From the NCBI GenBank assembly GCA_010909165.1, contig MU008155.1, positions 1,736,001 to 1,800,000 on the forward strand: DNA of 64,000 nucleotides, written 5' to 3'. This document shows, in pieces, positions 1 to 64,000 of this stretch. The notes under the pieces are model-generated. The model saw only the letters and a program-made list of their open reading frames with translations. It did not search any database and had not been told where the DNA came from. This DNA comes from Anthoceros angustus (taxonomy: Eukaryota; Plantae; Anthocerotophyta). Both the position numbers and the translations under genes were made by a program. How positions within the stretch are numbered: position 1 is the first letter of the stretch; each line of letters starts with the position of its first letter.

Positions 1-91
1 CCTATCTGTTCACATTCCTGCTGGAAGCCAACTTCTAGCTGCCTAGAGAGAGGTTGCGAATTAGGCTTCGGTTTAACAAAGGTCGACCGTT

Positions 92-1721
<1,630 letters not shown>

Positions 1722-2166
1722 GAGAAGACCGATCATGAGGACCTGTACATACATTCGGAAATAGGTAGACAAGATGTGGTTCTACATTTGATAGTAGACA
1801 TTTGCCTACCAGCATGCATCTACCAACCAGTGTGCTTAAGTGTCTTCACCACATTCTTTCAATAACACGCCACAGAAATACGTAACGGTGGGCTGGTAAC
1901 AGACCTACCACAGTGCATCTCTGTCTCCCAATACATAACATTCTGTCAAGAACAGGTTTCTTCCTGCGAAACGTTTGATCCCGTTTCCAGTGGCCTTGTG
2001 TGCTTCGATGCATCTCCGAGACTGCAATTGTTCTCACATGAAATGTAGCTCTCACAGGGGAAGGAATCCGCAACTGGAGCTATCTCAAGTGACGGAGCGC
2101 GAAGATGCCGAAGGGAGTGCGGCAAGAAAAAGTTGCTAAATGAAGGCCCGCTGAGCTGCAGCAGCC

Positions 2167-3576
2167 ATGGGCCTGTGGAGCATCAGGCCAGCTGGGATTG
2201 CCCTTCCCACGGGGTATGCTCAGAGGCTAGCCCTGCCAGGGGTTGTGGTGGAGAAGAGATGCGGGATGTGGGCACACCAGCCTGGAGGCACAGCAGCGCC
2301 ATGCGAGGAGGAGGCAGGGGCAGGGGCAGAGACACAAGGGAGTGGAGGCAGGCCCGGGAAGCCGCTCTCCAGGACCAAGATGAAGTTGCTGAGGCGGAAG
2401 GAGCAGGAGACTGAGAGAAAGGCTGCGGTGGTGGAGTCCTTCTTCTCCTTCTACCGGGAGCAGTACAGGGATCGGTGGCTCTCGCTTCAGCCCGCTCTGG
2501 AACGCGATGTGCAGTCTTCCTGCATGCTCAATCGCTTCGCGGATCCGCAGTCGTGTGCCGAGCTGCTGTCATCCATGCCCGGCCTAGTGCAGCTCCAGTT
2601 TCTCAATATCCCAGTGTACGCGGCACCCGCCAGGTTCCCCCAGCCAGGGAAGGACGCGGGAGATGTGTGGTCGTACTACCTGCTGGACGCCGCCTCGGTG
2701 CTGGCAACTCAAGCTCTGCAGCTGAACGGCGGAGACCGGGTGCTGGATATGTGCGCGGCGCCTGGCGGGAAGTCCCTGGCTATTTTGCAGCAGCTGGATT
2801 TGCCCAGCGGGTCCCTCACTGCCAACGAGCCCTCGGAGGACCGGCGGAGGAGGCTTTTGAAGGTTGGTTGTGGCATGCTTTCATGCTTCATGTCTTGCAA
2901 GAACTCCGAGGTGGTGGTGGTGTGACGAGCAGGTCATCCGGGACTACGTACCGCAAGAGTTCCGTCACTGTGTTCGAGTTACTTCCCGAGATGGCACCAG
3001 GTGGTTGGCACGAGAGCTCTATGACAAAGTACGTGCACATGCAACCGGTGTCATGTTGGCGGAAGTGGTTCCAGTTCTGTAAATGTTGTCGCCTTGTGGC
3101 TGCTGAGCATGCTGACCTGAAAAATCCAGATTCTTGTCGATGCACCTTGCTCCTCAGAGCGGCACCTCATCCACGACGAGCACGAACTCCAGCAGTGGAC
3201 GCCTCGCCGATCAGCTACCCTATCAACAAGGCAGTATGCGCTCTTGACTGCAGCCCTGAGAAGTGTCCATGTCAGTGGCATCGTGGTGTACTCTACTTGC
3301 TCCATATGCCATTTGGAAAACGATGGTGTCATCTCAAAGGTACAACGACGCAGCACTCTGTCTGCCTTCCGTGCCGTTTCTGCTGGGTTCGTCGTTGATG
3401 GGTCCCTCGCTGGCCTTGTCCTCGTGCAGGCTGTGAGAAAATCCAAAGTCCAGTTCGAAGTCGTGCGGCAAACCTGGCCTATCGGCGAGAGAACAGAACA
3501 CGGCTGGATTGTCCTGCCGGACGTGGCCCAAGGCTGGGGACCCCTCTACTTCTCTGTGCTAAGAAGATTATCTTAG
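2167..3576 (+). CDS. NOL1/NOP2/Sun (RsmB) family RNA cytosine-C5 methyltransferase, NSUN3/NSUN4-like, multi-exon
   Basis: Motifs DAASVLA, VLDMCAAPGGKS, YDK|ILVDAPCSSERH, VVYSTCSICHLEND, C-terminal IVLPDVAQGWGPLYFSVLRR; introns at about 2863-2932 and 3028-3129 and two further ones. Confidence 0.85.
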
Positions 3577-4485
3577 GCCTGGCGTACCCGGGTCGCTACG
3601 TGAACCCCTCTTATTCCTGGAGTACCCCTCCACGGTAACCCCAGAAGGACAAAACCGACTCAATCTTTCTGCTCCTTGATTTTTTTGCTCGTTTGAAGCC
3701 CGGGAACACGTCAGGAAAGTATGCTGAGGGCCTACTGGCCATGTTCATTCTTACTCGAAAAAAAACAGTACCATGGATCGGCTTCACCACGAGGAAGCAG
3801 ATGCACATGCTTTCTTTCATAACCAACTGAATGCAAGGCACAAGAACGTTAAATGCCTATTTTTGTGAGTATTTGTGCACCCTATCTAAGGTGCTACGAG
3901 TGAAACTATGGTCGGCTCTGCCGTGTCCTCTGACCATGTAAGAGAGGTGGGCTTCGTAGTCGATCTCTCTCTACCCTACCTCAAGCACTTGTTCCTTGCT
4001 AGTGGCTGGTGTGGTTATAGTCACCAGCGGCTACCATACCAGCTTACCCAAATCTGCTATGTTGACGACACCTAGTGATTACTAAGTTAGTTACAGGCTG
4101 GTTTTTCTAAGAGCTCAAGACTACCATATACTTAACTGCAAACAAAAAATTGCACGTTACGACAAGACCGGAGGTGACGCAAAGCACGGTCTTGGAGTCG
4201 TTTCCTTGGGGCGAGCCGGTGGGACTACCAAGTCGTCCCTTGTGCACTGGACTTGGTCGAAAACGGGGAGAAAATCGTTGGCTTAAATGATGATACAAAT
4301 GTAAACGGCTGAAATCGTGCCTAATGTGTGTTCCCACAAAGCTCAAGCAGAAGAATTAGATGTACCTACGGTGGAAGTCCTTCCCACCAAGGCCAGCAAG
4401 AGACGAAAAACTGCGTAATCACCACCGCCTCAACAGAGAAGGCGAATTCATTAGCTTCCGATACGAAAACTTTGCGGTAATGCAC

Positions 4486-7400
4486 TTAGTCGCGAATCAA
4501 GCTTGCCAGCAGTAACTGCACCCCTGGCTTCGTTGTGTCAAACTCCCTTCCCACATTCCTACTCAGGCAACACAAGCGGCCGATGGGATGACCGGGCACA
4601 CATAAGAAATTCCGGTCACGGCGAGCTTCACAGTAGAACTTAGAACACAGTGGAAACGACGTGCTGGGACCAACCTTGCTGCGATGTGAGACTGAACAAC
4701 GGGAGATGAAAGTAGAATATGCTTCAATGATGGGTACCGATCTAAACACGATGCACAACCTGGAAGCATCCCATCTCAATCAACATGGGGTCAGCACTCT
4801 GGCAATTCACTGCCTCGCTGATGCCAGTAGTACACGGAGTGCAACAGACCCACCTGAAACAGTGATGTCCCACAGGTCTTCGTCATCTGGTGATTCTGAC
4901 GTATCTTCAGCCTAAAACGCCGCGAGCAAGTCAGACTGACGTGAAAAACTGCTCCGAACAAGCACAAATCACAGGCAGTAAGAAGCTCACCCTCACGCTG
5001 GCTTCTACGTTGAGAGCTATCAACTTGATCACAGCATTGAAAGTATCAGCTCCGAGTTTCTTTAGGAGGTCATCTTCACTTGTCAGATCAAGCACCAGGG
5101 ACGACAGAGTTCCTGCCAATGCGTTCTCCATCCTTGATGCTCCCCGACCTGACCATTGCAAATCGGCAAAGAAGTGTATTACACTGGTGAAGATTTGAGG
5201 AGCCTTGTATTTGTTCCATGGACTCGAATACGAGAGTATGCGAACCTACCTGTCCAAGAAGCCATTGTCGACAGGACTGGAAAAAAATCCTGAGATTCTA
5301 GCTGAACAGGTACTTCACTCTTCTGCAGCTCCAGGAGTGGCCTTATAAAACTCAGTTCAGATGATAGGATGATAGGCTATGTGTGAGTTTGCGTTCTGCA
5401 TCATAAGTGGGTTACCTTCACGAAAAGATTCAGGAGCACGTCGGAAGCTCCCACAATGATCCCTGCTGGAGCATTGTCCAAATCGTCCACAGCTGTTTGC
5501 AGGAAACCGACAATCTGGACGAACACCCAAACCTTTTATGAACCACTCTATGGACACCACTCAGCATGCAAACACCAAACAGATACCGCCTCCACAGACT
5601 CCAACCTGCTTGTGTGCCGCACAGGATAACAGAGCAGTACATCCATCAACGTCCATTGTCATTAAAGACAAGGAGGGTAGCATAAAACTGACGGCATGGA
5701 TCGGCCTGAAGGATTATAGAAATATGGGGTTAGCATCCTTAACAAACGTGTCGTTTTACTACACGTGCAGAGTGGCTACAATGGTCCAATGGTCAGAATA
5801 TAGGGTCACAATCGACAGAGAGAGCACTTACCTTTCTTCACCTTCAGTGGTGACAGACAGCAAGTAACCGAGAAGCCGAAGCACGCGTTGATTATGTGCA
5901 GCTGGAGCCTCACCCAAGTACCTGCCACAGAGAACATGCCACATTCCTTAGTGCAATAGTATTAGCCACGAAGAGGAAGGTCAAGATGTGTCGTGTACGT
6001 TTTCGATGGCCTAAAAAGTTTACAGACCTGCCCAGCAGACGTACGGAGGCCAGAAGGATATCTCCACGAGTAAGACCGTGCTCCTAAGCAAGAAAAACTA
6101 GACATTAGATCTGAGAATCATGCAGACGAATATTAGGTGCGTGAATCCGAAAAAATTAGCAAAGATCATTCAAGCACCTGTGCACTCTCTAGCAGCTCAA
6201 TGACCACGCCCACAATGTCATTGACGCTTGTGAAGGTTTTCTCCAGCAAGCTCTCACTCATCTGGCTATCGTCAGCTGTTCCGCACCAACAATCAGTGAG
6301 CCAGCTAACCGGTGTTCCTTTGGCAGCTATCCAACCACGCAAATAGAAATGCAAGGAGCTTTGGCTTCCAAATCACAGCAGACCTGCTTCTTCAGAGATC
6401 ATGGTGACTACACGTTCAAGCAGAGCATAGTATGTAGCGAGTGCATGCAACTTCTGAGCAACTTCAGGGGTATGCTGGGAAACGTTTTCTCCTGATGCAA
6501 ACAATGTCTGAGCAACATCGTGGAGCATTGACTGTGTTTCAACCCTCAAGGCCTCAACAACTATGCGGAAAAACCTGAAATACAACCTTGGTAAGATGCA
6601 AATACAACATCGATGAAATGCGTCCAAGATCAATATTTCTCACAGGAGTTCAGCATAACAAACCTGAACCGTGGAGCCGGTTTTGCCTCTTGTGGCAGAG
6701 TCATCGGGCCCAACAACCAATCATCACCTACAATTTCTACAATAGCCTCCACCAGCTCCAGGCATGCTTGTTTATGCTCTGCAACTGAAATCCACACACC
6801 TTTCAATTCGTTTCTCTGTAGATAGGAATGGTGGTCACCAGACAAGAAAGTTGAACAGAAGATCCATGGAAACGAATGTAGTGACACGAGTGGATTACCT
6901 ACACGACTCTGTAAAATGTGTCCAAGGCCTGAGCGGGCATCCTTTGTCCATTCGGCCTGAGGTTGGAATTGAGGTGTTGACAGCCCAAACATCTGACAGC
7001 CAAAGAAGAAAGTTCAGCACAACCAGGTGATTAATAAGTGGAGGACACATGGTGTAGCTTCCAGACACAGGAACACCGCACACAATCTTAGCACCAAAGT
7101 TTAGACTGTTAGAATGAAAATTTACAAGAATATCGGAGGAAAGAAGAATCCGAAGGAGACTCAAAGCCTCAAATTTGCGAAGATCTTGCTGAGAGGCAAG
7201 CTGCTTAGCGACATAAGGCACCTGAACCACCAAACAGTTGAGATAGTTCTTGAACAGTACAGCACGCTGAAGTTCCAACTTTACCACCACAATGCACAAG
7301 GCAAGAGCCAGATAAAGTAGTAAAATTGTTGCCTACCACTGGAACCAATTCTGCACCGTGTGTAGCTATCTCAGCTTTGTTTGGGTGAGACTGAAGCAAG

Positions 7401-8556
7401 AACGACAGGAGAGACATTGCCACCTGCACCCAAGAAGCATCTGACATGCCGAGATTTGGTTTTTAGAATCCAAAACTTGCCATGAACAAGTTGAAGATCG
7501 ATTGAAAATGAGATAGATAAGATGGAATACCTGAGGGCTCACAAAGGATCTTTGCAACTGAAAGCCATGCCTGGGCTTCATAAACTGCCACGCGTCCTCT
7601 TTCCGAGGCTCCTGCTATTGAAAGAAGACACTCACAGCAGTCCCCAAATGCTGCCTCATAGTCCCTGGAAGCACTGACGTTCAATACTTTTCACGCACAC
7701 ACAGCAGCAGACCCAATGGAGATTTAGAAGGTAAGTACATTGCGGGAACTCTGAACAACCAACTCAAGCAAACAGGACGAAATGAAGATGCCTTCTTCAT
7801 GGCTCGGGACATACTTCTTGCCCAAAGTTTGAACTAAGACTGGCACTTTATCCAAAAAGTCATCCGCTGAAGCAAGGCCAGGCAACCTACTAAATGCTGC
7901 AAGCACAGTCAGGGCGAGCTGCATGTAACCCTGCTGCTGCCCTAGGTCCTCACTGGCATGCTTAGTCTCTGTTGTTCCTGAGCAATAGAAATTGAGAGAT
8001 GGCAAAACTTCAGCACCTCAGCCACATCAAATTCTCCAAAAAACGAACCGATCCAAGCACGAAAACGAGCATCAGTCAGCGATTCAGGAAGAGATTAGAC
8101 CGGTTTTGATAAGTCGGTTTATAAATTGCATCCCAACGGCATCAAACAGTTGGCGAATGGCTTCTGCATCATTCCCCGAAACAAATTTCGTTGCCAGAAG
8201 TAGCCCAACCAAGCGCTTCTCATCGGTCCCTCCCTGGAGCAGCTTAACGCATTCCTCCAAGCTTCCAGCCTGCTTCTACAGCGGTGCATGAGCACGAACT
8301 CCCTCTCACCATACGTGAGCAAAACCCACACAGAACCCAAGCAGCCCAGAGAGGCATCGAAAGCTGGAATTGGCCGCAGCTCAGAGACACAGACGAGCCA
8401 ACAGCAGCGGTAAAGTACAACCCACACTCCCAACAACTCCTCGGCTCAATAAAAGATGCACAAGCGCCACACCAAAACCCAGGAAAGGGGCAGGGCAGCA
8501 GAAACAATGTCCTGCAGCAACGCCATCACGGTAACTGCCAAAGGCACGCTTACCAT
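4486..8556 (-). CDS. Neurochondrin family ARM-repeat protein, many exons
   Basis: ATG|GTAAG at 8556-8549 splices in frame to KQAGSLEECVKLLQGGTDEKRLVGLLLATKF...AVGMQFINRLIKTG; later exons LTVLAAFSRLPGLAS, GDILLASVRLLG|YLGEAP...LLGYLLSV, DLWDITVSG|CASCLDRYP; last exon ends QLLLASLIRD* at 4486. Confidence 0.85.
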
Positions 8557-8951
8557 GGCTGCACCTCGCTAACGTTCGGTCACCTGCAGCTCATCCGTGT
8601 ACCAAGTCGGGAAGCCCAGCTCCTTGTGCTATCGCCAGCACCCAATTCCCCAGGAACAAAGAGACTGTAGCAGAATGGGGAACGGGCGGCCACAGATCAC
8701 GTGACCAGAAGAAGAGAATCGGCTGACAACACACACTGTCCGCCGGGCATGACACAATCCCATCAAGGAACAGCTTACTGTCTTAATACTCTAAGTGAAA
8801 CTTAAAAGCCCGGTTGTGGGTAAATCAGCGTCGTGGGCCATTGCTGTAGGGAAGTCTGCCACTGCCGTCAGGCATTTCAGAGCGTGGGCAGCGGAAGCTC
8901 GGGACTCACAATTTCGTGTTGGGTCCTGGGCGGAATTTGTACATCCCCGGC

Positions 8952-9815
8952 ATGGCCCGGGGATCGAGAAGGGCAGGGTGGCTGTGGGTGTGGGACGTCT
9001 ACGGGTTGGAGAACGGGTGGCTGGTGTTCAGCTTGCTGGTGCAAGGAGGGGTGCTGGGAATTTCCGCCTCTGTGCTGGTGCGCTATTTCGCGCGGCTGGC
9101 GCTGGTCCTGACGGCTTCCCTCCCGCTCCTGCCTCTCCAGCTATGGAGTCTGGTGCTGGGCTTTGCTGTGGCCATGACGGGCCTCCTGGCCGTGTGCTGC
9201 CTGGTCTCAGCTGCCAACCTGCTCTGCTCGGATGTGATGGTGTGTTACGAGACCTCCCATCGGATGCTGGAGCTGGTGGAGGACTGGTCCAAGATCGACA
9301 AGGTGCTGGACGTTGGGTGCGGCCGGGGCATGCTTCTCAATGCGGTTGCGGAGAAGCTCAAGAAGGAGGGAGGCGGCGGGAGGGTGGTCGGAGTTGATCT
9401 CTGGTTGCCCGACAGCAGCAAGCCCCGGAGAAGCATGGCCGACACTCTCAAGACGACCAGCAGGGAAGGGACCCAGGTGTTCGTCACCTGCAAGACCGGG
9501 GATCCCCGGCATCTGCCCTTCGACGATGCCTATTTCGATCTTGTGGTGTCGGCGCTGTGCTTGCACACCTTGGGCAGGGACATATTCGGGACCAGCGGGG
9601 CCAAAGAGGCCGCAGCCGCCGAGAGGTCCAAGGGACTCCTTGAGATTGTGCGGGTCCTGAAACCTGGTGGGCATGCCATCATCTGGGATCTGCACCACCT
9701 GCAAGAGTATAGGAAGAAACTTGAAGAGCTGGGAATGCAGCACATTCAGGTTTCTGAAGTCATCACCGCTTACATGGTTCCCACGCACGTCATCTGTGTG
9801 ACCAAGCCCAGTTAG
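8952..9815 (+). CDS. Class I SAM-dependent methyltransferase (type 11-like) with N-terminal transmembrane segments, single exon
   Basis: Uninterrupted ORF from ATG 8952; motif I VLDVGCGRGMLLNAVA, GRVVGVD, GDPRHLPFDDAYFDLVVS, EIVRVLKPGG; hydrophobic N-terminus. Confidence 0.88.
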   Translation: MARGSRRAGWLWVWDVYGLENGWLVFSLLVQGGVLGISASVLVRYFARLALVLTASLPLLPLQLWSLVLGFAVAMTGLLAVCCLVSAANLLCSDVMVCYETSHRMLELVEDWSKIDKVLDVGCGRGMLLNAVAEKLKKEGGGGRVVGVDLWLPDSSKPRRSMADTLKTTSREGTQVFVTCKTGDPRHLPFDDAYFDLVVSALCLHTLGRDIFGTSGAKEAAAAERSKGLLEIVRVLKPGGHAIIWDLHHLQEYRKKLEELGMQHIQVSEVITAYMVPTHVICVTKPS

Positions 9816-10567
9816 AGCAAATGCTTCCAAACGCGTTATGCGCCTTCTTCTTCATTGTTCATGTTTGGCAGACCTGGTAGGGCGATTAAGCATGATAAGT
9901 CCTTAACCTAGATTAGGATTACCGTCACTTCGGAGGACGCACGCTCAAAACTGGCAGCCTTGTACATCATGCTAAAATTCTCTTTAGATAAAAATATGTA
10001 TGGATCATAGCTATATAGGTAGTGTGTGCTACTCTCCTTTTTCCCTTCAATGAGATAGGCAAGACTACATTTATGAAAGTCTGCGAGCTGTTTTGTAAAC
10101 ACACTTTATGTTTAACTGAGCATACTCTCATTATCATCAAGAGTATGCATGTTACTTACTATCATATGAAATTACACATAAGAACCTTATTTTTTAATAT
10201 TTTAAGTTTTAAAATTTAAATATTTTTAAAAAATGATTATAAAAAATTGTTGATTGGGACACCTCCCTACATGGGACCTCAAAAGCCTCTCTCATATACT
10301 GTACCCCGAGGGGTGATTTGAGAGGGTAATGCCGAAATAATTATTTTTTGAAAAATATAAGGTTCAACATAAATATTTATATTTTCAAAATTTATAAAAA
10401 AAACTAATTTTATCAAATTTCAATATTTATTAGAATACATAGTTATCTAAATACAACTAATAGATATGTGTAGTATGGCATACCAAAGAGGACAGAGGGG
10501 ACGGACATTTTTTTTCTTCCGCAAAACTTTTGGTGTCCGGTTTGGTAACCCGACCAAAATGGGGTAG

Positions 10568-10760
10568 CCAAAGGGGACTCACCAAAGCGGCCACTTGGGT
10601 CACGAAGATAGAAAGGGAACTTTCTTTTTCCCCGCACTCACTGGTTTTTCTCGCACGGATGAAGAATTTTTTCCCAGCAGCGCATTCCACTTTTAGGGTG
10701 CGGTAGGTGGCCTATGCCACACCCACTTTTAGGGTGCGGTGGCACCTATGCCACCTGCCC
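10568..10760. repeat. Left subterminal repeats of the TIR element
   Basis: CCAAAGCGGCCA at 10582-10593 recurs at 22834-22845 and, imperfect and inverted, at 22813-22825; tandem pair CCACTTTTAGGGTGCGGT...CCTATGCCAC at about 10687-10754. Confidence 0.7.
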
Positions 10761-11753
10761 GTTTTAGGTTCATGTCCTAAGAGATTGGAGCAGATGGTTT
10801 AGGCGCGAGAAGCACCGATTTGGCTCGCCACCACGCATGCACGCGGGGCGATCGGGGCCGTGCACACGGACGGGGCGGAGGGGCGAGGTCCGAGGCGGGC
10901 AGGCGACGAGGTGCGAGGCGGGCGGCGGCGAGTGCAGGCGGCAGGCGGGCGGCGAGTGCAGGCGGCGGCGCCTCAGCGGCGGCGCCTCATTGTGGGGCGC
11001 GGCACAGCAGTGTAGTGGCGAGCCCACCGCCACTGACGCGGGCGGGCGAGGCGGGCGAGGCGGGCGGGTGGGGGTTTCGGGATCAGCGAGAAGGGCGGGC
11101 TGCTCGGGCAAGGCACGGGGCGGAGGAGGAGGCAGGTGGGCGAGGGACGGAGGCGGCAGGCAAAGTAGACGAGGGATCGAGGCGGGCGGGCGGCGGCAGG
11201 CGGGCCGAGGGACGACGCTGGGCAAAGGGCCTTCCTCCGGGTGACGGACGGAGGCGGCCACCGCAAGGAGAGGCGGGCAAGGAGAGGCGGGCGAGGCGGG
11301 CAAGGCGGGGCCGGGAGGCGGAGGAAGGCGGCGGCGGGCGAGGCGGGGCAAGGCGGGCGGGGCGCGCGAGGCGCGGCAACGGAGGCGGGCGTGGCGAGAC
11401 CTCGGGCGGGGCGCGCGAGGCGGAGGAGGCAGCCAATCCCCTCCCCATCCTTGCACCAAGCCGCAACTAACCTCGCCCTCATTCCTTCCCCCATGGTGAT
11501 GCCGAATTGTTTGATGCTCATTTCTTTGCAACGGCCGACACGCAGATGGGCCTGTGCCACCGCAGTATTATTGTAGGCTTCCTTTGTGGGCGGGATGGCG
11601 AGCCGCCCACCCTCTCCTCCTCACATGCCGCAGCGCAGCCTGCAGCCCACCACGTGTGGGGCAAGAAGGAGGAGGGTTCCACGATCTCCTCCGAGCTCAC
11701 CCGATCCTAATATGTGGAGTGAGTTGTTTTAGTCTTATGACCCCAAGAAGCCA

Positions 11754-12185
11754 ATGCATCCTTTGTCCCACGAGGAGCTTGATGCGCTTTTGCAAAGATG
11801 CGGAGGACCACAACGACCTCATCCGCCACATAGAGAACTACCCTTGACTTCAAGTTCTTTTCGAGCCGAGGAACGTGGTCGTGTATTTGACCGGACTCGA
11901 CTTTATCATGAGAGTGCCTTCCGGAAGCGCACTATTTCATGCATACCCATTTTGATGGGTGGCCATTGGGTCCTAACGATCCGCGAGGCCTCGCGGTCCA
12001 AGCACCCGAGTCACCGGAGGACTTCGTGGATGGCCAAGTTTCACTCCGACGGCTTGACTCCAGTGCACGGCCGGCCTCGACGCTTATCGCCTCCCGGATT
12101 TCATCTCAACGCCTTCTACGAATTGGACGACGCCAACCATGTCTTGTGGGAGGAGATGAACGACCTCTACATCATCGAGGCGTGA
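11754..12185 (+). pseudogene. Ulp1/peptidase C48-like fragment carried by the transposon
   Basis: CIPILMGGHWVLTI resembles the C48 iP...HW.L motif, followed by KFHSDGL; no catalytic Cys motif found. Confidence 0.35.
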
Positions 12186-12399
12186 TCATGGGGTTAGATC
12201 GGTGGTCATGTGCTTTAGGCATCGTGGAGCAGGGGGTTTTGATAGGACTTGATGTACGAGGCCTTTACGGTTTAGATTTGTAGGTGTCTTCGCACCCCGC
12301 CTCCTGCTTTGACTTGACCAAATTTTGACGCTTCCTCTTTCGTATTCTCACCACTCGGCCGATATCCGTGCCCACGTTTTCAACTTGGCCCTCGGTTCA

Positions 12400-15300
12400 T
12401 GCTTGCCGCCAAGATCGTGTTCCCTCGCCCGCATTTTGGCCCGCTTCCATTCTCCTTGGCCTTGTCAACCCCTTTTTGCCCCGCCTTTCCATGGCCACGC
12501 TTGCTTATTAATTGACAACCCATACAGTGCCTTCTTTTCGGTGTGATTTGGGTCCGCTGGAACTCGCCTTCATGAGGTTCGCCGCTTTGATAGCCGCCCA
12601 CTTCAAGGAATGCGGTTTCACACAAAGGTGATTCCGACACGCCTCCACAATTTTCATGCACCATTGCTCAAGGTCGTGATGTAACTTGTGAATGTCTCGC
12701 CATGCCTTGCGGCCGGACCGCTGAAATCGTCGGACGCAGGAGGCTATTCCATGAGCCCTCACATGTGTCCACGCTGTGGCCCCTCCGGCCCTCACGCTTT
12801 ATCCTATCGGTGATGCCCTGCCCCGCCGCCTTCCCTATCCATGTCTCATTGCCTCCCCGCTTGCACTACAGCCCCTAGTCGCGCCCCGGTGCCACCCGCG
12901 ACGCACCTCATATGAAAAGCGCTCAAGAGGTTAAGGGCTCTCCATGTCCACAGGTGCACCGGTTCGCATTCCACTCCCACACCATCTCCTCGCAGAGGAT
13001 CCCCGTCACCGCAATACAAGCACACTACCGTCACCGCCTATGCAGCGATACATGTCCGGAGGTAATTTGTACACTTCAAGCCCGCCTCAGACGCCATGTC
13101 CTCGCCACTTGCATGTCCTACACAAAACATTTGTCGCCATCAAGAATCGCTGGTGTTCACATTCGTGACGGCCTTGGCCGACGCTCACTTACCCCTCACA
13201 AGAATGCTATCGGAGGAAGCGGTGGCACCTCCGGCAACATTGCGCGCATCGGTCCGGGGACATAGTAGTCGCTGTCGCCTCCTCGCCTCACCCCATATGC
13301 AAAGCGGCCCTACCAGCCGCCCACCGCCTCCTCCGGAAGGCCTCCGCGGACGTGGCCAGCTATGTCATCGCCTCCGACCTCATTTTCCTCACCTGCAAGT
13401 TCCACACCCTAACGAAAGTCGCCACTCTCATGGTGGGCATGAATGTCAAGGAGAATGTATGTGCCAAGGGTTCGTGGTATCCAACTCACTACCGCCCCGC
13501 AGCTCCAACATGTACCTCTTGCAGAAGCCCCACTTCTCCTTCAGCCGCCTCCGGCGTGCTCGATGCGCCTCACACCCACGCACTCCACCCACCAACCACG
13601 CCTGCTATGTCCGCACGGCCCGGCCGGAAGTTCCGCAGCCGCATTCGTGAAGCACATTGCGGCAAATCCCTTCACATGACATCCAAGATCCACCTTACCC
13701 GATTGCACCGATGGCCCCGAATGAAGTTCCTCCTGCTCTCTCGCGGCCTCGCTGGTTCAGTCCTCCTCAACTAGCTCGCAGCAAATCGGACCGAATCCAT
13801 GGGTGCCCAAACCTACGCACCGCCCCGCACGCCTTTGTAGATTGTTCCCGCCCGCTTGTTGTCCTCCAAAGACCGCTTATGTAGTCGTTGCCCCATCTAT
13901 GGTCACGGCACTCAAGTGGAACATGTACATCTTGTCGGACCGCAAAGACAACACTCGCACTAGCTTGCGGCCTTGTGCTGCGCTATCGTGACTCCGACCA
14001 CCATGTGCTCCAAGTTCCGCACACCACACCATGTGCCACATGTACATTTTGTTCGTGTATTGCACTACCACGCGCACCGCGACCTCATTTCCATGGCCTC
14101 CTACCGCATGGCTCGCAATGCGCCGCCACCGCCTCGGGCACGAGCAACCCGCTGCGCTGCCTCGCACAATCCTCACTCCCGCTCACACCCCGCGTGATGG
14201 TCACATTTTGTAGGATGAGGTTGCGGCGTCTTCTATTGTTCTCGCCGACCCGTAGCAGCTCCATCCATCCGGCACCGCCGCCCACCTCCTCAACGTCCGG
14301 TGCACATCCCGGCCGCCTGCGAGCCCTTTCAATGTCCGCCCCGCCTCCTCCGCCCCTCTGCGATGTTCCTCAAAGTCTCCACTTCAAAGGGCAGCCTGCC
14401 GACTGCTCCTTCCCGCCCGCCGCCTGCTTTCGAGCGAGGGCTCGTGATCGCTCCACCTCCCTCCGCTTTCCTCCCTCCATGGATCCCCCTCCGTCCTCTC
14501 TCACTCGGCCCCTCCATCTCCCCTTGCGGCGCCCCATCTCCCTCCGCCCGCCACCCATACGGTCGCCTCACCCACCCCTCGCCTCCGCCATCCTCTCATT
14601 GCCTCCTGCCCCGCCCGCCCGCCGCACCGCCTGGGCCCCCCCGCCTCCGCCCCTCCCTCCCCTTCCTGCACACGCCCGCCCCTCCCCTTCCTCCCACCCG
14701 CGCGCCCACGGCCCCGCCCACCCCGCCTCCACGACTCGGATGGCGCCACGGCCCCGCCTCCGCCTCTTCCTCCTTCCTCGCCTGCGCCCGCCGGCCCTCC
14801 GCCTGCCCCTCCTACGGCCCCGCGCCGCCTCCGCCCCTCCGCCTCCTCCGCCTGCGCCGCCCGCCCGCCTGCCCCTCCATCCAACCCCATCGTCCGACCC
14901 TGCTCACGCCGCCATCCACCCGCGCCTCATCATCTCCTCATCTTCCTCGCAGACACCGCCGCTTATCGCTCGTGACCGCCATCAATCCACCATCGCCTGG
15001 CGAACCCAACCCCGCCTGCTCTTCCGCCGGGCCCCCATGATCACGTAGTGTTTCGCGACTGGCCTATCCTCACCATACCGCCGCGGGTCTCCCGAGGCCG
15101 GATTCACTACTTGAGCCGCGGTCGTTCCCGAGCACGCGCCACTTGTTCCATCTATCGACAATGCGTGGTTTCCTCATCTCCCCTCCTTCACACGTCTTGC
15201 CCTCGCCGCGCGCCCCTGCACTCCGCGCCATCAATCGACCATCGCCATGACAGGCCCCAACCCCGCCCGTTCTCTGCGGCGTCCCCATGATCATTGCGGT

Positions 15301-18300
15301 GTTTGGCGTACTCGGGCCTATCCTCACCCCTCGCCGTTGCTCCAGTGGGATACTTGGAGCAGCGGTCGGGTTGACACGAACACGCCACTTGTTCCATCTG
15401 CGACAATGCGTGGTTTCCCTCATCTCCGGCCGTATGTCGAATAATTCCGCCACGCCACCGACCGTTTCATGAAATGAACGCTATGTGCCTTATTCACTTC
15501 GAACGCTTTGTTGCTTGGATGCCCCCATGCCTAAGGACATTCATGCCGCCTTGCTTCTTTCCACAAATCCACGATACAATGTTTCAAAATACGACCCCAC
15601 CATTATTCCTACGCCTTTCCACCCCACAACTCTACGGTGATAGGCCACGCCGGTGTGTGCACGCTTGAAGAGAAACACGAGACTCTTTGTAGCAAGCGCC
15701 CCTACACTGGAATTTCGGCTCCCATATACAAGTTGCTCGAGGATGACGTGAGCACCGCAAAGCCTCCTCTCGCAAAGAAGCTCACCTTGTCCACGACAAG
15801 ACATACGCACTGTTGTCAAGGAGAAAGCAACCGACATTGCGCTGCCGGCGACCCCCTCCGACCGGCAATTGTCATGCCCCGCCGATCACGCATGCCATCG
15901 CCAACATGCCCATGTAGTCCCCCGCCCGTCCACACATCTGCGAGGCAAATGCATGGCGGTCCATACACGATGCACCGTAGTGTCACATCCCCACTCCACC
16001 CAGCCCACCCATCGCCTTTGCAGTCTCCGCATGCTCCTTTTCGTCATGCATGGCACCGCAGCCCAGGTGCATCGTGTCCACCGTCGCATGGTACACGTGG
16101 CCGCCGCGATCGAACCCACCCACGTACACCGTCGACCATCGTCACCAAGCACAAGATGACTTCTGCATCCGCCTCACCCCACCACCATTGCACTCTTCCT
16201 CAACGCGGCCAACTCCATCGCCTTCCGCATCCCCTTCTCCTTCCGTGTTGGACCCGCCCCAACCCACCAATCCGCCGTAGCCGGAGGCTCCTTGTTCTTC
16301 GCAGGCCTCCGCAATTCAAATGTGTCCATGTGCTGAAATAGATACCCTCGGTGCATGTGCTGCAACCCCTGCTCGTCCACAATCTGCATTGCCCACCTCT
16401 CATCTGGAGCATCCTCCACTTCTGGCATGGTTCCATCCCGTGCACGCACCAAAACCACCCACGAGTCCAAGCCCGCAGCCCTTGTCTCCTCCACCGTCAA
16501 GACATGCGCCACCATGTCCTCCCCATCCGCTATGACGTGCTCGAATGTCGCCCCGGCAAGCGCTCGCGAACACCGGCATGGACGGTGATGATGTCGACGC
16601 CCCTCACTTCGCCATGCGAACGCGCTACCGCCGCCATCGCCGCCCACGCCCGTGTCCTCGCTCGCCCAACGGATCCGCCGCTACCGCCGTGGCCCCATCC
16701 CGCAAAACAACCGCGCATCGAGCCACCGCCGCCTTTTCGCTCCATGCTCAATGACGCTCCATTCTCCTTAGCCTTTGCCCGACCCCCAACCCCAACCTCA
16801 CCGCTCACGCCCGCTCACAGTCTTGCAGCCCATCGACCGACCGCGATTGAAGTTCTAATGTCCCTTCACCCACGTGGTTTCGCCGATTGTCGCGCCTCGG
16901 CCGTCAAACGGTGGTCTTGCTCGCCCGATGACCCGCCATGGCTCCACGATTTCCACAACTCGACTGTCCCAGGAGAATGGAGTGTCCTCCAACGCGCGCG
17001 CATGGACTCTTCCCTTCCGCTTGAAATTGAATAAGGGCATCGCGATTTTTGGAGGCACCGCAGAGGCGCGATGTCATTGCTCCTCCGCCACACTTTAAGA
17101 TTCTCGCACGCCGCCGCCACGTTGTCCTTCTCGACCGCAGCGGGTGCATTAATTCGCCTCCTTTTGTGCACAAGCACCTCCTTCGCCCCACATACTCACA
17201 AGCACCGCAGCCCAATGAACACGCAACTTGCACCATCAATAATTACCAATGGGATGGCATTTCGAAACATGTAGTCCACAATCCCAATCGAACATCACAC
17301 ATCACACAACGACTTGGCCACCTCTCTACAACGGCTCGCAATCTACGCTAGGCCATGCCATAAACCGTGTTGTGAGAAATGGCGGTCGGCACCCTCGCAC
17401 ATAGTGTCCTCGAGTCATACAATGGAAGGAGCAATGTCCCGCTGCACGCCATGGCTGTGGGAGCCCTCCGTCATCAATGGTACTTCAAACACCACAATTG
17501 GCGCTCACCAAAGAACACGCGTCCGTGAATGAAGGTGTAGCTCGCCGTCTGCAAAGACAACCACGACTGCCGCGTAACATGGTCTTCACTGGGGTGCATG
17601 CCTCAAAGGTCGTCCTGCTCGTGAAGTTATCGCTGTACATCCTTGAGCACCGGAGAAAAGAAACCGACCACCTCCAAAGATAACGTGGTTCACAATGGGC
17701 ATCACCGCCCGAAAGGCCCAAGCTGCACCACAAGTCCGAACCCGTCCCCACAAGCCCCCAACATGCAAGCACTTTTAAACAAGACCTCCTGCTAGCCTCT
17801 CGACCATGCTCACCTCCATGCCCGCGGTCCCGACGAAGGCAAAATGTCGAAAAACTCCGGATCCCCACCGTGATGAGGGCAACGGCCTCCTTGATGGCCG
17901 ATGCAGCCGGTCCGCACTTGCCCATGAGGCCTTCTTCAAGATAGACAACACACCCATCACCTCCGGTAGCACGCCATGTCCGCCTTGAAGGCCTTCCTCA
18001 AGAACGATGAGCCCGGCGCATCTTGCCACACCTTCTGCACGCCGTCCATCTGGCTGCCAAGGGCGTGTGCAATTGTGGCCACTGTCATGGGGCATGACAC
18101 TTGCCCCCTTTTGGTTTTGTCCCCTTGTAATCTTCGCCTGTGGCAAATTCTTTGAATGCATCCTCCAAAAACCTGTTTGGCCCATGGGGATTGATTTTTT
18201 CCCACGATGCGTCGGAAATTTTCCTTATGTTTTTTCCCGGTCTGTATGCTTGGCCTATGTGTATGCTTGGCCAATGGAATTGTCTCTACATGCATCATCG

Positions 18301-18700
18301 AAAAGGGTCCTTCGCCTATGGTACAAGACATTGTTCATGACCGGTCTTTGAAACTAGTTATATACATATTTGGCTATATATGTAGGAATAACGTGGAAAA
18401 CAAACATGGTGCTTGGCGGTTGGTATATTTATTTTCCCTCCGCATCGTGGGCGTAAATCATTGGCCACATGGCGGATGACGTTTTGGATGATGCATGCCA
18501 TTACGTTGTCCTCGCATGACCGCACTTCCGCTCGTCAAGGTTGTGGAGTCCGAGGCACAAACGCCAAGGAACGGGCAGCCGGCAACTCGTCCCGCCGCGA
18601 TCCACAACGGCAGTGAACGCTGGGAAGCCCAACTTGCCGTGATGGCGGAACGAATCGGCCATACCTGGGGAAAGAGCAGTAGAAGCGAGAAGAATGGCGA
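12400..18700 (+). pseudogene. Decayed transposase-like region with cysteine clusters
   Basis: TCTSC/TCTFC motifs at 13508, 13921, 14038; ASCHTFC/AVHLAAKGVCNCGHCHG at 18018-18091 (one frameshift); no long intact ORF. Confidence 0.3.
15031..15430. repeat. Diverged direct duplication with period of about 250 bp
   Basis: GGCCTATCCTCACC at about 15061 and 15315; CACTTGTTCCATCT..GACAATGCGTGGTTT at about 15140 and 15386. Confidence 0.75.
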
Positions 18701-19989
18701 GGGGGCGCATAATGGAAGCGCGGACGACCGTGCATAGAACGGGTTAGGCCGCGCTGCCATCCCGGGTGTTGTAAGGGCGATTGGTGGAGGTGATTATGCG
18801 GCAAAGGGACACCTCCCGCCTCCTCTACACGGTGTAGGTGAACTGCTGGATGACGAACACCGGGGTGTGAAGGATGGGAGGGGAGCCGAGGTCTGTGGTG
18901 CGCTGTTCCGGCTGATGGCACCGACGACAATGGGCAACCGCTTTTCCGCGACATCCTTGGAATGGAGGCGGAGGAGTTTGCTGCTGGTGGCTAGTGGAAA
19001 CGCCGAGGAGGTGGTGAAGGTCAAGGAGGACTTACAGTGCAATTTTAACGATCACAACACACGGTAGCCAGCAGAAGGGATTGGTTGTCGCAGTGCTGTG
19101 CCCGTGGCCGCCGAGGAGGTGAAGTCGGGACAAAGGGAAAGGAATCGGGGAGGACGAGCGCCGCCCAAGTGGGATGGCTGCTAGGAAGGAAGGCGGAGGA
19201 GGAGGCGGGAGTGGCATGGATGATGGGAGGACCGTGCCTTCTGTCCGAAAGGTGCGACGCGGAAGGGTCTAGCAGACCATTTTGTTTGCTGCTATTTTTG
19301 CTTGCTATGCGATCACAGCTATGACCTTGGCTGCATTAGTGGCAATGGTAGTAACACCGCGGCGGTGCAGCTTTTGTTTGTGTGGACCGAGACGGTGACC
19401 CGGCCAAGCGCCATTATATGCAATTGGTAGAAACCCCGTAAAATGATTCTAATAGTGATGTGTTAGGCGGTCCAAGATACGCCCAATCGCGAGTGTCATG
19501 TGAAGAGGAAAGGGCTAAGTTATGACACGAACACAAGGAGGGCCAAAAGGGTTGACAAATCGCTAGTGCACCTAAATGTCGGTTGCTATGCGGTTAGTCA
19601 GAACCGGGGTGGATACACCGAGTTCATGACAGTGCAGTGGCGCACGCTGACGAGAACCGCAGATGCCAATTGCAGCCTTGCATGCAGAGAAAATTCGTGT
19701 TAAGGGGCGGCCTCGATGCAGCCGCCCATGCGTATATTATGGCAACCGGAGGACGCCGCCACGCTGAGATAGAGGGCAGCCATCCGCAAGGCCGGGCGAA
19801 TTGGAAACAACGACTGCAAAAAGGCGCGGCGGGCGGGGAGTAAAGTCGAGGTCGATCAAGGAGGCAGGAGGATGGAGAAGGAGACAAGCGCGCCGTGGCG
19901 GAAGCGGCGGAGGGAGCCATGGACGGCATGGTGCCCGGTACTGCCGCGGCGGGGGCACAGCCACTCTTCCTTGGCGGAGGCGGCAGCGG

Positions 19990-21240
19990 CAAGGCGCAGA
20001 GAAGGGGAAGCGAGGGGAGAGCCCTCCCCTTGGCCATGGCGACGGCAATGAGAGGGGCGGCGGCAGCAGGGCCAGAAGTGGGGAGGGCATCGTGCCTCCC
20101 CATGGAGAAGGAGGCGGGGCGGGGACGGCAGAGGCGGCCCCCGGCGATGGTGGCGGCATGGCAGCCGGCGGGCCCAGCAATGGCGCAGCGGGGAGGGCCC
20201 GCCTCCCCATGTCCATGGAGACGGAGGCGGGGAGGGGCGAGTCGCCCCGCCTCTGAGGAAAGGGGCCGCTGGCCTCCCCATGATGGAGGCCGCAGCGAGC
20301 GGGTGCCCGGGCGCAGCGGGGAGGGCACGCTGCCTCCCATGGAGAAGGAGCCTGGGCTGGGCAGAGGCGCCCCCGGCGATGGAGGCGGCCATGGGGCCCA
20401 GCAGAAGTGGGAGGCGGGGCCTCCCCATGGCCATGGAGACGGGAGGCGGGGCGAGCGCCGCCCGCCTCGGCGAAAGGGGCCGGGCCTCCCCGGCGCGATG
20501 GAGGCCGCCGCAGCTGGGTGCCTGTGCAGTGGGCGCAGCGTGGGGAGGGCACGCACGCCTCCCCATGGAGAAGGAGTGGGGCGGGCAGTGAGGCGCCCCA
20601 ACGATGGAGGCGGCAATGCAAAGTGGGGAGAGACCGTGCCTCCCCATGGCGATGGAGGCGGGTGGTGGAGGGCAAGGCGCCCGCCCAAGGAACGGGGCAG
20701 GCCTCTCGGGATGGAGGCAGCAGGGCGACGCGGGCAGCAGCTGGAGCAGCGGGGAGGGAGACTGCCTCCCCATGGAGAAGGGGCGGGGCGGGGGCAGAGG
20801 CGCCTCGGAGATGGAGGCGCAGCGGCAGTGCGGGCCTCAGTGCGCTGGCGCAGCGGGGAGGGCATCGGCCTCCCCATGTCCATGGCGACGGAGGCGGAGG
20901 CGAGTCGCCCCGCCTCGAGGAAAGGGGCCGTGGCCTCCCGGCGATGGAGGCCGCAGCTGCCAGCCGGCAATGGGCGGCGGGGAGGGCACGCCTCCCCATG
21001 GAGAAGGAGTCGGGGCAGTGAGGCGCCTCGGCGATGGAGGCAGGCAGGGGGCCCAGCGGCCTGCAGTGGGAGGGAGGGGCCGCCTCCCATGGCCATGGAG
21101 GCGGGGCGTGGAGGGGCGAGCCGCCTCAAGGAAAGGGGCTGCTGTGGCCTCCCCTGGGCGATGGAGGCGGCGGTGGCGGGGAACCTGTGCAATGGGCAGC
21201 GGGGAGGGGCGCCCCGCCTCCCCATGGTGATGGACGTGGG
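19990..21240. repeat. Very GC-rich degenerate tandem array, unit about 225 bp built from shorter subunits
   Basis: CCTCCC(C)ATGGAGAAG anchors at 20095, 20333, 20558, 20765, 20991 (variant at about 21217); spacings 238/225/207/226/226; GATGGAGGC and CCTCCCC motifs recur several times per unit. Confidence 0.8.
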
Positions 21241-21859
21241 GTGGGAGAGGAGCCGGTGGAGGAGACGTGGAGGGCAGTTGCTCCCCACCCGATGGCGGGG
21301 GGCGAGCCGCCATCCGCGTAGGGAGAGGGAGCGGAGCATTGCGCATTGAGGAGGAAGGCAACCCCGCTTTGGGGACGACGGTCGCTGAGGACGGGCGGAG
21401 GGGCGATACGCCGAGGCCGAGGCCGAGGGGAGGAGGGGATGGAGGCCGCCTCACGCGCCGGGCCCGAGCCGGAGGCCGAGCCTGCGGCGGCATGGCGAAG
21501 AACATTAGCTGGCCGCCATGCCCGACTCGGTGGTCGCCATGGTGGCGGAGGGCGATGATCGCCGCCGCCGAGACCGAGGCCGACGGAGGCCCGCGATGGC
21601 GGGATCGAGGGCGGGATGCGGAAGGCGGAGGGGCGACGCTGGCCGGGGAGCGGACGGCGAGCTGGCGCGCCGGCGCGATCTCTCAGGGAGTGGACCGAGC
21701 GCGCCATCCGCTGAGGAAGGCCGTATGGGAGGAATAACGCCCATCGGGCGCCATCTCGACGTGGAACGGAAGCAGCAGATTAGGCGGAGGCTGGGGCGCC
21801 TGCATGGAGGGAGGAGCGGAGGCGGCACGAGCTCACGGGTGGAGGACAAAGATCCGGCA

Positions 21860-21890
21860 GAGGAGGAGGAGGAGGAGGAGGAGGAGGAGG
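21860..21890. repeat. (GAG)n microsatellite
   Basis: About ten perfect GAG units. Confidence 0.9.
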
Positions 21891-22989
21891 TGGGAGCAAC
21901 CTGTGACGGTGGCGAGCGGAGGCCATGTCGGAAGAAGATGGAGAGCGGAGTGCGCCCAACCCTCCGGAGGAGCGAGCACAAGGGGGAGGAAGCGCGATTA
22001 CGAGCCTCGGACACGGTCCGGCGGAAGCGCTGGGCGCGGTGCCTCCGACGCCCAATGCCCGGACGCTGCCCGCCGGAGGCGCGACGCGGCCAGGATGTGA
22101 GAGAGCGGCGAACGCTGGAATGCTCGACGCCGCCGAGGCCATGGAGGGCACAATTAAGGTTCTCCGCAGATGATGAAGGATGGAGGACGAGGGAAGTAGG
22201 CGGCGTCATCCATTGTGCTCGAGTTGCATCACTAGGTTTTTGCATAGGGGTCGGCGCCTTAGGAAGGCCGCGGTAGGAGATAGGGTTGGATGCTAGCCGT
22301 GCTGGCGATGTGAGCGTGGACATCCTTTTGATCAATGCAATGGCTCTCACCGTGAAATTTGGCTCTTTGCACGCAAAGCATGAACATTCTTGGCAGGAGG
22401 TTGTTGGGCACAGGCGGAGGTGGTGGGTCGCCATCCCCTCTTCCGCTTCGCCGCATCGCTTCTTCTTGTTTGAAAGAGGATCGTGGCTCTCATTGTTTCC
22501 AAGATCGTGGGTTCTTTAAGGAATACACGGTCCCAAAGTCCATAGTCAAGACGAGGAACGGGTCAGGCATGGTTCGAAACCATGGCTGCCCGCCATTGCT
22601 CGCGATACCCATGCCGGTAGGGTTGACAATCAATGGAGCGCCACGCACAGCCGCCAGGGTTTGGTGGCCATTGGATTCCTCAAGAAAACTTAATGGCAAA
22701 AGTGGAAACATTCGAAAACATAGTGTCCCGTCTCTTTGTTTTCAAAGGTGAAAGCCTGAAAATTTTTCAAGGAAACCCGCTTCGAGGACATTGTGTGTGT
22801 CCCTTTGGTGCTTGGCCGCTCTTGGTTAGGGCGCCAAAGCGGCCATGTGGCCATGTGCTGTGAAAAAGAAACCGTACTGGAATGTAGGGTATATTCCTCA
22901 AGATCCCCACGCCTTGCATGGGTTTCGCGAAAAAAAAAATGTCCCATCCCCTCTGTCCCCTTTGGTATGCCATAGTGTAGACCTCCTCT

Positions 22990-23115
22990 AAACAGGCCCT
23001 AATTTTCCACACATAGGTACCCTAATTTTCCAAATAACCTCTAGCTTTTCAAACAGGCCCTAGTTTCAAACAAGCCTTAATTAGTTTCTAAAAAGCCCTA
23101 GCTTTTCAAACCAAG
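22990..23115. repeat. Short degenerate repeats (AAACAGGCCCTA(A/G)TTTTC-like)
   Basis: Several imperfect copies immediately right of the TIR element. Confidence 0.5.
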
Positions 23116-24904
23116 GTCAACCTAATTGTAATGTGTCTTTCTTGTTTGGGAAAGTGGCTACTTGCAAGCACCCAAACATGGCAACAAATAAACAATCTCG
23201 TCTAACAACCATGTTTCCAAGATTGAGAGAGAGGAGAGGATGTTGAAATTTGCGCGAGATGTGCACTTGCTTTACAAGTGTAGCTCGGACTTCCACATGA
23301 AAAGTTTCTGGAATGACACCTATGAAGCGACCAATTGGAAGACTCTAAGACAACATGTGAAGCAGTTCTTCTACGGATGAAGAGGATCAAGCAAGAGGAT
23401 GAGGATGTCGTGAGCGATACGCACAAGCGAAGAGGTCCTTATACTGGTTTCAAGACCATTTATGGCCTCCTATAGAAGCAAGTGTTAGGAAGCATAGAAT
23501 TTTGGCATTGCATTACCTTAAGACTGCCCATGGAAAGCCGGGGATGGACAATCCATATTCAAGTTGCGTGGATCCTTATACACTTGGTTTGACTCGAAGA
23601 CATGGAGTTGAAACTGCGTACAAGCTTGATTAGTAAAAGTCTGCGACATCGGCCAACTATCAACATTGGACCTTTAGAAGATAGACCTAATTTGAGAAAG
23701 GAGCTTGGTGATTTCTTGAGAACCTTGAGGGATGAGGGAACCAATCAATGCCCCTCTTGTCCAACCCATCTTGAGGGGCATTAATTCAAGCTAGAGCACG
23801 AACTCATTGGAAGCGGAACTTTCGAGTTAGCATTGATTGGAACAAGGAAGTTCATGAAAAGGAACTCTCATGGTCCTACAGAGCATCTACTCTCTGCGAC
23901 TTCTAAGCTCCGGAGACTTGGGAAGATGAAGGAAGAATGATGGCATATAAGTAGCTTACCTCTAGAGCTTATGATATTCAGAACTTGTTGTCAATAGTGA
24001 TCAAACGAAATCCACTTGGTTCTACAAAGGAGAGAACATGGGAGGTTAAAGGACAAAAGACATTAAGGTGTTGATCGCACATACAATCGCATTCGCACCA
24101 CTGCAATTAACGTAAGAAACATGGTAATTTAGGATGCCGAAGGAAAACATGAGATTGATCATGACGGAATCTCAGATCTTGCTATATCAAGAATTGCTGC
24201 TCCCCAACACAATTACCAGTGCTACCATCGCACTACATTTCACAAATCTTGCATTGCTCTCAAACTGCAACAACAAAGTTCCACAATCAATCAAAACACC
24301 TCATGTCCTCTTTTCATGGAAAACTGGCTCATAAGTCCAAATAAGCACCACCTACTTCAAAAATTGTTGATCAACTTATAGTCAAGGACCCATTGCGATT
24401 CTCGATTGCCCTTCACCGAGCAACATTCTCCCTCTCATCGCCAGCTCGAGCTCTCTACGCATCACTCAAACTCCTGCTTTGCGGGCCAGGCGGGCGGATG
24501 CGACTTTGAGGTGTTACGTCCTTCTCATCTCCGGACTCCATCGGTGCAGCCAATAACAGCCTCGCTGTACTGTGATCTCTCGATATACCATTTCTTCTTT
24601 GGCAATTGAGGGCTTTCGACCTCATGAGGCCGCCTTAGCTACCTCTCTACGACTTTCGGCCTCTGTAGCCTCAGTTACTGCGGCGGCTGGCGGAGGCTGC
24701 ATTCTACAACCTCAGCGCCTCCAAAGCAGCCTCGCGAGGTTGCTCCCTTTTCTCTATTTTCGGCATTTTAGACTCCTAAATATTTATACATTCGGCATTT
24801 TAAGCATAATAGTTTTTAGATTTTCAAATTTTACTAATTCTTATTAATTAACGCAGAATCACCCCTCGGGGTCCAGTAGTACATTTAGGAAAAGAGGAAT
24901 GCAC

Positions 24905-25137
24905 CTATTCAAGTAATTTTTAAAATAAATCATAGTATATATTTAAGTCATCCCTAAAATAAATCATAGTATCTATTTAAGTAATCCCTAAAATACATCA
25001 TAGTATCTATTTAAGTAATCCCTAAAATAAATCATAGTATCTATTTAAGTAATCCCTAAAATACATCATAGTATCTATTTAAGTAATCCCTAAAATAAAT
25101 CATAGTATCTATTTAAGTAATCCCTAAAATAAATCAT
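24905..25137. repeat. 34-bp AT-rich tandem minisatellite, about 6.5 copies
   Basis: Unit ATCATAGTATCTATTTAAGTAATCCCTAAAATA(A/C) starting at 24929, 24963, 24997, 25031, 25065, 25099, partial at 25133. Confidence 0.92.
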
Positions 25138-25327
25138 TCTAAAAAAAAACGGATGACTGAGTGGTTTATAAGACCATTAGTAGGATGTTTGAACATTCCT
25201 ATAGAGTTCTAACGTATCGCTATTAATATTCTTGGGTGCAATAAAGAGTACATAAGACTATCAACTTATTGAATAATTAATAATATTCTTCCTATCCTAT
25301 ATAATATGTATCGTTTAGATAATTCAG

Positions 25328-26149
25328 ATATCTTAGGAACAACATTCTGGGGCACGTCTTCAGGTATTTAAACTCTATTCTTCATCTTTTCAACCTTTCG
25401 CACCCTCTAAATTTTATTCCTTATCTCTTCAACCTTTTCCATCTTTCCTCAAATCTTAATATGGCATATTTTCATGGAGTTAGCTTATTATTTTTAATGC
25501 AAAAGCAAAAGTTATGATTCATGATATGCACTTGTGACAGATTCCTTGAACAATGAAGGAAAGGAAAGGTTTCAACGTATAATAAGGGCCGAGGTAAGGA
25601 GAAAAGGAAAGATCATTAACGCAGTACACTTTTCCTCCCATATGTACACCATCAATCTACAAAAACAACTTCGTGGCTGGTAAGTTGTGATGAATGAATC
25701 TTGAGTTGTTAAGTACCAAGTCCCATGATAGGAAAATTCTATTTAAGTGGACTGTGATACACTTCTTCTTCTTCTTCTTCTTGTCCTTACAAAACATATA
25801 TCTGACAATATATGATTGAAGATGGAAATGTGACACCTCTTTTAATTCTTATGCATGCAGCCACTTTAAGACATGGGCTAAAATGATCTTGACGAAAATT
25901 GTGAAGTTCTCGCGAGAAAAATTCGAGGAAGCTTACAAAGTTTTGGTTGATATGGAATTAGAAGCGTATATCCAAAACCGAAGCAAAACAAACATGATAA
26001 CAAGACTTACTTTGCAAATTTATAGGGCTTGTGTATTCATAGATGGTGCTAGGAGCCGTAAAATATACATAGTCGTAATGGCTTCAGGATCCCCTTCCAA
26101 GTTGGAAAAGATTATAGAAGAGTCGAGAGAAGAGGATGTTGATCAATAA
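25328..26149 (+). CDS. Orphan spliced ORF fragment (three exons, about 150 aa), function unknown
   Basis: Exons 25328-25363, 25541-25679, 25861-26149 joined by GT-AG introns with compatible phases give ILGTTFWGTSSDSLNNEGKERFQRII...QLRGCHFKTWAKMILTK...EEDVDQ*; no start exon identified. Confidence 0.4.
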
Positions 26150-27079
26150 TCAGTTCTCTTGTTTTCTCATAAACCACCAAATGGTACACATAGTGTAGTC
26201 AACACATTCGAGTGTCTATGAATATATGTTGAGCATGGGCAAGTTCTTCTAACATCTTCTTTGTTTTGTTTGCATTCTATGAGCACTTGCTTGGAAGCTG
26301 AAGTGAGCTATAGTGCTTCTCGCTATCCCTGCCCCTTTGGAAAATTTTTCCTTTTTTTGGTCGTTTATCGAAGGTTACATTAGAATGCCCTACATGCAGG
26401 CTTAGCCTGTTTTTTGCTTCAAAGTCTGCTATGTTGGTGCTCGTGCGTTAAGATGTATTGCAAGATTCTATCTATAATGTGTATATTATTTTTGTCCAGA
26501 GGGATTGAGTCTTTGTTGCAGATGTGGTTGTAATATACCCTATTCATGACATTGTCACATGAGGTAAGCACTTGAATTCATGTAAGGACTTCCTTAACAA
26601 ACAATCAATTGTAAACAAAACAAATCTAATATGCAAGTAAGCAAACTAACAACCAAATGTAATGGGAAAGTATGGCTCGACATCGCGCACAAACACACTC
26701 CCATGCAGACACGCAAAATCATCATCGCTCTTCCGAGTCGTGGCTTTGGCCTCCTCACAACACTCTTTGGAATTGCATCTGCAGGATAAGCTATGATCCG
26801 AGCTTGTCGCATGTGAAGTCATATACTAAACTCGCATATATTCCTAAGATATCCATTTTGTATGCGGAAATATCCTAAGAATGTTCTTAGGATATTTCCA
26901 AAGATATTGTGTCCAGCTATAGATTTCTTTATCCACTTAGCTATTACTCACAATTCAATTATGATGATCAATTCTTAATTAACATAAGAGTTTAGCTTAA
27001 TTAACGTACATGTTTTAGATTAATTAATGCTAATCAAACACTAAACCCAAGTGCACAGATTAGTGTCACACGGCATGGC

Positions 27080-27275
27080 GCGATCAAGACCATGACCTCC
27101 CGGGATTCGCGGTAGGGGGCAACACCCACAAGTATTCTTGCCCATGAAGGCCAGTGCTTTCATTCCTGTGAAACTTTGGGGCCATGGGCAAGAATTTTTT
27201 TGAGGTTTATCAACGGCTATGCTAAGGCCTACTACATCCGTAAGAATGGGGTAGGCCTCCCCTTATCTTCTCGGT
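27080..27275 (+). mobile_element. CRE-like non-LTR retrotransposon, REL-domain fragment (copy A)
   Basis: ETLGPWARIFLRFINGYAKAYYIRKNGVGLPLSS aligns by eye to IETHGAIGKDFFRLIKDCAQAYHSRRDVVGLPLSS of copy E. Confidence 0.65.
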
Positions 27276-27439
27276 GGGCCCTTCTTCCCAAGAACGCCTT
27301 CGACTCGAGAGGCTTGCCAAACAATTTTAGAATGTTTTTCGAGTGTGGGAGATGCAACATCTTCAACTCATGTGGGTGGTAAGTAAACCCTTCGTTATTC
27401 TAGACTACAACATCTTGGGGGCGATAGACAGCTTGAGGG

Positions 27440-28390
27440 TGAACAATGGCGGACAATGGCGGAGCTAGCCCCCGGGCCTGGGCTGCGGTGCTTGTTCCCC
27501 ACTCCCTCGGTGTACATTGGACTTCCCATGTATGCATTTTTTAAGGGAGCAGGTTCATGGCTTCTTGCTCGACCTTGCATGGAGGCTTTCCAAATAGCAG
27601 CAGCCTCTTTTTCTACCGCAATGAGGTTTCGCCTGGGCCTGGTCTAACCTTTGGCCTGCTCTCTCCAGGGAGCCCCACCCAGTGGGGTGCCCTCGGCGAC
27701 TCGGCACCCAGCACTCATCCGCAGTGGACCGGCGCAGATTGCTACATGATGTCTTTTGGCATGTCATGAGCACATGGAGGGAGGCTTCTTTCCTTGGAGT
27801 ACTTATACTTTCTATACAGTGGGTTTCCTCAGCGGACCTTTTTGTGGAACCGGGTTTGGTTGCAAATGTGGTTGTCACTAACCCTACTTGGGATTTCGTG
27901 AGTGAGCATGTGATCCTCAACCCTCCGGGGTGGGCAGCGGAGGGATGTGCCATGGTGAAGGTTCGTTAGTACTCTCATATGCAGCAAGGGCATGCCTTCA
28001 TCCCCCTTGCCATCCAGATCCATGGGGCCATGCGCAAGGCCTTTTCTAGGTTCCTTAAGACCTATGCTAGGGAGTACCACAACCGCACGAACGGGGTTGG
28101 CCTCCCTTTTTCATGTATCGTGGCTTTCTACACGCAACGGGTGTTCATCGCCCTACAACGGGCATTGGCCAACACGGTGTACAGGGCAATGGCGAGCGCA
28201 GGGTAGGTGGCTTCTTCGGCACCGGTGGTGGTTAGGCCCTTCCGCATCCCCGATTTTGATATCCTTGGTGCAGTAGGCATTTACGAGATTGGCGACAATG
28301 GGGGTTAGTCCCCCATGGTTTGGTGCCCTCTTAAGGGTTGTTCCTCTTCTCTTAGGTAGATGGATTTCCATCTCTTTTTCATAATAAAGT
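27440..28390 (+). mobile_element. CRE-like non-LTR retrotransposon, 5'-truncated (copy B)
   Basis: GAGSWLLARPC...FSTAMRFRLGL, ADLFVEPGLVANVVVTNP, FYTQRVFIALQRALAN; 3' end with AGATGG-ATTT-CCATCT hairpin (28358-28373) and AATAAA (28383-28388). Confidence 0.8.
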
Positions 28391-28743
28391 CTTTTGTTTC
28401 TTCATTTTCATAAAGTCTATACTAGTGAGCATCGTCGGGGAAAAAAAAAAGAAAACAAATCCGTGTCACAAGTCAAGAGAGATCACCTTGGTGCTTGAGG
28501 CGCCCGTCGGGTTACCTGGGGAGGGGTTTACCAGCAGCATAAGAGTTCTTCAGAAAGCAACTTGGCCCGCCTAGCATAATTTGGCGAGCAAGTTTGCCAA
28601 ATTATGCTTGACTCTCCATCACCGTCAATCTCCAGTCTCCGTCCATGCTTGTCAAGCACGCAACGCCGAGCCTTCGAGGTGGCTTACCGGCGCTGCATCT
28701 CTGTCTGACTTAAGATGATAGCTGCAAGACTATTGTTGCAACA

Positions 28744-29581
28744 ATGGACGACAAGAAGTATCTGCCGTTCTGGGGCCACAAGGCGCGCGACGGCAGAGCG
28801 GGAGCAGCCTGCCTGAGCCAGTGGTGGCCCGCGGAGTTCACGGTGGATGGAATCCGGTACGCCACTGCGGAGCATTGGATGATGGCAGCCAAGGCGCGCT
28901 TGTTCGGAGACGAGGCCTCGGAAGCGCTGATACTGGCAGCGAACAGTCCAGGAGCAGCAAAGCGGCTGGGACGGAAGGTGGAACGCTTTCAGGAAGAGGT
29001 GTGGATTCGGGAGCGGTCGGCGTTAGTAGTGCAAGGCAATCTGGCCAAGTTCGGGCAGCATGCGGATCTGGCCGCCTACCTGCTGAGCACCGGAGACCGC
29101 GTGTTGGTGGAGGCAAGCCCTACGGACTGCATTTGGGGCATCGGCCTCTCGGCCACCGATCCGCGGGCGGTGGACCCGCTGCAGTGGCGCGGCCTCAACT
29201 TGCTCGGCTACGCGCTCATGGAAGTGCGCGAGCAGCTCCGCCGCCTCCGTGAAGAGGTACAGCATTATCCCAAGGCGAGCATCGACCGGAGCAAGCCAGA
29301 GCCAGCAAATCATGAAAATTTCACTACATTCACATGCTCTGAATGCCTTCAAGCAGACTGTGCAGGCGGAGGACCGAGCCAGGGCACAGAAAAGCCGCGA
29401 TGGCTGTCGAGCAAGGGAGAAAAGGCTGGCCAAAATTCGCACGAAGGAAACAGGTGCAAAGAAACGAAAGGCTCGACATCTTCTTCAACGAAGAGAGCGA
29501 ATTGAGCTTGAAGCCAGAAAAAGAAAAGATTGGTATGGCACGCCGTTTCGGACACTTGGGTACTCGGGACACTGCGTCTAA
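28744..29581 (+). CDS. Stand-alone NADAR (YbiA/DUF1768) hydrolase of bacterial type, with predicted intron 29257-29356 and K/R-rich C-terminal exon
   Basis: KYLPFWGH, CLSQWWPAEFTVDGIRYATAEHWMMAAKARLFGD, AKRLGRKV, GNLAKFGQ, TGDRVLVEASPTDCIWGIG, WRGLNLLGYALMEVR; GAAGAG|GTACAG...AAGCAG|ACTGTG joins in phase 0 to TVQAEDRARAQKSR...KRKARHLLQRR...HCV*. Confidence 0.85.
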
Positions 29582-30149
29582 GTTTCCGTGGTTTTTTAGG
29601 GAAGTTGCTGCAACACTGGTGCAAACAAGGAAGCCCGACGTGTGGCTGAAGCCGGGTCTCGAATGGCTTCCGATCCCGGGGTTCGAATTTCGGGCCTACA
29701 TGTATTACTATTTTATGCAGAAAACATGGAACATGTTCATTCTAAGGCGTAGCAATGTTTTGCATTAAAAACTGACATTTGGTAAGTTGGACATAAATAT
29801 CTTGGTAATTCTAACTTAATATGTATCTTTAATATTATCATATTTTGTGTTAAAGATATTAAATTTATTCTTTAGGTTGGAATTTTAATGCAATTTTACT
29901 TTAACATTTATTTCCCTTCACACCTACTAGCAGTCCTAACTTAATATCTATGTACCTTTTACAATAATTTATTTGCTTTAAAGATATTGAAATTGTCCTT
30001 TGAGTTGAAATTTTAATATAAAATATAATTTTTTATTTGGAATTTTTATTAGTTTACGTGTGTAGTCTAGTGGGGGCAAGAATTTTTAAGGGTCCATAGG
30101 CCATAGAAGAAGAAGAAGAATTTTATTTAAGTCCACTGAAGACGGATTT

Positions 30150-30365
30150 CTTGCACCAAAGGCATCCACCCACTCCCCTTAGGCACCCCATCTAAGGGCA
30201 TCCACCCACTCCCTTTAGGCACCCCATCTAAGTACCGATCTAAACTCAGGACTTGGTACTTAACAACAAGTACCATGGTGTGCCTAAGCTACTTGCACCA
30301 AGGGCATCCACCCACTCCCTTTAGGCACCCCATCTAAGTACCGATCTAAACGATCTAAACTCAGG
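30150..30365. repeat. 36-bp repeats within a larger local duplication
   Basis: GGCATCCACCCACTCCC(C/T)TTAGGCACCCCATCTAAG at 30161, 30197, 30303; shared flanks CTTGCACCAA and TACCGATCTAAAC. Confidence 0.85.
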
Positions 30366-30751
30366 ATGCTTAATCACGGTGTTCTTATAAATGTGTGTCC
30401 ATTTGGCCTAAGCCATTTGGACCATAGGTGTCCAGGCTCTTAAGGCTTTTATGGCTATCATGGTTTTTTGAGGTAGGACGTTGTCGCATCTACGACCATG
30501 TACGCCATAGCAGCATGCAGCCATGGTTATCTTGGCTCTCACGTGGCCATAAGCGACATCGCACGTGCAGCCCTGGCTGATGTAGCAACCTTAATAAGCT
30601 AGCATGGCTTTCATGGCAGTTTATAAGTATTTACATGTGATTGGAGATAGTTTATGTATGATCCTATTGCACCAAGTTACTACAATGGAAGTCCATGTAT
30701 GGCACGCTGCAGCGCTGTGATGCCCTCTTCAATCCATGAAGAACAAGCTCG

Positions 30752-30855
30752 TGTTATAACTTACAACCCTAAAATTTGGACATGGTCATGTTATAACTTA
30801 TAACCCTAAAATTTGGACAAGGTCCTGTTATAACTTATTACCCTAAAATTTGGAC
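30752..30855. repeat. 37-bp tandem repeat, about three copies
   Basis: TGTTATAACTTA..ACCCTAAAATTTGGAC at 30752, 30789, 30826. Confidence 0.85.
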
Positions 30856-31465
30856 TACCCTCCCATCGCAAATAGGTTCACTCCAAAGCGACTTGGTCGC
30901 CGTGCCACAATGCACCATGACTACGGGAAGGTGCATGCATGGCACGATGTAGCGATTTGGCGGTGTAGAAATACTAATGCAAATGTTTTATCCAGAAATT
31001 CATTAATTAATAGTGATGATCCAACTGGGGCAAGGCAAGATTTTGATGAAGAAGGTAGCATGGATGTACACATGGTAATATCTAGATAGTCCCCTGATGC
31101 ATATTTATTGAATTTAGTAGAGACATCAAATGTAGATGTTTATGTAGACTTTTCGGATGATAAAAACACATTATAGAGAGTTCAAACTGATGACAATAAA
31201 AATGCTCTAACTTTGAAGGAACATGATAGAGTATGAAAAAGGAGTAAGAGATATAAATGGGTAGATAATAAACATCCAAATGTAGATAACATGAAAGTAG
31301 TACCAAAACCATATGTCAGAGTAGCATTAACACGCAAAATACAAAAAGAACTCTTAGTTTACTTATGAATAATTATTACTAGAAGCGAATGATGAATGTG
31401 GTTGATATAGTGGTATGAACATGTGAAGTTTCTGATAGAGTTAAAAAATATAATGTGGTATATGT

Positions 31466-34150
31466 TTTATTCAGGAAAAAAACGATGGGGAAAAACCCAT
31501 CCAGCATAGGACAACGAAGGTGGACCCCAGGGGTCAAGTTACCTACTGCTCCTAAAAAACATCGTATGCAGGAAGAACAAATGACCTGCAAACTACGCAA
31601 GAAGAGGAAGAAGTGTCACCTGTTGTCACTGCCTCGTGAAGGATTGCCGTCTAGAGGGCCCTTTTGAAGGGCAATAGAGACTCGCTATCTGAAGTACACT
31701 GTGAAGTAAGAAAGGGACAACCTCGCGCCATGCGTGCGGGTGTGGTAGGATCTGGCACGGGACTTGAGAAATTGATCGAAGTCCGCAGCCATTGCCCCAT
31801 ACGTTTCGAGTGCAAGCAAAATAAAGAAGTGGTCCACTTGCATCCCGCTATACTTTCTGACCTTGAGAGCTATAGCACCAGCGGCAACCCAACCAGGATG
31901 GATGTTAGTGATAACCTGAGCGGAGATGGTGTCTCGAGCAGGGTCAGTAACCACCACGTCCGCCACCGAAACCTGGTCACCGCGGACAAAGTACAAGTCA
32001 ACCCTGATGGAGCGACCTGTTCGAAGAATGTACGCTCGCTCCCTCTAGGCCATGTACCCGCTTTCACGAGATATGGCAAAGATGACATCGCGGATAGCGT
32101 CATGGGTGGCGATGCGATGACCCCATGGGGACAACGAGCAAGGTGTACCCAGAGTCATCGAGGGTAGAGCCGCACTCGCAAGTAAGAAGGGAAGACGCCA
32201 TAGGCTGAAGCAGGCCAAGACGAAATCGCATCGTAGTGATGAAGGTGGTTGGTGCAATGACAAAACCCCGTATACATGGATGAGCCAAAAGCCAAGCACC
32301 TGAGCCCCTTACCAGAACAAGAGCGAAGCCAAGCTCTCGTGGACCTAGGGATGGAGGGGTCCAAGAGGATGGAATGGAAAGCCTGGCCGAGCTGCTTCTC
32401 AAGCAACAACGCCTACAACCCCCTGAAACCATCGGAGATGAACATCGAGAAAGGAGGAAAATTCCGTCGATTTCGCAAAAAGCATTTCTCTGGCATGCCT
32501 CAATGTAGAGGAAGCAGCCTTGGGAAGGGTCCTGTAGTGGGCGATGGCAAAGAGGGCACTACCCAGAGGGTCGCCTTGTCTGGTACCTGTGGCTGATTCC
32601 AAGACAGAAACAACAAATCCCGAAGAGACGTTCTTGTGTTGATAGTAGAGATTGGAAGACTTCTCGTAGAAGCACCGAACAAAAGGTGTAAGGCTCCCCA
32701 TGAAACCACCAGCATCCTTGAGCTCCTCGAAGATGATGCTCTTGGAAATGGTATTGAAGGCATTTTCAACATTGACCTGTAAAACCACTCACTTTGGGTG
32801 GGTGTCAAGGCATGCCTGCACGGCAAAGACCACGGACTCGCAACCCCCCAGAGTGGCAATGCTAAATTGTAGGAGGTTGAGGTGCCGCTGGAGGAGGAGC
32901 CAAGGGCAATAGTAGCTGAGCCACATGAAGGCTTCCAACCGAGTCGACGTGACATGTTAGAGCCCCGGCGCAAGCTTGTCCACGCCCGAGTGAGGAAAGC
33001 AGAGAGATCCGATGAGGCATTTCCCCTAGTGCCACGGTAGCAGCCAGGGGAAAAAAGAGTAGCGGAAAGCCGCTGGATTGGTCTTCAGAGAGAAAAAGGT
33101 CCCAAAGATGCTCAAACACCATTCCAGACAGCCCAGCATAAGAAAGACATGGGCTGAAGAGAGAGCCAGAACAAAAGCCGCTCGGTCCAGGAAGAAGGGG
33201 TCCCCAAGGACATAGTTGAGTATGTCTAGGGGGATGGCATCCTTCGGGGCTAGATGGAGGGCACGAAGGGCTGCAATGGTCTGCATATAAGCAGGGGCCA
33301 AAGAAAGGGCCAGAGAGCCCTGGCAGCGTGGGCATATTCACCTGCTTGACCTAACAACTTGCATCGTCGTAGGTTCGTTGCCACTCCCGGGGCTTGTTCC
33401 ACCTGCAACGCGGATTCCGCTCGAGCCTTGGAAGCCGGCAATGTCTCCTCCTGAAGAGATGCCCAATCGCCGGCCCGAAAGCGACGGAGGCAACTGGCGA
33501 CCTCCCAATGACTAGAAGCCCCACCCCTAATACAACGTAGACACCGTCCTGGGAGTCGAGCACAAGGCAATGCAAAGGAAGACGGAACGCTAAGAGGGCA
33601 TCATCACGAAGGTGCCTGGGAATCCTGCGAAAGATGCGCGGGCATGGAAAGCGGGTTTCAAACAACCCAAGGATGTGATCCTGTTGAGTACGCAACCAGT
33701 CCCGTGATGAGAGAGGCACCCCTAGAAGCACGACACTGGATGCCGAAACCTGAGCCACGGAGCTAGTGGAGGTCGCAAGATGTACTTGGGTAGCCCAACT
33801 AGTCTGGTCAAAGTCCTTATGCATGTGCCCAATGTGGGTTTTTACCCCCTTAACGCCGCAAGAGAGTTGAGCACAGACTAGACAGGGAGTGTCCTTGATG
33901 GTCACAGAAGGTGTGGACCGCCCCATCGCAGAGAGAAGAAATCACAAAGAGAGAATAAACTGCGGACACCAGCTTGGGGTTGACAAGGCCAAGGAGGCAG
34001 CGGGGACTGGAGACAAAGAGTCCTCGACCTTTACTGGACATACAAAGTTTTAGCTCCGTATAGCGAACCCCAAGAGACCGGCCAAAAGGCCCCGCCTAGA
34101 GGGGATGGCCCACCACCACTAGCAACCTACCAGAGCAGTGCCCGCACCTA
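31466..34150 (-). mobile_element. CRE-like non-LTR retrotransposon, longest copy, internally deleted (copy C)
   Basis: N-terminal C2H2 finger CLVC-x12-HIGHMH (33884-33820); LRRCKLLGQAGEYAHAARAL; QFSIATLGGCE...VVLQVNVENAFN; GTRQGDPLGSALF; CECG..LDDSG, RIATHDAIRD, VADVVVTDP, KVRKY, LALETYG; 3' hairpin 31484-31501 and AATAAA 31471-31466; 5' boundary approximate. Confidence 0.85.
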
Positions 34151-34859
34151 CCAAATTCTTGTCCGTTGATTGTTCATGTGCAAGCATAAATCTCTAGCGC
34201 TCTACCATCGCCGTTGCTCTCTGTTTCGAATGCTCTCTACGATGAAGAATGCTTGCTTGATTGCCACAAGAACGAACATAATGACGGTCAGAAACACAAG
34301 ATGCTCACTCATGGTAAGGAATGTGATACTGAAGGACGTGCGCGCTTCCAAGTAGCACTTAACACATAAGCTCAGCTGGCTTTGCTTATCCCGACATCCC
34401 CTCACATCACTGAGCTCTTGTTACTCCTACAACACAGCCCCGCCCTGCCACGTTGGCCAGCAAATTCCTGTAAGCGATTTCTTCCACTTCAAGTGCTCTT
34501 CTCACAGCTCCTGAAACCCATGACACTCCGAGATCACGAATTGGGAAATTCAAACCTTACTAAGAGCCTCGGATCCACCTTCAATGGGATTCCCCTGTAC
34601 AGCACTACACAACCTCCTCCATCCCCCACCACAGAAGCCTCCAAATCCCACTATAGATCAGAAGCCATGAGAATGGAGAAGCATGCCAGTCATAGGATAT
34701 AGGTACCTAGGTATAGGTGTATGATGTTTCAAAAATCACCTCTCAGTGTGCAACTCTTCTTCATATGAGTGGGAGTAGGTACCACATAATAAATAATCAT
34801 TATGATGTACATATGCTGCCTCATATACATAGGTCCTCCCCATGTGTGCGTGTTGGGAG

Positions 34860-35940
34860 AAAGTGCCTGGCAACACAACTCAGTTAAAGCAAGTTTCTCC
34901 AATAAAACAACTAAATTACATCCATTACCAATAAGAGGTACATATGTTCTATAGATGGAGTTTGGATTTAGCAGGTGAATTACCAACAACAAGAAGAGGA
35001 TACAAATATGTTTTGGTAATGATTGAACATTTTTCCAAATGGATTGTCTTAATACATATAAAGGATAAGAAATCTAATGAAATTAGTGAAGCATTTCTAA
35101 ATTATGTTTTGAATGTGTTTGGAGCATGTGCAGAAGTATTAAGTATTAATAGACTAAGGAATAGAATTCAAGAGAGAATTTGATGATCTTTTGAATCAAA
35201 ACTCAATTGATCAAAGAACAACTTTTAGAAATCACCCTAAGGCTGATGATTTAGCTGGACGAATGATACAAACTTGTAAGCAAGCTTTAAGAAAATATTT
35301 TTTAACTATGGATAAAAATGAATGGGATAGAATGTTACCATTTCTTGAAATGGGGTATAGAATGAGTAGACAAGCATCATTGTGTAAATTTTCACTATGA
35401 ACATTATTTTTTGGGAGAAGACCATTATTATCAGGTAATTTAGAAGATAATTTGAACATTATTTTGGATTTGGATAATCGTAACTAATGGCTAAAAATTG
35501 TACGACATAGAGTTGAATTAAGATACAGAAAGATAAGAGGTGGTCATTTCATACCAAAATTAAGCCAATTTGAAGTTGGCGATTATGTTTATCTACAAAG
35601 AAAAACAAAGACAATAATTGATGCTAGTGCCAGTAGAGAGATATTGAGATTGAAAGAAATTAAACCTAGCAGAGTATTGATGTTAGAAGGAAGAGATGGA
35701 CGGACATGCTTGGAACGCATGAAGAATTGTGTCCTTGTCACTTACCACATTTGAATGCAACAATAGATCTGCTTGCCTTTGTTCCCAAAAAAGGCTTTAC
35801 ATGTACAGGATGTGCAGATTCTGGTGATGATAATTGCATGCTGCTTTATGATAGATGTAATGATGGATGATACATCTATTGTTTAGAACCACCATAAGAA
35901 GCAGGACCAGAGGGATAATGGTTTTGTCCTATGTGCACAA
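34860..35940 (+). mobile_element. Decayed Ty3/gypsy integrase followed by a PHD finger (REM1/Chlamyvir-like)
   Basis: LHPLPIRG/MFYRWSLDLAGELPTTRRGYKYVLVMIEHFSKW, FGACAEVL, HPKADDLAGRMIQTCKQAL, EVGDYVYLQR; PHD CTGC..MLLYDRCNDG*YIYCLEPP..EG*WFCPMC at 35802-35936; frameshifts and stops. Confidence 0.8.
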
Positions 35941-36058
35941 CAATTGAAAAGATGTACAAAGATGAATGAGTAAGTAAGTAATTGATTATTAATCGTGCTT
36001 ACAAATGTGTTATTGTGTGCAGATTAAGGGAGAGTGAGAGACCCTTAAATCAGAATCA

Positions 36059-36420
36059 TGATAAGAATACAAAGGAGAGAATCAGAGCATTCTTATTGAT
36101 ATTGTATTACTAAGAATATGACAAGTCTAATGATAAGAATACAAAGGAGAGATAGCATTCTTGTTGATATTGTATTACTAAGAATATGACAGGTCTAATG
36201 ACAAGAATACAAAGGAGAGATTCAGAGCATTCTTGTTGATATTGTATTACTTAGAACATGACGGGTATAAAGACCACAATAAGAAAAGACCACTAAGGTG
36301 GCAAGTAAATATATGACAGGTCTAAAGACCACAATAAGAAAAGATCATTAAGATGGCAAGCAAGAATATGATAGGGCTAAAGACCACGATAAGAACAGAT
36401 AACTAAGATGGCAAAATAAA
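36059..36420. repeat. Two adjacent AT-rich tandem arrays (about 70-bp x3 and 55-bp x3) downstream of the integrase
   Basis: GATAAGAATACAAAGGAGAG-like at 36060, 36132, 36200; AAGACCACAATAAGAAAAGA-like at 36269, 36325, 36379. Confidence 0.8.
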
Positions 36421-36707
36421 AAAGCACAAAGGTGGCAAAGAAAAAGACCACAGGTGACAAAACAGAAGTCCACAAAGGTGGCACAATCAAAGACCATAAT
36501 CTAAGAGTGCACATAAATTATAAAAAATATGGTACCATAATTAGAGTCTGATCACCTCAATATAAAAAGATAAGACATCTTAAAGCAAGATTTGCTAAGG
36601 CACGACAATTGCAACTTGAAGATGCTGAAAGGAAGACATCTTAAAGCAAGATTTGCTAAAGCACAATAATCTCAACTTGAAAATGGTGAAAGGGGTATTA
36701 GGAGTGA

Positions 36708-37290
36708 CGGGGAGGGGGACAAGGTGTAGCCAACATCATGCGAGCATCTGATTGAGCATTGGATGTTGGTGAGTACTGGACTTATCCATTGATACGAGGA
36801 GACGTATGTGGTCACCACGGACTACGAGGAGACGTATGTTGTTGATTGTTGGAAGGACACATCTGCGGCCACTCTCCGCGCGTGAATTGGTTAGGGCTTC
36901 TCAATTTTGTTCAAGTTTCCGGCCAGCTGAAGTTCCCGATTCCTCACACTCCGGACACCGATCAGTCTATCTCCATGTCTGGCCGAAAATTGGAAGCACG
37001 ATTTATCGATGGAGAAAAGAAACTGTTTTTAGTCCACTTCAGAGATAAACCGTCCACAACATGTGAAGCATGGAAGGATTTCGAACGCGCGACCTTTCGG
37101 ACCACGCCTTCACAAGTATGATAGACCTATGAGTCGTTTTGCATGAGGCCGGGCCCAACTCATCCTTGGAAACATTCGACTTATTTCTCGGCGATTTTTC
37201 GAGGTTGATCTATGTAGAGATGTACTGAAAAATGAGATTTTAGTGTAGGGAATATATTTAGTCTTGTACATATATATGTATAATATTACA
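36708..37290 (+). mobile_element. Possible polypurine tract and 3' LTR of the gypsy element
   Basis: GGGGAGGGGGACAAGG immediately followed by TGTAGC at 36725; candidate ...TTACA end at 37290; no second LTR in the window to confirm. Confidence 0.3.
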
Positions 37291-37300
37291 GAAATTTTGT

Positions 37301-37672
37301 TTTATTGAGGGAAAAAACGATTAGAAAAAACCCATCCAGTACGGGACAATGAAGGTAGACCTTAGGTGAAAAGAAGCAACTAAGCCCATGACATAAAGTT
37401 ACCTCTGTACCTAGAACATCATATGCACGAAGGCCTACAAATGACGGAGGAAGAGAAAGAAGAGTCATTTGCCATCGCCACCTGTGAAGGAGGAAGAAAC
37501 GTCATCTACCATCGCCACCTATTGAAGGATTGCCGCCGAGAGGGTCCTTTCAAGGGCAATGAAGACTTGCTGTTTGACGTACACTTGTGAGATAAAAGAA
37601 AGGGACCACACCGCGCCGTGCCTGCGGCTGCAGGCGTGGTAGGATTTGGCACATACTTGAGAAATTGATCGA
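37301..37672 (-). mobile_element. CRE-like element, short 3' fragment (copy D)
   Basis: Closely parallels the 3' end of copy C (QFLK..KSYH, VFIALERT, CCCATCCAG(C/T)A.GG.ACAA.GAAGG); AATAAA at 37306-37301. Confidence 0.75.
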
Positions 37673-37753
37673 AATTAATATTACAGCATAATTGGCTCTA
37701 TGAAAATTTTAGATGCAGTGTGAATGTAGAGACCCCGCACCTCTGTTCAGAGT

Positions 37754-40659
37754 TCAGATCGGTTCCTCCAATAGAAGGGGGGCTGAGTTCGGAACTTGTA
37801 GTACAATCTTGCTCGTATCCCATCCGGCGTCTCGTATAGCATCCAGAAAGAGATCAAAGCGCTCATGGAGAGCCTGTGTACTAGAACGCAAGCCGTCTAA
37901 CTGCCATTGAAGACCAGCTTGCGGGGTCATTCCATGTGGCTTGTAAAGCAACCAACCAGCTTGCCACATGCTTCTAAGGACCGTCATGCTCGTTGCACCA
38001 TTCTGGAACAAAACTCCGTGAGTGAGATCCCACACCAGTAAGCCAAGAAAGATTGAAAGACGGGAGCACGACTAGTGTATGCATGTACTCAGACAGCACC
38101 TTGAGTATGACTCTGGCTTCTTGCCGATGAAGAACATTTGGATGAAGCACAAGGATGTAGTCTTCTTTCTCGTATAGACGCTGAAGACTCTTCACCTACA
38201 TGCAAATCAATCAGAATCAGCAAAAAAAGGTAAGGCACGCGCGTTTACAAGTGAACATGAATTGAGCTGTAAACTGCTAAGGCATCTCACCTCCAACCGA
38301 GTGCATCGACTTCCTAGCACCTCCGTAACCGTGCACCCGACTGAAACATGCGGCCCCAGAAGCAAGCGTGGCACCAGAATGCTCTCCTTAAGATTGCAGT
38401 CTTTAATCCCTGACAGTGGATAACAACCCATAGAGGATCACACATCCTTTCCAGTGTCACCAACACCAACATCTCACATCGTCACACTAGTCAGTAAACT
38501 CTACCAGGAATAGGAAGCCCATGGATGTAGGCGTGAATCAAAACTAATGCTCGTTTGTGGTTGATCTGCAAGCAAGTCAAGTTCAGTGAAACCGAGTTAC
38601 AGTTCCAATGATAAAATATTGGACTGCAAAGCCACTTACAGTACGGAGTTGTAAAGACGATACACAGCGATAGCGGCAATAAAGATGGCATGTCCTGATG
38701 ACTGCCCACCCAAGGACTAGTTTCCAATACGAGTCTGTCACCCCAGGCGCACTCTGCACATTTCAAGCAGAGATTTAATCAGAAGCAGCTCCGTCCACCT
38801 TTGCACCTACCATACAGAACTGCTGGCTTCTTATATGACCGCTGCATTGAGGTCGTACTCACCAGAAAGGAGACACCGGCTACTAAACCCATGAGTTGAG
38901 CAAGCACCTCCCATACCTCGGACTGCCATGAAGTTGATGGAAATTAGCACAGTCTCAACCAGGTGAATCTGCTCTGGCAAATGTCTGTTTCAGTAGCAAC
39001 AGAGACTGAGTTGCTCACCTTAGCAGATACATCACCGAGGTTGTCTGAGACTGCAAAGTGGCTCTGTATCACACGAGCGGAAGGATCCTTAAGGCCTTTT
39101 GCAATAGCCTAACACCACATGTTACCAACACATTAGTATCCATCCATGTCATTTTCTGGCGAACGTCATCTTCAGCAGTTCTAGGACAGCACATTTGCAG
39201 CCGCAATCACCTTGGTGAGCCGACCAACTGAAGCCAAGGGTATGAAGTATGCTGGGGCGACAGGAGTCGCCAGCTCAAACATGCTGCACAATCCCCAAAG
39301 GAGAAATTCAATTCTTAGCGAGAGCAAGCACTTTATGTTTCAATATTTCAGGTGGACTTCAAAGGTGGCAGGGAGAAACGTACCCTCCAGCACTACCAAT
39401 AACGTCAGCATACAGTCTCCACTGCTTGGGATCATCATCAAATATACTCCCAAAACTGCCTCCTGCATAAGACTCAAAAATAACCAGATAAGAATAACAC
39501 ACCCGTAAGGTCATCCTGTACACGAAGTTTTAAACGCACCTATGATGAACCGACCGACATTTCCTAATCCATCTTTGACCACCCACCTACATCAAGGTGC
39601 CCAACGTATAGTGAGCTCTTATTGATAAAGCATGAATCCAACACACTGAGAAGCGAACTACACTAGTTTTAACGACCTACTTGACAGCAGCAGTTGTAGC
39701 TGCCGCCGTTCCTGCATCCCCACCAATGCCAACAGCCTGCGATACGACCACAGGGCTCAGAGCATTGTGCCCATAAGAAAAAACCTAAAAACCAACACAA
39801 CTCGGGAACGCACTAGTCACCATGACCACATACCGTTAAAAGGCTGGATGTCACAAGCGTGCTGCATGTCCACCCGGTCAGATGGGTTGGAAACTGCCAA
39901 AGCATGTATTGAAGGTAATCACTTGATACAGACTCTGTGTCCTTGAATACAAGAACTACTGTTAGTTTCTGCCAGTTTTGTCCAACAAGGGAAAACATCC
40001 TTCAAGGACACGGTTACCTGGATATCTAGCAGGCAGAATGAAGTCGACAACTGGCTGCGGCAGGTTAGAAAGCCGCAATGCTGGTGACTCTTCTCGACGG
40101 CTGCTGCTGTTCAGCTTGGTTGAGACTCCATGGCCATCCAATTCCTCCTCCTCTACTCTTAACTTCCCTGTGGACTTGTCAAGCCAGTAACTGTTAATCT
40201 GGCATTAGAATAAGTGGAAAGTCGTAGCAGAACTGCTCACAGCACTGCCTCACACCACCCAATGTCATAAATGAGGGAGGAGGAGCTGAACCTGCGAATC
40301 CATCGTTTCCGAGCCTTCTCTCTCAATAAAGGTCTGGCCTCGTCTTCTGCCCTGAAAACGCAAACGAAATTTCGGACTACGTACTAGGACAGAATCTGCC
40401 GAAGGATAAGAAGCTTCCAATGGGAACCCACAGCAGAAACGCACACGATAGCACACCTCTTCTCCACCTTGGTCGACTCAATGGGTCCAGCTACGTCGCC
40501 TACGCATCGTTCAGTTCGGCACCTCACAACAAAAGAATGATGATGTCGTCCCAAACGATTCTCCCTCAACCTGCCCATCGAATCACTGCCCCAGCTTCCA
40601 TGGCTCTGAATCTTGCCTCCCACCACTGCCCACGGAAGTACAACTGCCAAACCGCCCAT
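37754..40659 (-). CDS. RUS5: ROOT UVB SENSITIVE (DUF647) family protein, RUS5-like, multi-exon
   Basis: DFILPARYP, SVSSDYLQYMLWQFPTHLTGWTCSTLVTSSLL, AIAKGLKDPSARVIQSHFAVSDNLGDVSAK, INHKRALVLIHAYIHGLPIPG, C-terminus SMWQAGWL...FDLFLDAIRDAGWD...VPN; start codon uncertain. Confidence 0.85.
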
Positions 40660-42265
40660 GATTCTCAACGGATCTCCCCTAGCTCCAACCGAAAGTTGCT
40701 CATGCCCAAATTCAAATCCACCCCACCCAGCGCTCTCGTACTGATGGCAGCAGCCTGAAGGCGATTCAAACTGGACGGCGACCGGCGGCGACTCGCAGAG
40801 CTCGCTGAAATGCAATTCACAGATTCACTGAATCTGAATCTGAGATGCACGATTCAGCAGAATATCACGAGCGGAGCGTGGAAGCTATGTTATCTGTCGA
40901 GATGGACGTCACCCACAAACTTTGCAGAGGCAGCCACGTATGGCTACTGGCTGCCCATGCGAGTGGACGCAGGACACCGAATTTGATGGAGATAAGAGTT
41001 TCATGTCAAAAGCAAGTATTCGCTAACACTCTTCCAAACCCCCATCACACTACATACATGCGTGATCAGTGGTTTCAGATATGGACATAGCTCTTTTGTA
41101 TATTATCACAGAATGCCTTTCTGCTTGGACAGGGTCACAGGGCAGCTGAGGAAGCTAACGTGCAGACGCATGTGACGGCAACTGCAACCGCTGCAAGCTC
41201 TGCGGCTTTCGAGAGCAAGGGGGGAAAGATCGAGGTGATTTATGTAAGGAGAAATAGGAAACAGCAGGGAGCAGGGCCAGTGTCGTCACTTGGCCGTTGG
41301 TCCATTGGCTTTGCTGCGGTCGTCTAATAAAGACGTGTTGCGAAGCTCAAGATTCTCATCACACAAGCCCAACGGCGGGCTCCCCCATTCGCTGCGGCAG
41401 CGGGCTGCCAGTGTCAGATGACAAGCACGGCACTGGCAGTACATGCTGCTTTTAGGGTTTGATCGCAGTCTTGCTTGCACTCCGTCACTCCCGAGCGTTT
41501 TGGCAAGAAAGCAGAATAATGAAGGCACATGTTGTGGCCTGCAAACGTGTGAAAAAGCTGCTTTGCGAGCTGGGCTGGCACTAATATCAATCACAGCACA
41601 GCACAGCGGAGCAGAGCAGAGCACATCCCTCGCCTTCCCCCCCTGGCTGGTGTGTGCCGTTACGCCAAGAAGCCGCCTGCCGCTTTCATCACCTCCACCA
41701 ACAGCACCTGCTCATCAGCTGCTGCTTGCTATATTTGCCCCCCCCCTCTACAGCAGGAGCGCTGTTCTTCATTCGTCACCTTCTTGTCCGAGTGGTGGGC
41801 TTGGCGGGAGCGCGTCCGATTATGTAGGAAGCATGGACTGGGCCGGGGCAGCTGCTGGCAAGCAACGCAGGTGCGGTGCTGCGGGCCAGCGGTACGCAGA
41901 CTGTGAGCTTCTGCCCGGGTGTGCTCGTTGCAGCAGCGCCGGCAAGGTGGATGGTGGCAGCAGGGGCCAGAGCTTGTGGCATTTTTGCGCACCAGTTGGG
42001 TATGGCTCGCATTTGCATTTGTTTGTGTGAAGTTGGCATTGCAAGGTTTTCTTCGGCAATGCAAGACTTTCTGCTGCCGCCAGCTGGATAGTTTGTCGAG
42101 GTGCTCACATTTTCTTCTGGCGTGTGTTGTTTGCCTCGGAAACAGAGTCGGCACGGCGGCTGGTCGTCCAGTGGGTGGTGGGTTTGTGGGCAGAATGAAT
42201 GCTGGCTGACCGACGCCCGGCATTGCTGTCGTGTGGGGCTCAGCCCTGCCCGGCTTTCGCACAAA

Positions 42266-45200
42266 ATGCAGGCGCTTCGCAGGATTGTGGCGCTTCTCTT
42301 CCTGGCCATTTTGCAGTTGTATGCCCTTGCCGACCCTTCTGACGCCGACCTGCTTCTGGACTTCCTCCGTGGGATAAGCAGTAATGCGCAGGCTCTGGTG
42401 TCGTGGAATGTGAGCAGCGTGGATGGAAATGGGTGTCCGCAAGGCTGGTCGGGAGTGAGTTGTTCTGAGTACGGAAGGGTGGTGGGACTTGACCTTGGCG
42501 GTTTCTCATTGGGTGGCCAGATCTCTCCGAACTCGCTTGGCTTTCTCCAGCAATTAACATCCCTCAATTTGTCTCACAATTTCTTCTCGGGGGGTGTGCC
42601 AGATGATTTTGGGTCACTGTCGGCCCTCGAGTCTATGGACCTATCATTTAATGGGTTTGTGGGAAACATCCCCATCTCTCTCCGAAATCTGCAGACTCTC
42701 AAGAATTTGTCTCTGGGCAATAATCAGTTTGACGGTGGGATCCCTGATGAGGTTGCGGGTCTGCCTCAGCTGCTGCAGTTGGACTTGAGCCACAACCTGC
42801 TGTCAGGAGGCATTCCTCCCTCTCTGGGCGACCTTCGCAACCTTGTCTCGCTCAATCTGTCCTTCAATGGTTTGTCAGGCATGGTTTCGTTTGATGGGTT
42901 TTTAGCGCTTGAGGTCCTGGACCTTCGCGGAAACAACTTATCAGGCGATGTGGATCAGTCCTGGTTGTCGATGCCACTGGTCAAGACAGTGGATTTGAGC
43001 AGCAATATGCTGACAGCGAACGTCTCATGGCTGATTTATCCTAGCCTTCCTTCAAGCTTGGAGTATCTCAACTTGAGCAACAACAACTTCAGTGTTGCGC
43101 TGAGCAGTCCTGCCGCAACCTTTTTCTCAGCTTCTTTGGAGGTACTAGATGTGAGCCACAATCAGTTTACTGGCCATCTGCCAAGCATTAAGCTTGACCG
43201 AGCCACCACGTTGCGCTTTGGCAATAACAATTTCAGTGGGAGGGTGCCTTCAGAACTGTACAGTCAAGTTCCTTTGAAAGAGCTTGATCTCAGTGCAAAT
43301 CAGTTCGCGGGGCCAATGGATAAAGTCACGTCCACAACCTTGAGGATCCTGAATCTCTCTTCGAATCGTCTACTGGGCAAGCTGCCATCGAAGTTTGAAA
43401 GCATTAGTCTGGTGGATCTGAGCAGAAACAACTTTTCAGGGAGTGTCTCCGACATCTCAGGCTGGGGATCTACAATGGAGGTGATAGATCTCAGTTGGAA
43501 CTCTCTCACTGGCCCACTACCTGATGATGCACCTGCTTTTCTTGCTGCTTTGCGGTCGCTGAACCTTTCTCATAACAGTCTCTCTGGTGAGATCCCCTCG
43601 GGGTTTACTAATTTCACCCGACTGGAGGGCCTTGATTTGAGTTCCAATTCTCTAGACGGGTCAGTTCCTGCTTTTCTCTACAACTTGTCTATAACAAGAC
43701 TAATTCTTTCAGACAATGCGTTCACTGGGAGTATCGACTTTCCAGATTTTGGGTCTGCTGCGGTGATCCTATCACCACTTGTTGCTGTGAATCTATCCAG
43801 TAACCTGTTGACCGGCCCTATTCCTCCTTTGTTGATGTATTTTCCTAATCTTTTTTCGCTAGATCTGAGCAACAACTCATTAAGCGGGCCTATTCCTTCT
43901 AACTTGTCAAGCCTTCAGGACCTACATGATCTTGATCTGTCCTTCAACCAGCTTACAGGCCCCATTCCTAGTGACCTTGGACTGATTCCTGGTCTGATTG
44001 GATTGAATCTGTCCAACAACAACCTCTCTGGGACGCTGCCTGCAAGCCTGGAGAGGTTCCCTCTTTCCTCTTTTGCAAACAATCCACTGCTGAAGCTTCG
44101 GAACGGTTCACCCATATCTGGGTCTGGTGTTTCACATGGGGAGAAAGGGAAAAGATCTGCTGTTGAAGCAGGTCTAATAGGTGGCTCCACTGCAGCAGCA
44201 GCTATTCTTCTTGCTGCAGGACTCTTTCTGTACTACAGGAACATGTCAAAATCACAGGTGGTCATGGCAAGGAGTCCTGAATATATTGGGCGCATCAAAT
44301 CAGAACACAATCACCTGAGGGCAGGTGGCTTGCAGGAGAACGAGTCTGGCTCACCATCAGGGTCAGAAACTGCAAGCTCTGGGACTGTGAAACTGAAAGG
44401 TATTTTGAAGGGCCATAGCTACCGAGCCTCGCCAGAACCCGCTGTTGAGGAGCCCAAGAGTGTAGAAGGCAATGGCAAGTTGGGTGTCCCTTTACCAGTT
44501 CCTTTTGTGCATCTGCAGCCTCAAGGTTATGGTGAGGCAGTGCCACCAGAGCAGCCAGTCGTCCTGAGAGTGTGTTCACCAGAGCGACTTGCAGGAGATT
44601 TGTTTTTGCTGGATTCTAGCTTAGTGTTTACAGCAGAGGAGCTGTCCAGGGCTCCCGCTGAAGTGCTCGGCAGGAGCAGCCATGGAACGTCTTACAAAGC
44701 AACTTTGGACAGTGGCCATGTGCTTACTGTAAAGTGGCTCAGGGAGGGATTGGCGAAGAGTAGGAAGAAGTTTATAGGGGAGGCCAGGAAGTTCGGGAAT
44801 GTGAAGCATCCCAATGTCATGGCGTTGAGGGGATACTATTGGGGCCCGAGGGAGCATGAAAAGCTTTTGGTTTCAGACTTTATTCCTTCAGGCAGTTTGG
44901 CTGGGAGGCTTTACGAAAGGACAGGCCGGAGATATGCACCTTTGAGTTGGCAACAACGTCTCCGTATTGCAGTGGATATTGCACGTGGTTTGAACTACTT
45001 GCAACTTGAGCACCAGTTACCCCATGGTAATTTGAAATCTACGAATGTATTACTGGATGGGCCTAATCTTGATGGTCGACTTGCTGACTTCAGTCTGCAC
45101 AGGCTAGTCACTGAAGCAGGGACGGCAAACACTATCTTAAATGCTGGAGCTCTCGGCTATCGGTCATCAGAACTTGCTTCGGCGAAAAAACCGAAACCAT

Positions 45201-45520
45201 CGTTCGAGGCTGATGTATATGCATTTGGTGTTATACTCATGGAGATCCTCACAGGCAAAGGTGCAGGGGATATCATATCAGGTAATTCTGGGGCAGTTGA
45301 TTTGCCTGACTGGGTCAGGCTTCTAGCGAACGAAGGACGAGCGGTGGATTGCTTCGATCCAGCTTTGGTTGGCGTGCATAGAGACCAGGAGCCTCCTAAG
45401 GGGATGGATGACATGTTAGCAATATCTTTAAGCTGCATTGCCACTCGATCTTTGCGGCCAAACATTAGGGTTATTTACGAGAAATTGGCTGCTATTAACC
45501 CGTCTTCACAATCTGATTGA
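42266..45520 (+). CDS. LRR receptor-like pseudokinase, GHR1/SIRK1-like, single exon
   Basis: Signal peptide MQALRRIVALLFLAILQLYALA, LRR cap CPQGWSGVSC, many LxxLxLxxN repeats, TM helix, EVLGRSSHGTSYKATLDSGHVLTVKWLREG, LRGYYWGPREHEKL, HGNLKSTN, ADFSLHRL (non-canonical HRD and DFG). Confidence 0.93.
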   Translation: MQALRRIVALLFLAILQLYALADPSDADLLLDFLRGISSNAQALVSWNVSSVDGNGCPQGWSGVSCSEYGRVVGLDLGGFSLGGQISPNSLGFLQQLTSLNLSHNFFSGGVPDDFGSLSALESMDLSFNGFVGNIPISLRNLQTLKNLSLGNNQFDGGIPDEVAGLPQLLQLDLSHNLLSGGIPPSLGDLRNLVSLNLSFNGLSGMVSFDGFLALEVLDLRGNNLSGDVDQSWLSMPLVKTVDLSSNMLTANVSWLIYPSLPSSLEYLNLSNNNFSVALSSPAATFFSASLEVLDVSHNQFTGHLPSIKLDRATTLRFGNNNFSGRVPSELYSQVPLKELDLSANQFAGPMDKVTSTTLRILNLSSNRLLGKLPSKFESISLVDLSRNNFSGSVSDISGWGSTMEVIDLSWNSLTGPLPDDAPAFLAALRSLNLSHNSLSGEIPSGFTNFTRLEGLDLSSNSLDGSVPAFLYNLSITRLILSDNAFTGSIDFPDFGSAAVILSPLVAVNLSSNLLTGPIPPLLMYFPNLFSLDLSNNSLSGPIPSNLSSLQDLHDLDLSFNQLTGPIPSDLGLIPGLIGLNLSNNNLSGTLPASLERFPLSSFANNPLLKLRNGSPISGSGVSHGEKGKRSAVEAGLIGGSTAAAAILLAAGLFLYYRNMSKSQVVMARSPEYIGRIKSEHNHLRAGGLQENESGSPSGSETASSGTVKLKGILKGHSYRASPEPAVEEPKSVEGNGKLGVPLPVPFVHLQPQGYGEAVPPEQPVVLRVCSPERLAGDLFLLDSSLVFTAEELSRAPAEVLGRSSHGTSYKATLDSGHVLTVKWLREGLAKSRKKFIGEARKFGNVKHPNVMALRGYYWGPREHEKLLVSDFIPSGSLAGRLYERTGRRYAPLSWQQRLRIAVDIARGLNYLQLEHQLPHGNLKSTNVLLDGPNLDGRLADFSLHRLVTEAGTANTILNAGALGYRSSELASAKKPKPSFEADVYAFGVILMEILTGKGAGDIISGNSGAVDLPDWVRLLANEGRAVDCFDPALVGVHRDQEPPKGMDDMLAISLSCIATRSLRPNIRVIYEKLAAINPSSQSD

Positions 45521-46057
45521 TCAGGATGAAAGCCTGATGGACATTTAAATGTGCTAATCATGGTCCTAGATTATGAAATTGCAGTCTTGCAACTTTTTGC
45601 AGGAGATAACTACCCACTTCCGCTTGTTGCAACTTCGAGTAGATAAATGGTTCTTGAAAATCAAGCTCAACATTTGCTTGAAAAGCGGTGAGGAGCTTTT
45701 CTGACCTGGAGTAGGAGTTGTTGGTCGGCAAGACAACTTCTATGATGAGTGTTGTTTTTCCCATGGAGAGGCGAGATCCCCAGCAAAGACACATTCTATG
45801 TACAGGTATCTGGAGACCCCCCCCAATAGTTTCACCCCAGTTCTACAGCCTTCACTGAGCTGCTGCTGTTTCCCTTCAATCCCATTGTACAGGCCACACC
45901 GCACTCAACTCAATTGTACAGGCCACACTGGGCTGCTGTATCCCGCAACCCCATTGCATAGGCACCCCCATTGTTAGGCATGCAACTCTTCAAAATTTGC
46001 CCCTAACACGATCCGTGTCGTTTGCCGTGGTGCAGCTCACTGTAGAGTTGTTCCCCT

Positions 46058-48053
46058 TCATGCCTGCCAGACGTACACTTCCCCACCCCAACTCCCGCCA
46101 ACTATGCATCCCGGTAGAAGAGGGTGGCAAGCAAGCCTGTAGGGAATCCTGGTCATCCAGTGGCTACTGAGGCTGCCCATGGAAGTTCGTGTGACGGCAG
46201 AAAAGACGTCAATTGACTTGGCCTTGTTTCCGATAAACAGTAAGTTATCATTCCACCCCCATATAGCCCTGCAAGATGCCAAGTGTAATACCTGTTAGAC
46301 ACCTGGATTAAACTGTAGTGTGCAACGGTTGCTTAGGGAGCTCCAAACCTACCGGAAAGGTGCTATCCAGCGATTAATCTGATTGTAGTGATAGATCTTC
46401 TTGACTTCGTTGTCTCCATCTTTGTCCCCAGCAAAGGGTTTCCACAGGCGGACGTGATCGTCATAACTGCAATTCCGAGCAAAATCTCTTGTTACAAACG
46501 GAAAATCAGCTTATCAGTAGGGCCAGCTTATTAATATTGTCCTGGCTGCAAATGGAGGTTTCAGTGAGCTGTGTTTACCTGGTGGTGGCAACTTGATGCC
46601 CAGAGGGCGAGAAGTAGGCAGAGTGGACAGATTTGCCATGTGACAGCTCTGCGATGCTCTGGGTGCCCCATTCCTTCAGATTCCTGGCATCCCAAATGGC
46701 AGCTATACCGTCGGCGGAGCTTGTGGTGATGGCATATGGCCTATCCGCGTGAACATCGATAGAATTTATTTTCCTATCATGTAGCTTGTAACTAGAAGCC
46801 AATGCGGGCAGCCTAGCGTCCAAGACCTTGAGTATACCTTCACCCTCGCCAACATAAGCCACAACAGCATCCGACTGCGCTGCAAAAGTGACAGCAGACA
46901 ATTTCTCCTGTGACTGGTAGATTTGTGAAAACTCTGCCTTCTCAACGTCCATGAGAAGTACAAATCCATCGGAACTACTGGTCAGGAGCTGCACAATCAC
47001 GTGATAGAAGAGCCACCCGTCAGTCAGTGACTCCAGTGAATTAATAACACCAAAAAACTGAAAGCAGGCGCAGCAGCCAGAAGAAGACACCACCTTGGTA
47101 TAGTCATTTGGAGAGCTAGCAATCCCAGACACCATATCAGAATGGGGGTGGAAGACATGAACACCTTCCCATTCGACTACACCGGATTCCGTGTCCCAAA
47201 ACCCTACATGACCCGCCTTGTCTCCTGCTGCAACAATCACCCTGCTCCTCAGGTGAAGAAACAAGAGGCTAGACACCCGGTCTGGAACAATCTTGGCCAC
47301 CGCATGCTCGTCCAAATCCAAACTTCGGACCCTTGCTCGCACACGCTCGTCGTTTCTGTAATCGAACCTGGATTTCCATGACTGGTCGGCAAGAGGCTGC
47401 GCTGCCAACTCCTTGTGCAGTACGGCCGGAAAATCCACCGGACGTTCTGAATTCGCTGTCTCTGTCATACGAACAGTCACCATCGGCCGAGGCCCTTGCA
47501 CCACGGCAGTGCAGACCAAGGCCCTCTCATTGCTCCTCTTCGCCAGCTCTGGGGTCTCTGCCTCCAGGCCCTTGCTATACGGGCCAATCCCCTTGGTGCG
47601 CAGCGACCTCCGCAGCACCATGGGCTCCTCCCGAGCCCGCTTCTGCCCTCGCTTGTACCCCTTGGGCGGCCCCCTGCGTTCACCACACCAATGCGGACGT
47701 CAATTCACGGGCCCCGGCAAATTGCCGAGTCCACAAATTCACCATCCCCTTCCCTCCGCTCCGCAACAGAAACCGCTCCTTCACAACAAATTTCAGCACA
47801 AGCAGAAGCAGAGGAAGAAGCCATCAATCCTCCCCTCTCCACAGACTTGGCAATCACAGGCTTCGCAATTACAGAGAGGGGAAGGCAATCAAATCCCCGA
47901 GAGAAACAAAACATGCAAGCAGCCTCACCTCTTGGGAGGAGCTGCAGCCCTGAGCTCGTCCACCACCAGGTCCATCCCGAGCTCCGCCAGCCGCGCGTTG
48001 TTGCGCTCGATGTTCTCCAGCCTCTGCCTCTCGTAATCCGTCAGGGAATCCAT
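46058..48053 (-). CDS. WDR76: WD40-repeat protein WDR76/CMR1-like, multi-exon
   Basis: N-terminal MDSLTDYERQRLENIERNNARLAELG; VAKIVPDRV, VAAGDKAGHVGFWD, KLHDRKINSID, IWDARNL, VHSAYFSPSG, final GGSWGGEVYVWQA*. Confidence 0.85.
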
Positions 48054-48650
48054 CTCCAGCTCAGATCAGCTCCCTCTCCACAGGAAAAACTGGGCCCAGC
48101 GCAAAGCGCAGCAGCCGCAGCTGCAGCTCAGCGAGCCGCCGAGAGCTCAACTTGTTTCAAGCCGCGCTTCCGCCCGATTAATCTTCTCTCTTCTGACACG
48201 GGCGCACAACGACATCCTCGAGCTGGGCTGCTCTGATCAGGCAGGGACACCGGCACTTACTATCATCTGTATGTCATAGAGGCGCCAGGGGCGGAAAGGG
48301 ACAGCGGCATGCCTCCAGCACGGCCCGCAACAGCCCAATCGTCCGTCCTTTCTCCGCTCGCGTACGTGCTCTTCCCGAGCTTCCTCCTATGATGGTCAGA
48401 GCGAGGCAAGGCGAGCAGCCTCCGCAACGCCAAGGCAACCAATCCGCTCGCCCCGGCTGCCCCCAATCATCCAACTCCCAGCAGCAGCAAACGAAGGACA
48501 TCAAATCGGAGGCGGACGCAGGAAGGTAACAGCCTTGCGCGTCGCCCGCATCACGACCGCTTCGCGCATCATAGAATCGAGCGGGCACACACAATTACGT
48601 CATCATTCTCGGGCCCTCGGTGCCCGCTGGAATCGATGATGACGGCTCGA

Positions 48651-48696
48651 CCTGGGCCTGGACCTGGACCTGGACCTGGACCTGGACCTGGACCTG
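48651..48696. repeat. (CCTGGA)n hexanucleotide microsatellite
   Basis: About seven to eight units between the divergent WDR76 and transporter genes. Confidence 0.9.
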
Positions 48697-49297
48697 CCTC
48701 TCCCTCTTATTCTCGGCTCGAGCTCGACAACGGGGTGGCCGATCTCGGTAACGCGAGCCTTTCTTTGAGTCGTCTCCACGGCCCGATGTCGATGCCGATG
48801 CCCGTGGGCCGCCCCGGACAGAAACAAATATAAGCTAAACCCTCACAATCGGCTCAAAACCACCAAGGGCAAGGGAGTCCAAGCAGCGGGCTTTTTCGGG
48901 CGCCGTTCCCACGGCCGAATAATGGTCGAGTCTACTTAAAGCAACACACCCCGAAGAATTCGCGAATCTGTTCCGCTTGGCCTTGCTGCTCGCTGCTCCT
49001 GGGCCCTGGCGCCGAAATATAGCAACGTCACGTGGGTCAACAATGTTAAGTAGTTACCCGCAATGTATGTATGTACATATCTGTGTATATGTACCTGCCC
49101 AAACCGGCTGCCGCGCGGGTACCGGGTTGCGTAACCGCGGCCGCTCCGTGCCGCCTACCTTAGCGGGTTGGGCGCCGTGTGCCCTATCCGCTTTGGGGCG
49201 GCTGCGGGACTGCACTGCGGCCGAGTACAGTGTAGCGTTTTGGTAGCGCCGATGCGGTGACGGGTGCACGGCGAGAGTCGCGTGGTTCGACCGGACC

Positions 49298-60799: not shown

Positions 60800-62900
60800 T
60801 CATTGCGCCACCAATTTGGGATTGCCTACGGGTGAGTCAGCCGCGTTTAGTATCGCGGAGATTCTGGAGTCACATCAAGATTGGGTCGTCTTGTAGGTGG
60901 ATGTCGAGAACACTTTCAATACGGTCTCTAGGACGACAATCTTTACAGACCTCAAGGATGCTGGCGGGCACCTCGCAAGTCTTATTCCTTTTGTACGATC
61001 TTTCTATGGTTTCTCGTCTACCCTCTACTTTCAGCACGGACCATCTAAGGAAGGGGTTACTGTGCTGGACTTGGCGACTGGCATGAGGCAGGGGGATCCT
61101 TGGGGGGTGCTCTCTTTGCCGTTGCGCACTTCATGTCCCTGACCCTTACTGCCGGCGCGGTCGGGGATTGTCTCTTTTCCGTTCGTGGCGGACGACACTC
61201 ATATCTTAAGACCTGGGGGCAAGGTTAGGGAAGCTTTCGCACTCTTCTCCTTAGAGCTCTCCCACCTAGGTTTGAGGGTCAAGATTCTGAAGTGCAAGGT
61301 TTGGTCCCTGCCTGGCATTACTCCCTCTTTTCAATTTTCTGGGAGGGAGGGAGCGACATTATTCCTTCGTAAGGACTTCGCATCTTGGGGGTCCTCGTGG
61401 GACCTTCGGCCTCTACTCAAGGTTTTGTGGATGAGGCTTTGAAGGAGGACTTGGCCCACGTTGGCGACCTATCTCTACTAGGAGACCCTCAGGTGGCATT
61501 TAATATCCTTTCGTCCTGCTTCGCGCATCAGCCGGGTTATCTCACCAGGACGGTGGCTCCCTATTAAGCTTGCGGAATTTTGATCTACAGATTATGCAAA
61601 CACTTAGAGACATTATCGAGTCGGAGACCTTTAAGTGTGCCGCAGGGGGCTTTGCGCAGCGGGAGGCATCCCTTCCTATTGCTTTTGGGGGCACAGGTCT
61701 CTGGCCATGGAGGCCTCAGCGCCGGTGGCCTTCCTTGAGAGCTGGGCCCTCTTTGCTCCTATCTTCACTACTCGGTTCTTAATCCGAGATGTTCCTATCT
61801 TGGAAGCCTTCATCTCAGGCTTTAAGAAGGGGGCCTTCCCTTTGAAGGCTTCCCTTAAGTTGGCCAGGGACTCCCTTTCCTCCAAGGCTAGGGTGGCCGT
61901 GCCCTGCTTTTCCTCGTTTTCCGTAGAAGGGCTATGTGGCCTTCAAGCCTCTCTCTAGGAGAAGCAGTTCGGGCAGATGCAACAAGCAATCCTATAGACT
62001 TTACTATTCTCCGGCCTGTTCGTGCCCGCATCTGCTCTTGCTCAGGGAAGGGAACATGCTCCTGGCTTCTATCTCAGCCTTGCATCCAAGAGTTCCAAAT
62101 CGCACCGCTTTTTCTCGTGATGAGGTTACGGGTTTGGTCCCGCTTTGGCTTCTCTCTCAACTCAGCGTGGGGCCCCTCGACGACTCAGGGTCCCACCTGG
62201 CTCGCTATCCAATTGTAGGGCGACGTATCACTATGCATGACGTCGTTCGCAATGTCATGATCTGGATGGCCAAGGAGAGTGGTTATTTTCCATACAAAGA
62301 GCATCCATATATCCTACGCAATGAGGTGTCGCTGAGGGCGGATTTATTTCTGATCCGGGGGGACCAAATCTCTGTTGCGGATGTCGTCGTAACGGACCCT
62401 ACCCGAAACTCCATTTGTGAGCATGTCATTATCAACCCTCCAAGCTGGGCGGTGGGGGGATGCGCGATTGCCAAGGTACACAAGTACACACCTTTGCAGG
62501 ACAGCCACGCCTTCTTCCTCCTCGTCATTGAGACTCACGGGGCTATAGGCAAGGATTTTTTCCGACTCATTAAGGATTGTGCTCAAGCCTACCACAGTCG
62601 TCGGGACGTAGTGGGTCTCCCTCTTTCCTCGGTGGTGGCTTTCTTTCGACAGCGGGTATCCATCGCCCTGCAGAGGGCGCTAGCCAACGCTATAACAGGA
62701 CGGCAATGAGCGCAGGAGACGTGGCATCGTCGGCACCAGTTGTAGGTAGGCCTTTCCTCATTTCGGACCACAACATAATCGGAGTAATAGGTAGCTGCGG
62801 GGTTGGCATTCATGGGGGCTAGCCCCATGGCTCTTGGCCCTTTAGTGGGTTGCCCCCCCTGGGGTAGATGGGTTTTCCCATCTTTTCTTTTTAATAAAGC
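60800..62900 (+). mobile_element. CRE-like non-LTR retrotransposon, 5'-truncated, RT core plus REL endonuclease (copy E)
   Basis: QFGIA, DVENTFNTVSR, TGMRQGDP, VADDTHIL, LGLRVKILKC, LPIAFGGTGL, RRITMHDVVRN, LRADLF, VADVVVTDP, KVHKY, VIETHG; hairpin AGATGGG-TTTT-CCCATCT 62866-62883; AATAAA 62893-62898; frameshifts. Confidence 0.88.
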
Positions 62901-63479
62901 CTCCATTGAACCAAAGGTGTATGTGAGTCTGTGAAAGTTGTATTGTCACAATACATAGACATGTGATATAACAAGAGTGGGAATCATAGGTCCACTTTGG
63001 AGTTGAAACTACCATTGTGTTGGTTATGTTATGTAGTAATTTAAAATTTTTATCAAGATAAATGTTTGATAATTTGCATACTTCTGTATACTTATTAGAA
63101 GGAGATCTACCCATGCATCTAAATGGCATGCTAACAACTACAGGCTCCTTCCAAACATCCTCCATTTATGGATTTTGACCGAGACTCATCCATGTAGAGA
63201 AACTTTAAACCAAGTTGCTAGGAAGAGTTGGGAGGCATGAGACAATTAAATGACCTATGAGCATCCCATGGTGAATTTATTTCATCTTCATGTATTCAAG
63301 AAAGTATTTTGCATGAAATCACATAAAGACAAGTCTTCTAAAAGAAAATATTATTTTACTAGAAATTAATAAAAATAAATTACCTGTTTTAGACCTATTA
63401 TATATCTTAATATATTAGATTATATATAATATTTGGTAAATAATATATTATCGTAAAAATATCTAATATGAGCCTTAGA

Positions 63480-64000
63480 GTAACGGCACTGGTGAAACAA
63501 GGTAGAAAGGTGAAAAGTTGAAAAAGGTAAAAAGCTAAGTTAGTAGCTGCCTAAGAAGATGCATGTGTTGCATGCTTCATGCAATCTCTTGTTAGAGAGG
63601 AATTGCTACAGCCACAAATGAAGAGCTGCCTAGAGAGGACTCTTAGTGATTAGTGGTCCGTAAGAATCCCTAGATTTAACATGCCTAGTTAAGGTCAGAT
63701 GGATATATAAGGGCTAGAGCAAGGGCTTTGAGGAACAAGTTACAAGTGGGACTCACTCTTGAGAGAGCAGAGGCGCTGCAAGCCTTGTGTTGAGAGAGCT
63801 GTGGAGAGCTAGCTAGTGAGCTTGTCATGGAATCAAGGGCGAGCTTGAGATAGCCGATTCCATCGTTGTATTCTTGTAATAAAGAGCAAGACCTCGAGGA
63901 GGTGGCTGCGAGTCGTCGATGACGGCGGGCTACTTGGAGCCTAGTCCGTGTTGTGAGGTTGAGAGCGTTGAGAATCGTGCAAGTCTCTTGTGGAGTGAAT
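63480..64000. mobile_element. Probable LTR fragment running off the window edge
   Basis: TATATAAG box near 63706 followed by GA-rich tract and CTTGTAATAAAG; no coding domain or partner LTR visible. Confidence 0.3.

Follow-up and report, generated by a model that had tools for sequence, protein, structure and literature searches.

What kind of sequence accounts for a 12.5-kb block of GC-rich DNA in an AT-rich intergenic region of this hornwort contig, and, if it is a transposon, to which superfamily does it belong? The block spans positions 10474-22974 (12,501 bp, 61.5% GC) of the window, that is the whole 64-kb stretch of DNA analysed, is located downstream of a methyltransferase gene (8916-9815), ca. 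660 bp away, and contains no detectable transposase. It is bounded by terminal inverted repeats (TIRs). The left TIR (10474-10527, + strand, 54 nt) begins with TATGGCATACC at position 10474 and pairs with the right TIR (22922-22974, - strand, 53 nt), which finishes with GGTATGCCATA at position 22974. The two repeats share 85% identity over 46 nt without gaps and 87% BLAST identity over 54/53 nt when three small gaps are allowed, and their outermost 15 nt are identical. Weaker inverted similarity extends to ca. 120-200 nt from each end of the element. A weak sub-terminal continuation of the left TIR (10534-10591, + strand) can be locally aligned with a partner on the right (22777-22845, - strand), with a score of 27.5 compared to 17.7 ± 2.4 for shuffled sequences, none of which reaches the observed value in 300 trials. 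Directly outside the TIRs, the hexamer GTGTAG is found at positions 10468-10473 and again, as an exact match, at positions 22975-22980. When all target site duplication (TSD) lengths from 2 to 11 bp are compared, an exact direct repeat is found at 6 bp only, with a chance probability of ca. 4e-4 given the local base composition. The block is one real cut-and-paste TIR transposon insertion. The exact 6-bp TSD and the symmetrical ends proposed in an earlier sequence-only reading of this locus are thus borne out.

The termini of the element, TATGG...CCATA, combined with the 6-bp TSD, suggest a superfamily that was missing from the plant superfamilies considered in that reading. IS3EU elements, whose termini are always TA..TA and whose TSD is usually 6 bp long, form one lineage with GingerRoot elements at 99% bootstrap support (Kojima, 2023, PMC10045372). 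IS3EU families carry TAYGG..CCRTA ends, TIRs of more than 30 bp and a 6-bp TSD (Kojima, 2025, PMC12730594). Among 77 intact GingerRoot copies, 71 are flanked by a 6-bp TSD and 72 possess TA...TA ends; GingerRoot elements are 3.9-12.9 kb in size, prefer GC-rich targets and have often lost the DDE region, namely in copies containing foreign DNA (Cerbin et al., 2019, PMC6839031). The element described here matches this description in several respects. Its ends lie exactly within the TAYGG..CCRTA consensus, its TSD is 6 bp long, its TIRs exceed 30 bp, its length falls inside the published size range and no DDE region is detectable in it, in line with the frequent loss of this region in published copies with foreign DNA. 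The host also belongs to the published plant range of bryophytes and lycophytes, outside of which no plant GingerRoot was reported; within it, plant copies come from mosses (Bryopsida) and clubmosses only, with hornworts not mentioned (PMC6839031). No paper pairing IS3EU with a hornwort was found in the literature searched. We consider it likely, at a probability of roughly 0.8, that the element belongs to the IS3EU/GingerRoot superfamily as a non-autonomous or fully decayed copy, an assignment that is based on terminal features and literature and not on transposase homology. If correct, one more large copy without genes is added to this group of transposons, which is little documented in hornworts.

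The element also differs from described GingerRoot systems. It lacks a transposase, its clear TIRs are 54 nt long compared to 100-150 bp in Selaginella (PMC6839031) and it resides in an AT-rich site with a TSD of 50% GC instead of a GC-rich target. In addition, its interior is made up of GC-rich repeat DNA and a relic of a HECT domain tail. The retention of TIRs and TSD, the loss of the transposase and the presence of a cellular-type gene fragment, the HECT tail, are reminiscent of Pack-type elements such as Pack-MULEs and GingerRoots carrying gene fragments. In contrast to these, the recognisable gene fragment comprises just 40 residues and the interior is mostly repeat DNA, not captured exons.

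All 197 stop-free pieces of the element of at least 38 amino acids were scanned in six frames against Pfam. No transposase family, including rve, was detected in any of them at E ≤ 0.05 and no relic of an IS3-like DDE domain was found in this copy. As a positive control, the same method recovers host genes across the remainder of the 64-kb window. As no transposase was detected, the copy is classed as non-autonomous. Pfam includes KDZ and CxC models. The Ulp1-like and cysteine-cluster relics mentioned in the sequence-only reading could not be recovered, with Peptidase_C48 (Ulp1), KDZ, CxC and Transposase_21/Tnp2 all absent from the 197 pieces at the same threshold. A match to LZ_Tnp_IS481 (11733-12182, + strand, E = 0.052) was tested as a possible transposase N-terminus and is treated as noise. 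A word search with this piece yielded no match, and HMMER against 1.84 billion representative proteins returned a single one (P0001), which is a repeat protein with a score added up over four weak stretches and a BLASTP E-value of 0.68. No rve signal is found downstream of this piece. Scanning metagenomes for the TIR pattern yielded no match with 27 specified bases and two matches (L001 and L002) with 19 specified bases, both attributed to chance because similarity ends directly past the pattern. Viral contigs contained no match to the TIR pattern.

Several other explanations for the locus were weighed against the IS3EU/GingerRoot assignment. That the block is no transposon at all but an inverted repeat arisen by chance, or GC-rich DNA wrongly joined into an AT-rich region during assembly, would be compatible with its low-complexity interior and with its single-copy status, given that BLASTN searches of flanks and interior against the 64-kb window revealed no second copy or paralogous site. 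This is highly unlikely in view of the exact 6-bp duplication located right at the ends and of the 20-nt element end, which occurs exactly twice in the window and in inverted orientation where shuffled sequences predict zero occurrences. Moreover, base composition changes from 27% and 42% GC in the two flanks to 61.5% in the interior exactly at the inverted repeats, and the sequence contains no runs of N. A CACTA/EnSpm element is the more tempting alternative, as the locus shares with this group the organization of a large TIR element and a right end that, together with three flanking bases, gives CACTA when read on the opposite strand. At this end the sequence is CCATAGTG, which reverse-complements to CACTATGG; TAG comes next, a trinucleotide also present directly before the left TATGG. 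Under this explanation, the left end would have lost its first three bases (CAC) and the true TSD would be the 3-bp TAG. However, the TAG/TAG pair fits only if such a 3-bp terminal deletion is assumed, and the explanation demands both that exact deletion and a 1-in-64 coincidence, namely the presence of GTG in the left flank precisely where a 6-bp TSD predicts it. The left end reads GTAG followed by TATGG and lacks CAC, while the right end, CCATA followed by GTG, is the reverse complement of CAC followed by TATGG. The resemblance of the right end to CACTA is due to the TSD beginning with GTG, so that three TSD bases combine with the terminal TA. More generally, a TSD beginning with GTG can mimic a CACTA end. 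Without an assumed deletion, the TSD is 6 bp long instead of 3 bp. Neither Transposase_21 or Tnp2 nor any other CACTA domain occurs in the stop-free pieces, and the literature ties the combination of TAYGG ends and a 6-bp TSD to a different superfamily (PMC12730594). A damaged CACTA element is consequently very improbable, in agreement with the sequence-only reading.

The same reading favored a KDZ (Kyakuja-Dileera-Zisupton)-like family, with which the element shares its nature as a large DNA transposon and an unusual TSD length; nothing else was found in favor of this proposal. Zisupton and Dileera possess 8-bp TSDs, and Kyakuja possesses 7-bp TSDs, CA..TG ends and no TIRs (PMC12730594), whereas the element described here combines a 6-bp TSD, TA..TA ends and TIRs, and none of its stop-free pieces contains a KDZ, CxC or Ulp1 domain. 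A KDZ origin is hardly credible on these grounds. The structure proposed in that reading, a TIR transposon with a 6-bp TSD distinct from CACTA, holds, but the inference to KDZ drawn from it does not. A different 6-bp-TSD superfamily (hAT6, Ginger2/TDD, Polinton, Dada) or an undescribed one, similar to IS3EU at its ends only, has an outside chance of being correct. As there is no transposase, only five terminal bases and the lengths of TSD and TIRs inform the choice of superfamily. On the other hand, hAT ends follow the consensus YARNG, from which TATGG deviates at the third base, and Dada targets small-RNA genes. The element contains no domain of the hAT, polymerase B or integrase type, and published ends are TG..CA for Ginger and AG..TC for Polinton (PMC6839031). 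The combination of a 6-bp TSD and TATGG ends in a non-seed plant argues for the IS3EU/GingerRoot superfamily instead of KDZ or a damaged CACTA element, correcting a tempting misclassification.

For an IS3EU/GingerRoot element, insertion may have proceeded as follows. An IS3-like DDE transposase with an integrase fold would have been encoded in an autonomous copy at another genomic location, would have bound both inverted repeats and cleaved at the TA...TA ends. The element would then have been joined to a target opened by cuts staggered by 6 bases, and gap repair would have produced GTGTAG at both sides. Taken alone, the element alters nothing of substance and represents an ordinary passenger copy.

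The only protein trace within the element is a putative HECT ubiquitin-ligase relic (17348-17470, - strand), which corresponds to the final 40 residues of the domain (17351-17470) and includes the catalytic cysteine and the stop codon. It aligns with the last 38 positions of the Pfam HECT model (268-305 of 306) at E = 0.018 and 15.2 bits, not reaching the curated cut-off of 23.9. The catalytic cysteine, located ca. 35 residues ahead of the stop in HECT domains, and the stop itself are in register in this sub-threshold match. The sole match in the PDB is the C-lobe of the E6AP HECT domain (7qpb_A, residues 75-113 of 114), also in register, at E = 0.45. No usable match was obtained from the ESM Atlas and no further HECT sequence was found upstream of the 40-residue tail. 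It is conceivable, if rather doubtful, that a HECT ligase gene travels as a regular passenger with the IS3EU/GingerRoot lineage of hornworts and that this decayed copy retains the last exon of that gene. Such a transposon family would encode its own E3 ligase. The GingerRoot paper mentions neither HECT nor ubiquitin (PMC6839031), and the relic is one more minor indication that IS3EU/GingerRoot elements and a HECT ligase gene may be linked.

The remaining interior is dominated by GC-rich repeats. Long open reading frames (ORFs), among them ORFs of 608 (19627-21450, - strand), 501 (19844-21346, + strand) and 387 amino acids (13885-15045, + strand), were rejected as genes and are by-products of GC-richness. 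GC content is approximately equal at all three codon positions, leaving no codon-position signal, and glycine, alanine, arginine, proline or serine account for 56-70% of residues. No Pfam family was detected in the long ORFs, and 10 ATG-initiated ORFs are missing from a collection of 15 billion proteins. Rfam and tRNA scans of the element returned no match. The 608- and 501-residue pseudo-ORFs result from a degenerate array (19850-21350, + strand) of at least 12 copies of a GCCTCCCCATGGAGAAGGAG-type unit with a spacing of 66-220 bp and a GC content of 74-76%. Close to the left end, G-rich short-repeat arrays of the GGCGGGCGA type with units of 9-28 bp are located at positions 10850-11400 (+ strand), while C-rich arrays at positions 14450-14900 (+ strand) represent their approximate complement (70-77% complementary). 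An internal tandem duplication of ca. 200 bp is found at positions 14977-15427 (+ strand), with its two copies (14977-15181 and 15226-15427) being 75% identical.

The 12,501 bp element at 10474-22974 represents one real insertion event. Its termini read 5'-TATGGCATACCAAAG... on the left and ...CTTTGGTATGCCATA-3' on the right, both ends are directly flanked by GTGTAG, and, of the lengths from 2 to 11 tested, 6 alone yields a perfect direct repeat at the element ends, with a chance probability of ca. 4e-4 given local base composition. The terminal inverted repeats (TIRs) span 46 nt at 85% identity in an ungapped repeat search, while gapped local alignment pairs 54 nt (10474-10527) with 53 nt (22922-22974) at a BLAST identity of 87%. 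The window contains precisely two occurrences of the 20-nt terminal word, one inverted relative to the other, against zero expected from shuffles. A weaker second inverted block (10534-10591 and 22777-22845) reaches a local alignment score of 27.5, a value attained by none of 300 shuffles (17.7 ± 2.4), and the TIR may therefore, with indels, extend well beyond 100 nt. GC content changes exactly at the TIRs, being 27% in the left flank, 42% in the right flank and 61.5% in the element. The CpG observed/expected ratio is 0.91 in the element and 0.66 elsewhere in the window; for an old transposon the value in the element is unusual, and GCG-rich repeat arrays probably account for it.

The terminal organization indicates membership in the IS3EU/GingerRoot superfamily with a probability of roughly 0.8, an assignment that draws on terminal features and published signatures and not on transposase homology. 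The TATGG...CCATA ends, 6-bp target site duplication (TSD), 54-nt TIRs and 12.5 kb size agree with the published signature in every terminal feature. Of 77 intact GingerRoot copies in Selaginella, 71 carry a 6-bp TSD and 72 have TA...TA ends, GingerRoot sizes range from 3.9 to 12.9 kb, and copies carrying foreign DNA have often lost the DDE region (PMC6839031). The sequence-only reading had favored a KDZ-like family. This does not hold, because the KDZ groups Zisupton and Dileera generate 8-bp TSDs, Kyakuja elements have 7-bp TSDs and CA..TG ends without TIRs (PMC12730594), and neither KDZ nor CxC domains are found in stop-free pieces of the element of at least 38 aa. The same reading had argued against a CACTA transposon, and here our analysis concurs. 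The right end and its flank do read CCATA|GTG, the reverse complement of CAC|TATGG, and the apparent CACTA thus consists of three TSD bases followed by the terminal TA; a genuine CACTA element would require that precisely 3 bp had been lost from the left end and, in addition, that the left flank agreed by a 1-in-64 coincidence. Among plants, GingerRoot is reported from bryophytes and lycophytes only, and hornworts do not appear in the text of that study (PMC6839031). No paper pairing IS3EU with hornworts was found in the literature searched, and an IS3EU/GingerRoot copy in a hornwort would at most represent a modest extension of the known group. A search of metagenome and viral contigs with the TIR pattern returned two matches, both dismissed as chance.

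To survey coding content, all six-frame stop-free pieces of the element (144 of at least 55 aa and 53 of 38-54 aa) were compared with Pfam. None of the 197 pieces matched a transposase family of any kind at E ≤ 0.05, including Transposase_21 and rve, and the Ulp1-like and cysteine-cluster relics proposed from sequence inspection found no support, with Peptidase_C48/Ulp1, KDZ and CxC likewise missing at this threshold. Nine weak matches were obtained (e.g. Prominin, LEF-10 and NCD3G), ca. ten being expected by chance from 197 queries. As a positive control, 150 stop-free pieces from outside the element, processed identically, recovered host genes (LRR receptor kinase, NADAR, methyltransferases and WD40), so the method works on sequence from this window. 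In the long ORFs of the element (up to 608 aa), GC does not differ between the three codon positions, G, A, R, P and S make up 56-70% of the residues, and degenerate repeat arrays underlie them. Ten ATG ORFs are missing from a 15-billion-protein collection, and no RNA genes were found within the element. One plus-strand piece (11733-12182) marginally matched an IS481 leucine-zipper/HTH model (E = 0.052) which, if true, would suit an IS3-type transposase. We consider this match noise, as a word search came back empty, HMMER against 1.84 billion representatives yielded a single repeat-protein artefact and no rve signal follows downstream.

A 40 aa minus-strand piece (17351-17470) is a probable relic of the last exon of a HECT gene, because Pfam and PDB agree and the match lies exactly at a natural C-terminus. 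It covers the last 38 positions of Pfam HECT (268-305 of 306) with E = 0.018 and 15.2 bits, below the curated cut-off of 23.9. Among 177,635 PDB sequences its sole match is the E6AP HECT C-lobe (7qpb_A, residues 75-113 of 114, E = 0.45), aligned in register with the catalytic cysteine retained and a stop codon one residue past the match. Minus-strand pieces upstream contain no further HECT signal.

Inverted ends, a 6-bp duplication and no transposase detected inside characterize a single insertion. Judging from its family, the element would depend on an IS3-like DDE transposase acting in trans, which would bind the TIRs, cut at the TA ends and integrate the element where the target is cleaved with a 6-base stagger, with gap repair producing the TSD. 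The left and right TIRs diverge at ca. 11-13% of positions, and within the interior repeats have expanded and a segment has been duplicated locally (14977-15181 and 15226-15427). This is probably an old, immobile copy.

The insertion site lies ca. 660 bp downstream of the end of an intact-looking ORF for a class I SAM methyltransferase (8916-9815, plus strand; Methyltransf_11/ubiE-type matches among the window's pieces). A 34-bp tandem array (24871-25176) of ca. 9 units with 65-93% identity in 102-nt registers is found 1.9 kb beyond the right end of the element, where the DNA is AT-rich. Short tandem repeats are located at 36058-36281 (three 68-72-bp units) and 36572-36693 (two 61-bp units). 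A 76-nt direct repeat beginning TGTTTTATT (31463-31538 and 37298-37373, 80% identity, 5.8 kb apart) could represent a small repeat present in two copies, or it could delimit another element. An uninterrupted plus-strand frame of ca. 1,140 codons (42092-45517), which indicates good assembly quality in the window, is the likeliest source of its strong LRR and protein-kinase matches (receptor-like kinase).

Follow-up and report, generated by a model that had tools for sequence, protein, structure and literature searches.

The locus considered here raises the question of how a NADAR gene of bacterial type came to lie in hornwort DNA, and what the plant would do with its product. In the window, by which we mean the whole 64,000-nt stretch of Anthoceros angustus DNA that was analysed, the list of open reading frames contains a 253-aa ORF with an ATG start at 28744-29505 on the + strand, and this ORF is a real, intact hornwort gene. 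The explanation that we consider likely is that a nuclear gene of the hornwort arose out of some 0.5 kb of an actinobacterial NADAR gene of the SCO5665 group, that its core has remained constrained, and that it would encode, in a single uninterrupted reading frame, an enzyme that removes ADP-ribose.

A gene of this kind is already in the literature. The Anthoceros angustus genome paper described 19 HGT genes, with three families from Actinobacteria (Zhang et al. 2020, Nat Plants, PMC7027989), and one of the genes, AANG001420 (Suppl. Fig. 77), is a DUF1768/PF08719 gene that falls in a well-supported clade with Actinobacteria, lies on scaffold4 among plant genes, and was termed "intronless", an Anthoceros-specific transfer of actinobacterial origin; candidates without transcript support were excluded from that list (PMC7027989). 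By family, donor and description, the gene at 28744-29505 is very probably the AANG001420 locus or its orthologue, and since all three fit we treat the transfer as already known. The two share the PF08719 domain, the actinobacterial donor, a position amid plant genes in the nuclear DNA of a hornwort, and a domain encoded by a single exon, the comparison being one of descriptions; the 2020 report did not assign a function, name a donor genus or discuss a remodelling of the N- and C-termini. Beyond PMC7027989, our literature search found no further paper linking NADAR/DUF1768 with Anthoceros. Because the protein database and metagenome searches gave no hornwort copy, the evidence for the gene model and for its expression is that of the 2020 paper (PMC7027989). 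With the transfer on record, the picture of plant HGT is unchanged; what is added here is that the donor group consists of the positional orthologues of SCO5665 and that the gene appears to be constrained.

The first 171 codons of the ORF (28744-29256, + strand) encode the NADAR domain, a core of YbiA-like fold with its active-site residues. The match to PF08719 (NADAR/DUF1768) extends over residues 9-166 (E 1.6e-52, 178.5 bits against a cut-off of 35.1) and covers profile positions 2-163 of 163, so that the domain is complete; with a GC content of 0.65 and a GC3 of 0.78 in this segment (exon 1 in what follows), the description of an intact, GC-rich domain given in the initial annotation holds. 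The profile TIGR02464 (NCBIfam 'riboflavin biosynthesis intermediates N-glycosidase') also matched, with 167.3 bits against a cut-off of 73.7; as a domain-level equivalog, it does not set the SCO5665 group apart. By sequence, the nearest solved structures were PDB 8bau (E 1.6e-23) and 2b3w (E 1.8e-13), and the same two entries were returned by Foldseek against the PDB (E 2.4e-10 and 6.5e-9, respectively), with no other significant fold match. The AF2 model, for which an alignment of 44 sequences was the input, had pLDDT values above 90 for most of residues 20-120 and 150-170, and we are confident in the predicted YbiA-like fold of the domain, a helical core with small flanking sheets. The active-site residues W10, S25, W27, E43, K50, K73, E123, S125, D128 and W131 are all present. 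E43, K50 and E123 are invariant in the homologue alignment A2 and are aligned to E43, K50 and E125 of 8bau, the catalytic residues having been defined in the NADARs of Phytophthora nicotianae and E. coli C7 (PMC11543638), and the last-strand catalytic residue, E123, is a Glu as in YbiA. The conserved EL......G.R segment that precedes the FWGH motif in the bacterial enzymes is absent from the plant protein, as are the N-terminal flanking helices and loops of the electropositive tunnel of SCO5665-type NADARs. In the latter proteins, the proposed nucleic-acid tunnel is built in part from the N-terminal region (PMC12945103), and since this tunnel-forming segment is missing from the plant protein, its handling of the substrate may differ.

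The closest relatives of the domain are bacterial. The protein search gave more than 8000 matches, of which the best 120 were stand-alone NADARs of 173-225 aa from actinomycetes (Streptomyces and others) or from soil metagenomes, with 64-72% identity, and the best 80 loci in bacterial assemblies, counted with one genome per species, were almost all from Streptomyces (62-70% identity). There was no plant protein among the best 120 matches of the protein search with exon 1 or among the best 150 matches of a search of cluster representatives; the latter covered 1.84 billion representatives and returned 15,561 relatives, none above 65% identity, with S. aculeolatus / S. phytophilus as the nearest named cluster. 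Neither the 253-aa product nor the spliced 245-aa product considered below was found in the protein database searched, and the metagenome scan gave no hornwort DNA, its top match (72% identity) lying on a bacterial contig with a GC content of 0.75. In the careful ML tree, the plant protein grouped with named Actinomycetota in a clade of 24 rows (UFBoot 99, SH-aLRT 97), with the NADARs of abalone (a mollusc), amphioxus and dinoflagellates outside that clade. In a quick tree from which the long-branched rows had been removed, the plant protein was still inside the actinomycete group (SH-aLRT 84-92). The sister of the plant protein varied among the trees, being the homologue P0014 in one, the ENA protein P0136 in another, and, in a third, a quick tree, a long dinoflagellate pair that stood beside it with support of 0 and that we treat as noise. 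Judged from these sequence comparisons, the gene is a horizontal acquisition from Streptomyces-like soil actinobacteria. The initial annotation had called the gene a stand-alone bacterial-type NADAR rather than the riboflavin-fusion type of plants, had proposed horizontal acquisition, and had named a protein search and phylogeny as the way to check it: the nearest relatives are indeed stand-alone actinomycete NADARs, the protein is nested inside the bacterial clade and not with eukaryotic NADARs, and the bacterial-like DNA ends at the borders of the domain.

The borders of the bacterial-derived insert were obtained by searching positions 27001-31000 with Streptomyces loci and proteins (blastn and tblastn). 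The sole DNA-level similarity to Streptomyces NADAR genes, at about 70-72% identity, lies at 28755-29244 on the + strand, and tblastn with two homologues gave a faint extension of the similarity to 28717, so that the bacterial-like DNA of the window amounts to only about 490-530 bp. The bacterial stop codon and the N-terminal 15-40 residues are missing, i.e. both ends of the gene are trimmed. The GC3 of the insert, 0.78, is shifted from the level of the donors (mean of 0.93 in 80 Streptomyces orthologues) towards the values of the host ORFs of the window (0.51-0.78). In the 64-kb window there are plant genes for an LRR receptor kinase, a WD40 protein, a BTB/BACK protein and a methyltransferase, and no bacterial neighbour genes; no ADP-ribosyltransferase (ART) gene was found in the window or in the Streptomyces donor loci. 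Ten flanking ORFs, at 27.5-28.3 kb, 31.6-33.6 kb and 40.4-42.0 kb, gave no Pfam match. The gene had been described as sitting among decayed transposons, which holds only loosely: the flanks contain repeats and ORFs without Pfam matches, and the neighbours that can be recognised are ordinary plant genes. A tRNA-derived SINE at about 29600-29700, which had been suspected from a GGTTCGAA box, was rejected, ARAGORN returning nothing and Rfam only a sub-threshold IRES_Bip match in that stretch.

At the 5' end, the bacterial proteins begin 15-40 residues before the start of the plant ORF (alignment A1), and the M1 of the latter is aligned to a Gly that is 95% conserved in the bacterial homologues. 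The start codon therefore falls within what is coding region in those homologues, and it is the bacterial N-terminal extension of 15-40 residues that is missing. The codon stands in the context gcaacaATGG (28738-28747, + strand), which is of the strong eukaryotic type, with A at -3 and G at +4, and is preceded by an in-frame stop at 28711-28713. These observations would be accounted for if about 0.5 kb of a Streptomyces-like gene of the SCO5665 group entered the hornwort nuclear genome as an insert in which the N-terminal extension and the stop codon of the bacterial gene were lost; as a result of this loss, the plant gene would begin with a new ATG whose eukaryotic context is good. Its single uninterrupted ORF would then run on into host DNA, giving a 253-aa protein in which a 171-aa enzyme core is followed by a disordered, non-conserved tail. 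An ATG scan also returned an out-of-frame upstream ORF of 33 codons (28715-28816, + strand) that overlaps the main start codon, and which is relevant only if the transcript begins farther upstream; the ATGs upstream of the start are those at 28604, 28645 and 28715.

The substitutions that the core has taken up are unevenly placed. Measured against 120 actinomycete homologues, the plant protein has kept 45 of the 46 invariant columns, the one exception being a conservative F-to-Y change, and 74 of the 78 columns with conservation of 95% or more, and it matches the majority residue in only 23 of the 63 variable columns. When AT-biased neutral drift was simulated from Streptomyces genes to the observed GC3, about 89 substitutions were needed and the ORF stayed open in 5% of the runs, a simulation that used substitutions only and did not count indels. 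The terminal branch of the plant protein is not long (0.26-0.38 in the trees, against medians of 0.42-0.56). We read this pattern as continued purifying selection on the core, which would have retained every residue whose importance has been shown for SCO5665 and for the Phytophthora NADAR.

It may be asked if the data could be explained without a gene that the plant has kept. That the best matches are all bacterial, and that the domain is a GC-rich island amid AT-richer surroundings, might be taken as signs of bacterial contamination or a chimeric assembly. However, the bacterial-like segment is only about 0.5 kb long and is trimmed at both gene ends, its GC3 has moved towards that of the host, it lacks bacterial neighbour genes and shares the 64-kb piece with plant genes, and the gene was independently reported in a published assembly (PMC7027989). 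Given the short insert, its trimmed ends, its GC3 and the plant genes of the window, contamination is ruled out as far as sequence alone allows. An old NADAR inherited vertically in plants is at odds with the position of the gene inside Actinomycetota and away from the eukaryotic NADARs, and we give next to no credence to either of these origins. Somewhat less far-fetched, but still highly improbable, is a silent relic, that is, an integrated bacterial fragment that is open by chance and that the plant does not use. The databases searched held no transcript-derived protein, the tail looks non-coding in all frames, there are ATGs upstream of the start, and the stretch is rich in repeats and has no near neighbours, all of which a relic would explain. 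It would not readily explain why the conserved columns were kept while the variable ones changed, nor an ORF that survives neutral drift in only about one run in twenty even when indels are left aside, nor the good start context, and the 2020 list on which the gene appears was filtered for transcript support (PMC7027989). The favoured reading thus remains that of a bacterial fragment that was integrated into hornwort DNA and kept under constraint.

The 3' end of the gene is where the reading frame leaves the bacterial-derived sequence. Alignment with the bacterial proteins stops at about residue 166-171, and the DNA downstream of codon 171 has a GC content of about 0.5, is purine-rich (0.59) and is similar to nothing. 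Read straight through, the ORF continues at 29257-29505 (+ strand) for 82 codons and a stop, a segment that has no bacterial counterpart and is predicted to be disordered (pLDDT 43-58 over residues 190-253 in the AF2 model). The initial annotation had instead placed a 100-nt GT-AG intron of phase 0 directly after codon 171, at 29257-29356 (+ strand, with GT at 29257-29258 and AG at 29355-29356), followed by a second exon at 29357-29581 (+ strand) with 74 codons and a stop at 29579-29581, rich in K and R and containing the motifs KKRK and RKRK. The borders, the phase, the open frame and the K/R richness are as described; the status of the segment as an intron was not confirmed, since alternatives are abundant, there is no coding signal, and the published model has no intron. 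Over 29343-29505 all three frames are open, and dozens of GT..AG pairs within 29150-29630 also yield long ORFs. In composition the candidate intron (GC 0.48) and the candidate second exon (0.52) are alike. On the codon score, exon 1 reached +0.26 bit per codon, the read-through tail -0.06, the spliced tail -0.07 and the third frame +0.04, the score being a weak test in that it was trained on only four host ORFs of the window. No Pfam family was found for the tail. On the strength of the literature and of the lack of a coding signal in the tail, the intronless 253-aa model is the most likely one and is our default, with the read-through at 29257-29505 favoured as the 3' end of the coding region. 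In either form, we conclude, the C-terminal extension is young, host-derived sequence that was gained when the bacterial stop was lost.

What the protein does can be approached through the group to which it belongs. The Streptomyces orthologues lie in a conserved gene order of solute-binding protein, aldehyde dehydrogenase, NADAR, DUF4190 protein, adenosine deaminase and GDPD. S. coelicolor has a PotF-like transporter at SCO5667-70 and an aldehyde dehydrogenase at SCO5666 (PMC5403932), and as this order equals SCO5667-SCO5666-SCO5665, the Streptomyces NADAR is the positional orthologue of SCO5665. SCO5665 removes in vitro the guanine- and cytosine-linked ADP-ribose that ScARP and Scabin set on DNA and RNA (PMC12945103); E167 is essential in the enzyme, and ScARP and Scabin are toxins that are released by secretion (Mikolcevic et al. 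2026, Toxins, PMC12945103). The ten SCO5665 residues that are named in that work, W53, S69, W71, E87, K94, K117, E167, S169, D172 and W175 (PMC12945103), correspond, with identical spacing, to the ten active-site residues of the plant protein listed above. By synteny and residue spacing, the plant protein is assigned to the SCO5665 group of orphan NADARs, which are of neither the DarT nor the YbiA kind, and stands apart from NADARs of the YbiA, phage and DarG1 types. It has the positional orthologues of SCO5665 as its nearest relatives and shares with SCO5665 the ten named residues and the last-strand Glu; it differs from the group in being about 65-72% identical and in lacking the N-terminal part of about 43 residues, and from SCO5665 itself in being a eukaryotic, nuclear-encoded protein with a new C-terminal extension of 82 aa (or 74 aa).

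Other characterised NADARs are more distant. The best match of solved structure, at 37% identity, is the P. nicotianae NADAR (8BAU; Schuller et al. 2023, PMC11543638), a eukaryotic orphan NADAR with hydrolytic activity on guanine-ADPr (PMC11543638); it belongs to another lineage, its identity to the plant protein is far below that of the actinomycete proteins, and it has N-terminal and internal insertions of its own. E. coli YbiA and the fused NADAR domains of plants share with our gene the superfamily, the fold, the Glu-type active site and TIGR02464. YbiA is the more distant match (E 1.8e-13, 31% identity), and, unlike these proteins, the gene studied here is stand-alone, lies outside any riboflavin context and is not of plant lineage. 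Fusion or linkage to riboflavin genes (RibA/RibD/PyrR) was not found in the window, and the Streptomyces orthologues have no rib neighbours. The NADAR antitoxins of the DarG1 type have the superfamily and the guanine-ADPr chemistry in common with the family of the plant gene, and are marked by a last-strand Asp, by an N-terminal extension of beta-beta-alpha type and by a DarT1 next to them, whereas the plant protein has Glu123, no beta-beta-alpha extension and no toxin neighbour. As the core keeps the key residues, it should still act as an N-glycosidic hydrolase, and by analogy with the SCO5665 group the plant enzyme probably strips ADP-ribose from bases of DNA or RNA. Such a hydrolase would cut ADP-ribose off guanine, and probably also off cytosine, in either nucleic acid.

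Two other accounts of the product have to be weighed against this one. The stronger of them, which we regard as possible though unlikely, is a housekeeping function in which the protein would act like YbiA as an N-glycosidase on excess or damaged riboflavin intermediates, or on some other nucleotide-like metabolite. The strong TIGR02464 match, more than twice its cut-off, and the last-strand catalytic Glu shared with YbiA are consistent with such a function, and the Streptomyces orthologues adjoin genes of polyamine and nucleoside catabolism (aldehyde dehydrogenase and adenosine deaminase) and no toxin; moreover, the physiological targets of orphan NADARs were left open by the authors who described them (PMC11543638). 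Even so, the match of the plant protein to the P. nicotianae NADAR is better in E value than that to YbiA by some ten orders of magnitude, nucleic-acid activity has been shown directly within the SCO5665 group (PMC12945103), and the plant NADAR domains that the literature links to flavin biosynthesis are fused to other functional domains (PMC11543638). The second account, which is doubtful to a greater degree, is that splicing at 29256/29357 gives a 245-aa protein whose K/R-rich, helical tail guides the enzyme to the nucleus or to nucleic acids. In its favour are the GT-AG borders, the phase of 0, the 100-nt length and the 74-codon open frame of the spliced model, and the properties of the tail itself, with 24 K+R, a pI of 11.1 and a net charge of +14.6 (against a pI of 8.8 and a charge of +3.0 for the read-through tail); exon 1 and exon 2 were searched and folded separately, and exon 2 alone gave a single long helix, as is usual for charged sequences. 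Such a basic tail could in principle substitute for the lost N-terminal region that would bind nucleic acid. A length of 100 nt is close to that of the usual short introns in Anthoceros. Against a targeting tail, a protein of about 28 kDa would enter the nucleus without need of an NLS. Against splicing, the candidate donor (GAG|GTACAG) has no G at +5 and the pyrimidine tract before the acceptor is weak. The frame at 29343-29768 is equally basic, with a net charge of +14.8, and owes this to the purine-rich DNA; the remaining frames are open as well. The spliced tail carries no codon-usage signal and has no Pfam family or homologue, its product was missing from the protein database, and the published gene model is intronless (PMC7027989). 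The earlier suggestion that a spliced basic tail serves as a device for nuclear or nucleic-acid targeting thus finds no backing in this analysis, with codon scores that are close to zero or negative and other frames that are open.

If the preferred reading, an intronless gene for an enzyme that removes ADP-ribose from nucleic acids, is taken further, the most attractive role for the enzyme would be to detoxify the ADP-ribosylation that ScARP/Scabin-type toxins secreted by actinomycetes cause in nucleic acids. A protective role of eukaryotic NADARs against actinomycete genotoxins has been proposed (PMC12945103), and in the account given there of the work of Yang et al. 2025 (cited in PMC12945103), ladybird beetles have NADAR genes of bacterial derivation that function in immunity, with protection from bacteria proposed and backed by RNAi. 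As far as that account goes, the ladybird beetles are likewise eukaryotes that carry bacterial NADAR genes, and differ in being animals and in having acquired them by an independent transfer. Protection against DNA ADP-ribosylating toxins, which had been put forward in the initial annotation, is plausible by analogy, and is strengthened by the assignment to the SCO5665 orthologue group and by the ladybird precedent. In 2020 the function of this group of NADARs was not known, and it was between 2023 and 2026 that a bacterial orthologue was shown to erase ADP-ribose linked to G and C, so that an anonymous 'DUF1768 HGT' can now be turned into a testable hypothesis, namely the protection of nucleic acids in an early-diverging land plant that lives among soil actinomycetes. 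A more complex scenario could be envisioned, which we offer tentatively and think unlikely in its entirety, where the hornwort took an antidote to ScARP/Scabin-type genotoxins from the very lineage that makes the toxins and rebuilt both ends of the gene, with a new start and with a new basic tail that is perhaps reached by splicing and perhaps replaces the lost N-terminus with its binding of nucleic acids, the product now acting as an immune or repair factor. If true, the hornwort would be the first plant in which a toxin-reversal enzyme was acquired horizontally, in parallel to the NADARs of ladybird beetles.

The SCO5665-type NADAR gene, named for the S. coelicolor protein, lies within a conserved block in the 80 best bacterial loci matching the window NADAR, nearly all from Streptomyces (L001-L080; e.g. 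L008:935-7326), where its companions are polyamine and nucleoside catabolic genes encoding a PotF-like binding protein, an aldehyde dehydrogenase, an adenosine deaminase and a GDPD. In these loci it is not adjoined by an ADP-ribosyltransferase gene. The sister of the window NADAR in the careful maximum-likelihood tree (100/88) is P0136, a protein of 353 aa from a 2301-nt ENA contig, with a long branch (0.97), an odd composition and an identity of only 60%. Its A/R/P/S-rich leader of 155 aa may be of eukaryotic kind, or the start may have been placed too far upstream in a protein from a high-GC bacterium. The first part of the NADAR frame itself (28744-29013, residues 3-90) gave weak sequence matches (E ~2e-5) to PSR2, an RxLR effector of Phytophthora (PDB 5gnc and 9j5i); no single stretch of these residues exceeded the threshold alone, and the matches are probably spurious.

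Upstream of the gene, three ATGs (28604, 28645 and 28715) precede the main one, and the last of them opens an out-of-frame uORF of 33 codons that overlaps the main ATG. The best context (gcaacaATGG) is that of the main ATG. A perfect 13-nt palindrome with a 10-nt loop (28573-28608; arms 28573-28585 and 28596-28608) ends 136 nt before this start codon, and could be a promoter element, a remnant of a transposable element or a product of chance. Downstream of the domain, the purine-rich stretch at 29343-29505 is open in all three forward frames simultaneously, and two of the three encode strongly basic peptides. By eye, plausible-looking splice models are numerous here.

The surroundings of the gene are repetitive. 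A pair of 45-nt inverted repeats, 78% complementary and partly (GAA)n (25734-25778 and 30105-30149), bounds a 4.4-kb segment with the NADAR gene inside, and these repeats may have arisen by chance or may be the ends of a non-autonomous element. Tandem arrays lie on either side of the region, with about nine copies of a 34-bp unit (24871-25176) and several units of 55-72 bp (36058-36700). Downstream of the gene, two pairs of direct repeats with 75-80% identity (31463-31664 and 37298-37550) are spaced by ~5.85 kb, an arrangement that the LTRs of a decayed retrotransposon would be expected to show; the ORFs between them had no Pfam match. The closest clearly plant gene downstream of NADAR is an uninterrupted ORF of 1139 aa (42101-45520) encoding an LRR receptor-like kinase with LRRNT, many LRRs and a kinase domain.
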